NCBI GenBank assembly: GCA_003697105.1
Contig: RFFQ01000003.1
Coordinates: forward strand, 4,235-68,234
Source: Gemmatimonadota bacterium
GTDB lineage: Bacteria; 4572-55; J002
Length of the DNA: 64,000 nt
Direction: 5' to 3'
Part shown: piece after piece, positions 1-64,000 of the stretch
How the letters are laid out: each line of letters begins with the position of its first letter
How positions within the stretch are numbered: position 1 is the first letter of the stretch
Translations under genes and position numbers: made by a program
The notes under the pieces: model-generated
What the model was told of the DNA's origin: nothing
The model's database searches: none
The model's input: the letters and a program-made list of their open reading frames with translations, nothing else

Positions 1-67
1 CCACGAACGGAGACGTATTTAAAACTTTATTTATCAGCGTTTTACAACCATTTTATGTGAGCGCATC

Positions 68-3000
68 ATGTCTGAACATATCCCGACTCATTGGCGGATT
101 GGTCTAAACCTACCGGAAAACGTACAGCAACAGATACAGGAACTCTGTGTGGCAGAGTTCCCGTGGAAAATTGACTGGATAGAATCCCCGGCAGACCTCA
201 CAGAAATAGACATCATGATTCAGACCGGTCCCACAGAAGACTTCCTCCCGGCAAGTCTGCCGGTGCTTTATGTGCTCACTACCGAAAACGCCGGTGTACT
301 CCGCCAGATTCAAAACCAGCCGCTGACCTATTATCTCTACCAAGATGAACTTTCTGCACGGAATCTGCAACGTGCCTTACAGACGCTCCTCAAATTTCGC
401 CAATTGTATTTTAAGGATCAACTGGGGGACAAAACCGATGCCGACTTTCAAGCTATTTTTAATAATAGTACGCAAGGATTCATCTTGGTCTCACCGGAGG
501 GCATCATTCGGGCGGCAAATCCTACCGCCCATCACATGTCGGAACAGGTTTGGGGTAAAACGCTGCATATCGGTTCACCGTTAGGGGACTACGCCCGTCC
601 CGAAAATAAGGCAAGTTTCCGGGAATTGTTCCGCAAGGCACTTGCCGGAGAGACCACCATCATTGAACGCAACATGCACGATATTCATGGCAACCCGAAA
701 TGGTTTGAGTTTACCTACTCGCCAGTTTGGGACCCCCATGAGGGTGTAGTCACCGGAGTCTGTTTTACGGCACTTGATATTGATGATCGCAAACGGATGG
801 AGAAAGCCGTTCAGGCCATCGCGGAATCGGCAGTGATTTTGGATGCGCAGGAATTTTTCCGCATCTGTGTATCGAGCCTCGCCGCCGCGTACAATACCAA
901 ATATGCGCTGATCGGTCTGTTCGTGGAGGGCTCCCGGGAACGGATTCGTACCTTAGCCTTTTGGGATACCGATCATGTGGCAGAAAACTTTGAGTATGAT
1001 TTGGCACACACCCCCTGCGAAAACGTGATCATGGAGCGTACCCCCCAATTGATTCCCCAAGACGTGCAAATCCAATTTCCCGAGGATCCATTAGCCGCTG
1101 ATCTGAATGTGCAAAGTTATTTCGGGACCGCATTAGGTACTGCCGGACAAGAGGTACAAGGCATTTTAGCCGTAATGGATACTAAACCGCTCCGCATCGC
1201 CTCCTGGACAGAACCGGTGTTACGCATCTTTGCCAATCGCATCACCTTAGAACTGGAAAATGTCCGCACCCGATCCGCCTTGCAAGAAAGTGAAGAGATG
1301 TACCGCCAACTGATCGGCGCTCAAGGTGAGGGCTTAGCCATTGTGGATCAAAACGAAACGTTTATCTTTGCCAATCCGGCCGCAGAGAACATTTTTGGGG
1401 TGGATCCCAACACATTAGTAGGGCAAAATCTGCGTCAATTTACCACCGCCGAAACTTTCGCCATGCTCCAAAAACAGACCCGTTTGCGGAAAAAAGGTAA
1501 GAAAAACAGTTACACCGCCGATATCATCCAACCGAGCGGAGATGTGCGGCATTTACTGGTCACCGCAACGCTGTGGTTTGACGAGAACAACGGGCACTGG
1601 AAAGGCGCTTTGGCAATCTTTCGGGATGAAACCGATAGGCAATCTGCCGAGATTAAAATCCGCCGGAGTGAAGAAAAGTTTAAAACCCTCTTTGAGTCTG
1701 AACCCGCCGCCGTGCTACTGGAAAACGTCGACGGGAAAATCATTGACTGTAACACCTCAGCGATCAAGCTATTTAAATGCGAAAAATCCGCCCTTCTTCA
1801 GTGTACCGTGCAAGAATTAATCAGTGACAATTCCCCCCAACCGTATCCCCACACGCTTCATGGGGTCAAAAATTTCCTGCTAGATGTAGTGTGCCGGCGG
1901 CTAGATGGCACTGAATTTCCGGCAGAAGTGACCCTCAAGCAGATTAAAATCGATCAGGAGCCCTTTTTACTGACCGTCATTCGTGATATTACGGTACGCA
2001 AATCCGCCGAAGAAGCCCTTCGGGCCAGCGAACGGCGGTTACGGCGGCAACATCAAGTGCTGGTCAATCTGGCGCGGGATGAGGCGATAGCGAGTGGTAA
2101 TCTCAGTTTGGCATTGGAACGGATCGCCTCTTCGGCGGCACGAGCATTGGAGGTGGGGCGAGTAAGCATCTGGCTGTTTAACGAGAACCGCACCCAATTG
2201 CACTGTCTCCACCAATATCACGCCGATAAGGTTCAGGAAACAATTTTGGAACTCTCCATAATCGATCATCCGCGCTATTTTGAAGCACTCAATCAAGAAC
2301 GGGCACTGGTGGCTGATGATGTTTTTATGGACCCCCGGTTGAGTGAATTAGCAGCGAATTATTTCCATCCGAATCAGGTAGCCGCGCTGATTCATGCCCC
2401 AATCCGGCTTGGGAATCGCCTTATGGGGGTTGTTTGTCACGAACATTTGCATCACTCCCGCCGCTGGACGTTGGATGAGCAAAATTTTGCCGGTTCGATG
2501 GCAGACTTGGTTGCCTTGGTGTTAGAAACCAACAACCGTAAACAGACCGCCGCCGCCCTTGCCGCGGAAAAGGAACGGCTGGCGGTAACGCTCCGCTCCA
2601 TTGGGGATGGTGTGATTACCACAGACCTCGCCGGACGAATACTGATGCTGAATCCCATTGCCGAAAACCTGACCGGCTGGCAGGAAGACGAAGCCCTCGG
2701 ACAGTCAATCATGTCCGTGATGAACATCATTGACCCCATCACGGAACAGCCCTGTGAAAATCCGGTGGATCGGGTCTTAAAATCCGAGGATATTACCGTT
2801 GTGGAAGGACACCACGTGTTGATCTCCAAAGACGGAAAGCGCGCCGATATTGCCGATAGTGCCGCCCCCATTCGGGATACCAGTGGCAATATCATCGGGA
2901 TCGTGGTCGTTTTCCGCGACATCACCGAATTTCAGCAATTGGAAAATGCCAAGATCAGCTTTTTGAACACGATCAGCCACGAACTGCGCACCCCCCTCAC

Positions 3001-4075
3001 CCCGATCATCGGTTATACGGAGTTGTTGCTCAGTATGGACATCTCCGAACGAGCAAAAGATTTTGTCCAACGGATTTCGGCGGCGGCGTACCGGGAACGC
3101 GATTTAGTGGAGGAAATTCTATCGATTGTCCGCTTTGAAAGTGGCGTAGATGCCTATCACTTTGAAAAAATGAACGCTTACACGGTTATTTCCGATGTTT
3201 GCCAAAATTGCCAAATGCTAGTCCGTAAGATGATCGAAGAGCGGCACAAAACGACAACGTATGACTACCACTACACGATTTCGAACCAGCTCAAATCGAT
3301 CCGGATAAACGTGGATAAAGAACCTTTCCAACAGGTGATAGAAAATCTCCTCACCAACGCCATTAAATATTCTCCGCCAGACCGGCTCTCCCTGCAAGTC
3401 CACGCCGAACGGGCGAGTGATATGGTACAGATTTCCGTAATCGATCGGGGATTGGGTATTCCAGCCGCGGAACGCCATAAAATCTTTCAGCCTTTTTACC
3501 AGATTCGTAAGGGCAGTTTTGATGTTTCCGATGGCATCGGGCATGGGTTGGTCATTGTCAAACGCTACGTGGAAGCACAGGGGGGCACCATTACGGTGGA
3601 AAGTGAGGAAGGTCAGGGTAGTACGTTTACGTTCACGGTGCCCATCGCGGAAGAACTCACCTCAAACACCGCCATTGAGAAAATTTTACTCATTGAAGAT
3701 GATCCCGAAACGGCAGATTTTATTGACGTGTTGCTCACGTCACATAATTATACCGTAACGACCGCCCCAACCGGTACAGATGGGTTAGTCTATCTGTCCC
3801 ATGCGCTACCGGACATCATTATTCTGGATTTGCAACTGCCGGATATGGACGGGCAAGAGGTCATCGCCTATATGCAAGACCACGGTATTTCTATACCGGT
3901 AATTTTGTGCAGCGCCCAACCCCCGGAGGTGTTACAGCATGTGGCACAGCAAAGCCAACAACCTGTCCGGTGCATTTCCAAACCTTTTAATATCAATCAA
4001 CTGGTACAGATGATTCACACCATTGAAGCGGATTATCACAATGCGGTCACTCAAACAGCGAAGGAGTACCGATGA
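68..4075 (+). CDS. Multi-sensor hybrid histidine kinase (several PAS/PAC repeats, GAF, HisKA, HATPase_c, C-terminal REC)
   Basis: 1335-aa ORF with repeated PAS-like segments, a GAF-like block, the H-box ISHELRTPLTPIIGY, and N/G-box motifs (NAIKYS, DRGLGIP, GHGLVIVKRYVEAQGG). It ends in a receiver domain (LLIEDD, ILDLQLPDMDG). The stop overlaps the next gene's ATG (ATGA). Confidence 0.85.
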   Translation: MSEHIPTHWRIGLNLPENVQQQIQELCVAEFPWKIDWIESPADLTEIDIMIQTGPTEDFLPASLPVLYVLTTENAGVLRQIQNQPLTYYLYQDELSARNLQRALQTLLKFRQLYFKDQLGDKTDADFQAIFNNSTQGFILVSPEGIIRAANPTAHHMSEQVWGKTLHIGSPLGDYARPENKASFRELFRKALAGETTIIERNMHDIHGNPKWFEFTYSPVWDPHEGVVTGVCFTALDIDDRKRMEKAVQAIAESAVILDAQEFFRICVSSLAAAYNTKYALIGLFVEGSRERIRTLAFWDTDHVAENFEYDLAHTPCENVIMERTPQLIPQDVQIQFPEDPLAADLNVQSYFGTALGTAGQEVQGILAVMDTKPLRIASWTEPVLRIFANRITLELENVRTRSALQESEEMYRQLIGAQGEGLAIVDQNETFIFANPAAENIFGVDPNTLVGQNLRQFTTAETFAMLQKQTRLRKKGKKNSYTADIIQPSGDVRHLLVTATLWFDENNGHWKGALAIFRDETDRQSAEIKIRRSEEKFKTLFESEPAAVLLENVDGKIIDCNTSAIKLFKCEKSALLQCTVQELISDNSPQPYPHTLHGVKNFLLDVVCRRLDGTEFPAEVTLKQIKIDQEPFLLTVIRDITVRKSAEEALRASERRLRRQHQVLVNLARDEAIASGNLSLALERIASSAARALEVGRVSIWLFNENRTQLHCLHQYHADKVQETILELSIIDHPRYFEALNQERALVADDVFMDPRLSELAANYFHPNQVAALIHAPIRLGNRLMGVVCHEHLHHSRRWTLDEQNFAGSMADLVALVLETNNRKQTAAALAAEKERLAVTLRSIGDGVITTDLAGRILMLNPIAENLTGWQEDEALGQSIMSVMNIIDPITEQPCENPVDRVLKSEDITVVEGHHVLISKDGKRADIADSAAPIRDTSGNIIGIVVVFRDITEFQQLENAKISFLNTISHELRTPLTPIIGYTELLLSMDISERAKDFVQRISAAAYRERDLVEEILSIVRFESGVDAYHFEKMNAYTVISDVCQNCQMLVRKMIEERHKTTTYDYHYTISNQLKSIRINVDKEPFQQVIENLLTNAIKYSPPDRLSLQVHAERASDMVQISVIDRGLGIPAAERHKIFQPFYQIRKGSFDVSDGIGHGLVIVKRYVEAQGGTITVESEEGQGSTFTFTVPIAEELTSNTAIEKILLIEDDPETADFIDVLLTSHNYTVTTAPTGTDGLVYLSHALPDIIILDLQLPDMDGQEVIAYMQDHGISIPVILCSAQPPEVLQHVAQQSQQPVRCISKPFNINQLVQMIHTIEADYHNAVTQTAKEYR

Positions 4076-6477
4076 GTTTGGATTGGTTGGCTCGAATCAA
4101 GGCTAAAATTGCTGCTGGGGCAGATGTCACGGCGGAGTTGGACCAACTGGCGGAGCGACTTAACACCCTTGAACAGGAAAATCAGGAACTTCTTGCCACA
4201 GAACGCAAACTGGAAGAAGCTCTGAAAACCGCCTATCTTTTGGAACAAGAATTGATACGGGCAAATACCGCTCTAAAAACCTCCGAAGACAATCTAAGAG
4301 CCATTTTTAACAGTAGCTTACAAGCGTTTTTCCTCATTGACCGCAACTACCGCGTGCTGGCATTTAACCGCATGGCAAATGAGTGGGCAAAATTGCTGTT
4401 CGAGCGGGAAATTCAGGAAGGTGACTTTATCTTAGATTTTATTCACGCCGATTTACACCCCGACTTTTTGGCGGATTTTGAATGTGTCTTACAGGGCGAA
4501 CCCCTCCATCTGGATCGCAATATCATTTTGGTGGATAATGTTCATTCGTGGTTTCAGTACCATTACGATCCGGTGATTGATGAGCAAGGACGGGTCAACC
4601 GGTTTTGTATGAGTTTTAAAGATATTAACGACCGTAAAGCGGCGCTGGAGAAAATCCGCCGCAGTGAGGAGCAATATCGTCGCTTTTTTGAGGAAGATTT
4701 AACTGGTGATTTCATCATCACCCTTGAGGGAAACCTGATTGATTGTAACCCGGCATTCCGGCAAATGTTCGGGATACACTCCCCAACCGATCCCCGCTTA
4801 CCATCCCTCTTCCAGCACCCACAAAATCAAACACAGTTCCAGATCTATTTGGACGTGATTCAAAAAGAAGGGAAACTGGAAAATTACGAACACGAATTGA
4901 TGACACCCGACGATAAGCCGATTATCGTCATTGCCAATATCATTGGCGAGTACGACCATCTCAACCGCTTATTCCAATTGCGCGGATATCTGTTTGACAT
5001 CACGGATCGCAAACGCGCCGAAGAGATGATGCAACGATTAGGGCGATTGGTGGATAGCTCCCTGAACGAAATTTACGTCTTTGATGCCGAAACACTCTAT
5101 TTCAAGCAAGTGAATCACGGAGCATTACGCAATTTGGGCTATTCCTTAGACCAATTACTCAATATGACACCGTTACATCTCATGCCGGAGATGTCGCCCA
5201 AGCGCTTTGAAAATATCTTGACCACGTTGCGCACACAGGAACAACAATTGGTTTCGTTTGAAACCGTTCACGTCCGGCAGGATGGCTCCACATATCCGGT
5301 CGAAGTCCGCTTGCAACTCTCCCCCGCGGAACATCCCCCAGTCTTCATGGCAATTGTGCAGGATATTACCGAACCCCAACGGCTGGAACAAGCGAAAAAT
5401 AGCTTCCTGAACGCCATTAGTCATGAACTGCGAACCCCTCTAACCCCGATCATCGGCTACACCCAATTGCTCCTCAAAATGAATCTCGGAGAACAGGCAG
5501 ATTCATTCTTCCGGCAGATTCTGAAATCCGCCGAACGGGAACAAACATTGGTTGAAGAACTGATCGACTTAGCCCAGTTGGAGCAAGGCGTTCGTCATTA
5601 CGACTTGGAATTGGTCAACGCCTATAAATTTTTCTCTGAAATTATCGTCACCGGGGAATTGCTCGTGCGCGAAAAGGTCAAAGAACGCTATAAAACAGAC
5701 CAGTTTCATTACCACTACACCTTATCGCCGCAACTCCGCTCCCAGCGGTTAAAAGTGGATAAATTTCGGATTCAATCCGTGATGGAAAATTTGCTCAATA
5801 ATGCCCTTAAATATTCCTCTCCGGAGCAGATCGATATATCGATTTCGATCCAACTGGAGAAAGGTGAAATACATGTGGCAGTTTCCGATCGAGGCTGTGG
5901 AATTCCATCGCGCGAATTCACCAATATATTTCAACCCTTTTACCAGATTCGGAAAAAGAAATTTGATGTTTCCGATGGTATTGGGCAGGGCTTAACCTTA
6001 GCAAAGCGCTACGTAGAGGGGCACGGCGGACGCATTTTTGTCGAAAGCGAAGTAGGATATGGTAGTACCTTCACCTTCACCTTACCGGTGGTGCAGGAAT
6101 TTGACCGACCCCGCGACATCCAGCGTATTTTGGTTGTGGAAGATGATTCCATTAATGCCTCTTACATCCAATTCTTACTGGAAGAACACAACTATGCGGT
6201 GACATTGGTCTCCACCGGTCAGGATGCCATCTCTGCTCTGCAATCCGGTTCGTTTGATTTGGTGATTTTAGATATTCAACTCCCCGACATGGATGGCAGT
6301 GACATTATTCAGTTTATCAAAGCAAAATATCCGCAGATGTTGGTTATCCTCTGTAGTGCCCAACCTAAAAAGAAACTCGCCAAGTGGGTTGAAGAAAGTA
6401 CCATACCCATGCAGTATATCTCTAAACCCTTCAAGGCAGAAGAACTGCTTGATAAAATTGATATTTGGAAGCTATAG
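4072..6477 (+). CDS. PAS-domain hybrid sensor histidine kinase / response regulator
   Basis: 801 aa with an N-terminal coiled-coil and PAS repeats. The H-box is ISHELRTPLTPIIGY, the HATPase_c motifs are NALKYS and DRGCGIP, and a C-terminal REC is present (VVEDD, ILDIQLPDMDG). It is a paralogue of the upstream kinase and is translationally coupled to it. Confidence 0.85.
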   Translation: MSLDWLARIKAKIAAGADVTAELDQLAERLNTLEQENQELLATERKLEEALKTAYLLEQELIRANTALKTSEDNLRAIFNSSLQAFFLIDRNYRVLAFNRMANEWAKLLFEREIQEGDFILDFIHADLHPDFLADFECVLQGEPLHLDRNIILVDNVHSWFQYHYDPVIDEQGRVNRFCMSFKDINDRKAALEKIRRSEEQYRRFFEEDLTGDFIITLEGNLIDCNPAFRQMFGIHSPTDPRLPSLFQHPQNQTQFQIYLDVIQKEGKLENYEHELMTPDDKPIIVIANIIGEYDHLNRLFQLRGYLFDITDRKRAEEMMQRLGRLVDSSLNEIYVFDAETLYFKQVNHGALRNLGYSLDQLLNMTPLHLMPEMSPKRFENILTTLRTQEQQLVSFETVHVRQDGSTYPVEVRLQLSPAEHPPVFMAIVQDITEPQRLEQAKNSFLNAISHELRTPLTPIIGYTQLLLKMNLGEQADSFFRQILKSAEREQTLVEELIDLAQLEQGVRHYDLELVNAYKFFSEIIVTGELLVREKVKERYKTDQFHYHYTLSPQLRSQRLKVDKFRIQSVMENLLNNALKYSSPEQIDISISIQLEKGEIHVAVSDRGCGIPSREFTNIFQPFYQIRKKKFDVSDGIGQGLTLAKRYVEGHGGRIFVESEVGYGSTFTFTLPVVQEFDRPRDIQRILVVEDDSINASYIQFLLEEHNYAVTLVSTGQDAISALQSGSFDLVILDIQLPDMDGSDIIQFIKAKYPQMLVILCSAQPKKKLAKWVEESTIPMQYISKPFKAEELLDKIDIWKL

Positions 6478-6558
6478 CCCTTCCCAACTCGCTAGAAGTA
6501 CCTCTTCACCACAAATATACGTGTGTATTTCATAACCTATTTAAGGAGATATGTATCA

Positions 6559-8133
6559 ATGCGGCAGTTTCAATCTGTTCTGTTGATCCTTTGGATCGGC
6601 TTCGCCACCCTGACCGTACCGGTGGAAGCCCAAATGTACCATCCACGCAGTGTTATGGAAGCGTTGGACACCGCCGGCGAAAACCGCACCGAACTAGAAG
6701 CCGTGCTAAATCACTATCTGAATGAAAACGACCCGCTAAAATTACTCGCCGCTTATTATCTCATCGAGAATATGGGAGACCATAGCTACGTCACCATTGC
6801 CCTATATGATAGTACAAAAGCGGAAGTGGATTATGAGGTGCTCGCTTACCCCAATTTTGATTCCCTGTTGGTGGAGTTAGAAGCCATCGAAACAGAACGG
6901 GGAGAATTGAATTTTGATCGCAAAGCGAAAATCTTAGACCGGGAGGTGATCACCGCCGAATATCTCATTCAAAATATCGATCTGGCATTCCAAGCCTGGC
7001 ATGAAAAGCCCTGGGCACGTTGGTTGACCTTTGCCCAATTTTGTGATTACGTTCTGCCGTATCGGGGAAGCAATGAACCGCTGGAAGCATGGCGCGCCTA
7101 CTTTTTGAGCGAATTTGCAAATCTACCGGATCAATTGGACAATCCAACCGATCCGGTAGCGGCGGCTCAACAGATCAACAATGGTATTAAAAGCTGGTTC
7201 GGATTTGATGCCCGATTTTATTTGCACCCCACAGACCAAGGGTTGAGTGAAATGCAACAGAACAAACTCGGACGTTGCGAAGATATGACGAATCTGACAA
7301 TTTATGCCATGCGGGCGAATGGCTTAGCCGTGACCAGTGATTACACCCCGCATTGGGCAGATACCGGTAACAATCATGCTTGGAATGCGATTTTACTACC
7401 CAACGGCAACGTCGTTCCATTTATGGGGTGTGAGGCGAATCCGGGGGAATATCACCTGAACCATAAAGCGGCAAAGGTGTATCGTAAAATGTTTGCCGAA
7501 CAGCCGCAAAATTTGGCATTCCTTAAACCGGAGTGGGAGGCCGTACCCCGCTGGCTTGCCGGCAAAAATTACATAGATGTCACTGCAGATTACACGGAGG
7601 TTTGTGATGTCACCCTCACCCTCACGCAACCCGTACCGGATAGCGTTACCTTCGCGTATCTCGGTGTTTTCAATGCTGGAGAGTGGCGGGCAATCCACTG
7701 GGGCAAAATCGAACCCGACCGGCAAGTGACATTCACCGATATGGGCAAAAATATCGCGTATATCCCGCTCTATTATGTGCATGAGGAGTTAATCCCGGCC
7801 GGTGTGCCATTTATTTTGCAAGAAGACAACACGATCCGTCCGTTGATCGCCGATACCACCCAAACCGCAACAGTCAAGTTGATTTCCACGACCCGCCGGG
7901 TGTTGGATCGCTCCACAGATGGCATTGAACAAACCTTTTTAACCCCAGATACGGAATACGAACTCTTTTACTGGCAAGATGAATGGGTTTCGCTGGGTAC
8001 GCAAATCGCCACGGAGAAACCACTTTACTTTGAAGCGGTGCCCCACGGCGGTCTCTACTGGCTGGTGGAGAAGGATTCGCGAGAAGAAGAGCGTATTTTT
8101 ACTATGGAAAACGGGAAGCAAATTTGGTGGTAG
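6559..8133 (+). CDS. Secreted transglutaminase-like domain protein
   Basis: The track ORF begins at a GTG at 6523. The likelier start is the ATG at 6559, which sits 10 nt after an AAGGAG RBS and leads straight into a signal peptide (MRQFQSVLLILWIGFATLTVPVEAQ). Mid-protein there is a Cys...His...Asp arrangement (GRCEDMTN ... NNHAWNAI) typical of the transglutaminase-like cysteine-protease fold. Confidence 0.55.
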   Translation: MRQFQSVLLILWIGFATLTVPVEAQMYHPRSVMEALDTAGENRTELEAVLNHYLNENDPLKLLAAYYLIENMGDHSYVTIALYDSTKAEVDYEVLAYPNFDSLLVELEAIETERGELNFDRKAKILDREVITAEYLIQNIDLAFQAWHEKPWARWLTFAQFCDYVLPYRGSNEPLEAWRAYFLSEFANLPDQLDNPTDPVAAAQQINNGIKSWFGFDARFYLHPTDQGLSEMQQNKLGRCEDMTNLTIYAMRANGLAVTSDYTPHWADTGNNHAWNAILLPNGNVVPFMGCEANPGEYHLNHKAAKVYRKMFAEQPQNLAFLKPEWEAVPRWLAGKNYIDVTADYTEVCDVTLTLTQPVPDSVTFAYLGVFNAGEWRAIHWGKIEPDRQVTFTDMGKNIAYIPLYYVHEELIPAGVPFILQEDNTIRPLIADTTQTATVKLISTTRRVLDRSTDGIEQTFLTPDTEYELFYWQDEWVSLGTQIATEKPLYFEAVPHGGLYWLVEKDSREEERIFTMENGKQIWW

Positions 8134-8196
8134 ATCAATTGCACGGGTAGCTTCCCGCAACTATTTTTGTATCCTCCCAACTATGAAAAGTCGGGA

Positions 8197-9210
8197 TCAT
8201 TTCAGCAAAATCATATACTTAGATGCCGTATAGCGTTCGGTTTCAAGTTGGTACATATAGAGACCACTACCCACCGGATGTCCTTGCTGATTCGTCCCAT
8301 CCCAGAAAACCGAGTATTCACCCGCCGGTTGTGTCGTTTCGAGTAAGGTCTTAATCAATTTTCCAGAAACATCATAAACACTCAATTTGAGATGGCTAGG
8401 GTGAGATAAATCATACGGGATTTGGGTTACCGGATTGAAAGGATTAGGGTAGTTTTGGTGCAATACATGTGTTGGAGGTATCGTAACACCATGATGAATT
8501 GCAACATCCGTTTGGAGATCAACATCAATTTTACGAGCTTGATATACTTCATGAGTGGTGTCATTTTGGATAAACACAACCACCGCTAAATTTTCGGCAT
8601 TCCAATCTTCGGCGAGGGTAAATGACCGGTCTATGGTTACCGATTCCCCGGCTTGTGAAATCGAAAGGGGTTCATTCGCCAATAAATCCCGCAAAACATG
8701 ATCAAACTGACGATTGAAATAGAAAAGTGAATCCTCAATGACCGCAAAATGGACAAAAACATTTGTTGAATCTATCGATTCTTCCAGAGTGACGGTAGCA
8801 GTTATCAAGCCTTCTGTAGCACCAATGGTAGCCCTTAAATCCAGTACCATTGGGCTTGGAATTCCCAACCGCGCTTGGACTTCCGGGAGATAAACATCAT
8901 AGATTGTTGGCCAAGCACCCAAAACGTGCCTTACACCGTCAAAATAGGTATTGGGCGTACCTTCTAGCCCGTAATACGCCACCCATCGTTCCGTACCTTC
9001 TGGGATTTCATAAATATCTTCAAAATGATATTTAATGGGTGCAACATTATATTCATCGAGCAACTGCTCGACCGCGGCATACGCGTATGTACATGTCGCT
9101 CACCACACCGCCGTTTGCATTTCGATCAACACCGTTCGCTCTGCCGAAAAACCGGTTTGACTGCTAAAGAACATAATGGACATAATCAAACACAAAATGA
9201 ATTTACGCAT
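8197..9210 (-). CDS. T9SS-sorted secreted thioredoxin-fold protein with an in-frame UGA at the CxxC nucleophile position (candidate selenoprotein; otherwise a disrupted gene)
   Basis: The ATG at 9210 lies 6 nt after an AAGGAG RBS. The product reads MRKFILCLIMSIMFFSSQTGFSAERTVLIEMQTAVW-[TGA]-ATCTYAYAAVEQLLDEYN, and continues in frame into the track ORF 8197..9063 without a frame change. The W-[U]-A-T-C element and a downstream YGLEGTPNTYFDG (cis-Pro) match the thioredoxin WCxxC...cis-Pro pattern. The C-terminus (NYPNPFNP ... LSVYDVSGKLIKTL ... GSGLYMYQL) is a T9SS C-terminal sorting domain. A palindrome (9078-9089) and a 6-bp-stem hairpin (9057-9072) lie 10-45 nt 3' of the UGA, inside the coding region. 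Confidence 0.5.
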
Positions 9211-9231
9211 GGTTGGCTCCTTATCTTTGAG

Positions 9232-10878
9232 TTACGACGCACAACAACTGAGTTTATTCACATCTTTTCCAAAGGTGATTGCCGCAAGCTTAATACCTTC
9301 AGAAAGCGTTAAATACGGGTGAAAAGTTGAAATAAGTTGCGTGACGGTAATACCAAATTTAATGGCTAACGCAACCTCCATAAGTAATTCACCACCCTCA
9401 GAAGCTAGGATTCTCGCCCCAATAAGCTGATCCGTATGTTTATCCCGAATAAGTTTGATGAAACCTCTGGTATCCCGAGCCGCTAAGGATCGAGGCACAT
9501 AAGATAAAGGTAAAACGGCGACATCGGCTTCCATTCCCTGTTCTTTGGCTTGTTTTTCATCGAGTCCGACACCGGCAACTTGGGGGTCAGTAAAGATCAC
9601 CCAAGGCAGCGCCGTATAATCTTGCCGGCGATTCGCGCCGGTAAGTGCATTTTCCGCCGCTAAAGCCCCCTCATAAGCGGCAGTATAAACAAACTGGTAT
9701 CCGCCAATCACATCCCCAGCCCCATAGATATGAGAAACGGTTGTTCGTAAAGTATCATCTACCTTTAAAAATCCGTTTTCATCTAAATCAACACCGGCAT
9801 TTTCGAGACCCAGACCGGTAGTATTTGGTCGGCGTCCGGTAGCAACCAGAAGATGTGATGCCGCAAACGTCGTTTCCTCATGGTTGACCCTTGCTGTGAT
9901 CGTGATCAAACCGTTCGATGATTGAGCGTGAGTTAAGGTAGCACCCGTAACCACCTGAATCCCTTCATCCTGAAGGTAACGGGTTAATTCGTCGGTTAAA
10001 TCGGCTGTTTCAGAGGGTAAAATACGAGATGAGCGTTGTAAAACCGTTACCTTTGTCCCCAATCGGGCAAACATTTGTGCCAGTTCCAAAGCAACGTAGC
10101 GACCCCCCAAAACAATTAATGATTCGGGTAATTCGTTTAACTCAAAAGCGGTTTCGTTTGTTAAATAATTACAGGTTTCAAGACCCGGTATCGGTGGTAT
10201 TGATGGCGCGGCGCCGGTAGCAATCAGTACTTTATCGGCTTTGACGCGTTCGCCATTGACTTCAACGGTATCTGAAGAAATGAATTTACCTGTACCTGTA
10301 ATATACCGGAAGTTGGGTAAATCAGAGACAACATCGGTATATTTCGCCTGTCTGAGGTTTTCCACCAACTCGGTTTTCTGTTGGATAATCGATTTAAAGT
10401 CCGTAACCCGGCTAGTCCCCTCAATACCCTGAAAGTGGTGATGGTTCGCCCGATAATGTGCCTCAGCCGCCCGAATTAACGTTTTAGAAGGCACACAACC
10501 CACATTCACACAGGTACCACCTATCGGGAGACCGTCGTTGATCAGGGTAACAGTCGCCCCCAGTTCATTAGCTTTTAATGCCGCTGAAAACGCCGCTGAA
10601 CCCCCTCCAATAATGACCAAATGTTGGCGGTGACCGTCACCCGTAAGTATATGGCTCGGATAACCCGCATCCGACACAACACTCGCTAGAGTGTCTGGAT
10701 GTGTCTTTTCAGCATCATATATCACCGTTGCCTGTTTATGGGCTAAATCGACCACAGCAGATTGCACCCCATCTACCGTTGCCAGTGCTTTTTCCACTTG
10801 CGAAGCACAGCTAGGACACGTTATACCTTCTACCTGTAAAATTGCACTTTGCTGGCGAGTCGTACAGCATGCTTCCAT
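9232..10878 (-). CDS. merA: Mercuric reductase MerA (N-terminal HMA domain plus pyridine-nucleotide disulfide oxidoreductase)
   Basis: N-terminal GITCPSCASQVEKAL heavy-metal-associated motif. Class-I redox-active disulfide GGTCVNVGCVPSK. FAD- and NAD-binding Rossmann segments. Diagnostic C-terminal vicinal cysteines (...KLSCCAS). Confidence 0.9.
   Translation of the reverse strand: MEACCTTRQQSAILQVEGITCPSCASQVEKALATVDGVQSAVVDLAHKQATVIYDAEKTHPDTLASVVSDAGYPSHILTGDGHRQHLVIIGGGSAAFSAALKANELGATVTLINDGLPIGGTCVNVGCVPSKTLIRAAEAHYRANHHHFQGIEGTSRVTDFKSIIQQKTELVENLRQAKYTDVVSDLPNFRYITGTGKFISSDTVEVNGERVKADKVLIATGAAPSIPPIPGLETCNYLTNETAFELNELPESLIVLGGRYVALELAQMFARLGTKVTVLQRSSRILPSETADLTDELTRYLQDEGIQVVTGATLTHAQSSNGLITITARVNHEETTFAASHLLVATGRRPNTTGLGLENAGVDLDENGFLKVDDTLRTTVSHIYGAGDVIGGYQFVYTAAYEGALAAENALTGANRRQDYTALPWVIFTDPQVAGVGLDEKQAKEQGMEADVAVLPLSYVPRSLAARDTRGFIKLIRDKHTDQLIGARILASEGGELLMEVALAIKFGITVTQLISTFHPYLTLSEGIKLAAITFGKDVNKLSCCAS
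10713..10776. repeat. HMA-module nucleotide repeat, copy A (in the merA 5' region)
   Basis: About 64 bp (cctgtttatgggctaaatcgaccacagcagattgcaccccatcta) recurs at about 10966-11031 at roughly 93% identity. Both copies encode IDGVQSAVVDLAHKQATV of an HMA domain. Confidence 0.7.
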
Positions 10879-10880
10879 TG

Positions 10881-11480
10881 TCAGTCTCCTTTATCGGTTA
10901 ATACTTTGGCAGAATATCCGGCCTTTGCGATCGCCTCAACGAGCTCGGCGGGATGGACGTGGCGATCATCATACGTCACCGTCGCCTGTTTATGGGCTAA
11001 ATCGACCACGGCAGATTGTACTCCATCTATTTCGATCAAAGCATGCTGGACATGTGCCACACATCCGGCGCAGGTCATACCTTCCACAGATAACGTGACC
11101 TGAGCAAACGAAAGGTTCGATTCCACCGTATCTACCGGTCGAACAAATGCGCCACTGTAATACGGAAAGGTCACTAATCCGATAATCACAGGTGCAAGCA
11201 CCCATAGAAGAATTTTATTGAGTTGGTGTGTTTTGGATGCGGTCTTGGTGTGACACCCACATGAATCTGCATTCTTTGGTTTGCGGTAAACAATGTAAAA
11301 CGCGGTGAGGAACAACCCAATGGTTAAACCGACAAAAAGAGGACGGTAGGGTTCTATCACACTGGCAAAACCCACACTACCAAACCCCAATAGCGTAACC
11401 GCCAACGGTAAAATACAACATGAGGAGGCGGCAACGGCGGCTACGACAGCACCGAGAATGGGAAGTTGGTCGAATTTCAT
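10881..11480 (-). CDS. merT: MerT-MerP fusion: mercuric ion transporter with C-terminal periplasmic HMA metallochaperone domain
   Basis: The first transmembrane helix carries the MerT Cys pair (ASSCCILPLAV), and a second Cys pair (DSCGCH) lies in the cytoplasmic loop. The C-terminus carries GMTCAGCVAHVQHAL, the MerP GMTCxxC motif. The gene is 2 nt from merA. Confidence 0.75.
   Translation of the reverse strand: MKFDQLPILGAVVAAVAASSCCILPLAVTLLGFGSVGFASVIEPYRPLFVGLTIGLFLTAFYIVYRKPKNADSCGCHTKTASKTHQLNKILLWVLAPVIIGLVTFPYYSGAFVRPVDTVESNLSFAQVTLSVEGMTCAGCVAHVQHALIEIDGVQSAVVDLAHKQATVTYDDRHVHPAELVEAIAKAGYSAKVLTDKGD
10966..11031. repeat. HMA-module nucleotide repeat, copy B (in the merT-merP fusion 3' region)
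   Basis: Near-identical to 10713-10776. It encodes the C-terminal MerP-like HMA domain of the MerT-MerP fusion. Confidence 0.7.
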
Positions 11481-11548
11481 GAAATACCCTCCTTGTAGAT
11501 TATGGTTTTAGAATAGTTGTGACGGATGTCAGATCACTAGGAGGTCTC

Positions 11549-11803
11549 TCACGATTGTCGTAACATCGTTGCTAAGGATTCTAGTTCATGTTCATGGGGG
11601 AGTCCAACAAGTACAACCGTTCCATTCACCACCAGAGAAGGAACTGCTTTCACGTCATATTGCGCGGCGAGAGCACAACAACTGCCATCCTTGCATTCTG
11701 AAGATCGGTGGACTTCAATTTCGACATCCGGAAAGTGATGATGAAGCCGTTGGAGCGTTTTGTCGCACAAGGGACACTCCGCACTAAAGAATTCAACCTT
11801 CAT
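11549..11803 (-). CDS. Small thioredoxin/glutaredoxin-like protein (CPLC redox motif)
   Basis: 84 aa: MKVEFFSAECPLCDK ... VPSLVVNG. It has a thioredoxin-like CxxC near the N-terminus and a cis-Pro-like VPS, placed between merR and merT. Confidence 0.55.
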   Translation of the reverse strand: MKVEFFSAECPLCDKTLQRLHHHFPDVEIEVHRSSECKDGSCCALAAQYDVKAVPSLVVNGTVVLVGLPHEHELESLATMLRQS

Positions 11804-11815
11804 CGTTAAGCCTCC

Positions 11816-12220
11816 TTAACTGGGAGGTTCAAGAGCCTCCAAAATCGGGCAATCACTTGTATTTTTACGATGTTCACAGCAGGTGACCAGCGTGGACAAG
11901 GTCTGTTTCATCCGCTGGAGAGACTGAATTTTCAGTTCAATATCCTGAATCTTTGCCTCTGCCAGACTCTTAACCGACTCACACGCCACATCCGCATGAA
12001 CCCGTAATGCCAGAAGTTCCGCGATTTCTTTGAGTGAGAAACCCAATTCTTGAGCATGTTTAATGAATCGAATTCGTTTCACGGTATCTGACGTGTACTG
12101 GCGATAACCTGACTCCGAACGTAACGGTTTCGGAAGGAGTTCTTGGCGTTCGTAGTAACGAATCGTCTGAATATTGACTTGGGCTTGTTTGGCTACTTTG
12201 CCAATGGTTAAATATTTCAT
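11816..12220 (-). CDS. merR: MerR-family Hg(II)-responsive transcriptional regulator
   Basis: N-terminal HTH (LTIGKVAKQAQVNIQTIRYYERQELL), a dimerisation helix, and C-terminal Cys residues (VACES ... TCCEH ... DCP) at the spacing of the MerR Hg-binding cysteines. It is co-directional with, and first in, the mer operon. Confidence 0.8.
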   Translation of the reverse strand: MKYLTIGKVAKQAQVNIQTIRYYERQELLPKPLRSESGYRQYTSDTVKRIRFIKHAQELGFSLKEIAELLALRVHADVACESVKSLAEAKIQDIELKIQSLQRMKQTLSTLVTCCEHRKNTSDCPILEALEPPS

Positions 12221-12236
12221 CGGATCACCACTTTAC

Positions 12237-12268
12237 AAAGTAAAGGTTATACTTAAGTATAGAGTCAA
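12237..12268 (-). promoter_or_regulatory. MerR-type promoter/operator: -35 TTGACT, 20-bp spacer containing a perfect 14-bp palindrome, -10 TACTTT
   Basis: The minus strand reads TTGACT-ctatacttaagtataacctt-TACTTT-(16 nt)-ATG(merR). The 19-20 bp spacer is over-long, and the palindrome TATACTTAAGTATA (12248-12261) sits between -35 and -10. This is the hallmark architecture of MerR-family activated promoters. A second dyad, CTTTAC-AAA-GTAAAG (12231-12245), overlaps the -10. Confidence 0.6.
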
Positions 12269-12447
12269 GCGTTTTTTCGACCTGATAGCGTCGTTCACCG
12301 TCACTGGACTACTCCCAGCCTCAACAACGTGCTGTTTTTTGGATATTTGCCAAACAGACCAGTCTCCGGCATATCGGAGATGTCACAATGGTAGAATCGG
12401 ACTGCCTGCCTGAAAAGCACCGGCAAGCCTGATTCGTACCCCCCAAT

Positions 12448-15400
12448 CTAGGTTACATCATGTTGAGAATGTTGAGAGATATTGAAATGAAATGTTGTCT
12501 CTTTAATCCAGCAATAGAGCGTGGGCACTACAAAGATGGTAATCACCACGACTAACATCCCACCAAATGTCGGGATTGCCATTGGCACCATGATGTCGGA
12601 CCCACGTCCGGTGGAGGTCAACACGGGCAACAGGGCGAGCACGGTTGTTGCCACGGTCATCAGTGCCGGGCGCACCCGGCGTTGGCCCGCTTCAATGGTG
12701 GCTTCCCGAATCGCATCGATGGATGCCGGAACGCGTTTGGCAAACGTCTGATCGAGATATGTAGCGATAATCACCCCATCGTCACTGGCAATACCAAACA
12801 ATGCCAAGAAACCAACCCACACCGCGACACTTAAATTGATCGGCTCAATCTGGAAAAGCTGGCGAAAGTCGATCCCAAAGAAGGAAAAATCCAAAAACCA
12901 GGACTGACCATACAGCCAAAGCAAAATAAACCCTCCAGACCACGCCACCAAAATCCCGGAGAAGACGAGGGCGGTCGTGGAAATCGACTTAAATTGAAAA
13001 TAGAGAATCAAAAAGATGATAAATAGCGCCACCGGTAGAATAACGGCCAGTTTTTTCTGTGCCCGAATCTGGTTTTCGTAACTACCGGCAAAGCGATAGC
13101 TCACACCGGCGGGTATCTCAAATTCGCCGCTTTCAATCTTCGCTTGCAGATAGGCTTGTGCCTGTTCGACCACATCGACTTCCGCAAACCCCGGCTTTTT
13201 ATCAAACGTGACATATCCGACTAAAAACGTATCTTCACTTTTGATCACCTGTGGACCCCGGACATATTGGATCTCTGCCAGTTGCCCCAGGGGAATCTGA
13301 GTACCTCCCACGGCGGCCACTAAAATGTCTTTCAGGTCTTCAATGTCGTCCCGCAATTCGCGGAGGTATCGAACCCGCACGGGATAGCGTTCGCGTCCTT
13401 CGACCGTCATACTGACCGGCTTGCCGCCAATAGCGGTCTCAATCACATCCTGAACCTGTTTGACATGGATACCGTACCGGGCGATTTTATCCCGGTCAAT
13501 ATGAATTTCCAGATACGGCTTACCGACAATCCGGTCTGCATTGACCGCCGCCGGCTCGATGGCGGGCACTTCCCGTAAAAATTGTTCGATCTGCAACGCC
13601 ACGGTTTCAATCGTTTTGAGATCGGGACCCTTGATTTTGACCCCCATCGGCGCTCGCATCCCGCTTTGCAACATAACAATACGGGTGGCAATCGGTTGTA
13701 ATTTAGGGGCTGAGGTCGTGCCGGGGATTTCCCCCGCCTTGACAATCTCATCCCAGATATCATCCGGGGATTGGATGCCCGTCCAGGCGCTCCGTCCCGG
13801 ATTCAGCGCGGGGTCTAGGGCCGGGCGCCATAACCGGAACGGCTGACCGTGTTCATCGGGGATTAACCGATTCTTTTCATCGCGCAGATACGTTCCCCGC
13901 ACTCGATATGGCTCACCGTCAGGGGCAAGTAAGGGCGTACCAGACACATCCCGAAAATAATCATTTTTAGTCCGGTCATATTTAAATCGCACCCGCCGCC
14001 CGTGCTCATCTCGTAAATATTCCGGTTTGTAGTTAATGATCGTCTCGATCATGGAGATCGGGGCGGGGTCAAGCGGAGTTTCTGCCCGGCCGAGTTTCCC
14101 CACCGCCTGTTCCACTTCCGGGATGGCATAAAACGCCCGGTCCTGGAGTTGTATCACGTCAAGTACCTCACCGATGGAAGCGTGCGGCATCGTGGTCGGC
14201 ATGTACAAAAACGAGCCTTCATCAAGCGGCGGCATAAACTCCTTACCCAGTCCCGGAAATTGGTGCAACACCACAGAAACCGGCTTCCAGCGCTTGACCG
14301 GCTGGGGCAACCAGCCAAACAGAGCATCAAAACCCAACCAGATCAGCCCTCCAAATAACACAATCAGCGCCGGAAGGCTCAAAAAAAGAATCTTATGGTG
14401 CAAACACCACCGTAAAATGGAGGGATACGCCCGTTGAAAAAGCAGAAAAAAGGTCAGAAAGCCGCCGAGGATCATCCCCACAAAAAGAGTGTTCCACAGC
14501 AAACCGCGTTCAACCCCCAAAGGTAGCCAGTGCCGGGTGAGTAAAATCAGAACTACCAAAACCACCAGATAATGGGTTAAGTAAGGTGACCATTTATACA
14601 GGTAAGAAAGCCACTTTTGGCGGGGTTGAGCGACAGGGCGGACGTCTTGAATAAAACCATTGATACCCATCAAGATCACCAACAACCCGATCCACAGATT
14701 CACCATAACGGCTAGGAAACATCCAAGCACTCCAATCAAACTATAGAACAGCCGCCGGACGTAAGCGCTACGCACCTTACCGGTAAATAACAGTTGCGCA
14801 AATGGCGGAATGATGGTCAACGCCACGATGATGGAGGCAAAAAGCGCAAACGTTTTGGTAAATGCCAGCGGCTTAAATAGCTTTCCTTCCGCCCCGATCA
14901 TGGTAAAGACCGGCAAAAAGCTGACAATAGTCGTCGAAACAGCCGTGAGTACCGCCGAACCAACCTCCGTTGATGCCCGGTAGATAACCTCCAGACGCGG
15001 TTCGTCGGGATCGGCTTCATCCAAGTGTTTGAGGATATTCTCACAAATGACAATCCCCATATCGACCATCGTCCCGATGGCAATCGCAATCCCGGACAGC
15101 GCAACAATGTTGGCATCGACTCCCGCATAGCGCATGGCAATGAAGCACATCAGCACGGCTAACGGGAGCAATCCGGAGATCAATATTGAACTACGTAAGT
15201 GCATCACCATCAGAATAACCACGATGATCGTAACCAGAATTTCGTCAGTGAGGGCACTTTCTAACGTGCCGAGGGTCTCATAGATCAAACCGGTACGATC
15301 ATAAAACGGGACAATGGTGACTTGGCTTACGGTACCATCAGCAAGTGTTTTTTTCGGTAAGCCGGGGGCGATTTCCGCAATTTTTTGCTTCACATTCTGG

Positions 15401-16362
15401 ATGGCTTCCAAGGGATTTTCGCCGTAACGCACCACGACCACCCCGCCAACGACTTCCGCCCCCTCTTTATCCAGTGCGCCCCGTCGTAGCGCAGGACCCA
15501 AACTGACATGCGCCACATTTTTGACCAGTACCGGCACCCCATCCACAGCTTTGACAACCGCTTTTTCCAGATCGGATAATGCCTTTACAAAACCAATCCC
15601 GCGGATTACATACTCCACTTTATTGATTTCGATGGTGCGAGCGCCGACATCCAAATTTGACATACGTACGGCATTAATCACGTCAGTAAGCGTGATGCCA
15701 TAAGCACGCATGGCATCGGGGTCCACATCAATTTGATACTCCTGCACAAAACCACCAATCGACGCCACTTCACTGACTCCTGCGGCAGATTGCAAGCCAT
15801 ATTTCACGTAAAAATCTTGAATGGTACGCAGTTCGTGCAAATCCCAACCGCCGGTCGGGTTTCCTTGCGGGTCGCGCCCTTCCAAGGTGTACCAAAAAAC
15901 TTGTCCCAGTGCGGTGGCATCCGGACCAAGACCCGGACGAACCTCCGGGGGCAACGTGTTGGGGGGAAGACTGCTCAGTTTCTCTAAAATTCGGGAACGA
16001 GACCAGTAGAACTCCACATCTTCATCAAAAATGACATAAATTGTTGAAAAACCGAACATGGAGTAACTCCGGATCGTCTTCACGCCGGGAATCCCGAGTA
16101 ACGCAACGGTCAACGGATATGTCACTTGATCTTCCATATCCTGCGGCGAACGTCCCATCCATTCCGTAAAGACAATCTGCTGATTTTCACCGATGTCTGG
16201 GATGGCATCTACGGGCACGGGGTCCCGGGGCAACCCCCCCAGTTGCCAATCAAAGGGAGCCGTCATCAATCCCCATCCGACAAAAAGGATGAGGACGAGG
16301 ATAACCACAAATTTATTTTCTAAGCAAAATCGAATCAGGGTATCTAAAGGTGATGTTTTCAT
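12448..16362 (-). CDS. Heavy-metal-efflux-type RND permease (CusA/CzcA family), extended 1304-aa form
   Basis: The N-terminus (LIRFCLENKFVVILVLILFVGWGLMTAPFDWQLGGLPRDPVPVDAIPDIGENQQIVFTEWMGRSPQDMEDQVTYPLT) matches HME-RND. It is about 250 aa longer than canonical CusA, with extra hydrophobic helices and a large periplasmic insertion (...YKPEYLRDEHGRRVRFKYDRTKND...). Confidence 0.8.
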   Translation of the reverse strand: MKTSPLDTLIRFCLENKFVVILVLILFVGWGLMTAPFDWQLGGLPRDPVPVDAIPDIGENQQIVFTEWMGRSPQDMEDQVTYPLTVALLGIPGVKTIRSYSMFGFSTIYVIFDEDVEFYWSRSRILEKLSSLPPNTLPPEVRPGLGPDATALGQVFWYTLEGRDPQGNPTGGWDLHELRTIQDFYVKYGLQSAAGVSEVASIGGFVQEYQIDVDPDAMRAYGITLTDVINAVRMSNLDVGARTIEINKVEYVIRGIGFVKALSDLEKAVVKAVDGVPVLVKNVAHVSLGPALRRGALDKEGAEVVGGVVVVRYGENPLEAIQNVKQKIAEIAPGLPKKTLADGTVSQVTIVPFYDRTGLIYETLGTLESALTDEILVTIIVVILMVMHLRSSILISGLLPLAVLMCFIAMRYAGVDANIVALSGIAIAIGTMVDMGIVICENILKHLDEADPDEPRLEVIYRASTEVGSAVLTAVSTTIVSFLPVFTMIGAEGKLFKPLAFTKTFALFASIIVALTIIPPFAQLLFTGKVRSAYVRRLFYSLIGVLGCFLAVMVNLWIGLLVILMGINGFIQDVRPVAQPRQKWLSYLYKWSPYLTHYLVVLVVLILLTRHWLPLGVERGLLWNTLFVGMILGGFLTFFLLFQRAYPSILRWCLHHKILFLSLPALIVLFGGLIWLGFDALFGWLPQPVKRWKPVSVVLHQFPGLGKEFMPPLDEGSFLYMPTTMPHASIGEVLDVIQLQDRAFYAIPEVEQAVGKLGRAETPLDPAPISMIETIINYKPEYLRDEHGRRVRFKYDRTKNDYFRDVSGTPLLAPDGEPYRVRGTYLRDEKNRLIPDEHGQPFRLWRPALDPALNPGRSAWTGIQSPDDIWDEIVKAGEIPGTTSAPKLQPIATRIVMLQSGMRAPMGVKIKGPDLKTIETVALQIEQFLREVPAIEPAAVNADRIVGKPYLEIHIDRDKIARYGIHVKQVQDVIETAIGGKPVSMTVEGRERYPVRVRYLRELRDDIEDLKDILVAAVGGTQIPLGQLAEIQYVRGPQVIKSEDTFLVGYVTFDKKPGFAEVDVVEQAQAYLQAKIESGEFEIPAGVSYRFAGSYENQIRAQKKLAVILPVALFIIFLILYFQFKSISTTALVFSGILVAWSGGFILLWLYGQSWFLDFSFFGIDFRQLFQIEPINLSVAVWVGFLALFGIASDDGVIIATYLDQTFAKRVPASIDAIREATIEAGQRRVRPALMTVATTVLALLPVLTSTGRGSDIMVPMAIPTFGGMLVVVITIFVVPTLYCWIKETTFHFNISQHSQHDVT

Positions 16363-16510
16363 GAGGTTACATCCTATACTGACAAGGTGATAAAATCCGG
16401 GTATAATTCCGTTTCGCTAACCGGTTTGACACCCACACGGCAGTGAATCATGCCAACCCCAAACGTAAAAAGTGGTAGCGCGGCACAACCCACCGTGCCA
16501 GCAAGTTTGA

Positions 16511-18712
16511 TTAGCGTAGCAGGATCAACGGCTGCTGATCGACCTGGTCGTCCACCTGAAGTTGCAACAGATAGAAGCCGCTCTTCACGGGCATTCCCTG
16601 TGAGTCAATCCCTCGCCAAATCAGGGAATAACGCCCTGCGGACTGGTGATACCGAAAAGATCGCCATACCAAGCGACCCGTAGCATCATATATGTTAAGA
16701 TACACACTTGCTGAGGTAGTGAGATCATAACAAATGGAGGTATGGGGATTGAAAGGGTTCGGGTAACTTGGAAGCAACCGGAATCTTGCCGGAGTCCCGA
16801 TGTTAGCCGGTGCCGGGTTAAGAGCAACCATCTCATCTTCAAACTGAAGAACCCGCAAGCCCGTCCCATAATTTCCAACCGTGACATAATCCCCGGAAAC
16901 AGAAACTCCCACCAATTGACCCGGCGTATTAAAAAAGCCGGCTTCTTCAATGTGGAAGGGGTCACTCACATCAAAAACAACAAGCCCATCCCAATTGCAG
17001 GCGGCATAGGCAAAATCCCCCACAACATCCACCTGCCAGACATAATCTTCAACCAGATGGTGTCCCAATTCCACCGGTTCTTGATCCTGTTGAACATCGT
17101 AAATACGCAACCCCCCCTCCATCGCGCAGACATACGCTAAATTGCCCTGCACCTGAACGTCCCGCGCCACGCCGGGCGTTGCGGTTGAGCTAATCTCTTG
17201 TGGCAGGGTCGGATCACTGACATCAATGATCTGCAAATAACCCGTTAGAAAATCCGGTTGAATGACTGCTAGATAAAGGCGGTCACCCGCTACATCTAAC
17301 CCAAAAGCGCGGTGATCCGGTGGTAACGGGTATGACCCAACTTCCTGTGGATTTGCCGGATCGGAAATATCAATCACCCGCACGCCCGCGGCATAAGCGG
17401 CAACATAGGCATAATCACCAGAGACATGAACATCCTTCGCCTGGTCCGGTAGGGCAACAGACCCGATCTCAACCGGAGCCGCGGGATCGCTGACATCAAT
17501 CAGATATAGGGCACTACCGGAATAATCGGGAGAATCTAACGTGAGATACGCCACCTGCCCTTCAACCGTCACACCCCAAGAGAAACCTTCCGCCTCAAAC
17601 TGGCCGGCAAGTCTGGGATGTGTGGGGTCAGCCAAGTCATAAATCAGCAGTCCACCGAAATAATCTGAGACATACGCTATTTGATCCCGGGTAAGCACAT
17701 CCCAGGTATAAATCGGCGGCGTATATTGGGCAACTTCCTGAGGCGGAACGGGTTGAGAGTACCAGAACACCCCATCTTGATAATCGGTAAAAACAAGAAG
17801 GTCATTTGTTACGTCAAGTCCGCGGGGTTCCGGTGTGTTTAACAAACCAACGGGATTAATATTCTGAAAATCTGAGATGTCTAGGAGATGGATTCCATCT
17901 GTTTGGGTTGAAACATAGGCGGCCGTTTCTCCCACCACAAGCTCGGTAGCACCGGGCAGATGGTAAAATCCCACTTCCAGAAGTAATTCTGGATTGGAAA
18001 AATCCACGATAGAGACACCCAATGCCGCATCTGCAATAAATACAAAGGAGTCTCTCACAAAAAGGGAGCGGGGAGTTTCCAATTGGGAAAAAACACCGAT
18101 TTCCACCGGCATCTCAGGTGTAGTGAGGTCAAAAAGGTATAAGAATCCTCCGTCACCATCCGCTGCGAGAACAAAAAGCCGCTCATTTTGGGCGCTCACC
18201 CGCCCGACCGGTTCCGCCAGCGACAGGTAATCCAAAACCTGCGGATTCGCCGGATTGGAAACGTCCAAGATCGCCACATTTTGTTGTTCCACAACATAGG
18301 CGTACTGCCCGGCAACAGCGACATCAAAAATACGAGCTTCTGGATTAAAGGCGCCTACTTCCACCGGATTCAGCGGGTCTGAAACATCCACAATCCGCAA
18401 ACCGGCACTTTGGGCGGCAATATAGAGCAAATGACCCTCTTGAACCATTGCGGTCGCACGCTGATTGAATGCCGGGTCGTGAAAGGTCGCTACCGATCGG
18501 GGTTGAAGCGGGTCGCTGAAATCAATCACCGAGAGTAAAAAATCGTTAGTGACATCCGCCAGCACATACGCATACGGGTCATCTACAATCACGGAATGCG
18601 GTTGTCCGAGGGTGAGTTGCCCGACCGGCGTAACATTCCAACGGTCTTGGGCAACACCCACGGATGCGGCTATCATCAATAAAATCAACATACTAGAAAA
18701 ACAAAAACGCAT
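16511..18712 (-). CDS. Secreted LVIVD-repeat beta-propeller protein with T9SS C-terminal sorting domain
   Basis: Signal peptide MRFCFSSMLILLMIAASVGVAQ. Repeats of the type (Y)AYVA..GLR(I/V)(I/V)D(V/I)SDP.NP occur more than 10 times (LVIVD repeat). The C-terminus (YPNPFNPHTSICYDL ... LNIYDATGRLV ... GFYLLQL) is a T9SS C-terminal domain. It sits between the membrane-fusion and RND genes. Confidence 0.7.
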   Translation of the reverse strand: MRFCFSSMLILLMIAASVGVAQDRWNVTPVGQLTLGQPHSVIVDDPYAYVLADVTNDFLLSVIDFSDPLQPRSVATFHDPAFNQRATAMVQEGHLLYIAAQSAGLRIVDVSDPLNPVEVGAFNPEARIFDVAVAGQYAYVVEQQNVAILDVSNPANPQVLDYLSLAEPVGRVSAQNERLFVLAADGDGGFLYLFDLTTPEMPVEIGVFSQLETPRSLFVRDSFVFIADAALGVSIVDFSNPELLLEVGFYHLPGATELVVGETAAYVSTQTDGIHLLDISDFQNINPVGLLNTPEPRGLDVTNDLLVFTDYQDGVFWYSQPVPPQEVAQYTPPIYTWDVLTRDQIAYVSDYFGGLLIYDLADPTHPRLAGQFEAEGFSWGVTVEGQVAYLTLDSPDYSGSALYLIDVSDPAAPVEIGSVALPDQAKDVHVSGDYAYVAAYAAGVRVIDISDPANPQEVGSYPLPPDHRAFGLDVAGDRLYLAVIQPDFLTGYLQIIDVSDPTLPQEISSTATPGVARDVQVQGNLAYVCAMEGGLRIYDVQQDQEPVELGHHLVEDYVWQVDVVGDFAYAACNWDGLVVFDVSDPFHIEEAGFFNTPGQLVGVSVSGDYVTVGNYGTGLRVLQFEDEMVALNPAPANIGTPARFRLLPSYPNPFNPHTSICYDLTTSASVYLNIYDATGRLVWRSFRYHQSAGRYSLIWRGIDSQGMPVKSGFYLLQLQVDDQVDQQPLILLR

Positions 18713-18777
18713 GGATACCCCCATTAGTAGAAATGAATTTCACTATATACACACTTCGCCTTATCTTAACTTCATAA

Positions 18778-20550
18778 CTAAGGGATTATGGTTTCAATTT
18801 GTTCCCCACAGCGGAGCATCTGCGCACCAAAATAGGGATTTTCCACACCCGGTTTATTTTGCAACCAATCCGCCCCCTGGTCCCCGAATGCCATCGGGCA
18901 ATGAAAAACCAACACCGGTTGAGTATCGCTAATGTCAAATTGTTTCGCCACGGAAATCAGTGTCGTGGAGAGTTTCTCAAACTTCGTACGGGCAATGTCG
19001 ATAACAATGGCACGCGCTATACCGGCGGCGTTATCTTTTAGCACTGGTAAATGGCTCATCCATAGATGGTGGGCGTCATCTTGTAACACGCTCATATCCA
19101 CGTTTTCCAAAGCACGAGTCATGGCGTTTCCAGCGGCTTTGGCGTCCTCTAAATTATCATGACTGAGGGCTTGCTGTATCTCAAAATAGGCGGAAAACAC
19201 GGCATCCAATTGGCGCTGAAACACGGGTGGTACTTCCAGCAATGAGGGGGGAGATGATGCCGCTACCGGAGTCCTCGCCACCGGCATCTCCCCATGCTGA
19301 TGGGCGGACGAGGTTGCACCCCCTTCTGGATTCATCATACTCGGTTTGGCAAGGATTTGCAACGCACTATCAATCTTGAAGTTACCATAAGTGACAACGT
19401 GTTCACCTTCACCGAGTCCTCGCTTGACAATGTAGAAATCACCCACGCGGTCACCCAACACGATTTCGCGCCCTTCAAACACACCTTCTTGTTCGGGGTC
19501 TGCCACATACACAACGGCACGTTTCCCGGTAATCAAGGGTGCTGAAGCGGGGATAACCAGTGGGGGTCTTGTCGTGCTGGGATCGGCTTGGAGGAGGGCC
19601 CGCACGAACATTTCCGGCTTGAGCTTACCCTGTGGATTCGGAACACTCACCCGGAAGTTCACTGTGCGCGTGTGAGGATTTAAAATGGGGTCAATAAATT
19701 CAATATTCCCTGTAAATGACTCACCGGGATAGGCTTCGGTGGTCAATTCTACCGGCAACCCTTCATGAATCCAGGATAAATCGGATTCATACGCCTCCAG
19801 CCAGACCCACAAATTGGAGAGGTCGGCTAAGGTGTAAATTTCGGTGCCCGTGTTGACATACATGCCTTCCACCGCATTCTTATGGGTCACGATACCGCTG
19901 GCGGGCGCTAACACCGTAATATGGTCTTCCGCCGAGCCTCGATCTTGGATGGCTTGAATCTGAGCGGCGGAGAGTCCAAATAGTTCTAGTTTTTTCCGGC
20001 TGGCATTCACCAGCACGTCAGACTTCAACCGTAATGCTTGCAAATACTCTTCTTGCAAGGTCAACAGCTTCGGGCTGTAAACATCCGCCACCGGTTGACC
20101 GTTGTTGACGGTGGTACCGGTAAAATCAATATGTAATTTGTCAATCCGGCCCGGGATCCAGGCGGTGATTTTGGTCAGGCGGGTTTCATCCACATCCAAT
20201 TTACCGACCAGCCGTAGTTCTGCCGACAGCGCGCGGCGTTCCACGGGGGAGGTTTGAATGTGTGCCAATTTGATCGCCGCCGGTGAGAGTTTAATCTGGC
20301 GGGGATTGTCACTTTGATGGTCATCACCGGTGCTTACGGGGATCAGTTCCATGGCACAAATGGGGCACAACCCCGGCTTGGGTTGGCGGATTTGGGGGTG
20401 CATGGAGCAGGTCCATTCCGTGACCGTGGCTGTGGATTCCGGCGCTGATATGGACGGTGCCGGACTCCCACCACCGCGGACGATAAAACCGGTGGTGAAT
20501 GCCAAACCAACAAAAACCAGCAAAATTGCCCATTGTTTGCGGGTAAACAT
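18778..20550 (-). CDS. RND efflux membrane-fusion protein (CusB-like) with N-terminal heavy-metal-binding domain and C-terminal four-helix (DUF3347-like) extension
   Basis: The start was refined to the ATG at 20550, which has a GAGGTGA RBS and begins the transmembrane segment MFTRKQWAILLVFVGLAF. The N-terminal TEWTCSMHPQIRQPKPGLCPICAMEL matches the CusB-type heavy-metal-binding domain. The centre is the biotin-lipoyl/beta-barrel core of a membrane-fusion protein. The C-terminal 150 aa (LLEVPPVFQRQLDAVFSAYFEIQQAL ... AHHLW) is an additional helical metal-binding-like domain. Confidence 0.8.
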   Translation of the reverse strand: MFTRKQWAILLVFVGLAFTTGFIVRGGGSPAPSISAPESTATVTEWTCSMHPQIRQPKPGLCPICAMELIPVSTGDDHQSDNPRQIKLSPAAIKLAHIQTSPVERRALSAELRLVGKLDVDETRLTKITAWIPGRIDKLHIDFTGTTVNNGQPVADVYSPKLLTLQEEYLQALRLKSDVLVNASRKKLELFGLSAAQIQAIQDRGSAEDHITVLAPASGIVTHKNAVEGMYVNTGTEIYTLADLSNLWVWLEAYESDLSWIHEGLPVELTTEAYPGESFTGNIEFIDPILNPHTRTVNFRVSVPNPQGKLKPEMFVRALLQADPSTTRPPLVIPASAPLITGKRAVVYVADPEQEGVFEGREIVLGDRVGDFYIVKRGLGEGEHVVTYGNFKIDSALQILAKPSMMNPEGGATSSAHQHGEMPVARTPVAASSPPSLLEVPPVFQRQLDAVFSAYFEIQQALSHDNLEDAKAAGNAMTRALENVDMSVLQDDAHHLWMSHLPVLKDNAAGIARAIVIDIARTKFEKLSTTLISVAKQFDISDTQPVLVFHCPMAFGDQGADWLQNKPGVENPYFGAQMLRCGEQIETIIP

Positions 20551-20677
20551 GTAAATCACCTCACAGTTAGGAAGTTTAAAATAGGTCACAACGACCCCAA
20601 GAGAAGGCACAGCGAATCCAATACCGTCCTCATAGAGCCGGGCGAATTAAAGAAAATCACCTAAACTGAGAGGGGAA

Positions 20678-21046
20678 TCAAATGATCAGAGGTGGCGAAA
20701 ATCCGGGGAAAATTAGTGTGGGATACGGTATGGCGAGATCAGCGTAAGTGAGGGATTCCCAAGTGACACATTGCAGGGAACTTTCAGGTTGAACACCAAG
20801 GGTAAAAATGGGGGAAAGTACCTGATCGGAGATCGATGGTTGCTCAACCAAGATATGGCAACAGGGAGTTTGCGCCAACCCGTCTGCGGTAGGGCGGGGA
20901 ACGGCACAGCATGAGCTGGCATCACCCCCGGTATACACCTGCACCTCTTGAAAATCTCGCATCAGACAGGTGTGATACTGCAATGGCAGCCCGAGGGTCG
21001 CAACACTGTAAATCAGAATAAAAATAAATGATACAGATTGACGCAT
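20678..21046 (-). CDS. Small secreted Cys-rich protein, paralogue A (HTC / SCC / PCCH motifs)
   Basis: 122 aa with signal peptide MRQSVSFIFILIYSVATLGLP, then YHTCLM ... SSCCAV ... TADG ... TPCCHIL ... SPP. It is homologous to 24401..24775. The ATG has a GGAG RBS. Confidence 0.5.
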   Translation of the reverse strand: MRQSVSFIFILIYSVATLGLPLQYHTCLMRDFQEVQVYTGGDASSCCAVPRPTADGLAQTPCCHILVEQPSISDQVLSPIFTLGVQPESSLQCVTWESLTYADLAIPYPTLIFPGFSPPLII

Positions 21047-21062
21047 GAAAACTCCAAAGAAA

Positions 21063-21083
21063 GCGGCACAACACGTGCGCCGC
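21063..21083 (-). terminator. GC-rich hairpin between the 38-aa basic ORF and Cys-rich gene A (possible attenuator or terminator)
   Basis: GCGGCAC-aacac-GTGCGCCGC stem-loop, followed on the minus strand by UUUCUUUGG. The downstream RBS overlaps, so function is uncertain. Confidence 0.3.
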
Positions 21084-21092
21084 TTGCAGAAC

Positions 21093-21209
21093 CTACTTTT
21101 TCGGTTTATCCAACTGAGCGTTTAATTTCGCGTTCAGTGCGGCTTTTTTTCGCTTGAGATAGGCTTTGCGGCGTTTACGCTTACGGTGTACCCGGTGCGG
21201 TTTACTCAT
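21093..21209 (-). CDS. 38-aa highly basic small protein (candidate ribosome- or nucleic-acid-associated micro-protein)
   Basis: ATG with a strong GGAGGTGA RBS 4 nt upstream. Product is MSKPHRVHRKRKRRKAYLKRKKAALNAKLNAQLDKPKK, about 45% K/R. It is absent from the ORF track, which reports only ORFs of at least 60 aa. Confidence 0.4.
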   Translation of the reverse strand: MSKPHRVHRKRKRRKAYLKRKKAALNAKLNAQLDKPKK

Positions 21210-21302
21210 AGTTCACCTCCTTTCCCGAACATAGAAGATAAGTAATTGACATCACTACAATTAAATAAAATTCTGGAAAAGAGGCAAGGCTTAATTTACC
21301 GC

Positions 21303-21689
21303 TTACAGACGTTCAATAACCTTTTTCAGACGAGATTGCACCTCTTGGGCAACCGTCCCCAGTTGGTCGTTTTGTATGGCTTGCATCGAAGCCAACGGGT
21401 CAACGGCGGCAACCTCAATGCGACCATCATCCAATTGTTGGACAATTACATTACAGGGTAACATGGTGCCAATTTTATCCTCTGCCAACAGTGCCTTATG
21501 GGCAAACGGCGGGTTACAGGCGCCCAAAATACGGTAAGGACGGAAATCCACATCCAGTTTTTTCTTTAAGGTCGCCTTGACATCTATTTCGGTGAGAATA
21601 CCAAATCCTTCTTTTTGGAGTTCTTCCGTAACCCGTTGTATCGCTTGATCAAACGTAGTATCTAAGATCGTGTTAAAGTAGTAACTCAT
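21303..21689 (-). CDS. DUF302-family protein
   Basis: 128 aa: MSYYFNTILDTTFDQAIQRVTEELQKEGFGILTEIDVKATLKKKL ... matches the DUF302 fold pattern. Confidence 0.65.
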   Translation of the reverse strand: MSYYFNTILDTTFDQAIQRVTEELQKEGFGILTEIDVKATLKKKLDVDFRPYRILGACNPPFAHKALLAEDKIGTMLPCNVIVQQLDDGRIEVAAVDPLASMQAIQNDQLGTVAQEVQSRLKKVIERL

Positions 21690-21703
21690 TGATAAACCTC
21701 ATA

Positions 21704-22294
21704 TTAGGCATTAGGGTTTAGAGTAGATTGAAGCCGTGCTTTGATCGGTTCCCACTCAGTAGCTAAGATACGGTAATAGACCGAATCCCGGTAGCGACCA
21801 TCCGGTAAAATCATGTGATGGTGTAAAATCCCTTCTTGTTTCGCACCAAGCCGCTCAATTGCCCGCCGGGAACGGGTATTGAGTACATCCGTTTTGAATT
21901 CGACCCGGATGCAATTCCAGACCTCAAAGGCATGGGTCAGCATCAACCATTTTGCTTCGGTATTCACGGCGGTGCGTTGAAATCGGGGTGTAATCCAGGT
22001 CCAGCCAATTTCGACGCGTCGGTGTTCCGGTGCGATATTACCAAAGCGAGTGGAACCAACAACCGTATTGGTGGCGGTATGCACTGTGACAAAAGGCAAC
22101 GCAACGCCTTGTGCTTGTTGGTCCAATGCCGCACTAACATAAGCCACCATATCTTCAGGGGTGGCGACGATACTCGTCATATACTCCCATATTTCAGGGT
22201 AATTTGCCGCTTGGAACAGTGCCGGAATATGATCGCGCGTCAGTGGCTCTAACCGGACAAACGGCCCTTCCAAAATAACCGGTTCAATCTTCAT
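21704..22294 (-). CDS. GNAT-family N-acetyltransferase (RimJ/RimL-like)
   Basis: 196 aa. The pattern EPLTRDHIPALFQAANYPEIWEYM ... matches GNAT acetyltransferases of the RimL type. Confidence 0.7.
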   Translation of the reverse strand: MKIEPVILEGPFVRLEPLTRDHIPALFQAANYPEIWEYMTSIVATPEDMVAYVSAALDQQAQGVALPFVTVHTATNTVVGSTRFGNIAPEHRRVEIGWTWITPRFQRTAVNTEAKWLMLTHAFEVWNCIRVEFKTDVLNTRSRRAIERLGAKQEGILHHHMILPDGRYRDSVYYRILATEWEPIKARLQSTLNPNA

Positions 22295-22355
22295 AAATAA
22301 AACCGAAATCCTGCCGCCAGGATGATTTTAGCAACCTCCTGGCGGCATAGATTAA

Positions 22356-23063
22356 TTAGTGGTTATGCCCCGAATGGTCTGATTTACTCTTGGTATCATC
22401 CATTTTATGGGCTTCATCATGCTTCATACCCTCTTTTTGGGGTGCTTCGGCAAAGATAATACCTTCTGCTTCCAGTTCCGTCATTCGTTCTTCGGTCATT
22501 TTGGATTCACAACTGGCGCAACAAAAATAGACCCGCTTCCCGTTTATATCTTTATACACTTCCTTGTCGATGGGATTTCCCATGATCGGACACACCGATT
22601 GCAAATGTGCCACGGTAATGCCCTTATCCGCCATTTCTTTGGCATATTTATCAAAATTGGCTTCGACATCTTTGTTGCAGTCGGCACAACAGGTGTAAAT
22701 TCGTTGCCCATCTTTATCCACATACGAATTTTTATCAATTTCATGCCCGCTTATAGGGCAGGTGGTTTGTAATTTGACCCCGGTGTTGCCTTCTTCCGTA
22801 CTCGCCTTTAATTTTTCCATATACTTATCGGGATTTGCTTCAAAGGCTTCTTTACAGTCGGCGCAACAAAAATAGACCTTTTGCCCATTATGCATAACAA
22901 ACACAGAGGGGTCAACCGCTTCACCACCAACGGGGCAAACTTTGTTAGTAACTTCTTCAGCGGGTTTAACGTCAGCTTGTTTTGCCAGAGCAATATCCGC
23001 CGAAAAAAGTGACAGGGAAAACGCGATGATCATCGCGAACAGAAGAAATTGAATTTTACGCAT
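22356..23063 (-). CDS. Periplasmic or lipoprotein metal-binding protein with three tandem YHS/TRASH-like repeats and a His-rich tail
   Basis: The start was refined to the ATG at 23063, which has an AGGAGGA RBS and begins the signal peptide MRKIQFLLFAMIIAFSLSLF. There are three repeats of CP(V/I)xG..(V/I)D ... G(Q/K)R(V/I)YFCCA(D/S)C ... F..(N)PDKY. The tail is HDEAHKMDDTKSKSDHSGHNH. Confidence 0.6.
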   Translation of the reverse strand: MRKIQFLLFAMIIAFSLSLFSADIALAKQADVKPAEEVTNKVCPVGGEAVDPSVFVMHNGQKVYFCCADCKEAFEANPDKYMEKLKASTEEGNTGVKLQTTCPISGHEIDKNSYVDKDGQRIYTCCADCNKDVEANFDKYAKEMADKGITVAHLQSVCPIMGNPIDKEVYKDINGKRVYFCCASCESKMTEERMTELEAEGIIFAEAPQKEGMKHDEAHKMDDTKSKSDHSGHNH

Positions 23064-23079
23064 GGTAAAATCCTCCTTT

Positions 23080-24318
23080 TTAAGGGGTGTGAGAAAGCGG
23101 GCGTCCCACAATTTTTTCCAATGACGCCCAAGTTTGGTAAAATTTAGAAAGTCTCGTAACATATTGTAATTGGTGTTCTCGCAATGCTTGCTCCGCCGAA
23201 ATCAGCGTTAAAAAATCCACCAAATCGGTTTGATAAGCGGCAAGCGCCGCCGAGACCGTTTGCTCCGCTTGGGGTAGAATTTCCGTGCGGTATATCTCGA
23301 TCTGCTCTTGAAGTGCGTTCAGTTCCGCCAGTGTGGCGTTAAATTCAGCCGCTAACCGGTCTTGTATCACCTGTAATTCGGCATCCCGTTGCGCTTTTTT
23401 CTGGTGGGCACTACGGATACGAGCCGGTACATCTCCATTCGCCCACGGCAAAAACGGCAGGGTCATGGAGAATCTGCCCATCCACGCATCGTCCATACCA
23501 TTCATACGGGTGTAGCCCCCCATCAACGTAAAATCGGGTTTTGCCTGTAATTCCGCCAGATGAATATCCACATCACTTTTCTTGATCTGCAATTGAGCGG
23601 CAACCAACAGGGGCTGGGTAGCAATGAGTTTTGGCGTCAGGTAATTGGGCACACGAGGAGATTCCGACGGGACGGTTGTATGCTCCAACGGGGTTTCCAC
23701 CGGACGGTGGAGGAGTTGATTCAATGTTGCCAATGCCGACTGTCGTTGCTGCTCCAACACCAAGCGAGCCGTTTTTAGTGCCGACTGTCGCGTTTGCGCT
23801 TGCAAAACATCCGCTTGTGATGCTTGGTCTGTTACATATTTTGCCGTTGCGACCTCCACAAATTGAGCGGCAAGTTGTTGCTGTTCCGCGTTAATCTCCA
23901 ATGCCCGGTCCACTTGGTACAACTGATAATATGCTTGTTGCACCGCCGCCCGGACTTCCACCCGGCGCGCGTCGATCAGTGCATGTTGAACATTCGCCTT
24001 TGTTTCCGACTGCCGGCGCAGAGTCTTCAATTTACCCGGATAAGGAAACATTTGCTGTAACATAAACATTACTTCGCGGGTGTCGCCTACATCTGCCGGA
24101 TTAAGTGGCGTCCCCCGAAACTCGATCATAAACATCGGATCGGGGAGTTCCGAGACCGCGCGGGATGTCTCCTGCGTTGCCTGGTACGTCGCTTCTACCG
24201 CTTGAATTTGGGGATTTACAGACAACGCCATCTCAATGAGTTCGTCTACGGATTGTCCATACAGCACAGCGGGCGACATCATACTAATAAACACTATAAA
24301 AATCAATAGATTATTCAT
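23080..24318 (-). CDS. Outer-membrane efflux protein (TolC/CzcC/CusC family)
   Basis: 412 aa with a signal peptide and two-fold repeated helical/beta architecture (LNPQIQAVEATYQATQE ... and LQAQTRQSALKTARLVLEQQ...) typical of outer-membrane-factor trimers. Confidence 0.8.
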   Translation of the reverse strand: MNNLLIFIVFISMMSPAVLYGQSVDELIEMALSVNPQIQAVEATYQATQETSRAVSELPDPMFMIEFRGTPLNPADVGDTREVMFMLQQMFPYPGKLKTLRRQSETKANVQHALIDARRVEVRAAVQQAYYQLYQVDRALEINAEQQQLAAQFVEVATAKYVTDQASQADVLQAQTRQSALKTARLVLEQQRQSALATLNQLLHRPVETPLEHTTVPSESPRVPNYLTPKLIATQPLLVAAQLQIKKSDVDIHLAELQAKPDFTLMGGYTRMNGMDDAWMGRFSMTLPFLPWANGDVPARIRSAHQKKAQRDAELQVIQDRLAAEFNATLAELNALQEQIEIYRTEILPQAEQTVSAALAAYQTDLVDFLTLISAEQALREHQLQYVTRLSKFYQTWASLEKIVGRPLSHTP

Positions 24319-24400
24319 GATTCAACCTGTTTTGGAATGAATAGAAATCGAACCGGTTTCAACCAGAATCCGAAAACCAGCCATCAACCAAACGGGTGAA

Positions 24401-24775
24401 TCAATTGAGCAGGGGTAAGTTTACAGGGGGAGAAATATTGAGGAGACGGACATCCATCGGAAGTTCCGGTAAAGTGATCTCCGGCAAATCATGGTCCACA
24501 AGCGCCAGTGTGGGGGAAGCAACTCCCATAAATTCAGCGGGAACGTTAAAGACAAACAGGTCTGTTGCCAGAAGATCGATAGCGAGATGGCAACAGGGTA
24601 CTTTATTCCATCCATCCGCGGTGGTGGCTCCGGCACAACAGGATCGAACGGGGTGTCCCCACATCATTTCTGTATCGATTCGCCCGCTCATATCACAGGT
24701 ATGAACGGCAATCGAGACACCCAATAACGGGGTCAAAAAGACAACTAAGATGAAAAGAGTTACCAGTTTACGCAT
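24401..24775 (-). CDS. Small secreted Cys-rich protein, paralogue B (HTC / SCC / PCCH motifs)
   Basis: 124 aa with signal peptide MRKLVTLFILVVFLTPLLGVSIA, then VHTCDM ... RSCCAG ... TADG ... VPCCHLA ... SPP. It is the first gene of the minus-strand operon that also carries the TolC-like and triple-YHS genes. Confidence 0.5.
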   Translation of the reverse strand: MRKLVTLFILVVFLTPLLGVSIAVHTCDMSGRIDTEMMWGHPVRSCCAGATTADGWNKVPCCHLAIDLLATDLFVFNVPAEFMGVASPTLALVDHDLPEITLPELPMDVRLLNISPPVNLPLLN

Positions 24776-24898
24776 GAGGACTTACCAACATAACGTGGTT
24801 AAGGCTTGAATTATAAAGCAAGCATACCCTCTTCGGATCACAATTTTATCACGTAGTCATCAAAAGTTGCACAATAGCACGTCTCATTACGGGGGGCA

Positions 24899-25933
24899 TC
24901 AGACCCATCCCTGACTTTTCAGAGTTTCGCCTTCAGCACTAATCACCAAGCCCTCGCAAGAGGGCATTTGATTGATAAAATGGATACCCTGCTCTGGGGA
25001 CATCACAAAGACGGTTGTAGATAATGCATCGGCTTCCATAACCGAACGTGCCCGCACGGAAACACTGGCATTCAACTGCGGGGATTTCCCGCTCACGGGG
25101 TTGACAATATGGTGGAATAGCTTCTCTTGATCGTAATAAATTTCATAATTTCCGGAGGTAGCCACCGCACCGTCATTCATGGCGAAAATTGCCGGGTAGT
25201 GTCCTTTTTTGGCGGGGTCTTCCACGGCAACCGTCCACGCATGAGCACCTTCTTTTTTCCCTTGCGTGATAATATCTCCACCCGCATTGATCAAGAAATG
25301 TTCAACCCCATATCGCCGGAGCACCGCCGCCGCCCGATCCACAATGTAGCCTTTCGCGATGCCATCCAAGGTGATACCCATACCCGGTTTGGCAAACCGA
25401 ATCCCCGATATATCCCAGTGAATGTTACGTGCATCCACACGGGTTAAAACGGATTCCAATTCATCCCCGACCAACTGACCTTTTGTGGACTGAAACAGAT
25501 CGACCAGTGGTAGTACCGTGATGTCAAATAAACCGTGGCTGAGCCGGTGATAGCGCAATGATTCCTGTACCAGATTCATCATTTCAGGTGGGGGATGATC
25601 CAGCGAACCCGTCTTGTTCAGGTGAAAAAGAGGGGAATCACTATCATGCCGACTCAAGATGGCACTCAGCCGGTCAATTTCGGCATACGCCTGGCCCATC
25701 GCCTCTTCTGCCCGTTGAGCAGAGGCATCAAAAAGGGTCATGGAGACGAACGTCCCCATCTGGATTCGATTATCGGCAACATGGTACAGTCTGCGGTTAA
25801 ATTTAAAGAGACCGGTGGTGGCTTGTAACGTTCCACCAGCCGCCATACCAAGTGTTAAAACCCCGCAGGCTTTGAGGAACGTTCGCCGGTCCCATTGGAG
25901 ATGTTGTGGATTACGATTTTCGGTTTCAGTCAT
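24899..25933 (-). CDS. apbE: FAD:protein FMN transferase (ApbE family), Tat-exported
   Basis: The start was refined to the ATG at 25933 (MTETENRNPQHLQWDRRTFLKACGVLTLGMAAGG), which begins a twin-arginine signal. ApbE motifs are present (GIAKGYIVD, LINAGGDI, TSGNYE). It lies downstream of the rnf genes. Confidence 0.8.
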   Translation of the reverse strand: MTETENRNPQHLQWDRRTFLKACGVLTLGMAAGGTLQATTGLFKFNRRLYHVADNRIQMGTFVSMTLFDASAQRAEEAMGQAYAEIDRLSAILSRHDSDSPLFHLNKTGSLDHPPPEMMNLVQESLRYHRLSHGLFDITVLPLVDLFQSTKGQLVGDELESVLTRVDARNIHWDISGIRFAKPGMGITLDGIAKGYIVDRAAAVLRRYGVEHFLINAGGDIITQGKKEGAHAWTVAVEDPAKKGHYPAIFAMNDGAVATSGNYEIYYDQEKLFHHIVNPVSGKSPQLNASVSVRARSVMEADALSTTVFVMSPEQGIHFINQMPSCEGLVISAEGETLKSQGWV

Positions 25934-26129
25934 GTTGAACCCACTCCATTTTCGAGTTATCAGATACCGTATGGTCACATTTGTTCTTAAAAAAACAACT
26001 GAGGCACTCCTTGCGGAATAGCTCGGTGCAGCCCTTTGAGCCTTTGTGCGCCAGCAATTGAACACCCAACCAACTGATCATCAATAGCGGAATCAGGACT
26101 CCCGCCAAAAGGAAATGGTACAGCATCAA
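25926..26129 (-). CDS. NqrM-like small membrane protein (single transmembrane helix plus four-Cys cluster)
   Basis: 67 aa: one transmembrane helix (LLAGVLIPLLMISWLGVQLL) followed by GCTELFRKECLSCFFKNKCDH. Its start overlaps rnfA by 4 nt and its stop lies 2 nt before the apbE start. The position after the rnf genes and before apbE mirrors nqrM in Na+-NQR loci. Confidence 0.45.
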   Translation of the reverse strand: MMLYHFLLAGVLIPLLMISWLGVQLLAHKGSKGCTELFRKECLSCFFKNKCDHTVSDNSKMEWVQHD

Positions 26130-26713
26130 CTACCACCCCCTAAGCCGGCAAAGCCCATGAACGCCATGGAAAGAATACCCCCCACCAACAGCACAATGGC
26201 AATCCCTTTGACAATACTCGGTGTATCTGCCAGATCAAGCTCCTCGCGGATACCCGCCATCAGCACCAGCGCCAAGGAAAACCCCGCCCCAGCACCCAGC
26301 GCAAAGAAGATAGACTGAACAAGATTATACTCCCGGCTGGTCTGAAAGAGTGCCAACCCTAAAATAGAACAGTTGGTGGTAATCAGCGGTAAGAAAATCC
26401 CTAATGCCCGAAAGAGTGCCGGGCTGAATTTTTTGATGAACATTTCCACTAATTGAACAGAGGAGGCAATCACAACGATATACGAAATCAAGCGCAAATA
26501 GGGTGCACCTATCGCTTCCAGCGCAATGTTTATCCCAAAAGCACACAGGGAACTGACCAACATCACAAATGTGACAGCCATGCCCATCCGCGAAGCCGTC
26601 TCAATCTTACCAGAAACACCCAAAAAGGGGCAAATTCCGAGAAAATAACTCAAAACAAAGTTATTGATCAAGGCGGCACTGATAAAAATAAATCCGGGCG
26701 AATCTACACTCAT
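26126..26713 (-). CDS. rnfA: Rnf complex subunit A (RnfA/NqrE family)
   Basis: 195-aa polytopic membrane protein with the characteristic RnfA sequence (NNFVLSYFLGICPFLGVS ... LPLITTNCSILGLAL). Confidence 0.85.
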   Translation of the reverse strand: MSVDSPGFIFISAALINNFVLSYFLGICPFLGVSGKIETASRMGMAVTFVMLVSSLCAFGINIALEAIGAPYLRLISYIVVIASSVQLVEMFIKKFSPALFRALGIFLPLITTNCSILGLALFQTSREYNLVQSIFFALGAGAGFSLALVLMAGIREELDLADTPSIVKGIAIVLLVGGILSMAFMGFAGLGGGS

Positions 26714-27330
26714 ACCTCACTCCTTTTCACGGATCGTTCCCGTAGCCATGCAAACAACATCAACCAGCCCCCGAGTACAAAAAAAGCGCCGCCGGGCAAG
26801 ACCATAATCACCCACGGTTCAAAATTGGCAGGCATGACCCGGAAACCGGCAAAGGTACCGCTACCGAGGACTTCGCGCACCACACCGAGACTCAACACCG
26901 CTATGGTAAATCCGAAACCCATCCCCAGCGCATCCAAAATCGATTTGAATACCCCGTTTTTGGAAGCGAAAGCCTCTGCTCGGCCCAGAATGATGCAATT
27001 TACCACAATCAGCGAAATAAACGCGCCCAACGCTTTATGAACTTCCACACTGATTGCCTGAATGAGGTATTCCACAACGGTCACAAAGGTGGCAATAATC
27101 AAAATATAGGTAGCAATCCGTACCTGTTTGGGGATCAGCTTACGAATCAAGGAAACCGAGATATTGGACATCACCAGTACAAATGTGGTTGCTAAACCCA
27201 TTGCCAGTGCATTAATGACAGAATTTGTCACCGCCAGCACCGGACACATTCCCAGCGCCATCACAAAAACGGGGTTTTCCTTCCAGATACCTTTCAAAAA
27301 AACATCCATGTTTTGCGGTTCTGCGGTCAT
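26710..27330 (-). CDS. rnfE: Rnf complex subunit E (RnfE/NqrD family)
   Basis: 206 aa: ENPVFVMALGMCPVLAVTNSVINALAMGLATTFVL ... VNCIILGRAEAFA matches RnfE. Confidence 0.85.
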   Translation of the reverse strand: MTAEPQNMDVFLKGIWKENPVFVMALGMCPVLAVTNSVINALAMGLATTFVLVMSNISVSLIRKLIPKQVRIATYILIIATFVTVVEYLIQAISVEVHKALGAFISLIVVNCIILGRAEAFASKNGVFKSILDALGMGFGFTIAVLSLGVVREVLGSGTFAGFRVMPANFEPWVIMVLPGGAFFVLGGWLMLFAWLRERSVKRSEV

Positions 27331-27339
27331 TTTTACCTC

Positions 27340-28044
27340 TCAATTTGCGGGGAAATCGGCCGTTTTCAACTGATCCAGATGGCGAGCAATGATGGGAATC
27401 ACTTTCTCAGTACTGCTTCTGAGAATTTTGGAAACCGCGGTAGAGGAAATGGTCGCTCCCGTAATCGTATCAATCTGCCAAGGTTTATTCTTTTCCCCCG
27501 GCTTGACCCACTCAATAGGGTGAGTAATACGACTCTTATCCGGCGTCAGTGATACATCTAATGCTTCAAAATTCTTCAAAAAATGCGGGTCTTTTTCAAT
27601 TTTATCACCCAGACCGGGGGTTTCCTTACTTTCCAGCACTTTCAACCCGATGATCGCCTCTTTTTCCGGTGAATAGCCATATACTAACCGGATCAACTCC
27701 TGAAAGCCTTGCCCGCTGGCGGCTACAGCGACACCCATCAAGTGATGGTCTTCCCCGTAACAGGCATAAATTTGGGCATTCATTGCCGCTTCACCGGTGA
27801 CTTCCACTAAATTGGAATCTTCAATTTTATAGGCGATCTTGTGCGTCGCACCTTTGATCACCTCATTAAAAAGTGCTTTTTCCAGATACACCGCTTTGTT
27901 TTTATTGATAACCGGTAGGGTGAGCTGGTACGTCAGAACGATTAAAATTCCAGCTAAAAAACCGACCCCACCCATAGCGGCAATCATGTGGAAACTACTT
28001 GCCTGCGGAACTTCTGAAATAGGTTGTGTTTGGATTTCTGCCAT
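27340..28044 (-). CDS. rnfG: Rnf complex subunit G (FMN-binding, RnfG/NqrC family)
   Basis: 234 aa with an N-terminal transmembrane anchor and the covalent-FMN attachment motif TITGATISS. Confidence 0.8.
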   Translation of the reverse strand: MAEIQTQPISEVPQASSFHMIAAMGGVGFLAGILIVLTYQLTLPVINKNKAVYLEKALFNEVIKGATHKIAYKIEDSNLVEVTGEAAMNAQIYACYGEDHHLMGVAVAASGQGFQELIRLVYGYSPEKEAIIGLKVLESKETPGLGDKIEKDPHFLKNFEALDVSLTPDKSRITHPIEWVKPGEKNKPWQIDTITGATISSTAVSKILRSSTEKVIPIIARHLDQLKTADFPAN

Positions 28045-28048
28045 GACC

Positions 28049-28363
28049 TCAACCTACCGTTGTCTGTTTGATCAATGCCACATGATACGGGAACAGTTCA
28101 CCCGTCATAATTCCTCGGGTGATTGCGGGGTCTTGGTTCATAAAGGCTTCTGCCGCTTCATCAGTTTCCGCCTCAAAGATCACAATCCCAAACGCATGTT
28201 TTGCCGCATTCAGGGTTCGACCGGCTAAAATTACCGTTCCGGCATCACAATGTGTTTTTAAGTGATTAAAATGATCCGTAATAATTTGATTGTCAGCTTC
28301 CGTCCATGCCGAATCATCATGTAACCGCGGAATCAACGAAAGTTTATACAGATACTGGTTCAT
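28049..28363 (-). CDS. YciI-like (Dabb-fold) small protein inserted in the rnf operon
   Basis: 104 aa: MNQYLYKLSLIPRLHDDSAWTEADNQIITDHFNHLK ... has a YCII-related domain pattern. It overlaps the rnfD stop by 4 nt. Confidence 0.55.
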   Translation of the reverse strand: MNQYLYKLSLIPRLHDDSAWTEADNQIITDHFNHLKTHCDAGTVILAGRTLNAAKHAFGIVIFEAETDEAAEAFMNQDPAITRGIMTGELFPYHVALIKQTTVG

Positions 28364-29382
28364 TGGGTCTCCTTCACCGCCCCGTAAATTCGGGGTTGGG
28401 TCAATCGATTAATGATCGGGGTAGCGGCATTCATCAATAAGATGGAATACATGACGCCTTCCGGCAAACCGCCAAACTCCCGGATGACAATCACCAAAAT
28501 TCCGATTCCGATGCCAAAAATCCAGCAACCGAGCGGTGTTACCGGCGATGTTACCATATCGGTTGCCATAAAGACCGCTCCCAGCACCAATCCTCCCGAA
28601 AGCAGATGAAAGATCGCCGGTGGAAACGCCTCTGGGTTCAGAAGATGCAGTACAGACGCTAAAATAAAAACTGTGGCAAAAATGCTGACCGGAATCCGCC
28701 AGTTAAACAGGTTCCGCACCGCCAGATACAACCCCCCCATCAAAATAACAACGGCGCATGTCTCCCCTAAAGACCCCGCGGTATTGCCAAGAAAGAGTTC
28801 CATCATACCGGTCGGTTGGTTACCCCACTTCATCATTGCTAGCGGAGTTGCGGCGGTCGTGGCATCAATGCCGGTACTGGTCATAAATGGTAGCGCAAAA
28901 TTTGCCCCGCGTACCTCCCAAAAACCACTAAAATTGCCTTGTGGACTCCACGTCGTCAGAGAAACCGGGAAAGCGGCTTGCAGAAAAGCACGCCCGACCA
29001 ATGCCGGGTTGAACACATTATAGCCAATGCCACCAAAAATCAACTTTCCCAGCCCAATGGAAGCAACCCCACCGACAAATGCCATCCATAACGGTATCCC
29101 CGGGGGTAAAGTTAATGCCAGTAGAATTCCGGTAATCATGGCACTCCCGTCCCGAATGGTACGTTGGGTAAAAACCCATTCGGTTAAGATCGCTCCAGCC
29201 ACACATGCCCCGGTCACCAGCAGAGCACTAATTCCAAAATAGTACGTCGCTGCCAACACCACCGGAACAAGGGTAAAGACAACCTGCCACATAATAAACG
29301 GAGTAGAGGTTGCATCCTTCAAAAACGGCGATGTCGAAAGCAATAAAGGTTGTGTTTTCATAAGGCTTATCCTGCATTCCAC
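28360..29382 (-). CDS. rnfD: Rnf complex subunit D (RnfD/NqrB family)
   Basis: 340-aa polytopic membrane protein (TPFIMWQVVFTLVPVVLAATYYFG ... GGIGYNVFNPALVGRAFL) typical of RnfD. Confidence 0.85.
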   Translation of the reverse strand: MECRISLMKTQPLLLSTSPFLKDATSTPFIMWQVVFTLVPVVLAATYYFGISALLVTGACVAGAILTEWVFTQRTIRDGSAMITGILLALTLPPGIPLWMAFVGGVASIGLGKLIFGGIGYNVFNPALVGRAFLQAAFPVSLTTWSPQGNFSGFWEVRGANFALPFMTSTGIDATTAATPLAMMKWGNQPTGMMELFLGNTAGSLGETCAVVILMGGLYLAVRNLFNWRIPVSIFATVFILASVLHLLNPEAFPPAIFHLLSGGLVLGAVFMATDMVTSPVTPLGCWIFGIGIGILVIVIREFGGLPEGVMYSILLMNAATPIINRLTQPRIYGAVKETQ

Positions 29383-29431
29383 AAGACGTCATTTATCATT
29401 ACGTCATTCATCATTGCCCACTGCCAACTAT

Positions 29432-30787
29432 TCACTGTTTACGGGCTTGTTTTTCCCGGATCATCCCTTTGGCAACCCGGAAGCGTTGCACCAACGGAAT
29501 ATTTGAAGGACAGACGTACGAGCACGATCCGCACTCCACGCAATCCATCAAGTGATAATTTATCATTTCTTCATACCGTTTGACCCGCGCCAGTTGGCCC
29601 AGCCGGCTGGGGTTAAGGAAAACCGGGCACGCCTCCACACAGCGAGAACAATGGATACACGCATATTCATGGCGCGGACGGATGAGTTCTTCGGTCAGAC
29701 AGACAACCCCAGAGGTACCTTTCATGACCGGCACATCGAGAAACACCTGCGGTGCACCCATCATGGGACCGCCAAACAAAATCTGACGGGTGTCATCGGT
29801 GATACCACCACAATAAGCGAGCAGATCGCTGAGTTTGGTGCCAATTGGCACGGTCAAATTTGCCGGACGGTGGATACCCGGACCGGTTACGGTCACCACT
29901 CGCTCAATTAAGGGCTGGTTGAAGCGGACGAGATCACCAATCCCAGCCATCGTTCCCACATTATTGACCACAACTTCGGCATCAATCGGCAATTTCCCAC
30001 TCGGAACCTCCCGGTTAAGTACCGCCGTAATCAGCATTTTCTCCGCACCTTGGGGATATTTCGTCTGTACCGGCACCACTTCACAGTTTAAATCGGACGG
30101 CACGGTTGCTTGCAGACGTGAAATGGCATCGGGTTTATTGGTCTCCACGCCAATATAGGTTTTTTCCGCACCCAAAATCTTCATACAGACCCGGATACCC
30201 AGATAAATCGAATCGGTTTGTTCCAGCATCAGCCGGTGATCCGTCGTCAAGAACGGTTCGCACTCTGCCGCATTGACAATAAAAAATTTAGCGGTTTTTC
30301 CTTTAGGAGGGGTCAGTTTCACGTGCGTCGGAAATGCCGCCCCACCTAAGCCGACAAATCCACCGGACTGAATAAACTGAACCAACTCTGGCGGGGACAG
30401 ATGCTCCCAATCCAGTTGTTTTTCATTATAAAGCGTTTGGGGTGAGAAGGGGTCCCGCTCAATCACAATCGATTCCACCATCTTGCCGGTGGGATGGTGG
30501 CGCAGTTCAATCCCTTTGATAGTACCCGTCACGGATGCGTGAAGTGGAACGGAAACAAAACCACTTGCCTCCGCAACCGGTTGCCCCCGAAAGACCTTAT
30601 CCCCTGCCTTAACAATGGGTTTGGAGGGGGCGCCTAAATGCTGGCTCAGCGGCAAAACATATTCATCCACAAATGGCATCCGCTCAATGGGTAAATCTTT
30701 GGTAAAATCTTTGTATTCAGAGGGATGAATCCCGTGCTTAAACGTTTTCGCCGGATTCAAAAAATGAAGTAGTGCCGTCATAATCAA
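29432..30787 (-). CDS. rnfC: Rnf complex subunit C (NADH-binding, 2x[4Fe-4S])
   Basis: 451 aa with an RnfC N-terminal domain, a Rossmann-like GLGGAAFPTHVK, and two ferredoxin motifs (CIHCSRCVEACP, CVECGSCSYVCP). Confidence 0.85.
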   Translation of the reverse strand: MIMTALLHFLNPAKTFKHGIHPSEYKDFTKDLPIERMPFVDEYVLPLSQHLGAPSKPIVKAGDKVFRGQPVAEASGFVSVPLHASVTGTIKGIELRHHPTGKMVESIVIERDPFSPQTLYNEKQLDWEHLSPPELVQFIQSGGFVGLGGAAFPTHVKLTPPKGKTAKFFIVNAAECEPFLTTDHRLMLEQTDSIYLGIRVCMKILGAEKTYIGVETNKPDAISRLQATVPSDLNCEVVPVQTKYPQGAEKMLITAVLNREVPSGKLPIDAEVVVNNVGTMAGIGDLVRFNQPLIERVVTVTGPGIHRPANLTVPIGTKLSDLLAYCGGITDDTRQILFGGPMMGAPQVFLDVPVMKGTSGVVCLTEELIRPRHEYACIHCSRCVEACPVFLNPSRLGQLARVKRYEEMINYHLMDCVECGSCSYVCPSNIPLVQRFRVAKGMIREKQARKQ

Positions 30788-32574
30788 AAAAACCAGAAAT
30801 ACGTGAAAAGAGTAACACCAATGCCGGTCATGACATTCATGGGAACACCAATTTTGAGAAAGTCACGGAAGCAATAACCCCCCGGACCATAAACCATTAA
30901 ATTCGTCTGGTAGCCAATCGGTGTAGCAAAACTAGCCGATGCCGCGATGGTCATCGGGATAACCAACAATTTGGGATCAAAACTCAGGGTTTGTGCCGCT
31001 TCTAGGGCAATCGGGAACATGATCGCGGCGGCGGCGTTGTTGGTAATCATCTCTGTGTAAATACTGGTCAGAAAAAAAATCCCAGCAATAACTCCCACCG
31101 GACCAAAAAATGAGACGAGGTCAATCATGTGGGTTGAAATCCATGTTGCTAAACCGGAATTTTCCAATGCCCGCCCGACACCAAAGGCAGACGCTATCGC
31201 CAACAACACCCCCCAATCCACCGATTTTTGAGCGGTCTCCACACTGATGATGCGCAACGCCACCATCAATACTGCCGTACACGCCGCGGCTAACACCATG
31301 GGCATGATGCCGGTGGTTGCCACTAAAATCATCAATATCAGCAGTCCAAGCGCCAGATTTCCTTTCCATCTGGGCTTAGAGAAGACCTCCAAACTGGGTG
31401 AAACCAATAAAAAATCCGGCGAGTGGTACCAGCGGGCATCAAACCCCTTTTTGGACAAAATAAAGAGTGTATCACCCGGGCGAAAAACAATATCCCCCAC
31501 TTTTTTGTTAATCCGGTGTCCGCTACGATGAATCGCCAGAATCACGGCATCAAACCGGCTGCGAAAGTTGCTTTCCCGCACAGATTGCCCCACCAGCGAG
31601 GAGCGTTCCGAAATGACCGCCTCATACGTATTCAGTTGGTCGGAGTCAAAATCGGCAAGGTTGAACTCACTATCCCGCACCGCATACAAACCGTGCATTT
31701 TTTGCAGTTCGTAAATCGTCTCCGGCAATCCCGTAAAAAAGAGCCGGTCTTTCTCCAAAATAATCTCATCCGGTGCAACGGGCGCGATAATTTCGCCATC
31801 CCGAATAATCTGAAATAAAAATAAGCCCTGCAAATGGCGGAGTTTGGCATCATCAACGGTCTGGTTGAGTCCCGGGTAATCTGCCGAGACACTCATTTCT
31901 ACCACAAATTCACGGGTGTGGTCACCCAAATCAACAATGGGGTCTTTCTTTGACGGCAATACAAAATAGCTCACCAATGATAACCCGAACAACAAGATCA
32001 CGGTCAGCGGCAAGCTGATTTTGGTGAGTTCAAAGAATGAAAACCCATCCAGCCCATGATCCAGCAACATCCCATGCACCACTAGATTGGTGCTAGTGCC
32101 GATCAACGTACAAGTCCCCCCTAAAATTGCCGCGTACGAAAGCGGAATCAGGAACTTCGATGCCGGTTGGTCCATCCGTTTTGCCCAGTTTTTGACCACC
32201 GGAATCAACGTTGCCACAATGGGGGTGTTGTTCAGGAACGCCGACAGGGTTGCCACCGGTATCATCAACCGCAGATACCGTAAAACCGTGGGGGTCTGGC
32301 GGTCTCCGAGTAAACCGTAAATGAGTTTATCAAATGAACTGGAGCTTTGCAACGCCGTGCTGACCACAAACAAAAACCCAACCGCCAACATGCCTTTGTT
32401 GGCGAATCCGGCAAATGCCTCATCCACACTAACGACACCCCCAATCGTCAATAAGAGCAGTGCCCCCAAGATCGTAATATCCGGTTTGAACAGCTCGGTT
32501 GCCAGCACAATAGTCATCAACAGCAGGATGAAGGCAGTGTACCAGAGTTCAAAATCCATGTTTTCAAGGAACAT
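30784..32574 (-). CDS. SLC13/DASS-family anion transporter with two central TrkA-C domains
   Basis: 596-aa permease with hydrophobic N- and C-terminal halves and two regulatory TrkA_C-like cytoplasmic segments in the centre. Its stop overlaps the rnfC start by 4 nt. Confidence 0.65.
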   Translation of the reverse strand: MFLENMDFELWYTAFILLLMTIVLATELFKPDITILGALLLLTIGGVVSVDEAFAGFANKGMLAVGFLFVVSTALQSSSSFDKLIYGLLGDRQTPTVLRYLRLMIPVATLSAFLNNTPIVATLIPVVKNWAKRMDQPASKFLIPLSYAAILGGTCTLIGTSTNLVVHGMLLDHGLDGFSFFELTKISLPLTVILLFGLSLVSYFVLPSKKDPIVDLGDHTREFVVEMSVSADYPGLNQTVDDAKLRHLQGLFLFQIIRDGEIIAPVAPDEIILEKDRLFFTGLPETIYELQKMHGLYAVRDSEFNLADFDSDQLNTYEAVISERSSLVGQSVRESNFRSRFDAVILAIHRSGHRINKKVGDIVFRPGDTLFILSKKGFDARWYHSPDFLLVSPSLEVFSKPRWKGNLALGLLILMILVATTGIMPMVLAAACTAVLMVALRIISVETAQKSVDWGVLLAIASAFGVGRALENSGLATWISTHMIDLVSFFGPVGVIAGIFFLTSIYTEMITNNAAAAIMFPIALEAAQTLSFDPKLLVIPMTIAASASFATPIGYQTNLMVYGPGGYCFRDFLKIGVPMNVMTGIGVTLFTYFWFF

Positions 32575-32579
32575 CTAAT

Positions 32580-35500
32580 TTAAGTGTGATCACCATTACC
32601 CGCTAACGTTAGCAGGTACTCCCGGAAACTGGCACGGAAATTCGGGTCGTTGCCCACATACGCCATCAATTTTCGGCGTAGCCGATCCAGATAAATTTGC
32701 CCGTGTTGTTGGTCAAGAGTGGCGAGCTGGGCTTCATAATCCGCAATTAAAGCGGCTTTTTCCTGCTCAAACTGATCGATCATTTCGCGTTTCGCCTGTT
32801 CGATGATCTGCTCATTTGCCGGGGAATAAATTCCGGCTAATTCCTGCAATAGTCGCCAAAAGCGGTGTCTATCTTCAATTTCTGCAATAAGTTGTGGCGA
32901 AAGCAACGCCCGTAATTTCTCACCATTCTGAGTGGTAAACATCACGTAAGCGGCATAATACGCCCGATCCGCCACCGGAAGTTGTAGATAATCTGCTAGG
33001 GGTAATTGATTTTGATCCCATTGCTGTTTTGGCAAAAGATTGATTTGCGACCGGAACCGGGCTTCTGTTAGGGCAAAATCGGCGAATGTTAAGCCATTAA
33101 ACAGATCAGACTCCACTGCTGGATTGCCCGCCAGATTCAATACCGGTTGTCCCGGCGGGTACGTAAACACCGGAAACGTCCGGCTTTCCACCGCCAAGCG
33201 CCCTTGAGCAAACACCTGATCCGGAGCAATCCCATGGCTCGCCGGTTCGGGAGTGTAAATATTCAAAACCGCGGGACCGTCCCACAGCACCGCATCCCTC
33301 ACCCCTTTGAGCAAATGACCGGGAGTCCCGACACTACTTTGCACCACATAGACTCCGCGGTGCATTAGCGCCAGCAAGCCAAATTCCCGCCGGTACCGCC
33401 GTGCCGCGAAACTCGCGCCGTTAGACTGCCCGCCAGTTGCCGTGAAGCCCTGTGTATCCAGCAGCACTATCTTGACCGGCAGGTGGCTTGCCATCAGGCG
33501 GGAAACCGCTTCAAATCCGGCTTCACCGAGTGCGCCATCACCCCCGACTACCAGTAGCGGCGGGCACAATTCCCGCTCTGCCGGACTAAAATCTTTGATG
33601 CTAAACTGCGCAAAAAAGGCATCGTGTTCTGCGGCACGATAAGCATCATCAAGTTCTAACTCCGCCTGCCGGATAACCTTAAACGTCTCCGCCATTTTGC
33701 GTTGAATGCCTGCTAGCAAGCCTTCCGCCACAGCGGCGGCATCACCGTACCCTTGATTCGCCCATGGAAACGGAAACGGATTGTAGGGATACGTGCCCCC
33801 CCAAAAGAGTACACTACCCGTAGCTAACGCCATTGCCAACCGCGCCCGGCCGTCACCGTTAAAACCGGTTTGATACCGTTGCTGAAGGTCGATCAACTGT
33901 TGCCGCAAGTTTGTTAATCGTTCCAGTTGGCGTTTATCCAATTGGGGGAGCGGCGCATCGGTCGCCAACGCCACTAGCGTTTGGGGGTCAATGTGTTTTT
34001 GTTCCAATGCGGCGAGTTTTTTCCCAAACAGGTCAAAGTCATTGATATGGAGGGAATGGGTCATCTTCCCCTGTAATTTCAACTCGATCTGGTTCACCAG
34101 ATCGGATAATCTTGCGCGGAACTGTTCGATTCTGGGCTGCATAACGGCTTCAATGGCAGCCGCCACCAGATGAATGGCAATTTTAGACCCACTACCGGGG
34201 AAGGCACCATCCCCACCGATCAGCGAATGGTACACTTTCGGGTTTAACAAGCGGTAACCTTCGGTTTGGAGGTCGTCTTTATCGATCAGCGCTTCAATCT
34301 GATCCGTTGAGGGGGCGGGTAACTGCCGTAAAAAGTCACCCTGCCGTTGTGCCGATTCTAACCGTTCCGCAGTCTGGGCGACCATCTCAATTGCATTTTC
34401 GGGGCAAACCGCCGCACACAAGCCACACATTTTACAGGCTTGCGGGTCCACCGCTATCGTGAGAAGACCTTGCCGAAACGAGGTAAACGGGAAACCGGCA
34501 ACCTCACCCCGCAATTGATTGAAATCATGCTGAATCGCTGCTTGTTGGTCCCCTTTCAAGTTCATCAGGGACATCAGCTTGTCGAACGCTTGCTGTAACA
34601 GGACATCGACCGTTGCCAACTCGCTGGAATTCGCTTTATCAAGGATTTTCTGAGCTTGCTTTGCCAGATGATCTGCCATGCGTTGAAGTTGAATCATCGA
34701 CTCGCCACGTGCCTGACATGCTTTGATCCCCGTTTGAATGATGGAACCAATATGTTGCGCCGTTACGGGTAGCGCCATATCGGGGCAGGTGGTCCAGCAG
34801 AGGTTACAGCCGGTACACCGGCAATGATCAATCTGCGGGAGTTGGGTGCAATACGCACTCATATCACGAAACGCCGCACTGCGTGCCGGAATGACGCCTG
34901 CCGCTACAAACGGGTCGGGCAGCGCCTGATCCGGTTGCGCCGTTTCATAAAAATAACCCACCGAATCCCAAAAACGGGCTAAATCTGGCAGTTTGCCATC
35001 GGGTTGGCTGACCTGCTTCACCGTCCAAGGGGGTGCCGGTTCAAATATGCCCACCCCTTCATGATCGGGCATCGCTTGCCAGTCCAAAGGCTGTACCATT
35101 TCTGCACCGTGGATCATCATCTTGAAATTGAGGTCAATCACCTTTTTGGATTTCCCAAACTGTGCTTCTAATTGGCGGCGATAATGCCCGCGTAGCGGCT
35201 CTAAATCATCAGCGGAGAAATCCTCACAGACCTTAAAAAACGCCCCGATCAAGGCTTGATTTGCTAACCGGTCATCATACCGCCCATCTGCCGCCATCGA
35301 TTGTAAAATGTGCTGGGCATTGATCAGGTAAATACGGGCGTTTAACGCCTTGACCTGCCGCTTGACTTTATCCGGCAGGCGTAACCAAAGTTGGTCGGGA
35401 GTCTGTTCAGATTGTACCAGTAGGATACCGTTTTCCTTGAGATGGGCAAAATTAGCGGCATTATGAAAAAGCGTGGTGTGGGAAAAGAGAATCGCATCCA

Positions 35501-37151
35501 CTTTATCGGACACATGTTTGGGGGTAGTATCCTCATCGGAATGTAAAATCGTGTAAATTGTGGGTTGCATGGACTGGTTGGGACCGTATTCTGGGTAGGT
35601 TCGGATGTGCCAATTTTTGGCATCCGCCAAGGTTCGTGCCAAGACGGTGCCGGCAAGCGTTCCTCCGGCACCGGCAATGGAATAAAGTTGGAATGCCCGG
35701 AAGGTTTTGGGTTCTTTTTTCAGATGGAGGTCACCGGTCAGGCTGAATCGATCCAAGCCCGGATAATCCCGGTGCATCACCTGCTGTAACGTTTCCAGCA
35801 TCGGGAATCGCACACCATCTTGCCGGAAGGTAAGCCCGAGGTAAAATTTGCGTTTTTGCGCCCCTTTGGGAGTCATGTTGCGGAAGGTGGCGACAAGATC
35901 ACCAAACTGCGGATTTCGTCCGCCAATACCATATATACCGGTGTAAAACTGGGGTCGATCTTTGAGGTGGCGGTACACCGCATGGTCTGGGTACACCGGA
36001 TGTTGCGGTCGGAGACCATTTTCAAGTGCTTTGTCCACCGCGGCGCGAACTTCCCGGAGCAGGGGCAGGTCTTCTGCCAACGGCTGGTCAACCCGTTCCA
36101 ATACGGTGACGGCGGTTTTCCCTTTCAAGAAGTGGGTCAGCAAGTCCCCCGGAAACGGGCGAAACACACTCAGATTGATCACCCCCGCTTTGATATGTTC
36201 GTGCTGGCGCAGGTAATCCGCCGCCGCTTCGGCATCTTCGACCACAGAGCCTTGAGCAATGATCACGTAATCCGCATCCTCAATTTTGTAGCCAGAGGCG
36301 CGTTGGTAGTAGCGGGCAGTTAGTTCGGCAAACTCTGCCATCGCCTGATCCATAAATTGGGCAACATGATCGAAGAAAAACGGTCGTTGGGCGGCAATTG
36401 CACGGAAAAAACTATCTTGATCGTGTACCGTGCCGATTCCCAACGGGCGATCCAGATCGAACCATTCCGGGATACGGCGGCGTTTATCGCCAAAGATCAT
36501 CTTTTGGGCTGGGGTGGGTGTTGGAATCAGGTCATGAGCCGTTCCGAGAAATTCGCGCACCAAATCTGCCGGGGGGAGCTGGATCGTTTGGACGGAATGG
36601 CTGGTATAGTAGCTATCCTGAGCCACAATACCGGGGTTAAGCGCCAGTTCCGCCACGCGATGAGCAATCAAGGCAAAATCAACGGCTTCTTGTACATTTT
36701 TCGCAAACATCTGGAAGGCGCCGGTATCTGCCACCGCATGATAATCATCGTGCCCGCCATGTAAGGTATTGGCGTGCTTGGCAATCGCCCGGCAAGTCAG
36801 GTTGATCACATAACTGAGCCGCTTCCCTACCGCCGCAAAAAGCGACTCGTGCATTTCGGCGAGCGTACTACCGCTGGTAAAGGTGGTGGATCGTAACCCG
36901 ACCAGCGAAAAACCCGCCAGCGTACCGGCAACGGAACGCCCACTACCCGCCTCCCGAAAAATAAGTGCCCCTTCCTGTAAGGGAGCGGCTAATTGGGCGG
37001 TGTTCGGCACCGGGAACATCCCGGCGGCATCGCTCGCTAATTTTTCGACCCGAAGGACGGCAGTATGTCCATCCAGCGCGATTTTTTGCCCGTTAAAACG
37101 GGGTTCTTTTTTGGTTTTGGATTTATTAAATAGCATCGATCCGGTATCCAA
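32580..37151 (-). CDS. Giant fused PFOR-like 2-oxoacid:ferredoxin oxidoreductase (about 1523 aa) with inserted segments and a coiled-coil C-terminal tail
   Basis: PFOR domain order is retained: an N-terminal pyrimidine-binding domain, a gamma-like domain (GAGGTLAGTVLA), two 4Fe-4S motifs (CRCTGCNLCWTTCP, CKMCGLCAAVCP), and a TPP-binding domain (CPPLLVVGGDGALGE ... LLDTQGFTATGGQSNGASF). Two features are non-canonical: the cluster motifs are separated by about 130 aa, and there is an about 170-aa C-terminal extension. Confidence 0.7.
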   Translation of the reverse strand: MDTGSMLFNKSKTKKEPRFNGQKIALDGHTAVLRVEKLASDAAGMFPVPNTAQLAAPLQEGALIFREAGSGRSVAGTLAGFSLVGLRSTTFTSGSTLAEMHESLFAAVGKRLSYVINLTCRAIAKHANTLHGGHDDYHAVADTGAFQMFAKNVQEAVDFALIAHRVAELALNPGIVAQDSYYTSHSVQTIQLPPADLVREFLGTAHDLIPTPTPAQKMIFGDKRRRIPEWFDLDRPLGIGTVHDQDSFFRAIAAQRPFFFDHVAQFMDQAMAEFAELTARYYQRASGYKIEDADYVIIAQGSVVEDAEAAADYLRQHEHIKAGVINLSVFRPFPGDLLTHFLKGKTAVTVLERVDQPLAEDLPLLREVRAAVDKALENGLRPQHPVYPDHAVYRHLKDRPQFYTGIYGIGGRNPQFGDLVATFRNMTPKGAQKRKFYLGLTFRQDGVRFPMLETLQQVMHRDYPGLDRFSLTGDLHLKKEPKTFRAFQLYSIAGAGGTLAGTVLARTLADAKNWHIRTYPEYGPNQSMQPTIYTILHSDEDTTPKHVSDKVDAILFSHTTLFHNAANFAHLKENGILLVQSEQTPDQLWLRLPDKVKRQVKALNARIYLINAQHILQSMAADGRYDDRLANQALIGAFFKVCEDFSADDLEPLRGHYRRQLEAQFGKSKKVIDLNFKMMIHGAEMVQPLDWQAMPDHEGVGIFEPAPPWTVKQVSQPDGKLPDLARFWDSVGYFYETAQPDQALPDPFVAAGVIPARSAAFRDMSAYCTQLPQIDHCRCTGCNLCWTTCPDMALPVTAQHIGSIIQTGIKACQARGESMIQLQRMADHLAKQAQKILDKANSSELATVDVLLQQAFDKLMSLMNLKGDQQAAIQHDFNQLRGEVAGFPFTSFRQGLLTIAVDPQACKMCGLCAAVCPENAIEMVAQTAERLESAQRQGDFLRQLPAPSTDQIEALIDKDDLQTEGYRLLNPKVYHSLIGGDGAFPGSGSKIAIHLVAAAIEAVMQPRIEQFRARLSDLVNQIELKLQGKMTHSLHINDFDLFGKKLAALEQKHIDPQTLVALATDAPLPQLDKRQLERLTNLRQQLIDLQQRYQTGFNGDGRARLAMALATGSVLFWGGTYPYNPFPFPWANQGYGDAAAVAEGLLAGIQRKMAETFKVIRQAELELDDAYRAAEHDAFFAQFSIKDFSPAERELCPPLLVVGGDGALGEAGFEAVSRLMASHLPVKIVLLDTQGFTATGGQSNGASFAARRYRREFGLLALMHRGVYVVQSSVGTPGHLLKGVRDAVLWDGPAVLNIYTPEPASHGIAPDQVFAQGRLAVESRTFPVFTYPPGQPVLNLAGNPAVESDLFNGLTFADFALTEARFRSQINLLPKQQWDQNQLPLADYLQLPVADRAYYAAYVMFTTQNGEKLRALLSPQLIAEIEDRHRFWRLLQELAGIYSPANEQIIEQAKREMIDQFEQEKAALIADYEAQLATLDQQHGQIYLDRLRRKLMAYVGNDPNFRASFREYLLTLAGNGDHT

Positions 37152-37260
37152 TATATCTCTAAATATACGAATGAGTTCAAGAATTGGGGCGGTTAAGCCA
37201 CCTCATGGTATGATCATCAAAAAACCTTATGTTTTTAGACTGCTATGGCAACACACCTTC

Positions 37261-37716
37261 TTATAAGAGTACTCTCGGATGTGTAACTATTTGAGGTTAT
37301 GGGTCTTAAAATTCAGGTTTCAGCAGTTGCAATACACAAAAATTTAAATCACCACATCTCTCGGATGTTTCTTCCGAGAGTTCTCCGCACAGGAGAGCCG
37401 GCTGGCCTTCCCCCCGATGTCAGGGGGATTAAGGGGGGGTCAAACATCCTCCCCTCTTGCGGTTCCAACGCGCCTCCGCGCAGGAGAGCCAACACGGTCA
37501 TGGTAGAGACGTTGCAGTGCAACGTCTCTACCAGTTCCACACCGTCGAACAGGTGAATGCCCTCTAACGATCACGATCAGGTCGAACGCTCCTGCTTTGA
37601 CCCTCATTTTTTAAAACCGACACGGTCAAAGACGAATTGTCGCTGTCGCGAGAAACAGAATGAAGCACTACTCTGGCAATACTCTCGGAAGAAACATCCG
37701 AGAGTTCTCCTTATAA
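37261..37716. mobile_element. MITE-like non-coding element (about 456 bp) with roughly 25-bp imperfect terminal inverted repeats and internal hairpin modules
   Basis: Left end is TTATAAGAGTACTCTCGGATGTGT. The right end, reverse-complemented, is TTATAAGGAGAACTCTCGGATGTTT. There are three copies of the hairpin module CTCTCGGA-N7-TCCGAGAG (37271, 37358, 37683), and the loop is inverted between copies. Internally there is a perfect 31-bp palindrome (37502-37532) and G/C-run stem segments. No ORF of reasonable length is present. Confidence 0.4.
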
Positions 37717-37776
37717 CGACAAAGCTCACCTGCCGCTTTGGTGCGCAGCGGAAAAGCGGTCAGGTGCAGCGCCTTG

Positions 37777-38694
37777 TTAGCCATTATATGTTGATCCCTT
37801 TCCAAACAGCGTTAATTGTGTCGCTATCGGCGATTTCTTCTCCTCGTATGTAGGCACAAAATTCGTGACAAGCGCCTCAAGCATCGGATTTCTGTTTTTT
37901 TCCCTTGCTCCAACATGGTAAAAGTGATCTTTGGTGAGAACATTGTACCCACTCCAAAACATTGCAATAAACTGGTTTGCTCTAAACTCATTTCCATGCC
38001 ACGTGGAGAGAATAAACCGAGCTTCTGTCTCCCCAAGAAGCTTTGCTAGTTGCCGTTCATGTTCCTCGTCCCACCCGTTAAAATAATCCGTATGACGAGC
38101 GATATATGGAGGGTCGCAATACAGCAGATCGCTAGGCAATGCTTCAGCAATTGTCTCGGAGTAATCCTGGCAACGGAACTCGTAATCACCTAAGACACAA
38201 GCGTCTGCAACCATTTGAACTTGATTGACTATCTTTGTGATATAGGCCTGCGCGAAACGATTTGGCTTTCGACAGAATGGAACATTGAATTCGCCCTTGC
38301 GATTGAAACGAATCATTCCGTTAAAACATGCCCTGTTCAAAAAAAGGAAATCGAGAGGATTACCGTAACGGTTGAATCTTTGTCGAACTGAGTAATAATG
38401 CTCTCCTTCAGAGCGTAGTAATTCTGCGCCTTCTCTCTCGAGAAATTCCCTCGTGATTGCAGCAGTTATCTCACCCTTGGCGACTGCTTGGTAAAAATTG
38501 ATGACGTGTGGGTTTGAGTCTGCTAGCAATGCCTTTCGGGGTCTCACATTGAAGGCCACGACGCCTGACCCCATAAACGGCTCAATCCAGCGACCGTCAA
38601 AATCGGAAGGGATAATAGCTTTTATCCAAGGAACTAATTTCGTCTTGATCCCTTGACACTTTATTGGTGGCACCAGTATTCGCTGACTGCTCAT
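37777..38694 (-). CDS. N6-adenine DNA methyltransferase (Dam/D12 class, alpha group)
   Basis: 305 aa with motif [12 protein letters not shown] near the N-terminus and motif [10 protein letters not shown]. Its start overlaps the upstream gene's stop (ATGA). Confidence 0.8.
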
Positions 38695-39578
38695 GGTTGG
38701 TTATTCCTTGGGACAATAAGCGACGGATCTCCTCCGCGATATTTCACAAAATCAACAAGTGATGTAATCTTCCGGCTTTTCCCATCCGGGCCTCTGGTGA
38801 GGATCTTTCCATAATTCATCCAGTAATCGTCAAACCACTCCTCGCCCAGCTTTGAGAACATACCATTACCAGACAGGATATCGTCGATGCGCTGGATGCT
38901 TCCGATATTGGCTGTATTTCCGGACCCACCTTTGTCGCCAGCGATTCGCCATTTCTCGGCAACGAAAAACTGGATATTTGATATGACGGAGGTGATGGAG
39001 TGCAATTGCTCAATAGGATACGAACGTGTCTCGTCAATAGAAGCCCCGTCAGAGCGATCATAGATAATACCTAAGCAGAAATGTCCAGAATAGCTTCCGT
39101 AAGGAAACTGTATGTTCTTGGTGCTTGTTCGGTCCTGGAAATATTTGCCATGCGATCCAAGAGTGAATCCGTTGCAAAGCCAAGGCTTATCCGGAAGGCG
39201 ATAGGTCGTCTTAAAGTCAACAGCAAACCGCACTGAATCATCTTGTTTGGAGACAAATGATATGTCCGGGTAGTAATTCTGATGCTCAGCGAGAACGAGG
39301 GCGAATCCATGATCTCCAGCAAAGGCAAGGATTCGAGGGAAGAGGTGGATTTCAAGGATCTTGGAGACAATCTTGGTGTCAGACGAAATCGTATAAACGT
39401 TCCGAAATGTGTCGATGAATCCCTTGACTGTCCACTGACCGTCGTCCGTGCTTACGTGTCCCGTAAGGGTGCCTGCAAGCTCTTTTAGCGCTTTTTCGAA
39501 TTCTGCTCTCGTCATTGCTTGTGATCTCTTTCTTATGGCTAACATGATGAATATCCTTAGAAAACCACGCAAAAACAA
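38691..39578 (-). CDS. Putative type II restriction endonuclease, partner of the Dam-type methyltransferase
   Basis: About 270-295 aa with no recognisable methyltransferase motifs. It is translationally coupled to the methyltransferase. The track start is a TTG, and an internal ATG ([13 protein letters not shown], near 39515) is a plausible alternative. The restriction-enzyme assignment rests on context only. Confidence 0.4.
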
Positions 39579-39605
39579 TGGCGCACCTTATGTATGGACT
39601 CAAAT

Positions 39606-40832
39606 TTAACAATAAATCCGGATGGTATCGATGATGAACCGGGCAGCATCCATGACTTCTTGGTAATCCGTACCGCGTACAAAAATGTTGCTCTCACCGA
39701 CATAGCTGTGTTGCCTCAAAGTGCCCACCGGCGCAATATCTTCTGCCACGATCAAGTGCCCCACGGTCTGGTGGACTTTTTCTAAGCCATAGATTTCCTG
39801 AATGTGTTGCCCACTGCCTTGTGCCCGTAAAAAGCAAATCGCCACATCGTACAACCGGGGTTGGTCGGGACGTAAATCAGTTTGACCGAAAACCATGGTT
39901 TTACCCCATTCCGCATATAGGTTGATGTCATGCCCATAGTTGTGCAGACCTAAAATGCGGTCACCGGAGGGGCGCGCCGCAATTTCACTGACATAAATAT
40001 CGCCGGTTTTCCGATGACGAAACCATTCCATGTGGGTAATAGAGGTATCCAGCCCTAAAGCGTTAATGGTTGCCACGCCGGCTTGGCGCAGGTCGGCGTA
40101 TTCCTCGCTGTCGGGGTGATCTTTGGCAAAACTGTAAATCGATTGAATCCACGAGTTATTCATCGCGTGGAGCGGATTCGGTTCATAGTGCGTCATAGAG
40201 TAGAAATGAATCTGACCGTCAATGGTAATGGTATCAAAAGAACCTTCTTCCCCATCAATAAATTGCTCCAACATGACGGGATAGCGAGAAAGTTGCTCTA
40301 AATTACAATGCGCTTGCAATTCCGCCCAACTGTTGATTAAAAATGTAGAGATAGTACCCGCCCCGCGCACCGGCTTGAGCACCACCGGAAAACCATGCGT
40401 TTCTACGAAGGCTTCTGCCGCGGAATAAGAGTCAATTTGTTGAAATGCGGTACACCGGATGCCATGTTCTCGCAGGATTTCCTTCATGTAAGCCTTATCG
40501 CGAAATCGTCGCGCCATTTCGGTGTGCATACCCGGCAGATGGAACTGCTCCCGCAATTGAGAGATCGGCAGTTGAAGTTCCTCCAAGATATTGAGTAGTG
40601 CGTGAATCTCATATTCATCTTGGAGATCGGCAATCGCTTGTTCCAGTTGACGATAATCGAGCGCATTCTGCACCGAATATACCTCATCAAACAGATTCAA
40701 ACTTGCCAGATAGTCGGTTCGATCTGCACTGAGTGCAATCAGATTGAGGTCGGGTAACTGCCGGAGCGGATAGATAAAGCGAAGCGTCATTTCGCCAAAA
40801 TGGGGTGAATAAAATACGACGTTGCGTCTCAT
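39606..40832 (-). CDS. ATP-grasp family ligase (carboxylate-amine/peptide ligase-like)
   Basis: The start was refined to the ATG at 40832 (MRRNVVFYSPHFGEMTL...). It is preceded by GGAGGG 4 nt upstream, which overlaps the upstream gene's TAA stop. There is an ATP-grasp core (HGFPVVLKPVRGAGTISTFLI ... MLEQFIDGEEGSFDTI ... YVSEIAARPSGD) with an N-terminal pre-ATP-grasp domain. Confidence 0.7.
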   Translation of the reverse strand: MRRNVVFYSPHFGEMTLRFIYPLRQLPDLNLIALSADRTDYLASLNLFDEVYSVQNALDYRQLEQAIADLQDEYEIHALLNILEELQLPISQLREQFHLPGMHTEMARRFRDKAYMKEILREHGIRCTAFQQIDSYSAAEAFVETHGFPVVLKPVRGAGTISTFLINSWAELQAHCNLEQLSRYPVMLEQFIDGEEGSFDTITIDGQIHFYSMTHYEPNPLHAMNNSWIQSIYSFAKDHPDSEEYADLRQAGVATINALGLDTSITHMEWFRHRKTGDIYVSEIAARPSGDRILGLHNYGHDINLYAEWGKTMVFGQTDLRPDQPRLYDVAICFLRAQGSGQHIQEIYGLEKVHQTVGHLIVAEDIAPVGTLRQHSYVGESNIFVRGTDYQEVMDAARFIIDTIRIYC

Positions 40833-40842
40833 AGAACCCTCC

Positions 40843-41040
40843 TTACTCCCCCACCGGACGAATGACAATTTCCTCTGACGGCTCTAACCCGATCACTTGT
40901 TGCACATTGACGGTTTCCAGCGCCTCATCTTTTACCTCAAAGACGATCTGTTGACCCTCCGCCAACCGGATATAAATCGCTTTGGGGTTTTCGATTTCAG
41001 TCGGCTGAAAATCTTGATCGACAATAGTTACGGTAAACAT
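40843..41040 (-). CDS. 65-aa acidic beta-grasp-like (MoaD/ThiS-like) small protein ending in ...PVGE
   Basis: ATG at 41040 with AAGGGAGGTG 8 nt upstream. Product is MFTVTIVDQDFQPTEIENPKAIYIRLAEGQQIVFEVKDEALETVNVQQVIGLEPSEEIVIRPVGE, with 13 acidic residues (3 D, 10 E) against 4 K/R. The N-terminal beta-strand and the C-terminal EEIVIRPVGE resemble the MoaD terminus (...DEVAFFPPVTGG), but with Glu in place of the terminal Gly-Gly. It is 21 nt downstream of rnfB. Confidence 0.45.
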   Translation of the reverse strand: MFTVTIVDQDFQPTEIENPKAIYIRLAEGQQIVFEVKDEALETVNVQQVIGLEPSEEIVIRPVGE

Positions 41041-41061
41041 CGGCACGCACCTCCCTTTAGA

Positions 41062-41925
41062 TTAATGAACGTGTTCCTGTTTTGGCTTGGCAAAATCAGT
41101 CTTCGCCCACAATTCAGGCATTTGCTGACCTTCAATCCAGACGATAGCTTGGGTGGGACAGCGATAGGTCGCAATGGGGGTCTGCAACTCCATTTTAAGC
41201 ATATTCAGCACGGGGATGTTGTTTTCCATGGTGAGCAAGCCTTCCGGCGCATCGGCGACACAGCGCCCGCAAGCGGTACAGGCTACCTGACATTGTGCCA
41301 GGGCTTGGTCACCCTCCAGTTGGGATTTACACTGAACCACCAGACACCGGCTGACCGGATAGAGTTCAAACAGGTCTTTGGGGCAGGCGCGGACACAATC
41401 CCCACAGGCAGTACATTTCGCCACATCGACAATGGGCAAGCCGGTATCCGACATGCGGATGGCATCAAAGGTACAAGCATCAAAGCAATCCCCCAGCCCC
41501 AGACAACCATAGGTACATGCTTTGGATCCCCCCGTGACGACCGCCGCCGCCCGGCAAGAGGAATACCCCTCGTAAGTACCGACCTGATACGCGACATCCG
41601 CACCTCCGGCACAGAGCAACCGGGCAACTTTACGCTCGGCTTCACCTGCATCGATTCCCAGATAGGTGGCAATATAAGTTGCCGTTTCGGCACCGCCGAC
41701 CGGGCACTGGCTCGGTTTGACTGCCCCCTCTACCACGCTCTCGGCAAAGGCACGGCAGCCGGCAAGCCCGCAAGCGCCGCAATTGGCGCCGGGCAGATAA
41801 TCTGCCACCACCTCAATGCGAGGGTCTTCATACACCTTCAATTTGGAGTTGGCAATCACCAACACAATTGCCAGCGCCACACTCAGTCCTGAAATAAATC
41901 CAATGGCTGTAATCATCCCGCGCAC
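41062..41925 (-). CDS. rnfB: Rnf complex subunit B (membrane-anchored polyferredoxin)
   Basis: 287 aa with an N-terminal transmembrane helix, an RnfB-type Cys-rich cluster (ANCGACGLAGCRAFAE ... QCPVGG), and two 4Fe-4S ferredoxin motifs (CTACGDCVRACP, CTACGRCVADAP). It lies about 10 kb away from rnfCDGEA. Confidence 0.8.
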   Translation of the reverse strand: MRGMITAIGFISGLSVALAIVLVIANSKLKVYEDPRIEVVADYLPGANCGACGLAGCRAFAESVVEGAVKPSQCPVGGAETATYIATYLGIDAGEAERKVARLLCAGGADVAYQVGTYEGYSSCRAAAVVTGGSKACTYGCLGLGDCFDACTFDAIRMSDTGLPIVDVAKCTACGDCVRACPKDLFELYPVSRCLVVQCKSQLEGDQALAQCQVACTACGRCVADAPEGLLTMENNIPVLNMLKMELQTPIATYRCPTQAIVWIEGQQMPELWAKTDFAKPKQEHVH

Positions 41926-41928
41926 CCT

Positions 41929-44238
41929 CTAGTTAAATTTTTCTGCCCGTTTCATCAGGTCTTCTAAGCCTTCTTCATTCGGGTTTTTCGGTTTACCGGG
42001 ATGGATAATATGCACGGGGCAGTTTTCTGCCGCCTCCACCAATTGGCGGAAGGTTCCGGCAGTCGCATCCTTGATAATGGCTTGTTTATTTTCATCATAG
42101 GCAAACATCTTGTTGTTTTTGTTGATACACTCATTGCATGAGGTACATAGCGGGGTATCAATATACGGTTCATCAAAGGTGATGGCTTCTTCTTCGGGTT
42201 CTTCTTCTGCCGCCGGTTCAGAAGCAGAAGGTGTTTCTTCTGTTTTTGTAGGGGGTTTGGGCGGAGCGGTGGCAGGCGTAGTAACCGGAGCAAACGTCGC
42301 CATCCCGGAACTTTCACTCAAAAGACCGCTGGCGATCTTATCAATAATCACCTTGGTCAGTTCACCCACGTTTTGATCCATTTCCGCTTGATATTTGGCT
42401 TCCAGAGCTTGCAATTCTTGAGCTTTTTCAGCCGCGAGTCGCTCTTTTTCGGCTTCGATTGCCGCGTTGACGTAGGAGTTGTTAATACCGCCCAATTCCT
42501 GCAACAGGTTCCAGCGAGTCAGGCACAATCGAGTTTTGGCAACCATCTCGCGGCTCACCACTGCCCGAAATAGCGAGCCTTCCGCATCAACTAACAGTAG
42601 ATACGGTACTTTATCCCGGGCTTCCGCACCATCCATCGCCATAAATGTTGAGAGCGGCACCATATTTTCCACCCAATCCGTTTGGGGAACCGGTAAAAAA
42701 TGGTTCGCGAACCGGGTATCCATCGCGGCAAAATGGGCATAGGTAAAGTTCATTTCACGGGTATGTTCTTCCTCACCGTCGGTATAAGTAACCTCGGCAA
42801 GTGACCAGTGCCGTTCCGGTTGGGGGGTGGAAGTAACATCAAAACGGGATGCCCAGGTAGTACCGTGACCGGGATGGTACAAAAAAGCGGGAAATGCACG
42901 CGACTCAACGGCAACCGCCGCCCGTAAGTACGGACTCAAAAGGGGAATATGAGCCGAGTTACCGACGTAGATACAAAACAGCGCCGGTCCAGCATACGCT
43001 AGCCCATCAGTACCGCCATGAAATAAGCGCTCAATATTGGAATTGGTGGTCTGCCAAACAAACGCAGAGCCTAACGCCGTTGCCATTTGCGCCCAATGAT
43101 GCGCTACATCACTCACCCGCAGTAACATTTTGATGCGCTGGTTTGAATCTAAAATATCCAGTAACGCCGCTTGGTCCTCCCCGGTTAAATCATCACTGCT
43201 CACATCCACCAATACCGGCGGGCAGATATTCAATTCTTCAGGGGTGAGGTCTGTGAGGTCAAAATCTGCAAAAAGGGGATCGAACGTTTCTTCCTTATAT
43301 TTATTTTGGCTTTCTAAGACGCCGATACGATACCACTTAAAAAATTCGACCATAGATTTCATTTGGGTGGCGTAAATCGTTTTGGCAGAGGCAAAATCAT
43401 GGACGAGTAATTCCGCCGGGGGGACATTTCCATAAATTCTTTTCATTTGATTGAGTTTTTCAATGGTAGTCTGGATACGCTCCCGGCGTGTGGCAGGTAA
43501 GGTTGTTTGGATATGCCCTTGCCGGAGAATCTGCGAAAGGGTATTAAAATCGACATCATTTGTGCCCATTGAATCTCGCAAGCGTTCTGGATTTGCTTCC
43601 TCCATTTTTTCCTCATCGACCCGCAGGATGTCCGTCAATTGGCGGATTAACGCTTCGATTTCTTCCCGCACGGGGCGTCCTTTTTCCCGCCAGTAGAACT
43701 GCCACACATGCCAGAGCAACTGTGACAGCGTATGCTCATCGCATGAAATAACCTTTCCATCAAGCTGAAGCGCATCCGTAGCGTGTTGAAGTCCGGTCGT
43801 GGCGATTTCACGCTTGCGAGAATCCGGAATTTGAGCACAGACGTGTTCCACGGCGGCATTCCATAACTCTGAGAGCCTTCCCGAACCGGCTTCTGCGACT
43901 TGAGATTTAATGTCCGCCTCCACGCGATACAATTGGCGGCGCAAAATTTCGGCTTCATCTCCGGTACCGACAACCTGCGTAACCAGATCATCGATCACCC
44001 GCATTAAGGAATGCACCACTCCGCCCGCCTGCCCGGTCTCCCCAGGGGCTACCGGTTCATCTAACAGTACCAGCGGGTAATCGTACCGGATGTGGAGTGG
44101 GTTGATTTGATGGTATTGGGCAATCATCACCGGCATCAGTTGATGCTCGCCCAGTGGGGGGGTCTTACTCCCTTTGCGATAAAACGTTTGCATATCGTGC
44201 CAGGTTATTTTGCCACGTTTTGGATCATGTTCCGGCAT
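41929..44238 (-). CDS. Paralogue of the PFOR TPP-domain/C-terminal tail with degenerate TPP motif, plus C-terminal ferredoxin-like domain (function unknown)
   Basis: 769 aa. The segment ELNICPPVLVDVSSDDLTGED ... VAVESRAFPAFLYHPGHG ... TRWNLLQELGGI ... EKERLAAEKAQELQALEAKYQAEMDQN aligns with ELCPPLLVVGGDGALGEAG ... LAVESRTFPVFTYPPGQP ... RFWRLLQELAGI ... EQEKAALIADYEAQLATLDQQ of the 1523-aa PFOR-like protein. The GGDG motif is replaced by DVSSDD. A Pro/Glu-rich linker follows, then CTSCNECINKN ... CPVHIIHP. It sits 3 nt upstream of rnfB. Confidence 0.5.
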   Translation of the reverse strand: MPEHDPKRGKITWHDMQTFYRKGSKTPPLGEHQLMPVMIAQYHQINPLHIRYDYPLVLLDEPVAPGETGQAGGVVHSLMRVIDDLVTQVVGTGDEAEILRRQLYRVEADIKSQVAEAGSGRLSELWNAAVEHVCAQIPDSRKREIATTGLQHATDALQLDGKVISCDEHTLSQLLWHVWQFYWREKGRPVREEIEALIRQLTDILRVDEEKMEEANPERLRDSMGTNDVDFNTLSQILRQGHIQTTLPATRRERIQTTIEKLNQMKRIYGNVPPAELLVHDFASAKTIYATQMKSMVEFFKWYRIGVLESQNKYKEETFDPLFADFDLTDLTPEELNICPPVLVDVSSDDLTGEDQAALLDILDSNQRIKMLLRVSDVAHHWAQMATALGSAFVWQTTNSNIERLFHGGTDGLAYAGPALFCIYVGNSAHIPLLSPYLRAAVAVESRAFPAFLYHPGHGTTWASRFDVTSTPQPERHWSLAEVTYTDGEEEHTREMNFTYAHFAAMDTRFANHFLPVPQTDWVENMVPLSTFMAMDGAEARDKVPYLLLVDAEGSLFRAVVSREMVAKTRLCLTRWNLLQELGGINNSYVNAAIEAEKERLAAEKAQELQALEAKYQAEMDQNVGELTKVIIDKIASGLLSESSGMATFAPVTTPATAPPKPPTKTEETPSASEPAAEEEPEEEAITFDEPYIDTPLCTSCNECINKNNKMFAYDENKQAIIKDATAGTFRQLVEAAENCPVHIIHPGKPKNPNEEGLEDLMKRAEKFN

Positions 44239-44281
44239 TTTTTCCTCATCACAAGAATAGAAAAATGACTAATGCTAAAGG

Positions 44282-45259
44282 TTAGGCGACTTTTTCGGCT
44301 TGGGGCACTACACTAAATTTATCAAATTCAGCTTCCAAATTTTCGCGAAGACGGTCAATGGTCATCACGTGTTTGGGACGCCGTAGTTCACAATATTGAC
44401 GGACTTGGGGGTTATGGTACAACAGACCAATCGGTACATGTTCGCGGTCTTCCGCCAATTCGCGCGCCCGATGAATATTACTTGGATCATGTTCGATTTG
44501 CCGTTTGTAAATTCGCGCCATTGTATCATCAAGGACCATTCCGTTTTCATGGACAAGCATTTCCATCCGGTCTGGGTTGGTGATCATGGGGTCAAAATGG
44601 GTGGGGGCAAATGCGGGGCAACGCTGCAAAATGCGGATAAACGCAAAGCCGGGATGGTGATAGGCTTTTTCGATCAATTGGGCTAACAAACTGGGCATCC
44701 ATTCCGCTACTTGTGCCACAAAGGAAACGTTGGTAATCCCCAACGTGACGGTCAGGGGATTCAGGGCTCGCATATACGCCCCCCGGGGTGTCGTGTTGGT
44801 CTTGAACCCTTCCGGGGTCGTTGGCGAGCTTTGTAATTTTGTTAAGCCATAGAGATTGTTATCGTGGACCATTACGACCATGCGCATATTCATCCGTACC
44901 GCATGAATCCAGTGAGCCGTTCCAATACTGAAGCAGTCGCCATCACCGGTATTGACAAAAATGTGCAAATCCGGGCGACGAATGCGAATGCCTTGAGCAA
45001 TGGGAAATGCTCTACCATGCAAGCCATGAAACCCGTAGGTTTTCATATAGTGGGGGAACCGGCTAGAACAGCCAATACCGGAAACAAACACCGTTTTTTC
45101 AGGCGGTAATTGTTCATCTCGGCAGAGCTTTTGGACTGCCGTTAAAATGGCACTATCCCCGCACCCCGGACACCAACGGGGAATATTACTTTGGTAATCT
45201 TCCATGCGGTAATATTCATGGTCTAATTCCGGTATGCTATCCAATTGGAAACCAAACAT
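44282..45259 (-). CDS. 2-oxoacid:ferredoxin oxidoreductase beta subunit (TPP-binding)
   Basis: 325 aa with WCPGCGDSAILTAV and GIGCSSRFPHYMKTYGFHGLHGRAFPIAQGI ... GDGDCFSIG, the TPP GDG motif of the KorB/PorB family. Confidence 0.85.
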   Translation of the reverse strand: MFGFQLDSIPELDHEYYRMEDYQSNIPRWCPGCGDSAILTAVQKLCRDEQLPPEKTVFVSGIGCSSRFPHYMKTYGFHGLHGRAFPIAQGIRIRRPDLHIFVNTGDGDCFSIGTAHWIHAVRMNMRMVVMVHDNNLYGLTKLQSSPTTPEGFKTNTTPRGAYMRALNPLTVTLGITNVSFVAQVAEWMPSLLAQLIEKAYHHPGFAFIRILQRCPAFAPTHFDPMITNPDRMEMLVHENGMVLDDTMARIYKRQIEHDPSNIHRARELAEDREHVPIGLLYHNPQVRQYCELRRPKHVMTIDRLRENLEAEFDKFSVVPQAEKVA

Positions 45260-45275
45260 GACGGTTCTCCTTCCT

Positions 45276-47402
45276 TTATTTCAGATGGTCAATCTGTTCA
45301 TCAATCATTTTACGAATATCTTTTGCTTTGAAAGCCATTCCGGTGGCACTCGACCAACTCTCAATATCGATTAAATATCGTGCCCGCAACAACACTGCCA
45401 AACTGGAAAATCGACGATTTTGAGCATTGATCAGCTCATCTTCTGGATCATCTGAGTAATTCAATTCCACAGCGACAACGCGTTTGAAGCGGGTTAGAAT
45501 CTCACCGATACCACCGGGCAAGGGTTGGATAAATTTAAGATGCAACGCCGAGACCTTCAATCCATCTGCTTGAGCTTGTTTCACGGCGTCAGCAATAGCG
45601 GCTTGGGTACTTCCCCACCCCACGAGGAGGAGGTCACCTTCTGGTTCGCCGGTCACCGGTGGGGTTTTTAGAGTGTGTTGGAATGCCGCCAGTTTCAAAC
45701 TACGTGCTCGGAGGCTTTCTGCCACAACTTTGGGTTTAACGGTCATTTCGGAGGCTTGATCGTGGGTCATTGCGGTAACGGTGTGCATTCCGCCCGGTTG
45801 ACCCGGCAAAATACGCGGCGATAAACCGGTCTGGGCATCCCACAGGTATGGCTTTTGACCCGTTTCTACCGGACGCAAATCCAGCTTGGTTTCCAACACG
45901 GCTTCACTGACCACCGGTCGAGCAAAGGTCGCTTTGGTTTTTACCAAATCCGCATCGGGAAGAACAATCACCGGCAAGCGGAATTTTTCGGCAATTTGCC
46001 GCGCTTCAATCAGGGTATAGTAACAATCTTCCACAGAGGTCGGTGCGATAACGACACGAGGTGAATCCCCGTTGCCCCCATAGATCGAGAGCATCAAATC
46101 GCCCTGTTCCACTTTGATGGGCATCCCGACACTCGGTCCCGCCCGTTGCACATCCACCACGACCAACGGAATTTCCGCCATGGAGGCAAGGGCAATACCT
46201 TCTGATTTTAGGAGCATACCCGGGCTGGAGGTAATGGTCGCCGCGCATTTACCGGCATAGGACGCCCCTAGGGCAAATGAACACGCGGCAATCTCATCTT
46301 CTGCCTGATGCAGCACCCCGCCCACATTTTCATAAACACGAGCCAGATATTGCACCGTGCTGGTGGCCGGGCGAATCGGATATACGGCGCATACCTCCAT
46401 ACCAGACGCCATCAAACCGAGCGCAAGTGCCTCGCTGCCTTTCAGTTCCAGTAACCCGTCTTCGGTTTGAAAGCGATCAAATTCGGCTTCAATACCTTCA
46501 CGAATCCGTTGGGGCGTAAAGGTGTCCTGAGGCGCCATTAAATCTTCGTAGCAGGGCTGGGTTTTATCCTGATACAAAATGCCAATCGGAATAAGGTCGG
46601 TACGGTAGGCAAGTTCAAAAGCTCCGGTTAAATCCCGCGGGTTGTGTTCCTGTTGGTGTTTGAGGATACGTTTTAGGGCGGGGTCGGGATGAATCCCATC
46701 CGGATGAGTGAGGAGTAACAAGCGATTCGGGTCTGGGTTGAGGTGTTCCTGTGAAAAGCGAGCACAGCGCTGCAAAATGCGGATGAATGAAAACCCTTTA
46801 TGGTGGTATGCTTGCCGGATGACGTCATATAAGACTGCCGGCATCCACTCCGCCACTTGCGCGACAAAGGACGGGCGGTTTGATAACGCGATGGCTAACG
46901 GGTTCAGCGGTGGGAGTTTCATCCCGTGCGGGGTGGAATCCGTGACCAAACCGGTGGGTGCTGTCGGAGAGGCTTCGGTTTTAATTTCCCCATAGATATG
47001 GTTATCATGAATGAGTGCCACCATATCCATGTTGTAGCGCATGGCGTGTATCCAATGTCCGGCACCGATGCTGAACGTATCCATATCTCCCATTGCCACA
47101 AAAACATGGAGGTCGGGACGGCGAATTTTAATACCTTCCGCAATCGGGAAACCTCGCCCATGCAAGCCGTGAAAACCATAGGTCTTGACATACAGTGGAA
47201 ATTGGCTGGCACAGCCGGCACCGGAGACAAACACCACGTTTTCTGGAGCCAGTTGTTCATCCCGCATCACTTTTTGGATTGCCGTGAGTACAGCATGGTC
47301 ACCACAGCCGGGACACCACTTGGGTTTCTGGCGGAGATAATCCTCTAGGCTGTAATAATCCTCATCGACATGGATCATACGATCCAGATTCACTCCAAAC
47401 AT
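45276..47402 (-). CDS. Fused beta-alpha subunit of a 2-oxoacid:ferredoxin oxidoreductase
   Basis: 708 aa. The N-terminal about 330 aa is paralogous to the beta subunit (WCPGCGDHAVLTAI ... GAGCASQFPLYVKTYGFHGLHGRGFPIAEGI ... GDMDTF). The C-terminal about 370 aa is an alpha (pyrimidine-binding) domain (MEVCAVYPIRPATST ... AEDEIAACSFALGASYAGKCAATITSSPG). Confidence 0.8.
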   Translation of the reverse strand: MFGVNLDRMIHVDEDYYSLEDYLRQKPKWCPGCGDHAVLTAIQKVMRDEQLAPENVVFVSGAGCASQFPLYVKTYGFHGLHGRGFPIAEGIKIRRPDLHVFVAMGDMDTFSIGAGHWIHAMRYNMDMVALIHDNHIYGEIKTEASPTAPTGLVTDSTPHGMKLPPLNPLAIALSNRPSFVAQVAEWMPAVLYDVIRQAYHHKGFSFIRILQRCARFSQEHLNPDPNRLLLLTHPDGIHPDPALKRILKHQQEHNPRDLTGAFELAYRTDLIPIGILYQDKTQPCYEDLMAPQDTFTPQRIREGIEAEFDRFQTEDGLLELKGSEALALGLMASGMEVCAVYPIRPATSTVQYLARVYENVGGVLHQAEDEIAACSFALGASYAGKCAATITSSPGMLLKSEGIALASMAEIPLVVVDVQRAGPSVGMPIKVEQGDLMLSIYGGNGDSPRVVIAPTSVEDCYYTLIEARQIAEKFRLPVIVLPDADLVKTKATFARPVVSEAVLETKLDLRPVETGQKPYLWDAQTGLSPRILPGQPGGMHTVTAMTHDQASEMTVKPKVVAESLRARSLKLAAFQHTLKTPPVTGEPEGDLLLVGWGSTQAAIADAVKQAQADGLKVSALHLKFIQPLPGGIGEILTRFKRVVAVELNYSDDPEDELINAQNRRFSSLAVLLRARYLIDIESWSSATGMAFKAKDIRKMIDEQIDHLK

Positions 47403-47421
47403 CAGATATCCCCTTTTCGTT

Positions 47422-49314
47422 TTAGGGCGTCGCGAAACGCTCCCGGATCATCTGTTCAATATCACCCGGTTTCATGGGTTGGCCATACACATTTGACCAC
47501 GAATCTACATCCACCAGATACCGCGCCCGGAGTAACCACGCTAAATTGGAATAACGACGATTATCGGCGGTAAAAAAATCATCTTTGGGATCAGAATAGT
47601 TAATTTCCACACAGATAGTCTGTTTGAATTTACGCAGAATATCACCAATTCCCGATGCCATCGGTTGGAGGAACTTGAGGTGCAAGGAGGAGACACTTAA
47701 CCCATCCTTCCGCACCCGCATGACCGCTTCTTCAATAGCGCCTTTGGTGCTTCCCCACCCTAAAATAAGCAGGTCACCGCCTTCCGGATCGCCCATCACT
47801 TGCGGTGTTTTTAATGTTTTTTGGAACGCGGCTAACTTACGGCTCCGCGCTTCACACCCCGCCTGATTGATCCAGTTGTCATACGCCACTTTACTATTTT
47901 GATCATGCGCCAAACCGGTAACGGTGTGCATTCCATTCGGTCGCCCCGGTATAAAGCGCTCCGACAGACCGGTCACCGGGTCCCAATCATACGGTTTTTT
48001 GCCTTCGGGAACGGGCGATTGGTCGATTGGCGGCGCGACCCAATCTTCATTAAATTTAGGACGAGGGAAGAGTTGCTGACCCGTTGCCAGATTCGCATCA
48101 GACAGCACAATCACCGGCATCCGGAAGGTTTCAGCAATTTTACGTGCTGTAATGATGGAATAAAAGCAGTCTTCAATGGTTGCGGGAGCCATCACAATTT
48201 TGGGAGCATCCCCCGGCTCCCCGAAAATGACCGAGAGCAAATCCCCTTGCTCCACTTTGGTGGGCAAACCGGTACTGGGACCCCCCCGCTGAACATCGAC
48301 CAGCACTAATGGAATTTCTGCCATCACTGCCAAACCAATCAACTCCGTTTTGAGGGCTTTTCCGGGACCGGAAGTAATAGTCACCGCGCACTTGCCTGCA
48401 TACGATGCCCCGATAGCAAACGCACACGCGGCGATCTCATCTTCCGCCTGATGAACAACTCCGCCAACATTCTCAAATACATCGCTCAGATAATGCGAAG
48501 CCGATGTTGCCGGCGTGATCGGGTACATAGCGCAAACTTCCATCCCCGATGCCATTACCCCCAATCCGATAGCGATATTCCCGTTGACCACAATCTGCGG
48601 CTCGTCAATATGGGCAGAAGGCACATTAAAACAAACATCCAAATTTGCCTCTGCCCAATTATAACCGGCTTCTAAAAGTTGAATATTCGCCTCAATCACC
48701 TTTTGGCTCTTTTTCTGAAAGGTAAATTCAATCTGATCCCGCGCGAGTTGAAGATCGCGTTGGTAAATGCTACACAGCATTCCCAGAACAAACATATTCT
48801 TTCCTTTACGTGGATTTTCGACGATCTTCAAGCACTCTGTTTCCATCGGAATTTCTTTTACCTGATACCCATCCTCTTCCAGTTGGGCAACGGTTTGCGT
48901 ATATAGACGAACCACCTCGGGGTCATGATGGTCGCGCCACATGCTTTCCAATAAGATGATCGCACCGGGTTTCAGATTCCCCGATTGTACTCGCCCCAAC
49001 AGCACTTGCTCGTTAAACGCCACCACTAAATCCGCTTGATCTCCTGCATTAGTAACGCTAAAAGAACCAATACGAATCCGATTCCCACTCGCACCCGCAA
49101 TACTGCGTGGCGGCGGCTGAATTTCAGCCGGAATAATCTCAACCGTCCAGATTCCGTTACCCATTTTGGCACAGATCGCCCCAAAAGATTGCGCGGCTTT
49201 CTGTGCCCCTTCCCCGGAGTCACTCACGATCTCAACAATATGTTCAGGCACGTCGACGATATGTTTCCCTGTTCCAGTTGTCTCTCGCGCGGAATCTGTC
49301 ACATTTACAGACAT
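47422..49314 (-). CDS. 2-oxoacid:ferredoxin oxidoreductase alpha subunit with N-terminal gamma domain (KorA-like)
   Basis: 630 aa with a gamma-type domain at the N-terminus (VSDSGEGAQKAAQSFGAI...), then an alpha domain (MEVCAMYPITPATSASHYL ... AEDEIAACAFAIGASYAGKCAVTITSGPG). It is the first gene of the minus-strand cluster. Confidence 0.8.
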   Translation of the reverse strand: MSVNVTDSARETTGTGKHIVDVPEHIVEIVSDSGEGAQKAAQSFGAICAKMGNGIWTVEIIPAEIQPPPRSIAGASGNRIRIGSFSVTNAGDQADLVVAFNEQVLLGRVQSGNLKPGAIILLESMWRDHHDPEVVRLYTQTVAQLEEDGYQVKEIPMETECLKIVENPRKGKNMFVLGMLCSIYQRDLQLARDQIEFTFQKKSQKVIEANIQLLEAGYNWAEANLDVCFNVPSAHIDEPQIVVNGNIAIGLGVMASGMEVCAMYPITPATSASHYLSDVFENVGGVVHQAEDEIAACAFAIGASYAGKCAVTITSGPGKALKTELIGLAVMAEIPLVLVDVQRGGPSTGLPTKVEQGDLLSVIFGEPGDAPKIVMAPATIEDCFYSIITARKIAETFRMPVIVLSDANLATGQQLFPRPKFNEDWVAPPIDQSPVPEGKKPYDWDPVTGLSERFIPGRPNGMHTVTGLAHDQNSKVAYDNWINQAGCEARSRKLAAFQKTLKTPQVMGDPEGGDLLILGWGSTKGAIEEAVMRVRKDGLSVSSLHLKFLQPMASGIGDILRKFKQTICVEINYSDPKDDFFTADNRRYSNLAWLLRARYLVDVDSWSNVYGQPMKPGDIEQMIRERFATP

Positions 49315-49658
49315 AGTTTTAATCCCTTTCGCCCTAAATAAACCTGTTTAAAATTCATAACACTTTAACTTGATGATAAAATCTTACCCAAAATTCAATG
49401 AAAGGAGGTAAGAATTAGGGTAATATATACAATTTCAAGCTAATGGCAAGAGAAAAAAAGAGTAAAGTATCCATTTATGATAGGAAAATCCACAAAACTC
49501 AAGCAATAGCCTCTCCCGATTAACCCGATTTCCAAAAATGTGAGCCGCGGGTGGAACCTTTGTGGCACATCCCGCCCCCTAAAATTAGGGCGGTAACAAA
49601 ACAGTTTACTTAAATTAAAAATATAAATAGATACATTCTTAAATTATTCAAATTGGTA

Positions 49659-49687
49659 TTGACATTAACATGGAAATTACCTATTAT
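49659..49687 (+). promoter_or_regulatory. Sigma70-type promoter for the hox operon (TTGACA-17 bp-TATTAT)
   Basis: Consensus -35 TTGACA (49659-64), a 17-nt spacer, and -10 TATTAT (49682-87). It lies in the about 490-bp AT-rich divergent intergenic region, about 115 nt upstream of the hoxF ATG, which has an AAGGTGGTGA RBS. Confidence 0.45.
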
Positions 49688-49801
49688 ACGAACGTTATAA
49701 AGACAAATTTATCTATTATTCTTTAATACCTATTTTTATTCCCTGTCGTTTCATAATAAACCCAAATTTATATCGTACTTATATCATAAGGTGGTGATGT
49801 T

Positions 49802-51667
49802 ATGGATACCTTTGTACAGGAGGTTCTCGAAGCCTATCAGCGAGACAAGACTCGGCTGATGGACATTCTGATCGATATTCAGGCACAATTTGGCTACATT
49901 CCGCCAGCGGTGGTCGGTCAAATTGCGGAGGCGCTACAGGTCTCTCGCGTGGATGTCGAACAGACGTTATCATTTTATCACTTTTTTTCTACCACCCCAA
50001 GGGGTGAGTACGCCATTTATCTCAACAACAGCGTTGTTGCCAACATGATGGGGCGAGCAAAGATTGCCAAAACATTCGAGGACGAACTCGGTTGTAAATT
50101 TGGCGAGGTCACCCCGGATGGCAAAGTGGGGCTGTTCGAGACGGCATGTATTGGCATGAGTGATCAGGAGCCAGCGGCACTGATCAATGGTGTGGTTTTC
50201 CCAAATTTAACCCCGTTTCGGGTACGGGAAATTGTTCGTGACATCAAAGCGGGCAAATCCCCGGAAGAGATGCTGACCGCAAGTTATGGTGACGGACAAA
50301 ACAGCTCGCCATTGATCAAAGCGGTTGTTCAAAACCATATCTACAAAAAAGGTCCGGTGCTTTCAGACGATTACCAACCGGGAGAAGCCCTGAAAAAGAT
50401 TGTCCAGATGACACCGGAAGCGGTGATTGAGGAGGTGAAAGCCTCCAACCTACGCGGGCGCGGCGGCGCCGGCTTCCCAACGGGATTGAAATGGGAATTT
50501 TGCCGGAAATTCCCCAGCAAGCAGCGGTATATCTTCTGCAATGCAGATGAAGGCGAACCGGGCACTTTCAAGGATCGGGTCATCCTCACGGAACGGGCAC
50601 AGTTGCTGTTGGAAGGCATGGCAATTGCCGGATATGCCGTTGGTGCTACCCAAGGCATCCTTTATGTCCGTTACGAATATAAATATTTGCAAAAGCATTT
50701 GGAAGAGATGATCCGTATAGGTCACGAAAAAGGGTATCTGGGTCAAAATATCGGCGGTAAAGAAGGATTCGATTTCGACGTTCGGATTCAGTTTGGTGCC
50801 GGTGCGTATGTCTGCGGTGAGGAATCCGCACTGATTGAATCCGCCGAGGGCAAACGGGGTGAACCGCGGGATCGTCCTCCATTTCCGGTTGAAAAGGGTT
50901 ATCTGGATCAGCCAACGGTGGTCAATAATGTGGAAACCCTCTGTTCGGTGGTTAAAATCATTTTGAATGGCGGCAGTTGGTATCGTTCTTTTGGGACAGA
51001 AGCCTCAACCGGTACGAAAGTTCTGAGTGTCTCGGGAGATTGCCGGTATCCCGGCATCTACGAGGTGGAATGGGGCTTTAGCGTGAACGACATTCTCGAT
51101 ATGGTCGGTGCCGACGTTGAGGACGTCCAAGCCGTACAAGTAGGCGGTCCCTCCGGAGCCTGCATTGGTCCCGATGAATTTGATCGCATTCTGTGCTATG
51201 CCGATCTGGCCACGGGCGGATCCATGATCATCTTTAACCACCGCCGGGATTTACTCCGCGAGGTGATCCTGAATTTCACCAACTTCTTCATTGAAGAATC
51301 CTGCGGATCGTGCGTGCCGTGCCGGATGCTGAGTGTCATCATGCGCGATAAACTGCTCAAAATTCTAAATGGGCATGGAGTATATCAGGACTTAATCGAT
51401 TTGGAAGAATGGGGTAAAATCATGAAGGCGAATCGTTGCGGGTTAGGACAAACCGCTCCCCGACCTATCCTGACCAGCTTGAAGAATTTCCGGCACTTGT
51501 ACGAAGAACGGCTTCAGGATAAAGATTTTGACAGTGGTTTTGATCTGGAAGCAGCGATTAAAGATGCCTGTGAAGCCACCCAACGAACCCCCCACCTGCA
51601 TAAACCCGAACGTCAAGAAACCGCTTATGAAAATGAACTTGTCGGTGCGATAGGAGACCTATTATGA
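49802..51667 (+). CDS. hoxF: Bidirectional [NiFe] hydrogenase diaphorase subunit HoxF (NuoF-like; N-terminal NuoE-like domain lacking the 2Fe-2S cysteines)
   Basis: 621 aa with an FMN/NADH site GRGGAGFPTGLKWEF and an N3 cluster ESCGSCVPC. The N-terminal about 160 aa is NuoE-like but retains only one of four cluster cysteines. The stop overlaps the hoxU ATG (ATGA). Confidence 0.8.
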   Translation: MDTFVQEVLEAYQRDKTRLMDILIDIQAQFGYIPPAVVGQIAEALQVSRVDVEQTLSFYHFFSTTPRGEYAIYLNNSVVANMMGRAKIAKTFEDELGCKFGEVTPDGKVGLFETACIGMSDQEPAALINGVVFPNLTPFRVREIVRDIKAGKSPEEMLTASYGDGQNSSPLIKAVVQNHIYKKGPVLSDDYQPGEALKKIVQMTPEAVIEEVKASNLRGRGGAGFPTGLKWEFCRKFPSKQRYIFCNADEGEPGTFKDRVILTERAQLLLEGMAIAGYAVGATQGILYVRYEYKYLQKHLEEMIRIGHEKGYLGQNIGGKEGFDFDVRIQFGAGAYVCGEESALIESAEGKRGEPRDRPPFPVEKGYLDQPTVVNNVETLCSVVKIILNGGSWYRSFGTEASTGTKVLSVSGDCRYPGIYEVEWGFSVNDILDMVGADVEDVQAVQVGGPSGACIGPDEFDRILCYADLATGGSMIIFNHRRDLLREVILNFTNFFIEESCGSCVPCRMLSVIMRDKLLKILNGHGVYQDLIDLEEWGKIMKANRCGLGQTAPRPILTSLKNFRHLYEERLQDKDFDSGFDLEAAIKDACEATQRTPHLHKPERQETAYENELVGAIGDLL

Positions 51668-52362
51668 GCGTAGTTAAATTTATCATCGATGGTGTGGAAT
51701 GTATCGCGGAAAAAGGCGAGTATCTCCTTCAAGCCGCTCGCCAAAATGGAATCTATATCCCTTCACTGTGCCATCTGGAGGGCTACAAACCCCGCGGTTC
51801 GTGCCGCATCTGCAACGTAAAAGTCAATGGACGGCTCATGACCGCCTGCACAACACCGGTCGCCGACGGTATGGACATTGAAAACGATACCCCAGAATTA
51901 CGAGATATCCGTACCGCCATCTTGGAAATTTTATTTGTAGAGGGCAACCATTTCTGCCCCGCGTGTGAACGCAGTGGCAATTGCGAACTACAAGCACAAA
52001 TTTATCGCCACCAAATCATGGCACCCCGTTTCCCCTTCCAATTTCCGGATCGGGATGTGGACGCCTCCCATCCTAATATTTTGAAGGATTACAATCGATG
52101 TATCCTTTGCAAACGGTGTATTCGGGCAATTAAAGATGAAAATGGAAAGAGCTTTTTCGCCTTTAAAAAACGGAGTCACAAAGTGGAGATCAGCATGGAT
52201 CCAACCATGAAAGAGAACCTAACCGAGGAACTCGCCCAACGCGCCATGGAAGTGTGCCCGGTGGGAGCGCTCCTGCGTAAGGAGAAAGGATACGATACCC
52301 CCATCGGCAAACGTAAATATGACAAACAACCGATTGGCAGCGAGATCGAAACCGCAAAATAA
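51664..52362 (+). CDS. hoxU: Hydrogenase diaphorase Fe-S subunit HoxU (NuoG N-terminal-like: 2Fe-2S plus 4Fe-4S clusters)
   Basis: 232 aa with 2Fe-2S ferredoxin N-terminal motifs (CHLEGYKPRGSCRIC ... C) and 4Fe-4S motifs (CPACERSGNCELQ, CILCKRCIRA, MEVCPVGAL). Confidence 0.8.
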   Translation: MSVVKFIIDGVECIAEKGEYLLQAARQNGIYIPSLCHLEGYKPRGSCRICNVKVNGRLMTACTTPVADGMDIENDTPELRDIRTAILEILFVEGNHFCPACERSGNCELQAQIYRHQIMAPRFPFQFPDRDVDASHPNILKDYNRCILCKRCIRAIKDENGKSFFAFKKRSHKVEISMDPTMKENLTEELAQRAMEVCPVGALLRKEKGYDTPIGKRKYDKQPIGSEIETAK

Positions 52363-52376
52363 AAGGAGATAGAACG

Positions 52377-52925
52377 ATGAGTAAACCTGTGGTTGCCACA
52401 ACATCTCTGGCGGGCTGTTTTGGCTGTCATATGTCGATTTTGGATATTGATGAACGCATCTTAGACCTGATCGAACTGGTTGAATTTGATAAATCTCCCA
52501 TAAATGACATCAAAACATTTAGCCGGGAATGTGATATTGGCTTGATCGAAGGCGGATGTTGCAACAGTGAAAACGTGGAAGTCCTGCGGGATTTCCGCAA
52601 ACATTGTAAAACTCTAATTCTGGTGGGAGAATGCGCCATCATGGGTGGACTGCCAGCACTGCGAAACAACATCCCCATCAAGGAATGTCTGGAAGAAGCA
52701 TATCTCAACAGCCCGTCCGTCACTGAGAACGAAGAACGGATTATCCCTAACGATGACGAATTACCGATTATTCTCAATAAAGTATATCCGTGTCAAGAAA
52801 TCGTTAAAATCGATTATTATCTGCCCGGTTGTCCACCCCGCGCCGACCTCATCTGGGAAACGCTAGTGGCACTGATTGAAGGCAGAAAACCCAAATTAGA
52901 CTATGAACTCATAAAATATGATTAG
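52377..52925 (+). CDS. hoxY: [NiFe] hydrogenase small subunit HoxY (NuoB-like)
   Basis: 182 aa with the proximal-cluster motifs AGCFGCHMS ... GGCCNS ... GECAIMGG ... PGCPP. Confidence 0.8.
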   Translation: MSKPVVATTSLAGCFGCHMSILDIDERILDLIELVEFDKSPINDIKTFSRECDIGLIEGGCCNSENVEVLRDFRKHCKTLILVGECAIMGGLPALRNNIPIKECLEEAYLNSPSVTENEERIIPNDDELPIILNKVYPCQEIVKIDYYLPGCPPRADLIWETLVALIEGRKPKLDYELIKYD

Positions 52926-52928
52926 GCA

Positions 52929-53012
52929 TTAGGATTTAGGAATTAGGGATTCAGGATTTAGGACTCAGGATTTAGGGTTTCCTAACTCCTAATCCCTAAT
53001 TCCGAATCAGGA
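52929..53012. repeat. Intergenic tandem heptamer repeats (consensus AGGATTT, 7 copies) plus inverted copies forming a long imperfect palindrome before the hoxH RBS
   Basis: AGGatttAGGaattAGGgattcAGGatttAGGactcAGGatttAGGgtttcc is followed by its inverted form cctaactcctaatccctaattccgaatc. The arms GGAATTAGGGATT and AATCCCTAATTCC can pair as a stem of at least 13 bp. The element ends 4 nt before AGGAGGaaatcATG of hoxH. Confidence 0.55.
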
Positions 53013-53019
53013 GGAAATC

Positions 53020-54465
53020 ATGGGAAAGAAAATTACCATTGAACCCGTTACGAGAGTGGAAGGACACGGCAAAGTGACCATCCATTTGGATGATAACGGG
53101 AATGTTACCGAAACGCGATTGCATATTGTTGAGTTTCGCGGCTTTGAACGATTTGTTCAGGGTCGCCCTTACTGGGAGATGCCGGTACTGGTACAACGTC
53201 TGTGTGGCATTTGCCCGGTAAGCCACCATCTTGCCGCCGCAAAGGCACTCGATGTCATTGTAGGCGCACCCCAATTGAGCGCTGTGGGCGAAAAAATGCG
53301 TCGCTTAATGCACTATGGGCAGATATTTCAGTCCCATGCGTTGCACTTTTTCCATCTTGCCTCCCCAGACCTGCTCTTCGGGATTGGCGGTGATCCGCTC
53401 AAGCGAAATGTCATTGGGGTGGCACTGGAACACAAAGATCTTGCGACAATGGGTGTCCTGATGCGTAAATTTGGTCAGGAAATCATTCAAGTTACCGCGG
53501 GTAAGAAAATCCACGGCACCGGTGCCATTCCGGGGGGGATCAACAAAAATTTATCAATTGAAGAGCGCGATCGCTTTTTAGTCGGCAAGCCGGGTTACAA
53601 TATCGACCAAATGATTGAATGGTCGCAGGCGGCGCTCGAATTTTTCAAGAGTTACCACGCCGAACACCGCGCTTTTATTGATCATTTTGCCGAATTTCCG
53701 TCCAGTCACCTGAGCTTGGTGCGAGAAGACGGCGCCCTCGACCTCTATCATGGTGTGTTGCGGGCAGTGGACGCCAACGGCAAGCGCATTCTGGACGATG
53801 TGGATTATCAGAATTATCTGGATTACATCAGCGAGGAAGTGCGTAGTTGGAGCTATATGAAGTTTCCGTATCTGCGCGAATTTGGCAAAAAGGAAGGTTG
53901 GTATCGGGTGGGTCCGTTGGCGCGGCTCAACACCTGTGACTTTATCCCGACACCCTTAGCACAGCAGGAATTTGAGACCTTCCGCGCCTATACCCACGGC
54001 AAACCGAATAACATGTCCATGCACATGCACTGGGCGCGGCTGATCGAGACCCTTCACGCGGCAGAAGTGATGCGCGATTTGCTGAATGATCCCGATCTGC
54101 AAAATGAGGATCTGGTGGTGAAAGGCAAAAAGACAAACGAAGGTGTCGGCTTGATCGAAGCACCCCGCGGTACACTCTTTCACCATTATAAGATCAATGA
54201 AAATGATCAAATTGAGATGGCAAATTTGATCGTCTCCACCACCAACAACAATCAACCGATGAATGTTGCCGTGGAACAGGTCGCCAAAGAGATGATTTCC
54301 GGGCAAAAAGAAGTAACCGAAGGCATGCTGAACGCGGTGGAAGTCGCGATTCGGGCATATGACCCGTGCCTCAGTTGTGCGACCCATGCAATGGGTCAGA
54401 TGCCACTGGAAATTTCCCTGTACGACGCCAACGATCAGTTGATCGACCGGAAAATGAGTCATTAA
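53020..54465 (+). CDS. hoxH: [NiFe] hydrogenase large subunit HoxH (group 3d type)
   Basis: 481 aa with the N-terminal motif RLCGICPVSH and the C-terminal Ni-Fe ligand motif DPCLSCATH. Both metal-site positions are Cys, not Sec. Confidence 0.9.
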   Translation: MGKKITIEPVTRVEGHGKVTIHLDDNGNVTETRLHIVEFRGFERFVQGRPYWEMPVLVQRLCGICPVSHHLAAAKALDVIVGAPQLSAVGEKMRRLMHYGQIFQSHALHFFHLASPDLLFGIGGDPLKRNVIGVALEHKDLATMGVLMRKFGQEIIQVTAGKKIHGTGAIPGGINKNLSIEERDRFLVGKPGYNIDQMIEWSQAALEFFKSYHAEHRAFIDHFAEFPSSHLSLVREDGALDLYHGVLRAVDANGKRILDDVDYQNYLDYISEEVRSWSYMKFPYLREFGKKEGWYRVGPLARLNTCDFIPTPLAQQEFETFRAYTHGKPNNMSMHMHWARLIETLHAAEVMRDLLNDPDLQNEDLVVKGKKTNEGVGLIEAPRGTLFHHYKINENDQIEMANLIVSTTNNNQPMNVAVEQVAKEMISGQKEVTEGMLNAVEVAIRAYDPCLSCATHAMGQMPLEISLYDANDQLIDRKMSH

Positions 54466-54559
54466 CCATAATTGGGGGTTCATGTGTGCACGTTCTAAAG
54501 AGCGTCGCCCATGTGAAATCAATTCAACCCTAATTAACTATAAGTAAAAGGAGTACAAA

Positions 54560-55546
54560 ATGGACTTATCCACAACGTACATGGGTTTAAAACTGAAAAA
54601 CCCGCTGGTGGTGAGCAGTTCCCCAATTACCGCAAAGATTGAAACCATTTGGGAATGCGCCGATCGTGGCGCGGGAGCAGTTGTCTTAAAATCCCTATTT
54701 GAGGAGCAAATCGTCGCTGAGATTAAGGCGCGGTTGAGTAAGGAAGAGATGTTCTTCTGGTATCCCGAAGCAATGGATCATGTGAGTACCATTTCCCGCG
54801 GACAAGGAGTCAAAAACTATTTGCGGTTGATCGAAAAAGCCAAACAACACACGAATATCCCGATCATTGCCAGTATCAACTGTATCACCCCCAACGAATG
54901 GACTTATATTGCCCGCGAACTCGAAAATTCCGGGGCGGATGGGTTGGAGTTGAATATCGGGAAATTAGCCTCCGATGATCAAGACCCCGGCGCCAAAACG
55001 GAGCGCTACATTGAAATTATTGAAGCCGTAAAAACCGAGGTTAAACTGCCCATTGCCGTCAAGATTGGACCCTACTTCTCCAATCTGACTTACACCGTGA
55101 ACAAACTGTGCCACTCTGGGATTAACGCGGTGGTGTTGTTCAATCGATTTTACCGCCCAGATATCGACATCAACAAGCTCACCTTAATCGAATCCAGCGC
55201 ATTAAGCGCCCCAGAGGAACTCTTACAATCCCTGCGCTGGATTGCGCTCCTTTCCAACAAGGTGGAATGTGATCTGGCCGCCTCGACCGGCATCCATGAT
55301 TATGATGGCGTAGTCAAACAACTGCTTGCCGGCGCCAACGCAACGTATCTGTGTACCACGTTACTCAAAAACGGGATCGATTACCTCCAGACGATATTGA
55401 TCGGGTTGGAACGCTGGATGGCACAACACAACTTTGAAACCATCAGCGAATTCAAAGGGCTGATCAGCAAGCGCCATAACCTAACCCCAGAATTTGTGCG
55501 GGTGCAATACATGAAAAAATCCACCGAAGAGGTGGCGTTGTACTAA
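54560..55546 (+). CDS. Dihydroorotate-dehydrogenase-family (class 1 DHOD/DPD-like) TIM-barrel flavoprotein
   Basis: 328 aa: GLKLKNPLVVSSSPIT ... VVLKSL ... ASINC ... GADGLELNIG ... IAVKIGP ... GINAVVLFNRF matches the PyrD class-1 / PreA-like fold. It follows hoxH after a 94-bp spacer and has an AAAGGAG RBS. Confidence 0.65.
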   Translation: MDLSTTYMGLKLKNPLVVSSSPITAKIETIWECADRGAGAVVLKSLFEEQIVAEIKARLSKEEMFFWYPEAMDHVSTISRGQGVKNYLRLIEKAKQHTNIPIIASINCITPNEWTYIARELENSGADGLELNIGKLASDDQDPGAKTERYIEIIEAVKTEVKLPIAVKIGPYFSNLTYTVNKLCHSGINAVVLFNRFYRPDIDINKLTLIESSALSAPEELLQSLRWIALLSNKVECDLAASTGIHDYDGVVKQLLAGANATYLCTTLLKNGIDYLQTILIGLERWMAQHNFETISEFKGLISKRHNLTPEFVRVQYMKKSTEEVALY

Positions 55547-55570
55547 ATTCGCACCCTGTACAGCATAGAA

Positions 55571-55612
55571 AAACCCCGTTGAGGAGTGAATCTTGCCTCA
55601 ACGGGGTTTTTT
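55571..55612. terminator. Bidirectional rho-independent terminator between convergent DHOD-like and osmC genes
   Basis: AAAACCCCGTTGAGG-agtgaatcttg-CCTCAACGGGGTTTTTT. The perfect 11-bp GC-rich stem is flanked by an A-run and a T-run. Confidence 0.75.
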
Positions 55613-55622
55613 GTGGTATGGG

Positions 55623-56030
55623 TTACTCGGCTTCGCTAATTTGATAAGAACTGGTGATTGTTGCCGCCTTACCCAACATGGCACTTGCTGAGCAGTAGGC
55701 GGTTTCAGAGAGTTCAATCGCGCGTTCAACAGCTTTTTCACTGATTTCCTTGCCGGTAATGTGATATTCAATGTGAATATCCGTATAAATTTTGGGGTGA
55801 TTTTCTGCCCGTTTTCCTGAGACGCTCACCCGGAAATCGGTCACATGCTGCCGTTTTTTCTGCAGGATCGAGATCACATCCATCGCGGTGCATCCGGCTA
55901 GCCCCACCAGCAACATCTCCAGTGGGCGAGCACCGGCACCATCGGGACCATCCAGCACAATCCCGTGCCCAGAACCCGTTTGCGCCAGAAATTGCAACCC
56001 TTCCATCCATTTGACTTCTACGTTTGACAT
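55623..56030 (-). CDS. OsmC/Ohr-family peroxiredoxin-like protein
   Basis: The start was refined to the ATG at 56030 (MSNVEVKWMEG...), which is preceded by a GGAGAGGAG RBS. OsmC-family motifs are present (GAGARPLEMLLVGLAGCTAMDVISIL and ETAYCSASAML). Confidence 0.7.
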   Translation of the reverse strand: MSNVEVKWMEGLQFLAQTGSGHGIVLDGPDGAGARPLEMLLVGLAGCTAMDVISILQKKRQHVTDFRVSVSGKRAENHPKIYTDIHIEYHITGKEISEKAVERAIELSETAYCSASAMLGKAATITSSYQISEAE

Positions 56031-56283
56031 AACTCCTCTCCTTGATAGAGTTAAGTAGTGATGATTATCCGTTTGTAATTGGGCATCGATGGATGATGTC
56101 ACTCATCGCCCCAACGATCCCGATCTGCATCTGCTCCAGTAAACCAAAGATGTAGTCATAATAACCTCCTAATGTAATGAAGTGTGTAGTTATTTTCTTA
56201 ACTATGTAATGAAATTTACCCAAATGGATTTCATTCTCACCGAGTAAACACGGAAAAATCAACAGAAAAGTCAACCCTAATCA

Positions 56284-56312
56284 AATAAAAAACCCGGAGA
56301 ATCTGACGGGTT
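56284..56312 (-). terminator. Rho-independent terminator downstream of the FadL-family gene
   Basis: Minus strand: AACCCG-tcagattctc-CGGGTT, followed by UUUUUAUUU. Confidence 0.5.
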
Positions 56313-56341
56313 CAATATTCATTCTATGTTGTAGAATCAGA

Positions 56342-57910
56342 TTAAAACCGAAGTGTACCAGACATATGCACGACATCTTCACCGAGTTCATTGGTACAAC
56401 TATTGTACTCGTTGGCGATAGTAGAACCATTAGACTCCAGTTCGTTAGCAAAGACCTTTTCGTAAGCCATATCAACTTGAAACATACCGTTGAAATTATA
56501 TCCCAAACCAAATGTTAGATGGTTCTCGACGATTGCCGGAAAAATTGGAATCACCGTTTCCGCGGGTACCGGATTTTTGGCATAATTAAACCCGGTGCGC
56601 ACTGCCAGATTTGGGGTAGCCCAGAATTCCAGCCCCATAGCAACCACCAGTTGATTATCCCAGTTCATGGGCATTTCCAACGTCATGCTGCCATCTGGTG
56701 TACCCATCATAGTGTTGATATTAGAATTATCTCCGTTGGAAAAGTGCATCACAAATTCTTTCATGGTATCTTCCCAATTGATCCAGTGGACATCGGTGGC
56801 GATAATCAAGCGATCATTGGGGGCATATGCCACCCCAAAACCAAATTCCTGAGGCCAGGAAAAGTCAATATCAACATCGTACATGGCTTTCATGCCAAGG
56901 CTCATATCAATCCCCATATCACTTAATTGCTGCATGACACCTTGCTGCGCCATTTGTAATTCCTGTTCGGTCGGATTCATCGGGTCTTGCACCACTCCAT
57001 CTTGCGACATTTGCACTAATGCACCCATCACCATCCGTTCGTAGGCATTATTGAATTGAGCAGTCATATCCATGCCAGCTTCCCCGGAAAAATCCAACGT
57101 GGATTTCATGGTATAGCTGGCGCCCACGCGAAGTTTATCTGTCACTTTGTACTGAATTCCCAGTTTCCCGCCCCAACCGGTGGCGGTAACAGCATCGTCC
57201 ATATCTGCATACGCAGTAACTTCATCAAAGTCTAAACCGCCTTGTTCCATCGGCGCACCAAACATATCACCAAAAGTCATTCCATTTCCGCCGGGCACTT
57301 CACCCAGCATCGCACTCGGTGGCAGGCTGTACGGCATCTACATTTCCATTTGGGCATAGCCAAAATTGAGTGCAAAACCGATAGAAAAATCAGGTGTAAA
57401 TTGATACGCTACCGTCGGAGCAAGCTTCATGTAGCCAATATTAGAGTGGTATTCCTGACCCACATGATCATCCTGTGTGGTTGGATTTCCATCAGACGCA
57501 CAAAAGATATCGTGCTTAACATCATTATAGGTTGCCCCCATCCCTCCTTGGGCATAAAAGCCAATACCAAATGCGAACTTGCTATCCGCCTGATTGTAAA
57601 CATAGCCAAACGATGGTAGTGGAAAGGTTTCGCTGTCCGCATCAAGATTGTTCAATTCGTTTTCAAAATGAACGGAAGGCATCAACAAACCAAGGCTCAA
57701 ATCCAGTTGTTGACCGGTAATGGTGCTAATCCCGGCAGGGTTGGTATTCATCAAATGAGTGTCATTATTCATAGCGAAAGATGCGCCGCCCATCGCTGAC
57801 ATTCGTGCGCCGTAGCCAATCATATTCATCCCGTTAGTTGCAAAAGCAGTCTGAACCGTGAAAAGTAAGACAATGACAAGAATTGCAACCGATACAACTC
57901 GTGAGTTCAT
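56342..57910 (-). pseudogene. FadL/TodX-family outer-membrane transport protein interrupted by an in-frame TAG (57338-57340)
   Basis: The ORFs 57338..57910 and 56342..57337 are in the same frame and contiguous (...GYAQMEM-TAG-MPYSLPP...). The N-terminus has a signal peptide and the FadL NPAG motif (TNPAGISTI). The C-terminus ends in the beta-barrel signature ...SGTLRF. Total length is about 521 aa. Confidence 0.55.
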
Positions 57911-58088
57911 TATAAACTCCTCTCTGTAGAGTAAGATATGAATAAATGTGTATGTTACTACTTCGATAAAACGATATAAACGTAATTCAGTTCACTGCTA
58001 AGGAATAAGAATCAATTAACGTTCCGTATCATTGCAAGCGACCGTATCAGGACAATGCCTCGCAATGACCGTTTCTCAACACCTGTTC

Positions 58089-58562
58089 CTAAGTAAAAAT
58101 AATCGAAGCCCCTTGAGATTTTTCATAAAATTCGCCGACAGTGATAATATCATCCACTTCATCACAAAAATCGTCCTTTGTCAGGTGGAACATTTCCACT
58201 GTTGCTTTGCAGGCATAGATTTCAGCCCCGGAATCATGGATCATTTCCAAAAATTCACTCACCGGTGGAATATCCAGTTTGTCCATCTCTTTTTTCATCA
58301 TGGCGGTTGCCAGTGCCGACATCCCCGGCATCATCCCAATGAGTGTTGGGATATGCAGCGCCGGATTGCCAACGGTGGCAACTTTCAGGTGATCCATCCG
58401 TTTCCGAATGATTGCATCCAGCCCGAAAAAGGTGAAAAACAGATTGGCTTCGATCCCTTCCATCCGGGCACCATTTGCCATAATCAAACCCGGATAGACC
58501 CCCTCTAACGATCCCTTCGACACAATAATTGAGACCTTCTCAATTGCACCATTTTCTGCCAT
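58089..58562 (-). CDS. DsrE/DsrF-like (TusD-like) sulfur-relay family protein
   Basis: The start was refined to the ATG at 58562, which has a GGAGGA RBS and gives MAENGAIEKVSIIVSKGSLEG.... It has a DsrE-like fold pattern with a conserved Cys (EIYACKATVEMF). Confidence 0.55.
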   Translation of the reverse strand: MAENGAIEKVSIIVSKGSLEGVYPGLIMANGARMEGIEANLFFTFFGLDAIIRKRMDHLKVATVGNPALHIPTLIGMMPGMSALATAMMKKEMDKLDIPPVSEFLEMIHDSGAEIYACKATVEMFHLTKDDFCDEVDDIITVGEFYEKSQGASIIFT

Positions 58563-58625
58563 GGTTGAATCCTCCATTAACGTGGAAAACAAAAACAGAC
58601 TCCGCGGAATCTGTTCACTCAAATA

Positions 58626-58943
58626 TTAGACACATCCTTTTGGTTTACCTAAACCAGCCGCTTTAGCCGCTTTTTTCGCCGGACCCTTCGGAAAAAGATC
58701 ATACAACTCTTTTGTAGGAATCCCACCTTGATTTTTAATACGCCGCATGGTCGGAATTTGTCCTTTTTCAAAGAAATCCGAGCGCATAAAATGGATAACC
58801 TTCCAATGTCGTTCGGTCAATTCATCAATACCTTCTTCTTTGGCGAGTTCTGGCGCCATTTCTTCCGTCCAATCTTCTGGATTGACTAAAAATCCATCGG
58901 CATCGACTTCTACGGTTTTACCGGCATACGTTTTAGTAGGCAT
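58626..58943 (-). CDS. TusE/DsrC-family sulfur-relay protein (single C-terminal Cys)
   Basis: 105 aa ending ...GKPKGCV, the family's penultimate-Cys terminus. Only one of the two DsrC cysteines is present, so it is the TusE-like type. Confidence 0.65.
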   Translation of the reverse strand: MPTKTYAGKTVEVDADGFLVNPEDWTEEMAPELAKEEGIDELTERHWKVIHFMRSDFFEKGQIPTMRRIKNQGGIPTKELYDLFPKGPAKKAAKAAGLGKPKGCV

Positions 58944-58955
58944 GGTGTAATCTCC

Positions 58956-59684
58956 TTAATGTGAGTTAGAATGAGTGTTAGAATGAGTTACGTGGGTTGG
59001 GTGATGATGACCCAGCCCTTTTAATACATGGATTAAAACCGTCAGTCCCCGTTTCACTTCCGGATCGCCCATTTGCTTGAGCAGACCCACGGTGGATATT
59101 TTTTCGTGTTCTACCGTTTCTTCAGCTTCCCGGTAGAGTTCCGCAATGGTATCTGCCGTTTCGATCATATCCGGTTGGGTGTAGTTCCGAATAGTATTAA
59201 GGATCGAAACAATATTTTGGCGCAATAACCGCACATCTTGTGGTGTAAAGTTTGTTACGATTTCATCGAAAATCTGTACGGATTCTCGCAAGAATTCAAA
59301 ATAGCCTTTGCGGTCAAATTCATCGAGGATTTCCAACCACTCGTTGAACATCTGTTTGCTGAGTGGTTTTAAATCTTCAAACAGATCGGCAGCACTTTCC
59401 ACCTGATCCAGCATGTGAGTCAGATTACGAGTATTGCGCAGTAACTTTTTACCAAGGAAGATCAAATCCGCCGTATCAAAATACCCGGCAACATCATCAA
59501 GTTCCTCAATAGCCGCATTGAAAGCATCTTTGCCGATCAGGGTCAAATCTGCCTGAAGTTCCTTCAATTCGCGTTTGCGGCGTTGTTCCTGCCGGATGTA
59601 ATCCATAATCACATCCAACTTTTGGTTGATGCCAGCCAACACATCACTTTGGGTTAATTGCTGATCGAATGTGGTCTGTTCCAT
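58956..59684 (-). CDS. DUF1641-domain protein with His-rich C-terminus
   Basis: 242-aa helical protein ending HHHPTHVTHSNTHSNSH, immediately downstream of the SQR-like flavoprotein (4-nt gap). This is the usual genomic partner of DUF1641. Confidence 0.55.
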   Translation of the reverse strand: MEQTTFDQQLTQSDVLAGINQKLDVIMDYIRQEQRRKRELKELQADLTLIGKDAFNAAIEELDDVAGYFDTADLIFLGKKLLRNTRNLTHMLDQVESAADLFEDLKPLSKQMFNEWLEILDEFDRKGYFEFLRESVQIFDEIVTNFTPQDVRLLRQNIVSILNTIRNYTQPDMIETADTIAELYREAEETVEHEKISTVGLLKQMGDPEVKRGLTVLIHVLKGLGHHHPTHVTHSNTHSNSH

Positions 59685-59687
59685 CGG

Positions 59688-60920
59688 TTACCCCCTTTTC
59701 TTGCCCGCCATGAGCATTTGGGATTCAATCGGGAGTTCTGCCCCTTTCAGAAGAAGATTCCAGTACACCCAACGGAAGGTCATCTTGCCCCAGTGATTCA
59801 TACGCGTTTCCTGTAGCAATGAAAACGGACCCACACCCGGCAAGGGGAACTTGCCCGGTAGCGGTTCGACATCATAATTAAAATCAATTAAAATCCCCTT
59901 ACCGAATCCAGATTCGATAAAACAGTTGGCATGTCCATCAAAAGCCGGTTTCGGTTCGCGTCCTTCAATCACCCGGAGAAAATTATCAAAGAGGACTTCC
60001 GCTTCAAAGTGGGCAACCGAACCCGCTTTGGAGCTCGGCAAATCGGTCGCATCCCCCAGTACAAAAATATTTTCATATGCTTTCGAGCGCAGGGTATGCT
60101 TATCGGTCGGGATGAAGTTCAGGTCATCGCCTAAGCCGGAATCGCCGATAACCTCCGCGCCCATATTCGTGGGGATCGGCACCAGCAGGTCATAATCAAC
60201 TTCCCGGTCATCCCATGAGATAATTTTGTTGGCAGAACTATCAACACGACCTGTGCTGAAATCAGTGGTTAATCGAATATTCTTCTTTTCCAGAAACTGC
60301 CCAAGGTATTTTGCCGCAATGGGCTTGGTAAAAGCACTTTCCAGCGGTGTTACCAACTCGATTTCGACCTTATCCCGTATCCCTTGCTCTGTAAACCACC
60401 AATCGGCAAGAAAAACAAATTCCAATGGTGCAACTGGGCATTTGATCGGCATTTCCACAATGTTGACTACCAGTTTACCACCTTCCCAATGCTTGAGTTT
60501 ATTAGCCAGTGCCACCGCACCCTCGACGGTATAAAAGTCAAAAATATTTTCGCGCCAACCCCCGTTGACCATACCTTCGGTCTCTTCCGGGTGAATGTGA
60601 CTACCGGTGGCAATTATCAGATAGTCGTATTCCAGCACCTTCCCATTTGCCAGCTTGACTTTGTTCTCGTCAGGCAAAATGCCTTCAATAGGAGAAATAA
60701 TGACCTCCACACCCGCCGGAAAAAAATCTCGACGCGGCTTGATAACATCCTGTCGGGTATAAATCCCAAACGGAATAAAGAGAAAACCGGGCTGGTAATA
60801 GTGCTGTTCATGCTGATCGACAATGGTGAGGTGCCAATCGTTGGCATCCAGAACAGGTGCCAGTTTGTTAACCATCATGGTACCGGCGGTTCCTCCGCCT
60901 AAAATCAGTAATTTTTTCAT
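59688..60920 (-). CDS. Sulfide:quinone oxidoreductase-like FAD-dependent pyridine-nucleotide disulfide oxidoreductase
   Basis: 410 aa with an N-terminal FAD fingerprint (KKLLILGGGTAGTMMVNKL), a second Rossmann segment (LIIATGS), and a Cys-containing active region (KCPVAPLEF). Confidence 0.65.
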   Translation of the reverse strand: MKKLLILGGGTAGTMMVNKLAPVLDANDWHLTIVDQHEQHYYQPGFLFIPFGIYTRQDVIKPRRDFFPAGVEVIISPIEGILPDENKVKLANGKVLEYDYLIIATGSHIHPEETEGMVNGGWRENIFDFYTVEGAVALANKLKHWEGGKLVVNIVEMPIKCPVAPLEFVFLADWWFTEQGIRDKVEIELVTPLESAFTKPIAAKYLGQFLEKKNIRLTTDFSTGRVDSSANKIISWDDREVDYDLLVPIPTNMGAEVIGDSGLGDDLNFIPTDKHTLRSKAYENIFVLGDATDLPSSKAGSVAHFEAEVLFDNFLRVIEGREPKPAFDGHANCFIESGFGKGILIDFNYDVEPLPGKFPLPGVGPFSLLQETRMNHWGKMTFRWVYWNLLLKGAELPIESQMLMAGKKRG

Positions 60921-60989
60921 GAGACCTTCCTTTATAAATAGATAAAAATAATAATATAGTTATTTATAAACTAAAATGTTAAAAAAAAT

Positions 60990-61760
60990 TTACGTATGCG
61001 TTAGTTTAGCAATTTGCTGAAACCGGTGAATAAACTGAAACCGCTCTTCAGCAATATGGTTAAAGGTTTGGGCAACTTTTTTAAGCCAATCTGCCAGATG
61101 GAGGCATTTTCGCTCTCCTAGTACCGGAATGTTGGAGGAGAATGCTTTCAATTCGGTGGTGTCCAATTGGTGTTGGTCCGCGATCTGCTCCACATGAGTG
61201 GTAAATAGTTCCGCATCCGGCGCGACATCGTGAAATTGTCCAGCAATCAGCATTGCCACAGGTTTTTGATTCAATTGGATGTGAACCCGCGCATATTTTA
61301 ATCCGGCATGGCAGGTCATCAATTCCGGTTCCGTACCGGGTTGCCGGGCAATTTGCTGCCATGCGGCTAAGCACCTTTCGTATCCCGATTTCTTGGACAT
61401 TATCCGCCGGCAAAATTCAGAGCAGTTGCTAATCTCAGATAAGGGCGTTCCAGCAAGATCGGTGGTAAGCACCCCAATTTCCGCGATCTCCGCAAATACA
61501 TCCTGGATCGGCTTGATGCAATGAAGTGGGATAATTTCAGTGGTTTTAACCGGTGGCGGGGTGCTTTCTCTGGTGGAAGTTCCACGCGCGTTGGGTGCTG
61601 CTTGTCCAGAGATCAATTCCTGTACTTTGCTACGCGGAAAGCGCCACTGATTACCCACTTTCACGCCAACCAATCGCCCATCATTCAGCATTCGGTAGAT
61701 CGTCGTCCGGTCCACTTTCAGCAATTCAATAACTTTTTTGGTGGTCAGTAATTCATCCAT
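60990..61760 (-). CDS. Transcriptional regulator: excisionase/MerR-like HTH plus PocR-like sensory domain
   Basis: The N-terminal LLTTKKVIELLKVDRTTIYRMLNDGRLVGVKVGNQWRF is an HTH_17-type helix-turn-helix. The C-terminal 180 aa carry spaced Cys and His residues (NCSEFCR ... CHAGL). Confidence 0.5.
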   Translation of the reverse strand: MDELLTTKKVIELLKVDRTTIYRMLNDGRLVGVKVGNQWRFPRSKVQELISGQAAPNARGTSTRESTPPPVKTTEIIPLHCIKPIQDVFAEIAEIGVLTTDLAGTPLSEISNCSEFCRRIMSKKSGYERCLAAWQQIARQPGTEPELMTCHAGLKYARVHIQLNQKPVAMLIAGQFHDVAPDAELFTTHVEQIADQHQLDTTELKAFSSNIPVLGERKCLHLADWLKKVAQTFNHIAEERFQFIHRFQQIAKLTHT

Positions 61761-61776
61761 GTGACCCTCTGGTGCA

Positions 61777-61788
61777 ATAGTATACTAT
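61777..61788. promoter_or_regulatory. Perfect 12-bp palindrome ATAGTATACTAT 17 nt upstream of the regulator start codon (candidate -10 element or operator)
   Basis: The sequence is self-complementary. On the minus strand it contains TATACT and TATAGT hexamers, followed by an AGAGGG RBS and the ATG. Confidence 0.3.
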
Positions 61789-61854
61789 AATATGCGATAG
61801 CATAAATTAAATATAAATATATATACTTGTCAATATAAAAAGAACATATTTAGG

Positions 61855-61892
61855 CAAAAAAAATACCGCCCGGATGGTTATCCGAACGGTAT
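61855..61892 (-). terminator. Rho-independent terminator downstream of the 3' sensor kinase gene
   Basis: Minus strand: ATACCG-(18-nt loop with internal CCGGAT/ATCCG pairing)-CGGTAT, followed by a 9-U run. Confidence 0.6.
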
Positions 61893-61911
61893 TCTGGCAC
61901 GATGAAGCCAC

Positions 61912-64000
61912 CTAATCCGGCAGTAAGGCTTCAATTTTATCGATTAACTCATTGATATTAAAAGGTTTTACAATAAAGTCCATCGTTAGACTACTTTGGC
62001 GTTGAATCGTTTCCAACACCTCTAGGGGTTGGGCACTGCAAAGGAGAAGCGGCGTATGGGGGCGTTCTCGCTCCAAAAAATCAATGATTTCTCCTCCATC
62101 GATATCCGGTAGTTGCAAATCTAAGATGATAAGGTCTGGGGATGCCGTTTTGAGGGCTTCGAGTCCACTGCGTCCTTCTTTGAAGAGCGACACCCGAAAA
62201 GCGGACTCTTCCAGCAAAATTTGAAGGAAGGTAGCAATCTGTTCATCATCTTCAATCAGAATCACATCCCGAGGACGAGAGAGACCGGCACGACTCGCCT
62301 CCGTTGCCTGAACGATAACCGGCAGGGTAAATTGGAAGGTACTCCCCTCTCCGACGATGCTATTCACCGTGATTGTGCCGCCGTGAACCTCCACATATTT
62401 TTTGACAAGGGGCAATCCTTGCCCGATCCCATCGGAGACATCCAATTCGTCAAAGCGAATTTGGTAAAACGGTTCAAAAATCTGCTTTTGCTCCTGCGGC
62501 GGAATACCAATTCCTTGATCTTGCACCGAAACGATCACCTGCTTATCCTCCACTCTCGCCATAAAGTGGATGGAAAGCCGTTCAGGGTTCGAGTATTTGA
62601 CAGCATTGGTCAGTAAATTTTCCACCACCTGTTGAATTCGGTTCACGTCCACTTTCAAGGTGATGTGGCGTAACTCTTTCGAAATAGTAGATTCAAACTG
62701 GAAACAGGTTGTGTGGTAGCGCTCCTGAACCATAAATTCAACCAGTTTACACCCATCGTCACAAATCTCTGAAAACAACTGGTAGGCATTGATGGTCTGG
62801 AAGTGATAATGTTCGGTACCGCTTTCCAATCGCGCGATAGCGAGCAGTTCCTCAATTAACTTTTTCTCTCGATTCGCCGCTTTGAGGATGGCATTCAAAA
62901 AATCCGCCATTTCTGGAGTGACTTCGGGTAAACTGAGCATCAGTTGGGCATAACCAATAATTGGGGTGAGTGGGGTACGGAGTTCATGAGTGACCGCATT
63001 CAAAAAATTGACTTTTGCTTGCCGCAATTTTTTTGCCTCTGTCACATCCCGAAAAACAACAACCCCACCTTTGATATTCCCCCAGCGGTCGCGGATAGGT
63101 GCGGTGTTGGTGGTAATCGGAATTTCTCGTCCCTGCCGGGAGATGAGGGTAGTATAGTCGCGCATACCGGTAATGTTACCATGTTTAATCGCCTCCATCA
63201 CCGGATTTTCAGTCACTTGATGGGTGGTTTCACTGACAATATGAAACACCTCACTGAGTGCGCGTGATGTCGCTTCTGCTTGTGTCCAACCGGTGAGTTC
63301 TTCGGCAATGGCATTTAACATCAGCACATTTCCATCAATATCGGTCGTAATCACCCCATCCCCAATGGAACGCAGTGTGATTGCCAGTAGCTCTTTTTCC
63401 TCCGCGAGTGCCTCTTCAGCACGTTTGCGTTCTGTGATGTCTTCTCCGATGCACTGCAATTCCACGATGTGGTGCGGGTCATCATAGAGGGCTTGATTCA
63501 TCCAGCGCAACCAGCGGTCACCTTGCGGGGTTGAAATCGGATGTTCGTAAACTGTGATAGCGTGTTCTCTCTGAAGTTTTTCCAAATGGCTCAGGACACG
63601 TTCACGTTCTTGACTTGGGATCAAATCGGGCAAATATGCCCCCACCAGAGCGGTATCGGAGTGCCCTAAAAAGGTGGCATAGGCTTTATTGATAAACGTA
63701 AGGCGATACGTTTTTGGGTCCAGGCGGTACAACATAATCGGTAGATTTTCCACAATACCGCGATACCGTTTTTCACTCTTTTTTAGGGCTTCTTCGGCTT
63801 GGATGAGACGTCGGTCTGTGTACAGATCATGCAGGGTCCGGTTCACCACCGTGGGAAGCAATTGTAAAAAATCACCATCTTTAACAACATAATCCCGTGC
63901 TCCCAGTTTCATCATTTCCACCGCGATCCGCTCATCACCATGACCGGTCATCACGATGAAAGCGGGTTTTAGTTGCTGGGTTTGGAGCAATTCGATCACT
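61912..64000 (-). CDS. Hybrid sensor histidine kinase (REC-PAS-PAS-HisKA-HATPase_c-REC), 5'-partial at the window edge
   Basis: The ORF runs off the window end; the visible start is inside a receiver domain (...FIVMTGHGDERIAVEMMKLGARDYVVKDGDF). A PAS segment ALAEEKELLAITLRSIGDGVITTDIDGNVLMLNAIAEELTGW is near-identical to one in the 68..4075 kinase. The H-box is VTHELRTPLTPIIGY, and there is a C-terminal REC (ILIEDDEQ ... ILDLQLPDIDG). Confidence 0.8.
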   Translation of the reverse strand, partial: VIELLQTQQLKPAFIVMTGHGDERIAVEMMKLGARDYVVKDGDFLQLLPTVVNRTLHDLYTDRRLIQAEEALKKSEKRYRGIVENLPIMLYRLDPKTYRLTFINKAYATFLGHSDTALVGAYLPDLIPSQERERVLSHLEKLQREHAITVYEHPISTPQGDRWLRWMNQALYDDPHHIVELQCIGEDITERKRAEEALAEEKELLAITLRSIGDGVITTDIDGNVLMLNAIAEELTGWTQAEATSRALSEVFHIVSETTHQVTENPVMEAIKHGNITGMRDYTTLISRQGREIPITTNTAPIRDRWGNIKGGVVVFRDVTEAKKLRQAKVNFLNAVTHELRTPLTPIIGYAQLMLSLPEVTPEMADFLNAILKAANREKKLIEELLAIARLESGTEHYHFQTINAYQLFSEICDDGCKLVEFMVQERYHTTCFQFESTISKELRHITLKVDVNRIQQVVENLLTNAVKYSNPERLSIHFMARVEDKQVIVSVQDQGIGIPPQEQKQIFEPFYQIRFDELDVSDGIGQGLPLVKKYVEVHGGTITVNSIVGEGSTFQFTLPVIVQATEASRAGLSRPRDVILIEDDEQIATFLQILLEESAFRVSLFKEGRSGLEALKTASPDLIILDLQLPDIDGGEIIDFLERERPHTPLLLCSAQPLEVLETIQRQSSLTMDFIVKPFNINELIDKIEALLPD

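Follow-up and report, generated by a model that had tools for sequence, protein, structure and literature searches.

A putative Omp28-related selenoprotein with a thioredoxin-like fold is encoded by the last gene of a mercury-resistance operon in a Gemmatimonadota bacterium

Organization of the TGA-interrupted gene

The window analyzed in this work, i.e., a stretch of 64,000 nucleotides of the contig RFFQ01000003.1 from a hot-spring metagenome-assembled genome (MAG) of a Gemmatimonadota bacterium (GCA_003697105.1), contains on its minus strand a complete gene of 337 codons plus stop (8197-9210) that reads through an in-frame TGA. Its ATG start codon (9208-9210) and the Shine-Dalgarno motif AAGGAG (9217-9222, minus strand), separated by a 6-nt spacer, can be read directly from the sequence. 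There is exactly one TGA in the frame, at codon 37 (9100-9102), within the residues VLIEMQTAVW-TGA-ATC, and it is followed by 300 open codons up to a TAA stop (8197-8199). We propose that this TGA encodes selenocysteine (Sec, U), based on its alignment with the first Cys of a W-C-x-x-C motif. The TGT codon at 9091-9093 encodes Cys40, invariant across the family, which would be the resolving Cys of the resulting UxxC motif.

The 36 codons upstream of the TGA are the only ones that encode a signal-peptide-like N-terminus. Residues 1-23 (9142-9210), MRKFILCLIMSIMFFSSQTGFSA, which are followed by E, were assigned as a signal peptide by eye and from their alignment to the signal peptides found in homologues. 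The initial annotation of this locus had described a minus-strand gene with an ATG, an AAGGAG ribosome-binding site, a signal peptide, and a single TGA, whose frame runs on unshifted into a 288-aa open reading frame (ORF) with a type IX secretion system (T9SS) tail. All these elements are present: the open frame downstream of the TGA contains the 288-aa ORF, which starts at a TTG, and a T9SS type A sorting domain scoring above the TIGR04183 cutoff. The domain order of the read-through protein is a signal peptide, a thioredoxin (Trx)-like domain with U37-A-T-C40, an Omp28-type beta-sandwich, and the T9SS C-terminal domain.

This is the sole gene of the window that is split by a TGA. In fact, 12 of the 40 long frames of the window end in TGA, indicating that it is otherwise a normal stop codon, and its frequent use as such rules out a recoded genetic code.

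Position of the gene at the end of a mer operon

The genomic context of the gene, which was absent from the initial annotation, is the most distinctive feature of the locus. The gene is preceded on the minus strand by four genes of mercury resistance and its regulation. The first gene of the operon encodes a MerR-family regulator (11816-12220) and is followed by the genes for an 84-aa Thioredoxin_3-type protein with a CPLC motif (11549-11803), a MerT-MerP fusion transporter (10881-11480), and the mercury(II) reductase MerA (9232-10878), which reaches 574.7 bits with TIGR02053 (cutoff 454). The transporter is a Cys form, containing CC in TM1 and GMTCAGC in the HMA domain. Between the merA stop codon (9232-9234) and the ATG of the read-through gene there are 21 nt, and no terminator-like sites were found between the genes of the operon. 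Given the common strand and the tight spacing, the read-through gene closes a merR-trx-merTP-merA operon as its last cistron.

A MerR-type promoter/operator (12238-12268, minus strand) can be read directly in front of merR, with the hexamers TTGACT and TTACTT separated by a 19-nt spacer that holds the perfect dyad TATACTT/AAGTATA (12248-12261). Since the read-through gene is the last cistron behind this operator, Hg(II) most likely induces its expression. A mercury role is proposed from this one operon, and the mer linkage is not conserved in the relatives examined: no matches to mer proteins were found in the 8-kb loci fetched for the TGA-containing relatives described below (L004-L019), and there are no mer genes beside the Cys-containing relatives P0006 and P0011.

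Alignment of the TGA codon with a conserved CxxC motif

Both flanks of the TGA, i.e., the 36 upstream and the 300 downstream codons, align with homologues of the Omp28-related family, whose motif at this site is E-x-F-T-G-T-W-C-x-x-C-P. The column of the TGA is occupied by Cys in every full-length homologue and corresponds to the first Cys of the invariant CxxC. The proposal that the UGA takes the place of the first Cys of a thioredoxin-type CxxC is therefore borne out by the alignment with the Cys homologues.

A genome scan with the motif F-T-G-T-W-TGA-x-x-C-P yielded 16 loci, and 15 of them are intact Omp28-type genes that read through the TGA. These 15 genes (L004-L012 and L014-L019) come from MAGs of 15 other species, belonging to Bacteroidales, Lentimicrobiaceae, WOR-3, and Planctomycetota. 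When the N-terminal domain of the window protein was compared by BLAST, the nine top matches were Sec forms (97-79 bits), and the best Cys form reached 78 bits. When only the N-terminal domain was used to search protein sequences, it matched nothing but itself, and as a single query the protein gave no relatives in the genome or metagenome collections; therefore, there is no close orthologue with which the covariation of a Sec insertion element (SECIS) could be followed.

The top NCBIfam family for the window protein is NF045500, "Omp28-related selenoprotein" (78.9 bits, E 4.8e-22, below the cutoff of 200). P0002, which scores best among the homologues over the full length, reaches 228.6 bits with the same model, above the cutoff. 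NF045500 corresponds to the "hypothetical protein GOS_C" (Zhang and Gladyshev, 2008; PMC2398784), a Trx-like protein with a UxxC motif for which 74 Sec sequences and 312 Cys homologues were described, and which also appears in a 2026 review (PMC13188914). The window protein has the feature by which NF045500/GOS_C is recognized, i.e., a UxxC motif in a Trx-like fold. No literature joining Omp28 with the term selenoprotein was found. At least 15 further species genomes contain TGA-interrupted Omp28-type genes that fall under the NF045500 cutoff, and thus the model probably under-detects this group of selenoproteins.

Thioredoxin-like fold and export signals

The Trx-like domain comprises approximately residues 24-105 (8896-9141, minus strand), as delimited by profile hits, alignment, and the predicted model, and contains P86 (8953-8955), an invariant candidate for the cis-Pro. 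It overlaps the Pfam domain Omp28 (PF11551), which covers residues 78-232 (8515-8979, minus strand) with 51.9 bits (cutoff 34.9). The family profile matches HBP35, DUF1223, and thioredoxin; among the PDB entries, it detects 5y1a as the best hit (HBP35, E 1.9e-7), 2axo (E 4.7e-7), and the thioredoxin 1fo5 (E 1.7e-6), as well as the Omp28 entry 2r2c. The AlphaFold model, which covers the 300 residues after the TGA and thus lacks strand beta-1 and the W-U pair, has a pLDDT of 87, and its top PDB match is HBP35 (Foldseek E 5e-10). The beta-strand, the W-C/U-x-x-C motif at the N-terminus of a helix, the downstream loop with the candidate cis-Pro, and the structural matches expected of a thioredoxin fold are all found.

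Residues 254-337 (8200-8451, minus strand) constitute a T9SS type A C-terminal sorting domain (FlgD_ig/Por_Secre_tail) according to the profiles TIGR04183 (30.8 bits, cutoff 23) and Pfam FlgD_ig (46.4 bits, cutoff 27), with Pfam Por_Secre_tail giving 24.2 bits, slightly under its cutoff of 27. The signal peptide, the sorting domain, and the match to HBP35 support the earlier description of the product as a secreted thioredoxin-fold cargo of the T9SS. The same description regarded the combination of Sec with T9SS export as unusual, a view that does not hold, since a T9SS sorting domain is found in at least 5 of the 7 Sec relatives tested and the family dates back to 2008. In the part of the literature on selenocysteine and type IX secretion that was covered, nothing was judged related. 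A second protein with a T9SS tail is encoded in the window at 16511-18724, and no genes of the T9SS machinery were seen in the 64 kb.

Hairpins downstream of the UGA

Folding of the minus-strand RNA revealed a candidate bacterial SECIS hairpin at 9055-9072, GUCGAGC-AGUU-GCUCGAU, with a free energy of -9.5 kcal/mol and a pair probability of about 0.97. The AGUU-loop hairpin had already been pointed out with a stem of 6 bp, but the stem has in fact 7 bp, the outermost pair being G-U. Counted from the U of the UGA, the hairpin spans positions +31 to +48 (28-45 nt after the TGA), and its loop begins 34 nt past the A of the UGA. In the bSECISearch criteria, 16-37 nt separate the UGA from the apical loop, and one of the first two loop bases is a G. 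An equally good hairpin was found at 3.2% of 1965 random coding sites, and at 1.9% when SECIS-like constraints were applied. The comparison with bacterial SECIS elements therefore gives a divided result, i.e., a better-than-chance hairpin at the site and no match to the Rfam SECIS families around it, either at the gathering thresholds or at E<=10.

The hairpin is comparable to those that follow the TGA in the Sec relatives, although its stem starts farther from the UGA (+31 versus +11 to +21 in most of them). The position of the relatives' hairpin is occupied in the window gene by a small adjacent hairpin, CGCG-UAUGC-CGCG (9073-9085, minus strand; -3.5 kcal/mol), which could be part of a composite SECIS. 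The palindrome CAUACGCGUAUG (+14 to +25), also indicated previously as lying where a SECIS would sit, is certainly present, but as an RNA hairpin it is unstable (+1.0 kcal/mol, pair probability 0.001) and has been discarded as the SECIS.

Is the TGA a Sec codon?

From the sequence evidence gathered here, we consider it likely, with a probability of roughly 0.8, that this locus is a genuine selenoprotein gene encoding a divergent Omp28-related (GOS_C-type) thioredoxin-fold selenoprotein with a U-x-x-C active site. No selA, selB, selD, or tRNA-Sec was found within the roughly 82 kb of the MAG that were covered, made up of the 64-kb window and some 18 kb flanking it. This region contains no tRNA genes of any kind, and the large ORFs of the window, all of which could be annotated, include none of the three sel genes. 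A run of genes for proteins of 340, 451, and 596 aa (28.3-32.6 kb), considered as a candidate for this machinery, encodes in fact RnfD, RnfC, and a DASS transporter. The window members of Sec-prone families, i.e., a type III SQR and NiFe hydrogenase subunits, are all Cys forms. Among them, the ORF 59688-60920 was considered as a second selenoprotein, given that it passes the model "SQR type III, selenoprotein subtype"; it is a Cys form ending in TAA and thus gives no support for Sec decoding.

The absence of Sec machinery from this region and these neighbouring Cys forms would be in line with the gene being a pseudogene, either by mutation of a Cys codon (TGC/TGT) to TGA, a change of a single substitution, or as a former Sec gene in a lineage that has lost Sec decoding. 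Translation would then end after 36 residues without yielding a functional protein, and the lack of an Rfam SECIS match points in the same direction. Nevertheless, the stop sits at the one codon where 15 relatives, the closest ones, also have TGA. The remaining 300 codons carry no second lesion and retain the family-invariant residues C40, P86, E159, V172, and R174, the TGA is kept across two haplotypes, and it is followed by a better-than-chance hairpin. Taken together, these observations make a pseudogene unlikely.

A sequencing or assembly error, or decoding of the UGA as Trp or Cys by a standard tRNA instead of as Sec, appears considerably less probable. The source is a MAG, and low-level near-cognate read-through of UGA occurs in bacteria, which provides a general precedent. 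However, three assemblies representing two haplotypes, i.e., the NCBI MAG contig, the JGI contig (L001), and the Logan assembly (L002), show the same TGA, the Logan one being distinguished by one nearby SNP (Thr41Ala). Moreover, the termination of 12 of the 40 long frames in TGA indicates a standard code, and the precedent of the family at this site is Sec.

Finally, although the gene callers of NCBI, JGI, and Logan agree on the 288-aa ORF, a pair of separate genes, one for a 36-aa peptide and the other for a 288-aa protein starting at TTG 9063, is the most improbable explanation, since that TTG has no Shine-Dalgarno sequence, the 36 upstream codons match the N-termini of the homologues residue by residue, and the 288-aa product would lack the signal peptide, strand beta-1, and the active-site motif and yet carry a tail that requires prior Sec-dependent export. 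This is the form currently deposited in GenBank as a "T9SS C-terminal target domain-containing protein" (RMH74262.1), a truncated version without signal peptide and active site.

Proposed role of the read-through protein

If the gene is decoded as a selenoprotein, SelB carrying Sec-tRNA(Sec) would bind a hairpin just 3' of the UGA, as in the standard bacterial Sec pathway, with 9055-9072 as the best candidate for its binding site, and codon 37 would be recoded as selenocysteine. The domains of the 337-aa precursor suggest that it would be exported by the Sec translocon by means of its N-terminal signal peptide and then carried over the outer membrane by the T9SS through the C-terminal sorting domain, to be either attached to the surface or released. 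The Trx-like domain would thereby present the selenolate/thiolate pair of U37 and C40 outside the cell.

Its position in the operon offers a concrete functional clue for the family, i.e., Hg(II) binding or protection of surface thiols. Speculatively, the protein might capture Hg(II) at the surface, where its Sec/Cys pair would be a high-affinity equivalent of the MerP CxxC, or alternatively it might keep surface thiols reduced during mercury stress. The most elaborate version of the former idea, in which a MerR-controlled, mercury-induced surface selenoprotein would use U37/C40 to trap Hg(II) or organomercurials on the outer side of the outer membrane, and then sequester them or hand them to MerTP and MerA, is tentative and we regard it as rather doubtful. 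If it were true, it would provide the first functional assignment for the abundant, uncharacterized GOS_C/Omp28-related selenoproteins, and an example of an exported protein in which Sec serves to capture a metal and not to catalyze redox reactions.

Comparison with known systems

Selenoproteins of this type have been on record since 2008, and the sole new aspect of the window gene is its position at the end of an operon for mercury resistance. Both the exchange of Sec and Cys at the CxxC of a Trx fold and the T9SS tail are ordinary within the family and do not imply any new principle. Like the window protein, NF045500/GOS_C combines a Trx-like fold followed by an Omp28-type domain, with Sec as the first residue of UxxC, and shows pairs of Sec and Cys homologues as well as a hairpin downstream of the UGA. 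Its member P0002 also ends in a T9SS tail and shares about 27-34% identity with the window protein. They differ in the motif, which is Q-T-A-V-W-U-A-T-C-T in the window protein and of the F-T-G-T-W-U-x-x-C-P type in NF045500/GOS_C, and in the origin, since the window protein comes from a hot-spring MAG and a mer operon, whereas GOS_C comes from marine plankton. The 15 TGA-containing relatives share with the window gene the TGA at the identical position of the motif, a signal peptide upstream of it, and a score below the NF045500 cutoff. In contrast, they have 26-33% identity with the window protein, many of them are larger multi-domain proteins of 500-825 aa, and their hairpins begin nearer to the UGA.

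The best structural match is HBP35 from Porphyromonas gingivalis (PDB 5y1a), with a TM score of 0.55 over the full length. This protein, named as a hemin-binding protein in its PDB entry, is exported to the cell surface and is composed, like the window protein, of a thioredoxin-like domain, a beta-sandwich, and a T9SS C-terminal domain, but it has Cys instead of Sec, shares 16% identity, and has no mercury context.

The selenoproteins of the MerP/MerT families ("mercuric transport protein MerP" and "putative mercuric transport protein" of the GOS set; NF045683 and NF041115) offer a precedent for the replacement of Cys by Sec in the metal-binding motifs of proteins that handle mercury. MerP has a two-residue chalcogen motif outside the cytoplasm, as the window protein would have, although the folds, i.e., an HMA domain in MerP and a membrane protein in MerT, are unrelated to that of the window protein, and the MerTP of the window operon is, unlike these selenoproteins, a Cys form. 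A putative MerP-like role of the window protein is suggested by its place in the operon. The use of Sec in mercury-handling proteins has already been predicted for other families, i.e., MerT, MerP, and HgcA/B.

The gene and its in-frame TGA

The minus-strand gene at 8197-9210 starts at an ATG (9208-9210) located 21 nt past the merA stop codon, with an AAGGAG upstream (9217-9222), and its first codons encode MRKFILCLIMSIMFFSSQTGFSA-ERTVLIEMQTAVW. A single in-frame TGA follows at 9100-9102 (codon 37), and then 300 open codons (ATCTYAYAAVEQ ... MILLK) up to the stop at 8197-8199. Thus, the gene described in the initial annotation, with its ATG, its AAGGAG, one in-frame TGA and an unbroken frame beyond it, is present in full. 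A mechanical scan of TGA codons yielded no other convincing TGA with an open frame on both sides in the 64-kb window. Since TGA closes 12 of the 40 long open frames of the window, the genetic code is standard.

The window sits within an 89.9-kb contig of the GenBank MAG (locus tags D6675_), and an exact-sequence look-up located the gene also in a JGI contig and in the Logan assembly of SRR7905024, a run from the Jinata Onsen hot-spring metagenome. The Logan contig represents a slightly different haplotype, carrying an A to G SNP at 9090 that produces Thr41Ala, four codons past the TGA. The codon reads TGA, and not TGC or TGG, in all three assemblies and both haplotypes, which excludes a one-off assembly error. 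In GenBank the locus is annotated as RMH74262.1, a 288-aa 'T9SS C-terminal target domain-containing protein' starting at TTG 9063 (8197-9063, minus strand), and the JGI and Logan gene calls split it into a 36-aa and a 288-aa ORF.

The NCBI label of the MAG is 'Gemmatimonadetes bacterium'. This label may be wrong, because the sorting-domain matches come predominantly from Calditrichaeota, Marinimicrobia, and Zixibacteria, and the Jinata Onsen paper, which reports seven Calditrichaeota MAGs, does not name Gemmatimonadetes anywhere in its text.

Domain architecture and relatives

The window protein matches Pfam Omp28 (PF11551, 51.9 bits, over threshold) and FlgD_ig, with a borderline match to Por_Secre_tail, and the NCBIfam T9SS type A sorting domain scores over its cutoff. 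Its best NCBIfam family is NF045500, 'Omp28-related selenoprotein' (78.9 bits, below the 200-bit cutoff). Over its first 100 positions or so, a profile built from the N-terminal domains matches three solved structures of Trx type, namely HBP35 of P. gingivalis (5y1a), Atu2684 (a DUF1223 protein) and the thioredoxin MJ0307; over its second half it matches P. gingivalis Omp28 (2r2c). The AlphaFold model of the exact 300 post-TGA residues (pLDDT 87) is matched best in the PDB by HBP35, across its whole length (E 5e-10, TM 0.55). The architecture is therefore a predicted signal peptide, followed by a thioredoxin-like domain, an Omp28-type beta-sandwich and a T9SS C-terminal domain.

In the alignment with 12 full-length homologues, which share about 30% identity, every homologue carries Cys where the window gene has the TGA. 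The UGA thus occupies the position of the N-terminal Cys in an invariant CxxC, with a hydrophobic strand before it and an invariant Pro at residue 86 after it; the motif E-x-F-T-G-T-W-C-x-x-C-P extends across about 100 family members. When one genome per GTDB species was scanned with the back-translated pattern F-T-G-T-W-[TGA]-x-x-C-P, 16 loci were recovered, against about 4 expected by chance as estimated from pattern degeneracy. Fifteen of them (L004-L012, L014-L019) are intact genes with signal peptide, motif, TGA and then 286-787 codons with the family motifs YH.GD ... YPT..FDG, although in one, on a fragmentary contig, a second TGA stops the frame after 52 codons. Their hosts are Bacteroidales, Lentimicrobiaceae, WOR-3, Planctomycetota, and unclassified MAGs.

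NF045500 is the top family for the seven TGA relatives scored, and at least five of the seven carry a T9SS tail. Like the window protein, they stay under the 200-bit cutoff, reaching only 48-83 bits, and for this reason the current gene calls at the 15 loci are probably truncated. In the same NCBIfam scoring, the Cys homologues P0003 and P0013 had no match to NF045500. In a local BLAST with the window N-terminal domain, the nine best matches were all TGA-containing genes (97-79 bits), and the best Cys form reached 78 bits. Because these relatives share NF045500 as top family and outrank the Cys forms, the UGA is most simply explained as a trait inherited within a Sec-bearing clade, and not as a fresh nonsense mutation.

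A candidate SECIS element

When folded, the 62 nt that follow the UGA form an outer stem and two hairpins, a small CGCG one and one of 7 bp, GUCGAGC-AGUU-GCUCGAU (9055-9072, minus strand; +31 to +48; pair probability about 0.97). Two structures had been proposed here in the initial annotation: the AGUU-loop hairpin is borne out, with a 7-bp stem, and the palindrome forms no stable structure. The Thr41Ala haplotype lengthens the palindrome to GCAUACGCGUAUGC, which still reaches only -2.4 kcal/mol. As a whole, the segment is only moderately unusual in its stability (z = -1.9; 10 of 200 shuffled versions are at least as stable). Among 1965 in-frame positions in the window's own genes, an equally good perfect hairpin occurs at 3.2%, and at 1.9% when the loop must also have G as its first or second base and lie 16-37 nt from the codon. 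The post-TGA hairpins of the 15 relatives lie in the same energy range and usually start nearer the UGA (+11 to +21). Rfam gave no match around the TGA site, and no close orthologue for covariation was found in protein, genome, and metagenome collections. Overall, the SECIS evidence is supportive, short of decisive.

No selA, selB, selD or tRNA was found among nearly all large ORFs of the window and about 18 kb of flank from other assemblies; the ORFs annotated include sensor kinases, a transglutaminase-like protein, the mer operon, a Cus/Czc-type RND system, Rnf, several 2-oxoacid:ferredoxin oxidoreductases, a Hox-type NiFe hydrogenase and a type III sulfide:quinone reductase (SQR). The SQR ORF (59688-60920, minus strand; 410 aa) was considered as a second selenoprotein and rejected, because Cys (..HANCFIE..) occupies the candidate site, there is no in-frame TGA and the frame closes with TAA. 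It scores 670.9 bits against NF049943, 'selenoprotein subtype' (cutoff 525), a model that would mislabel this Cys form as a selenoprotein.

Alternative explanations

The observation itself is confirmed, and we assign a probability of about 0.8 to its interpretation as a secreted thioredoxin-fold selenoprotein, supported by the Cys alignment, the Sec relatives, the family, the fold and the hairpin. That the TGA marks a pseudogene is unlikely: its position coincides exactly with that of the Sec relatives, the 300-codon remainder is intact, two haplotypes carry it and a hairpin follows it. Very improbable is a sequencing error, or a read-through of UGA without Sec, since three assemblies keep the TGA and this codon is a standard stop elsewhere in the window. 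The least credible option is that RMH74262.1 is correct, as its product would have a secretion tail but neither signal peptide nor active site; this annotation is almost certainly a gene-calling artefact.

Genomic context and proposed function

The gene closes a run of five co-directional minus-strand genes, after merR (11816-12220), an 84-aa CPLC thioredoxin (11549-11803), a merT-merP fusion (10881-11480) and merA (9232-10878; TIGR02053, 574.7 bits), with gaps of 12, 68, 2, and 21 nt in order, and no terminator-like sites were found in these gaps. Upstream of merR lies a canonical MerR-type promoter/operator (12238-12268, minus strand), in which TTGACT and TTACTT are separated by 19 nt that contain the perfect dyad TATACTT/AAGTATA.

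In the mechanism proposed as most likely, transcription would depend on Hg(II), Sec would be inserted at codon 37 through SelB and the SECIS, the protein would be exported via the Sec translocon and then the T9SS, and the U37/C40 pair would be displayed at the cell surface. Because Sec variants of the mercury-handling proteins MerT, MerP, and HgcA/B have been reported, we favour, from this one operon, a role in Hg(II) capture or thiol protection. The loci retrieved for the Sec relatives contained no match to mer proteins, and neither of the two Cys relatives examined had mer genes beside it. Among the features of the gene, only its place in the mer operon could give the GOS_C/Omp28-related family a function.

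Just upstream of the mer operon there is a heavy-metal RND efflux system (12448-20610, minus strand), with a CusA/CzcA-type pump (12448-16362) and a CusB-like adaptor (18778-20610). Between them, a 737-aa T9SS-tailed LVIVD/choice-of-anchor-B protein (16511-18724, minus strand) constitutes a second T9SS cargo inside the metal-resistance cluster. At the locus of the Cys homologue P0006 (L020, GCA_040751955.1), the gene adjoins AhpC/thioredoxin-like and DUF6029 genes near an MbnB/HvfC-type cluster, and these redox/metal-related surroundings could bear on the function of the family.

Elsewhere in the window, rnfC, rnfD, and rnfG (27340-30787, minus strand) adjoin two ORFs (26126-27330), and rnfB lies about 10 kb off (41062-41925, minus strand), close to a gene for a 769-aa 'ferredoxin' and to several genes for 2-oxoacid:ferredoxin oxidoreductases, among them an unusual beta-alpha fusion (45276-47402). 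Jointly, these genes suggest an anaerobic, ferredoxin-based metabolism. A Hox-type bidirectional NiFe hydrogenase cluster (49802-54465, plus strand) encodes a NuoE/NuoF fusion, HoxU and VhuG-like small and VhuA-like large subunits; no in-frame TGA was found in its genes.

Comparison with known selenoproteins

A 2026 review (PMC13188914), citing Zhang & Gladyshev 2008, lists NF045500 as 'hypothetical protein GOS_C', with a UxxC motif and one Sec. GOS_C was described, without known function, as having a Trx-like fold, a conserved UxxC and a SECIS-like element 3' of the UGA, and the ocean survey contained 74 Sec sequences and 312 Cys homologues (Zhang & Gladyshev 2008, PMC2398784). The combination of Sec with T9SS export, initially regarded as unusual, was not discussed in the literature searched. 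We have dropped that idea because P0002, which has the highest full-length score of the homologues and is a Cys-form NF045500 member at 228.6 bits, carries a T9SS tail; with the Sec relatives, it indicates that the combination is typical of the family. GOS_C and the window protein are both Trx-like with UxxC, although the latter is divergent and scores below the NF045500 cutoff. The window gene is mis-annotated and very probably represents a divergent member of a kind of selenoprotein that has been known since 2008, and its novelty is modest.

Follow-up and report, generated by a model that had tools for sequence, protein, structure and literature searches.

Two divergent HYC_CC_PP-like ORFs heading a split metal-efflux operon are candidate Cu/Ag-sensing leader peptides

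Two small Cys-rich ORFs, here termed A and B, each head one sub-operon of a copper/silver efflux gene cluster. The cluster lies in a window of 64,000 nucleotides from a MAG labelled Gemmatimonadetes (contig RFFQ01000003.1). Profile comparison places A and B, as divergent and remotely related members, in the uncharacterized HYC_CC_PP / DUF8199 family. An even chance is given to the reading that they are cis-acting Cu/Ag-sensing leader peptides (regulatory uORFs), one per sub-operon, which would activate translation of the downstream efflux genes. In this analysis their features fit cis-acting metal-sensing uORFs such as CutF and CruR more closely than they fit a stoichiometric chaperone. On either reading the Cys/His core is likely to bind metal.

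ORFs A and B and their gene cluster

The order along transcription is A, TolC-like OEP, triple YHS/TRASH protein, GNAT, DUF302, a 38-aa ORF, B, CusB-like adaptor, LVIVD propeller and RND permease. The main features are as follows.

24401..24775, minus strand: ORF A, 124 aa, first gene of the OEP sub-operon
23080..24318, minus strand: TolC-like outer-membrane efflux protein (OEP, PF02321), directly downstream of A
22356..23063, minus strand: exported protein with three YHS/TRASH-type Cys motifs
21066..21078, minus strand: terminator-like hairpin with T-run between the 38-aa ORF and B, from a scan that overall was not enriched over shuffles
20678..21046, minus strand: ORF B, 122 aa, first gene of the adaptor/RND sub-operon
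18778..20550, minus strand: CusB-like periplasmic adaptor with N-terminal HMBD and C-terminal DUF3347
12448..16362, minus strand: CusA/CzcA-family RND permease, 1304 aa

The TM4 motif of the RND permease is AIGTMVDMGIVICEN, which lacks the DFG..DGA acids of CzcA. A mer module lies 0.2 kb past the RND gene. No CusF homologue was found in the cluster, and no two-component or CueR-type regulator adjoins these operons in the window or the plasmids described below. A terminator-like hairpin is also present at the same position in the orthologous locus L009.

Both proteins begin with a predicted export segment, with a charged N-terminus, a hydrophobic stretch of 15-17 residues and a helix that AF2 models confidently over residues 2-17. 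In A this is followed by H25-T-C27-x-M29, C46C47, C61C62-H63, an unconserved linker, S-P116-P117 and the tail VNLPLLN before the stop. B has the same core (H25-T-C27-x-M29, C46C47, C62C63-H64), an unconserved linker and S-P118-P119-LII before the stop. The motifs read VHTCDM / RSCCA / TTADG / VPCCH / ISPPVNLPLLN in A and YHTCLM / SSCCA / PTADG / TPCCH / FSPPLII in B. The preliminary description had named two such ORFs as a paralogous pair. Both are real, and every motif that it listed is present. A and B were 32% identical over 68 aa (BLASTP, E 3e-13). The core (residues 20-70, without the N-terminal hydrophobic segment) scored 87 against 22.2 ± 4.5 for 2000 shuffles. Paralogy thus stands for the first ~70 residues and does not extend to the C-terminal halves, which showed no similarity (score 19 against 24.4 ± 4.5 for shuffles). 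A and B were the sole ORFs returned by a rule-based six-frame scan of the window for a basic N-terminus, a hydrophobic h-region, at least two Cys and PP near the C-terminus. The motif register, written as a degenerate DNA pattern, matched at A and B only (0 matches expected). The coding status of B was assessed against its orthologue P0004 (dN/dS ~0.24).

Family relationship, conservation and synteny

Pfam and NCBIfam profile searches with A and B gave no direct match, and the NF047658 (HYC_CC_PP) model was not reached. Profile-profile alignment of A and B to members positive for that model gave an hhalign probability of 98.1%. With P0004 and P0005 added, alignment to seven NF047658-positive proteins gave 97.7% (E 1.7e-12). 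These seven are plasmid proteins that were picked solely by their position upstream of RND orthologues, and they scored 41.5-71.9 bits against NF047658 (cut-off 28). The long CusA-type RND pump of the window has orthologues on seven Bacteroidota plasmids, 51-60% identical and each preceded by a HYC_CC_PP gene. The family had earlier been guessed to be HYC_CC_PP, and co-occurrence with heavy-metal RND efflux genes had been named as a check. Both hold, the first as a remote relationship, on the profile-profile link and on the genes preceding the plasmid pump orthologues. The association recurs across genomes. The P0022 locus runs HYC_CC_PP, CusA/CzcA, OEP, HMBD adaptors and DUF3347, with P0022 at its head. 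P0005 directly precedes a homologue of the window's OEP, and L010 has the A-type gene and OEP in the same order as here. The family member P0012 is followed by YHS proteins, and TonB-dependent receptors come after P0006 and the L016 member. No paper mentioning the HYC_CC_PP family was found in the literature.

HYC_CC_PP is a named family (NF047658; precomputed Pfam PF26622, DUF8199) of uncharacterized function. A and B share with it a length of 120-150 aa, an N-terminal hydrophobic helix closing on an invariant Gly, H-x-C, CC, PP near the C-terminus and a hydrophobic tail end. They also share the position directly upstream of CusA-type RND, TolC, HMBD-adaptor or DUF3347 genes. They differ in having HTC in place of HYC/HFC, and their second vicinal pair is complete and runs into a His (PCCH). 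Beyond PP, the A/B type has a tail of 3-10 residues compared to 15-17 in HYC_CC_PP, where the consensus is PPLxxxDIxxxxQxFLI. The host is not labelled Bacteroidota, and two copies are present in a split operon.

Conservation across the family is confined to the N-terminal G..HxC..CC..CC core, the C-terminal tail and, 50-60 residues after the core, a di- or tri-proline. G19, C27, C46, C47, C61 and C62 were invariant in 14 sequences, so the Cys motifs, whose conservation had been put forward as a check, are retained in homologues. The linker between the Cys core and PP makes up about half of each protein, is unconserved in sequence and is predicted to be disordered. Identity between B and P0004 was 53% in the signal region, 47% in the core, 24% in the linker and 75% in the tail. 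The DUF302 and 38-aa genes flanking B were 80-82% identical at the orthologous locus. Despite the unconserved linker, PP follows the second Cys motif at 50-56 residues in 11 members and at 53-60 residues in the seven plasmid members. PP lies 3 residues from the C-terminus in B and 7 in A. PP is absent from three members (P0008, P0013 and the L016 protein). The AF2 model had a mean pLDDT of 58, with values below 50 at residues 72-95 and 107-112. A three-strand sheet was the sole fold modelled with confidence. No relative of A or B was found in the PDB.

Predicted pairing of stop and start regions

A long hairpin was predicted at each of the two junctions.

24315..24408, minus strand: predicted long hairpin from A to OEP, closing the 82-nt intergenic region
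20548..20684, minus strand: predicted long hairpin from B to CusB, closing the 127-nt intergenic region

In the first hairpin the stop codon of A and the following UUCACC pair with GGUUGAAUCAUG, which is the OEP start codon and upstream region. In the second, the CAU just ahead of the stop pairs with the CusB AUG, and CCUC 5-8 nt past the stop pairs with the GAGG Shine-Dalgarno. Pairing of the small-ORF stop region with the initiation region of the next gene was predicted at 10 of 13 family junctions compared to 1 of 15 controls (p = 0.001). Ensemble calculation between stop-proximal and start-proximal windows gave 13.6 expected base pairs for A and 12.3 for B. Values were 11.6, 8.8 and 7.2 at junctions of relatives and 11.8, 13.1, 9.3, 12.2 and 8.3 at plasmid operon junctions. 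The median of the 15 control junctions, all within the window, was 1.7 (Mann-Whitney p = 0.001). The B-to-CusB duplex energy had a z of -3.5 to -3.7. Taken singly the hairpins had ordinary energies (z = -1.1 for A, -1.9 for B), and a cruder duplex-energy test found 3 of 13 controls equally strong. The Trx-to-MerTP junction had 13.0 expected base pairs, so that this pairing is not unique to A/B-type genes.

Under the preferred reading the very hydrophobic N-terminus would target the nascent chain to the Sec translocon. The HxC / CC / CC core would reach the periplasmic side once the ribosome is ~50-60 codons further on, at the conserved proline pair near the stop. Without metal the cysteines may oxidize or fold, the chain would be pulled out and translation would end fast. 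The long intergenic hairpin would then re-form and mask the next start region, that of OEP after A and of the adaptor after B. With Cu(I)/Ag(I), or possibly Hg(II), on the thiolates, release would be slowed and the ribosome would linger at the PP/stop region. The hairpin would thereby be held open at its 5' arm, leaving the downstream start site exposed. An ancestral single operon (HYC_CC_PP, RND, TolC, adaptor, DUF3347) may have been split here into two units. Two copies would then be needed because a cis-acting sensor must directly precede its target.

Known systems and competing explanations

CutF of Rhodobacter capsulatus (DUF2946) is a Cu-sensing nascent exported protein that controls translation of cutO (PMC9973294; 10.1101/2025.02.05.636593). 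It ends in PPP, then RL and the stop (PMC9426467; 10.1101/2025.02.05.636593). A and B share with it small size, export (predicted for A and B), several Cys in the mature N-terminal part and a proline repeat a few residues ahead of the stop. CutF is unstable or unfolded, and the start site after it is hidden by a stem-loop within a short intergenic region, as is predicted here. Members of the CutF family likewise precede OEP, ACR_tran and HlyD genes. CutF differs in having CxxxC and two Cys, compared to HxC, CC and CC, and PPP in place of SPP. Its downstream gene is a multicopper oxidase, and no homology with A or B was detected. All features by which CutF-like proteins were defined were found in A and B, namely fewer than 150 aa, an export signal (predicted), a Cys/His motif, PP within the final 15 residues, a same-strand neighbor and a short spacer (PMC9973294). 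The listed neighbors of such proteins include OEP, ACR_tran, HlyD_D23 and TonB-dependent receptors, and many are from Bacteroidota (PMC9973294).

CruR (Bp2923, DUF2946) of Bordetella pertussis is a Cu-responsive uORF that controls a TonB-dependent transporter via arrest and Rho termination (PMC9426467). It ends in RAPP and three residues, and its CxxC-to-RAPP spacing is conserved and functionally required (PMC9426467). Like A and B it is first in its operon, with a Cys motif and a conserved Cys-to-PP spacing; as in B, xxPP lies three residues from the end. Members of the CruR family precede TonB-dependent receptors, as P0006 and the L016 member do here. CruR differs in its motifs (CXXC and RAPP), in a spacing of 45 residues compared to 50-60, in a dispensable signal peptide and in a long, C-rich intergenic region with Rho-dependent termination. 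It also down-regulates an uptake system.

The leader-peptide reading is weakened by the PP-less members, the pairing at non-family junctions, the ordinary hairpin z values and the lack of a detected relationship to DUF2946 (0 of 21 scanned proteins matched PF11162). The SPP of A and B favors stalling less than CutF's PPP does and would normally be relieved by EF-P. The PP-to-stop distance ranges from 3 to 21 residues across the family, so one fixed geometry cannot serve all members. Five invariant cysteines exceed the needs of a minimal sensor.

Upstream of czcCBA, Cupriavidus metallidurans pMOL30 encodes CzcI, a small exported protein and suggested metal-sensing regulator. It shares with A small size, export (predicted for A), Cys and His residues and a place immediately before the OMF gene in an HME-RND operon (75 nt before it in CzcI). 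CzcI lacks PP and has CGVCH as its Cys motif, and the hhalign probability was 3.7% with the signal peptide alone aligning.

The preliminary description suggested periplasmic chaperones or metallophore-like peptides that feed the RND pump. As chaperones, A and B would be exported or membrane-tethered thiolate metallochaperones or buffers for Cu(I)/Ag(I)/Hg(II) and would functionally replace CusF. Metal would be bound via H-x-C-x-M and two vicinal Cys pairs and passed to the HMBD/DUF3347 adaptor or the CusA-type pump. This is possible, if rather unlikely. CusF / SilF, the periplasmic Cu(I)/Ag(I) chaperone, is likewise a small exported accessory protein encoded within a Cus-type operon, and the absence of its homologue here counts in favor of this reading. 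CusF, a folded OB-type barrel, has no cysteines and relies on Met, His and Trp; A and B matched neither it nor any other chaperone family in profile searches, and are confidently folded at most in the three-strand sheet. Five invariant Cys and a near-invariant His in a short core beside the predicted export helix would suit a chaperone, as would the equally Cys-based accessory domains nearby (HMBD, DUF3347, YHS/TRASH) and the recurrence of the family at the head of Cu-type efflux operons. The adjacent mer module fits as well, since MerT, MerF and the C-terminus of MerA handle Hg(II) with vicinal Cys pairs. Stop/start pairing would also be the expected look of plain, stoichiometric translational coupling of a co-expressed chaperone. 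However, the linker is fast-evolving and conserved in length, not sequence, while PP and the tail are conserved beyond expectation for a passive chaperone tail. Two copies, each directly before a different pump component, are left unexplained, and relatives also precede TonB-dependent receptors and YHS proteins. With the pairing and the lack of maturation genes, the earlier proposal of a chaperone or metallophore feeding the pump fits poorly as worded.

It is improbable that A and B are small membrane-anchored pump subunits (AcrZ-like in principle) or disulfide-stapled envelope proteins that neither sense nor carry metal. The hydrophobic stretch (~21 residues, L4-V24 in A, with G19 invariant) could be retained as a signal anchor, two pairs account for four of the five Cys and could form two cross-strand disulfides in the oxidizing periplasm, and linkage to the pump genes is tight. 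This would not explain the conserved PP and Cys-to-PP spacing, the members upstream of TonB-dependent receptors, the odd count of invariant Cys with adjacent His/Met or the disordered, unconserved C-terminal half. Least probable by far are precursors of a ribosomally made Cys-derived metallophore, exported and then re-imported in the manner of methanobactin/chalkophore or used for detoxification. No maturation genes were found nearby, with no MbnB/C-like, radical SAM, YcaO or peptidase/export ABC gene in the window cluster or related loci inspected. A Sec-type N-terminus is atypical of RiPP leaders, and the conserved motifs span 40 residues, not one short core peptide. A metallophore precursor would agree with small, Cys-rich proteins that are fast-evolving outside the core, and with the TonB-dependent receptors adjoining some relatives.

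The two ORFs and their operon

ORFs A and B encode small, putatively exported Cys-rich proteins and were located in the window as follows.

24775..24401, minus strand: ORF A, 124 aa
21046..20678, minus strand: ORF B, 122 aa

All of the motifs listed in the preliminary description were found in A and B. The paralogy it had proposed was borne out by BLASTP (32% identity over 68 residues, E 3e-13). The core of the two proteins (residues 20-70, without the N-terminal hydrophobic segment) gave an alignment score of 87 compared to 22 ± 4.5 for shuffled sequences. The C-terminal halves scored 19 compared to 24 ± 4.5 for shuffles and so showed no likeness above chance, limiting the paralogy to the first ~70 residues and the last few. 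When all six frames of the window were scanned by rule for a basic N-terminus, hydrophobic h-region, two or more cysteines and a C-proximal PP, A and B were the only ORFs to pass. A "hypothetical protein" encoded by a MAG labelled Gemmatimonadetes was identical to B. The dN/dS of B against its nearest relative was ~0.24, indicating a real coding sequence.

In the direction of transcription the Rnf genes and ApbE are followed by A, a TolC-like outer-membrane factor gene (OEP), a triple YHS/TRASH gene, GNAT, DUF302 and a 38-aa basic ORF. B comes next, followed by a CusB-like adaptor gene (HMBD and DUF3347), an LVIVD propeller gene, a CusA/CzcA-type RND gene (TIGR00914, 779 bits), MerR, a thioredoxin-like protein, MerTP and MerA. 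A directly precedes the TolC-like gene with a spacer of 82 nt. B directly precedes the adaptor gene with a spacer of 127 nt to the ATG (67 nt to an alternative GTG). A promoter and terminator consensus scan showed no enrichment over shuffles.

Upstream of A, the Rnf-type operon (RnfC, D, G, E, A; 25926-30787, minus strand) contained a YCII-family gene between rnfD and rnfG, and a 66-aa ORF and ApbE lay immediately before A. The triple YHS/TRASH gene had two possible starts (23063-23162, minus strand). The longest ORF is 268 aa and overlaps the OEP 3' end by 83 nt, while the internal ATG at 23063 gives the 235-aa form taken by gene callers. The 38-aa ORF between the DUF302 gene and B (21093-21209, minus strand) is extremely basic (MSKPHRVHRKRKRRKAYLKRKKAALNAKLNAQLDKPKK) and has a GGAGG Shine-Dalgarno. 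It had no match in NCBIfam. It was kept at the same position in the related locus L009 (82% amino acid identity, dN/dS ~0.06), with a hairpin and T-run after it in both the window and L009.

The adaptor (18778-20610, minus strand) joins three parts in one protein: HMBD, a CusB-like core and DUF3347. In locus L015 and the Bacteroidota plasmid operons DUF3347 has a gene of its own, placed downstream. Between the adaptor and RND genes lies the LVIVD-repeat beta-propeller (16511-18724, minus strand; 733-737 aa), with a FlgD_ig / Por_Secre_tail sorting domain at its C-terminus. The propeller gene was not present in the orthologous plasmid operons.

The RND permease (12448-16362, minus strand) has 1304 aa and is ~240 aa longer than CzcA, with insertions around residues 558-607, 666-703 and 827-860. 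The TM4 motif of HME-RND pumps is tied to the substrate by a motif-to-substrate rule. The motif was AIGTMVDMGIVICEN compared to LDFGIIIDGAVVIVEN in CzcA and, together with copper genes in orthologous operons, points to Cu(I)/Ag(I) as the probable substrate. A compact mercury module lies directly after the RND gene (9232-12220, minus strand) and consists of MerR, a Thioredoxin_3 protein, a MerT-MerP fusion and MerA (575 bits on TIGR02053). With its own MerR this module looks like a separate unit.

Relationship to the HYC_CC_PP family

Direct scans of A and B against NCBIfam and a Pfam copy lacking PF26622 gave no match, and the HYC_CC_PP model NF047658 (curated cut-off 28 bits) did not match either protein even at E ≤ 1. 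Nothing beyond the query itself or nine proteins came from word-indexed homologue searches with A, B or a 14-sequence profile. Back-translated peptide scans of genome contigs found nothing. A hand-made degenerate DNA pattern added only a single genome locus, L016, besides two metagenome contigs that each carry the known relative P0007. HMMER with an A+B profile against 1.84 billion representatives returned 16 proteins at E ≤ 1e-3, including a B-type orthologue (P0004, E 5.5e-18) and an A-type relative (P0005, E 5.5e-8). The second-best match, P0003 (1751 aa), was rejected as a relative as its significance was the sum of 14 weak repeat matches. It is eukaryote-like, with ~20 tandem copies of a unit of ~81 aa which opens with a signal-like segment. 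P0015 (3327 aa), an apparent repeat protein with eight matching stretches, was also rejected.

In the alignment of the 14-member family set G19, C27, C46, C47, C61 and C62 were invariant and H25 nearly so, and PP or PPP recurred near the C-terminus. The Cys motifs named in the preliminary description are conserved in these homologues. The name-giving motifs of HYC_CC_PP were found in A (H25-T-C27, C46C47, P116P117) and in B (H25-T-C27, C46C47, P118P119), with Thr and not Tyr as the middle residue of H-x-C. NF047658 matched 4 of the 14 aligned proteins. P0007 passed its cut-off (33.5 bits), as did seven plasmid proteins (41.5-71.9 bits). Precomputed annotation placed PF26622 (DUF8199) on P0004, P0007, P0014 and P0016.

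The window subfamily (A, B, P0004 and P0005) was aligned to two model-positive sets using hhalign. The probability was 98.1% (E 8e-14) for the first set and 97.7% (E 1.7e-12, 77 columns) for the seven plasmid proteins, the latter chosen by synteny and not by sequence, with the signal-like helix adding to both scores. Based on these profile alignments and the independent synteny route A and B are considered remote, sub-threshold members of HYC_CC_PP. The family had been named as a guess in the preliminary description, and this guess was right in substance: the motifs and the genomic niche agree, with the NF047658 model itself not reached. A and B differ from the main family in falling below the model, in their HTC and PCCH motifs and short tail, in a host labelled non-Bacteroidota, and in the presence of two copies in a split operon.

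Full-length orthologues of the long RND permease were found by tblastn on eight Bacteroidota plasmids. The long form is common to the window and these plasmids (51-60% identity). In seven of the eight the gene immediately upstream of the RND orthologue encoded an NF047658-positive small "hypothetical protein". With locus L015 showing the same neighborhood, the suggested link to heavy-metal RND genes was seen to recur in other genomes. Model-positive members stood directly before the CusA-type RND / TolC / adaptor / DUF3347 genes in L015, L019-L024 and L026. The ancestral-looking order is HYC_CC_PP, long CusA-type RND, TolC, (copper P-type ATPase), HMBD adaptor and DUF3347, and multicopper oxidase, SCO, HMA and copper-binding four-helix proteins were often encoded nearby. 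The window operon is split in two, with its own HYC_CC_PP gene at each part. P0005 is followed by a homologue of the window's OEP. Ahead of P0004 lie the DUF302 gene and 38-aa ORF that also stand before B, and further members are found in front of YHS proteins or TonB-dependent receptors. Such a receptor lies downstream of P0006 (L007, 3288-4252) and of a 131-aa Bacteroidetes MAG protein (L016, 3-2406), which scored 22.1 bits on NF047658.

Protein anatomy and predicted pairing at the gene junctions

The N-termini of A and B begin MRK/MRQ, with a Kyte-Doolittle 12-mer maximum of 3.0 (A) and 2.5 (B) and a candidate cleavage site after G19 or A24. These features, with the predicted helix described below, would be compatible with a Sec signal peptide or an N-in/C-out anchor. 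Conservation sits in three places: an N-terminal helix with the G..HxC..CC..CC core, the PP motif and the extreme C-terminus. B and P0004 were 53% identical in the signal region, 47% in the core, 24% in the linker and 75% in the tail, compared to 80-82% for neighboring genes. The spacing of PP from the second Cys motif was 54 residues for A and 55 for B, with a range of 50-56 among nine further members and 53-60 among the seven plasmid proteins. The linker is thus constant in length and not in sequence. The tail between PP and the stop has 3 residues in both B and P0004 and 7-10 in A and P0005. In the main family it has 15-17, with the consensus PPLxxxDIxxxxQxFLI. AlphaFold2 with the family alignment gave three short strands, with a mean pLDDT of 58 and a pTM of 0.31. 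A helix was predicted at residues 2-17 (pLDDT ~90), and most of the C-terminal half was below 50. A PDB profile search returned no relative and only chance matches to LRR proteins.

At the A junction the stop codon and the next six bases were predicted to pair with GGUUGAAUCAUG of the OEP start region. At the B junction the CAU before the stop was predicted to pair with the adaptor AUG, and CCUC just after the stop with the GAGG Shine-Dalgarno. The ATG at 20550, also the gene caller's choice, was used as the adaptor start; the GTG at 20610 was rejected as it gave no pairing (z = +1.0). Folding z-scores of the single hairpins were modest (-1.1 for A, -1.9 for B). A duplex-energy test was significant for A and B. 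It was replaced since 3 of 13 control junctions were equally strong, and the ensemble-expected number of base pairs between the stop-proximal and start windows was used for 13 family and 15 control junctions.

Ensemble-expected base pairs between stop-proximal and start windows
A and B: 13.6, 12.3
Metagenomic relatives: 11.6, 8.8, 7.2, 2.2
Plasmid operons: 11.8, 13.1, 9.3, 12.2, 8.3, 2.8, 1.1
15 control junctions in the window: median 1.7, maximum 13.0

The 13 family junctions had higher values than the 15 controls (Mann-Whitney, one-sided p = 0.001), in a pattern that is also the look of ordinary translational coupling. The control thioredoxin-to-MerTP junction (13.0) was as strong as those of A and B. 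A start-masking stem was predicted in silico for A, B and 8 of 11 further family junctions. At the P0006 junction the last codons of the small ORF form a perfect 10-bp pairing with the receptor start region. No stop/start pairing was found at the P0007- and P0022-to-RND, L022 and L026 junctions. The stem sequences differ between loci, indicating that the arrangement is conserved and not the sequence.

Comparison with CutF and CruR and proposed mode of action

In CutF, binding of copper to nascent-chain cysteines exposed in the periplasm lengthens a pause at a C-terminal PPP, followed by RL and the stop; without copper the pause is relieved by disulfide formation and translocon pulling (PMC9973294; bioRxiv 10.1101/2025.02.05.636593). 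CruR has a CXXC and a RAPP three residues from its end, and the 45-residue spacing between them (45 ± 2) is conserved and needed for regulation (PMC9426467). The CutF-like set of Ozturk et al. takes in proteins shorter than 150 aa that have a signal peptide, a PP among their last 15 residues and a neighbor on the same strand. Most of the set is reported to lie ahead of OEP, TonB-like, ACR_tran and HlyD_D23 genes, and a large fraction to come from Bacteroidota (PMC9973294). A and B fall within this definition on length, PP position (8-9 residues from the protein end in A, 4-5 in B) and neighbor spacing. Like CutF and CruR, they are small proteins, in their case putatively exported, with cysteines early in the mature chain, a PP close to the stop and a conserved Cys-to-PP spacing, are first in their operon and have a predicted stem-loop masking the next start. 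In combination these features are a close match to CutF and CruR.

Other known families were also compared. PF11162 (DUF2946) had no match at E ≤ 1-10 among 21 proteins scanned (A, B, the 14 family members and the seven plasmid proteins). Homology to CzcI was rejected (hhalign probability 3.7% with the 14-member set). A CusF-type chaperone (PF11604), which has a compact beta-barrel fold and Met/His/Trp ligands, was not supported, with no Pfam match, no PDB relative and an AlphaFold2 model of only three short strands at pLDDT 58.

The reading ranked first, for which the chances are judged to be about even, is that A and B are cis-acting metal-sensing leader peptides. It alone accounts for a linker of constant length and unconserved sequence together with a conserved PP and tail. 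It also accounts for the masked start sites, the placement of one copy directly before each sub-operon, occurrence before both efflux and uptake genes, and the lack of adjacent regulators. A chaperone or buffer is ranked second and is thought unlikely. The preliminary description had proposed such a chaperone feeding the pump, and the five invariant cysteines and the missing CusF fit it, but the linker, the PP and tail, the masked starts, the copy placement, the dual niche and the absence of regulators are left unexplained. Metal binding by the Cys/His core is expected under both models. The two differ in whether the protein acts in cis while it is being made or in trans once it is a stable product. 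A structural or accessory-subunit role is weaker than either and seems improbable. A RiPP precursor is highly improbable, and the suggestion of a metallophore-like peptide was not upheld, as no adjacent maturation or export genes were present in the window cluster or the related loci.

Extended to the family, the leader-peptide reading would make HYC_CC_PP a second class of metal-sensing ribosome-arrest leader peptides, with an independent evolutionary origin and confined to the Bacteroidota-Gemmatimonadota lineage. This is put forward tentatively, at somewhat below even likelihood, including the steps that follow. Two periplasmic vicinal Cys pairs would choose between disulfide formation and soft-metal binding. 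The choice would be transmitted through a ruler of ~55 residues to a proline/termination pause, which would unmask the start of heavy-metal efflux or TonB-receptor genes. In the window this principle would occur twice, the outer-membrane factor and the adaptor/RND module of the split operon each having a sensor of its own.

HYC_CC_PP is a named family and the mechanism class is published, so neither is categorically new. A literature search for HYC_CC_PP, DUF8199 and DUF3347 returned nothing useful and no paper naming HYC_CC_PP or DUF8199. The link to CutF/CruR-type control, not found in the literature, is inferred here from the spacing and RNA evidence. If true, it would assign a testable function to an unstudied family that has a name and that heads copper/silver efflux operons on a large number of Bacteroidota plasmids and chromosomes, gut Parabacteroides being among the hosts. 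It would extend the use of an exported nascent chain as a transmembrane metal sensor, as in CutF and CruR, to a family with different thiol chemistry and no discernible sequence kinship to them. Periplasmic metal sensing would be explained without an adjacent two-component or MerR/CueR-type regulator. With a sensor at each part, the split operon would be a natural experiment in cis-action. Were A and B chaperones instead, they would be a Cys-based replacement for CusF, which is less surprising.

In Prevotella sp. oral taxon 299 (L025, 4469-4822, plus strand), the putative ORF ahead of the orthologous RND gene had no NF047658 match and is not an HYC_CC_PP protein. It ends in LRAPPSSALTARV, a stretch with a RAPP motif as in CruR.

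Follow-up and report, generated by a model that had tools for sequence, protein, structure and literature searches.

On balance, we read the spacer of about 640 nt upstream of the PFOR-like gene as the product of two mobile-DNA relics, an integron attC site and a MITE-like unit, situated inside a conserved energy-metabolism gene cluster. Both are known kinds of element. The repeats of the spacer are real and far above chance. Positions refer to the window, the whole 64-kb stretch of DNA that was analysed. As described in the first-pass annotation, 37138–37776 is intergenic and separates the methyltransferase gene from the PFOR-like gene. The features of the locus are as follows.

32580–37136, minus strand: gene for a PFOR-like 2-oxoacid:acceptor oxidoreductase (1518 aa), the first gene downstream of the spacer
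37138–37259, minus strand: presumably the native leader of the PFOR-like/Rnf operon with its promoter region; not part of the insertion
37260–37266: direct repeat copy 2, CTTATAA, a perfect 7/7 match with copy 1
37267–37709: MITE-like non-coding unit, 443 bp, with terminal inverted repeats and no coding signal
37267–37282: PFOR-proximal terminal inverted repeat, GAGTACTCTCGGATGT, with a half-site inside and no hairpin
37358–37380: hairpin site M, CTCTCGGA-TGTTTCT-TCCGAGAG, followed by TTCTCC
37382–37680: 299-bp segment enclosed by a perfect 24-bp inverted repeat (37358–37381/37681–37704); would invert if the sites recombined
37501–37533: 33-bp palindrome with perfect 16-bp arms and one central base; no U-tract
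37682–37704: hairpin site R, CTCTCGGA-AGAAACA-TCCGAGAG, followed by TTCTCC on the plus strand
37694–37709: methyltransferase-proximal terminal inverted repeat, ACATCCGAGAGTTCTC, 15/16 match with its partner
37710–37716: direct repeat copy 1, CTTATAA (TTATAAG on the minus strand), candidate target-site duplication starting exactly at the attC crossover
37711–37782, minus strand: 72-nt integron attC site, directly following the methyltransferase stop
37777–38694, minus strand: gene for a D12-class (Dam-type) N6-adenine DNA methyltransferase, second cassette gene (Pfam MethyltransfD12, E = 2e-49)
38691–39545, minus strand: gene for an EcoRV-family type II restriction endonuclease, first cassette gene (Pfam Endonuc-EcoRV, E = 8e-117)

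The first-pass annotation had proposed a comparison of the locus with relatives. In these (51–54% amino acid identity), an Fe-S protein gene is followed by a gap of 33–130 nt and then by the PFOR-like gene; the 640-nt stretch is missing. The extent of the native leader was deduced from this gap.

The methyltransferase gene is followed by an integron attC site

Integron integrases move gene cassettes by way of attC sites, recombination sites which fold into bulged hairpins. Homologues, consensus, covariation and a covariance model demonstrate such a site in the 72 nt that follow the methyltransferase stop. On the minus strand, it begins with R″ (GGCTAAC, which includes the TAA stop of the methyltransferase gene), 5 nt and L″ (GCT[G]CACCTG[A]CCGCTTT). 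These are followed by a 13-nt loop, L′ (AAAGCGGCAGGTGAGC), 6 nt and R′ (GTTATAA), with the G|TT crossover between 37717 and 37716. The spacing, R″(7), 5 nt, 3 bp, bulge, 6 bp, bulge, ..., 6 nt, R′, corresponds to that of the aadA 59-base element. The extrahelical bases of the attC bottom strand are usually G; one of the two would be C here, which counts against the cassette reading.

By blastn, the attC region matched unannotated DNA of two plasmids from different phyla with about 82% identity. One match lies directly 3′ of an unrelated methyltransferase gene (BLASTP E = 0.075), the other, on pLNU-11, at the 5′ junction of a group II intron which is antisense to the neighbouring genes. The conserved ends (AAGGCGCTGCACC...GGTGAGCTT) were detected in four viral and at least 120 metagenome contigs, some of the occurrences being tandem arrays. 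Of the 127 unique sites, 120–123 have AAC before the motif and 103 have GTT after it at +4, a consensus compatible with RYYYAAC and GTTRRRY. The R′ sequence found here, GTTATAA, is rare in the family (2/127). In an alignment of 40 sequences, 89% of the hairpin is paired, with changes on both sides at 11 pairs; slid alignments, used as a control, reached at most 47%. The covariance model scored the site with 88.5 bits (E = 5e-24) and detected exactly one site of this family in 98.8 kb. On contig L077, the same attC family adjoins a divergent TIGR02249 integron integrase (414 bits versus a cutoff of 265). The attC site is the clearest feature of the spacer and had been overlooked in the first-pass annotation. 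The 443-bp unit had been thought to abut the methyltransferase gene directly; about 60 nt of attC intervene.

Because attC follows the methyltransferase stop, the EcoRV-like endonuclease and the Dam-type methyltransferase form an integron-type gene cassette. The endonuclease shares 54–56% identity with annotated EcoRV-family enzymes over 96–97% of its length; its start, 39545, follows the call of the Logan assemblies. NCBI names the methyltransferase gene product Dam family methyltransferase (RMH74286.1). Type II restriction systems are known integron cassette cargo (bioRxiv 10.1101/2024.07.02.601686). Neither an integron integrase nor a second attC of this family was found in about 99 kb, and we therefore regard the pair as a solitary cassette (SALIN), defined as a single attC without nearby integrase (PMC9024848; bioRxiv 10.1101/2022.09.11.507474). 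Neither Pfam scans nor precomputed annotations of the window and its flanks revealed a recombinase gene over about 47 kb to one side and about 34 kb to the other. The cassette may have been inserted at a non-classical genomic site, G|TT (GWT), with the integrase provided in trans, as has been demonstrated experimentally for such cassettes (bioRxiv 10.1101/2022.09.11.507474).

A search at the locus did not locate the 5′ cassette boundary. The canonical-looking GTTAAAT at the stop of the ATP-grasp gene was rejected as 5′ crossover, since the protein naturally ends in ...IRIYC*, a conserved C-terminus. The candidates left, G|TT at 39576 and 39565, would both lead to an atypical R′, which counts against a cassette. 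With known attC sites and SALINs the locus shares the R″/L″/L′/R′ layout, two bulged bases, a gene stop codon inside R″, a family that occurs in arrays beside an integron integrase, a single attC with no integrase nearby and type II restriction cargo. It differs in its host, a MAG of a poorly sampled lineage labelled Gemmatimonadetes, in the R′ sequence and unlocated 5′ boundary, and in that the cassette breaks a conserved POR/PFOR-like/Rnf cluster of energy metabolism.

Anatomy of the 443-bp unit

The first-pass annotation had described a unit of about 456 bp with inverted ends of about 25 bp. The inverted ends exist, yet they are better taken as terminal repeats of 16 bp, which gives a unit of 443 bp; the 25-bp reading requires an indel. 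TTATAA is present at both ends (37261–37266 and 37711–37716) with the inverted repeats inside, as claimed. A 16-bp inverted repeat with at most one mismatch was obtained in none of 150 simulated sequences. The ends have the sequence GAG(A/T)ACTCTCGGATGT, and the motif GAGAACTCTCGGA occurs there and at one internal site. The C6, G5 and G7 runs are present, and the absence of coding capacity was confirmed, as Pfam gave nothing for any ORF of the stretch at a threshold as loose as E ≤ 1. The unit opens with AAGGAG-N9-ATG; the ORF has just nine codons.

Two of three hairpins proposed earlier are complete (37358–37380 and 37682–37704), while the third (37272–37279) is a half-site lacking its partner arm. 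The reported inversion of the 7-nt loop between copies holds for the two complete sites: the spacer of site M is the exact reverse complement of that of site R. The longest perfect inverted repeat measures 24 bp; in 60 simulated sequences none exceeded 11 bp. The perfect palindrome noted at 37502–37532 proved to be 33 rather than 31 bp long (37501–37533).

Among 111 attC sites of the family, the one described here is alone in having a unit of this kind at the crossover, which makes the unit a separate insertion rather than a part of attC.

Alternative readings of the spacer

The two 23-bp sites might be core sites at which a tyrosine recombinase inverts the 299-bp segment, and inversion would alter transcription into the PFOR-like/Rnf operon or antisense transcription into the restriction-modification genes. 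The palindromic arms of 8–9 bp, the asymmetric 7-bp spacer in opposite orientations and the 24-bp inverted repeat around the segment are in line with this. An odd 7-bp spacer in an arm-spacer-arm layout is the geometry of tyrosine and not of serine recombinases, and fimS-type switches have segments of similar size. Both sites are flanked by TTCTCC in direct orientation, a pattern which a single inversion would yield from an ancestor with a perfect 14-7-14 palindrome at one site. The locus resembles fimS (FimB/FimE), Bacteroides invertons and loxP/FRT in its two identical palindromic-arm sites with an asymmetric spacer, which are inverted, about 300 bp apart and upstream of an operon. However, the arms here span only 8–9 bp, or 14 bp on one side, no recombinase gene is encoded over the distances given above, and only one orientation has been seen. 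The two assemblies that cover the full length, the window and L001, differ by 19 SNPs over 20.9 kb and are collinear, both of the two partial Logan contigs that enter the segment have the same orientation, and Logan contigs break at 37344, 37519 and 37566, none of which is an edge of the inverted repeat. A search of 36900–38000 for sigma-70-like promoters was negative, no promoter was detected inside the segment, and a central-metabolism operon is an unusual target of phase variation. We consider a switch unlikely. Slightly less credit is given to non-mobile host operators, at which a dimeric transcription factor would act on the PFOR-like/Rnf operon, perhaps via DNA looping over 324 bp. Two perfect palindromes with 8-bp arms plus a half-site lie upstream of this large operon, all five half-sites of the window fall in this spacer against 1.1 expected, and 324 bp correspond arithmetically to about 31 helical turns. 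Operators give no reason for exact reverse-complement 7-nt spacers and leave the terminal inverted repeats and the flanking 7-bp duplication unexplained. Moreover, the stretch is missing in relatives, and the element is located outside the likely native leader.

Two readings are more improbable still. The 443 bp could be the remains of one or more further integron cassettes, degenerate or ORF-less, or a scar of integrase-mediated rearrangement beside attC; imprecise integrase-mediated events have been described (bioRxiv 10.1101/2022.09.11.507474), which counts for a scar. The unit begins exactly at the G|TT crossover, its opening resembles a cassette start apart from the nine-codon ORF, and ORF-less cassettes occur in the same attC family (on L077). 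Against this, the covariance model places no attC at the distal end, the second TTATAAG is preceded by C instead of the G of a G|TT junction, and insertion by integrase makes neither target duplications nor terminal inverted repeats. Least probable, and in our view very improbable, is a functional structured RNA, whether leader, small RNA or RNase III processing module. The predicted fold of the coding strand is very stable (z = −8.5), and this strand contains no detectable intrinsic terminator, which makes transcription of the spacer probable. The opposite strand is predicted to fold almost equally (z = −7.9), which points to palindromes at the DNA level and not to a strand-specific RNA, and Rfam gave no match even at E ≤ 10. 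The earlier suggestion of a structured small RNA thus found no specific support.

We consider the 443-bp unit most likely to be an orphaned, non-autonomous DDE-type transposon (MITE): its anatomy is directly visible, whereas its origin is deduced. It would have inserted into TTATAAG at the cassette–chromosome junction, and GAGAACTCTCGGA is presumably the transposase-binding sequence. The MITE interpretation of the first-pass annotation holds for the anatomy (small, non-coding, 15/16 terminal repeats, 7-bp duplication), but the dispersed copies it predicted were not found. Its alternative of an integration or recombination scar was right in spirit and wrong in place, the real recombination site being the neighbouring attC. 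No second copy exists in the window plus about 18 kb of extra flank, the exact 23-mer hairpin site has no match in genome_contigs or metagenome_contigs (collections without the source genome), blastn against plasmids and phages gave no match to the unit itself, and about 150 fetched loci contain no related sequence. Nor was a parent insertion sequence found in the searched collections, again without the source genome. As that genome lies outside the DNA-searchable collections, the lack of a second copy does not refute a MITE. Besides this lack, three observations weigh against a MITE. TTATAA is self-palindromic, so that a single base separates the 7-bp duplication from an extended inverted repeat containing one indel; the start of the duplication exactly at the attC crossover is a coincidence which the model does not explain; and a MITE needs neither the internal 24-bp inverted repeat nor the 33-bp palindrome, which it leaves unexplained.

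Small, non-coding, intergenic elements with terminal inverted repeats and a flanking direct repeat are known as bacterial MITEs, such as Correia in Neisseria and those flanking class 1 integrons in Acinetobacter; the latter are likewise tied to integron-derived DNA. The unit differs from these in its one known copy with no parent found, in having no sequence similarity to any plasmid-borne element, and in the extra internal end motif, which gives rise to the perfect 24-bp inverted repeat, plus the palindrome. With group IIC-attC introns and IS1111-attC insertion sequences it shares the lodging of a foreign element at attC, and a group II intron does occur in the same attC family (pLNU-11). However, those elements have a fixed position inside attC and their own enzyme, while the unit is non-coding and placed immediately beyond R′; at the 110 other family sites there is no comparable neighbour. 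Group IIC-attC introns and IS1111-attC insertion sequences are not known to have terminal inverted repeats with a target duplication.

Any effects of the insertion are probably incidental. As the coding strand has no detectable intrinsic terminator, transcription from the restriction-modification genes probably continues through the spacer, and in such a transcript the long inverted repeats would form double-stranded RNA, which could uncouple the upstream and downstream messages. The PFOR-like/Rnf operon probably uses its native 120-nt leader.

Gene neighbourhood of the 639-nt gap

The intergenic gap resolves into the clearly identifiable attC site of a solitary EcoRV-like restriction-modification cassette and an orphan MITE-like unit. 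Both belong to known kinds of element; what is new is the use of the attC family as a marker and the setting, in terms of host and locus. The gap and the flanking genes are arranged as follows.

32580-37136, minus strand: gene for a 1518-aa PFOR-like 2-oxoacid:acceptor oxidoreductase, downstream of the gap
37138-37776: intergenic gap, 639 nt, between two minus-strand genes
37777-38694, minus strand: D12/Dam-class DNA methyltransferase gene, upstream of the gap
38691-39545: EcoRV-family endonuclease gene, overlapping the methyltransferase gene by 4 nt

Further downstream, the PFOR-like gene is followed by a CitMHS transporter gene and then by the Rnf operon. Exact protein look-ups located the same locus in JGI metagenome 3300014822 and in the Logan assemblies of SRR7905023 and SRR7905024. 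The JGI copy is collinear with the window and differs by 19 SNPs in 20.9 kb, one of which lies within the gap. The closest relatives of the PFOR-like protein are just 51-54% identical, and a protein-guided search for relatives in genome_contigs found none. Two 54-aa 'cluster members' of this protein turned out to be unrelated amidohydrolase fragments.

In the relatives, the order is a gene for an RnfB-like Fe-S protein, a spacer of 33-130 nt, the PFOR-like gene and rnfC. In the window, about 3.9 kb separate the Fe-S protein gene from the PFOR-like gene; this stretch holds a 65-aa ORF, an ATP-grasp gene, the two restriction-modification genes and the gap. The interval is thus a hotspot of insertion within a conserved cluster. 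The C-termini of the Fe-S proteins were considered for dating the insertion and dropped as too variable.

Several neighbouring genes deserve mention. In the window, the CitMHS/TrkA-C transporter gene (30784-32574) separates the PFOR-like gene from rnfC, while rnfC directly follows the PFOR-like gene in two relatives (loci L007 and L012); the transporter gene is a second insertion into the same conserved cluster. The 65-aa ORF and the ATP-grasp gene (39606-41040) are missing from the Fe-S/PFOR-like interval of the relatives. Homologues of the ATP-grasp gene (loci L153-L155) occur in unrelated contexts, one of them, 47% identical, in the same two samples as the window locus; these loci were dropped as candidates for an 'empty site', their neighbourhoods being unrelated. 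The methyltransferase (RMH74286) and the ATP-grasp protein (RMH74287) carry consecutive NCBI accessions (window 38691-39578). Judged from this accession run, the EcoRV-like endonuclease gene between them seems to have no protein record in the deposited MAG. Its ORF looks intact, with 96-97% coverage of homologues.

An attC site at the end of the methyltransferase gene

In a sensitive blastn comparison of the gap with plasmids, similarity was limited to its final 66 nt (37711-37776, about 82% identity). The targets were unannotated DNA of Citrobacter plasmid pLNU-11 and Geoalkalibacter plasmid pGSUB1. The pGSUB1 match lies directly 3' of a methyltransferase gene that is non-homologous to that of the window (E=0.075), and the pLNU-11 match is situated at the 5' junction of a group II intron whose direction is antisense to that of the small genes next to it. 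Alignment of the three sequences gave a common AAC-AAGGC-GCTGCACC...GGTGAGC-TTnGTC-GTT, and the central stem differs by compensating changes. A scan with the conserved ends detected the family in at least 120 contigs from metagenomes and in four viral ones, several with two or three tandem sites; on the metagenome contigs the sites follow many different ORFs.

An attC site has R'' (RYYYAAC) at its 5' end and R' (GTTRRRY) at its 3' end, with AAC and GTT complementary. Between these cores it is an imperfect palindrome, which forms a bulged hairpin with extrahelical bases and an unpaired spacer in the centre, and its structure is better conserved than its sequence. Such sites directly follow a cassette ORF, accompany unrelated genes in different hosts and are recombined by an integron integrase. 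Among the matches listed, the seven bases 5' of the motif fit RYYYAAC, with AAC present in 120-123 of 127 unique sites, and GTT is found at position +4 in 103 of the 127. Typical R' sequences of the family are GTTAGGC, GTTAGCC, GTTATGC and GTTGGGC. The window site extends over 72 nt and reads as follows.

37711-37782, minus strand: GGCTAAC (R''), AAGGC, GCT[G]CACCTG[A]CCGCTTT, 13-nt loop, AAAGCGGCAGGTGAGC, TTTGTC, GTTATAA (R')

Its TAAC pairs with GTTA, and it deviates from the consensus at one position in R'' and at two in R'. GGCTAAC is the second commonest R'' of the family (15/127 sites among the matches listed); GTTATAA occurs as R' in 2/127 of the same sites. The TAA stop codon of the methyltransferase gene sits within R''. 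The 5' arm carries two unpaired bases, and the spacers measure 5 and 6 nt. We take this geometry (7, 5, 3 bp, bulge, 6 bp, bulge ... 6, 7) to be that of the aadA 59-base element; one bulged base presumably differs in identity from the usual one.

In a gap-free alignment of 40 sites from among the matches listed, the bulged hairpin of the family was 89% paired, with 11 pairs changed on both sides, and pairing was at most 47% in slid controls, in which the partner was shifted by 1-3 columns. The covariance-model score of the window site is 88.5 bits. On one metagenome contig (L077), at least four family sites stand beside a divergent integron integrase (TIGR02249 of NCBIfam, 414.5 bits, cutoff 265), and cassette arrays of the family were found in four other loci (L064, L035, L089 and L121). 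Because of the R'' and R' cores, the covariation, the position at a gene end and the link of the family to an integrase, we regard 37711-37782 as an integron attC site. The first-pass annotation had described the repeats of the gap, which are real, and had not recognised this site.

Two of the loci are of interest in themselves. Positions 7743-10640 of L077 make up a complete environmental integron, in which two short cassettes (about 160-240 bp) are apparently ORF-less. In pLNU-11, a region of NZ_KX863568.1 (about 22.4-28.1 kb) resembles a cassette array and is unannotated. A family attC site is interrupted there on its R'' side by the group II intron (ltrA); about 1.1 kb off, another attC-like site adjoins a second 5' intron fragment. 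The paper on this plasmid mentions neither attC sites nor group II introns (PMC5641379).

With its attC site, the EcoRV-like/Dam-type pair can be regarded as an integron-type cassette. The covariance model of the family gave just this one site in 98.8 kb (the window with 18 kb of flanks), the model being family-specific, so that other attC types could escape it. No tyrosine or serine recombinase was found among the window ORFs or the flank annotations. The locus thus has neither the nearby intI of a complete integron nor the two or more clustered attC sites of a CALIN. Having one attC site and no recombinase, it is therefore classed as a solitary cassette, or SALIN, which is defined as a single attC without an integrase (PMC9024848; bioRxiv 10.1101/2022.09.11.507474). 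Cassette insertion by integrases at ordinary GWT sites of the genome has been shown (bioRxiv 10.1101/2022.09.11.507474), and type II restriction systems are among the recognised cargo of cassettes (bioRxiv 10.1101/2024.07.02.601686). The 5' crossover of the cassette is possibly located between G and TT at 39576 or 39565, though R' would be unusual there. GTTAAAT at the ATP-grasp stop codon was rejected for this role, as the homologues share the natural C-terminus (...IRIYC and stop). Avoidance of the EcoRV site was not significant (9 GATATC versus 14.4 +/- 3.8 expected).

A selfish restriction-modification pair would thus have entered a little-studied lineage as an integron cassette, far from any integron, and would have been dropped amid a conserved pyruvate/2-oxoacid oxidoreductase and Rnf cluster. 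It would add a natural example to the recently demonstrated insertion of cassettes at ordinary positions in a genome. Environmental metagenomes contain the attC family (AAGGCGCTGCACC...GGTGAGCTT) in abundance, and it offers a simple marker by which cassettes of this kind can be located.

The repeat-bounded 443-bp unit

The remainder of the gap is dominated by inverted repeats.

37260-37266 and 37710-37716: perfect 7-bp direct repeat CTTATAA, flanking the unit
37267-37709: 443-bp non-coding unit, with ends GAG(A/T)ACTCTCGGATGT
37267-37282 and 37694-37709: terminal inverted repeats, 16 bp, one mismatch (15/16)
37358-37381 and 37681-37704: perfect 24-bp inverted repeat, enclosing 299 bp
37501-37533: palindrome, 33 bp
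37682-37704, minus strand: hairpin site R, GGAGAA-CTCTCGGA-TGTTTCT-TCCGAGAG
37358-37380, minus strand: hairpin site M, GGAGAA-CTCTCGGA-AGAAACA-TCCGAGAG

A repeat search recovered the inverted repeats and the palindrome, and the inverted repeats exceed what simulated sequences contain. In 60 first-order Markov simulations of the region, perfect inverted repeats reached 11 bp at most, and none of 150 simulations produced an inverted repeat of 16 bp, even with one mismatch allowed. The first-pass annotation was right about a unit bounded by inverted repeats, but its bounds had to be moved: indel-free 16-bp ends place it at 37267-37709. Likewise, two of its three hairpin copies show the pattern CTCTCGGA-N7-TCCGAGAG, but the third (37272-37279) is a single arm. 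Several short direct repeats were also reported in the gap. Within the 299-bp segment, CTCCGC(A/G)CAGGAGAGCC occurs twice, 91 bp apart (37383-37399 and 37474-37490), as does CC(A/G)ACACGGTCA (37489-37500 and 37617-37628).

A MITE is expected to be shorter than about 600 bp and non-coding, to have terminal inverted repeats and a flanking target-site duplication, to occur in dispersed copies and to have a related autonomous insertion sequence with matching ends. Size, terminal repeats and the perfect CTTATAA duplication on both flanks agree with this. So does the supposed lack of coding capacity, which held up: the five longest ORFs of the unit had no Pfam match at E<=1. Palindromic elements of the REP/BIME or IS200/IS605-derived kind are high-copy and have neither terminal inverted repeats nor a duplication, whereas the unit has both; moreover, its hairpin motif is confined to this locus in 64 kb. 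Alternatively, CTTATAA could be read as part of a longer inverted repeat with one indel, because TTATAA, six of its seven bases, is palindromic and the two readings differ by one base. The start of the duplication coincides exactly with the attC crossover. Under the MITE model this overlap would be a coincidence, although both events may favour the same AT-rich GTTATAA.

Dispersed copies were not seen in any of the collections searched. About 82 kb of contiguous genome contained no second copy, plasmids and phages showed no similarity, and none of about 150 fetched loci resembled the unit. The exact 23-mer of the hairpin site gave no hit in genome_contigs or metagenome_contigs; as it missed even its source locus there, both collections are without this organism. 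Look-ups of small ORFs within the unit, aimed at inverted or extra copies, gave no record. In viral contigs, a stricter hairpin pattern and the 33-bp palindrome had no matches, and a looser hairpin pattern had 11, all single, with unrelated spacers and flanks, which we attribute to chance. Text searches of the literature for the repeat motifs and ends returned unrelated primers only. A sequence following the attC site of another locus, L052 (TATAAGGAG), was rejected as a relative of the unit, being merely a ribosome-binding site and ATG.

The unit stands beside one of 111 family attC sites among the matches listed, namely that of the window, and is therefore a separate insertion and not a part of attC. 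Given the short terminal inverted repeats and the flanking 7-bp duplication, it is most likely a non-autonomous DDE transposon (MITE) by origin, an orphan that would have inserted at the junction of cassette and chromosome. It is of local interest only, unless inversion in reads or a genome-wide element family emerges.

The alternative that the gap encodes a structured small RNA found no support. Both RNA strands fold far better than shuffled sequences (z = -8.5 and -7.9), and this likeness of the two strands points to DNA palindromes as the source of the folding strength and not to a strand-specific RNA. A comparison of 36800-38200 with Rfam gave nothing at E<=10, and neither did one of the whole window at the gathering score. 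The coding strand of the gap showed no terminator, so that read-through transcripts would hold long duplexes. Processing of the RNase III type is known for Correia elements, and a comparable effect of the duplexes in the gap is possible.

The layout of sites R and M resembles that of loxP/FRT-type tyrosine-recombinase sites and fimS-like switches, which raises the question of an active inversion of the 299-bp segment. The two sites share, in direct orientation, identical arms and an identical 6-nt upstream flank, and the 7-nt spacer of one is the exact reverse complement of that of the other. As the arms are palindromic and direction is given by the spacer alone, the sites are formally inverted. 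If the 299 bp were inverted, site R would become a perfect 14-7-14 palindrome and site M would keep only minimal arms; one inversion of such a state is expected to yield the present arrangement, and template switching that flips the loop of one of two direct repeats would yield it equally. A perfect 24-bp inverted repeat around a short segment is what an inverton should have. However, no site-specific recombinase was found in the window and 18 kb of flank, no promoter-like site was detected, and two full and two partial assemblies all have one orientation, although assemblies report the majority state only. The breaks in the Logan contigs (37344, 37519 and 37566) lie away from the inverted-repeat edges and were dropped as a sign of inversion. 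We therefore hold an active switch to be unlikely.

Quite improbable, too, is a working two-state element whose 299 bp are inverted by a tyrosine recombinase encoded elsewhere, or its variant, a new class of non-autonomous element that is moved by such an enzyme and targets the attC crossover. If true, recombination at loxP-like sites, which have 14/8-bp arms and a 7-bp spacer and are opposite in orientation, would invert 299 bp and thereby switch expression of the PFOR-like/Rnf operon, or antisense control of the cassette, at the junction between the two. The contig breaks, all within the unit (L004, L002 and L003, from SRR7905023 and SRR7905024), could be due to a drop in coverage over palindromes and G/C runs or to heterogeneity of the population.

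Other genes of the window

An in-frame TAG at 57338-57340 (gaa atg TAG atg ccg) divides a gene for a FadL/TodX-type outer-membrane transporter (56342-57910, minus strand) into two ORFs that lie side by side. The split may reflect a pseudogene, a sequencing error or read-through. A mercury-resistance cluster (9232-12200), which adjoins a heavy-metal RND efflux system, comprises MerA with an HMA domain, a MerT-HMA fusion, a thioredoxin-like gene and MerR.
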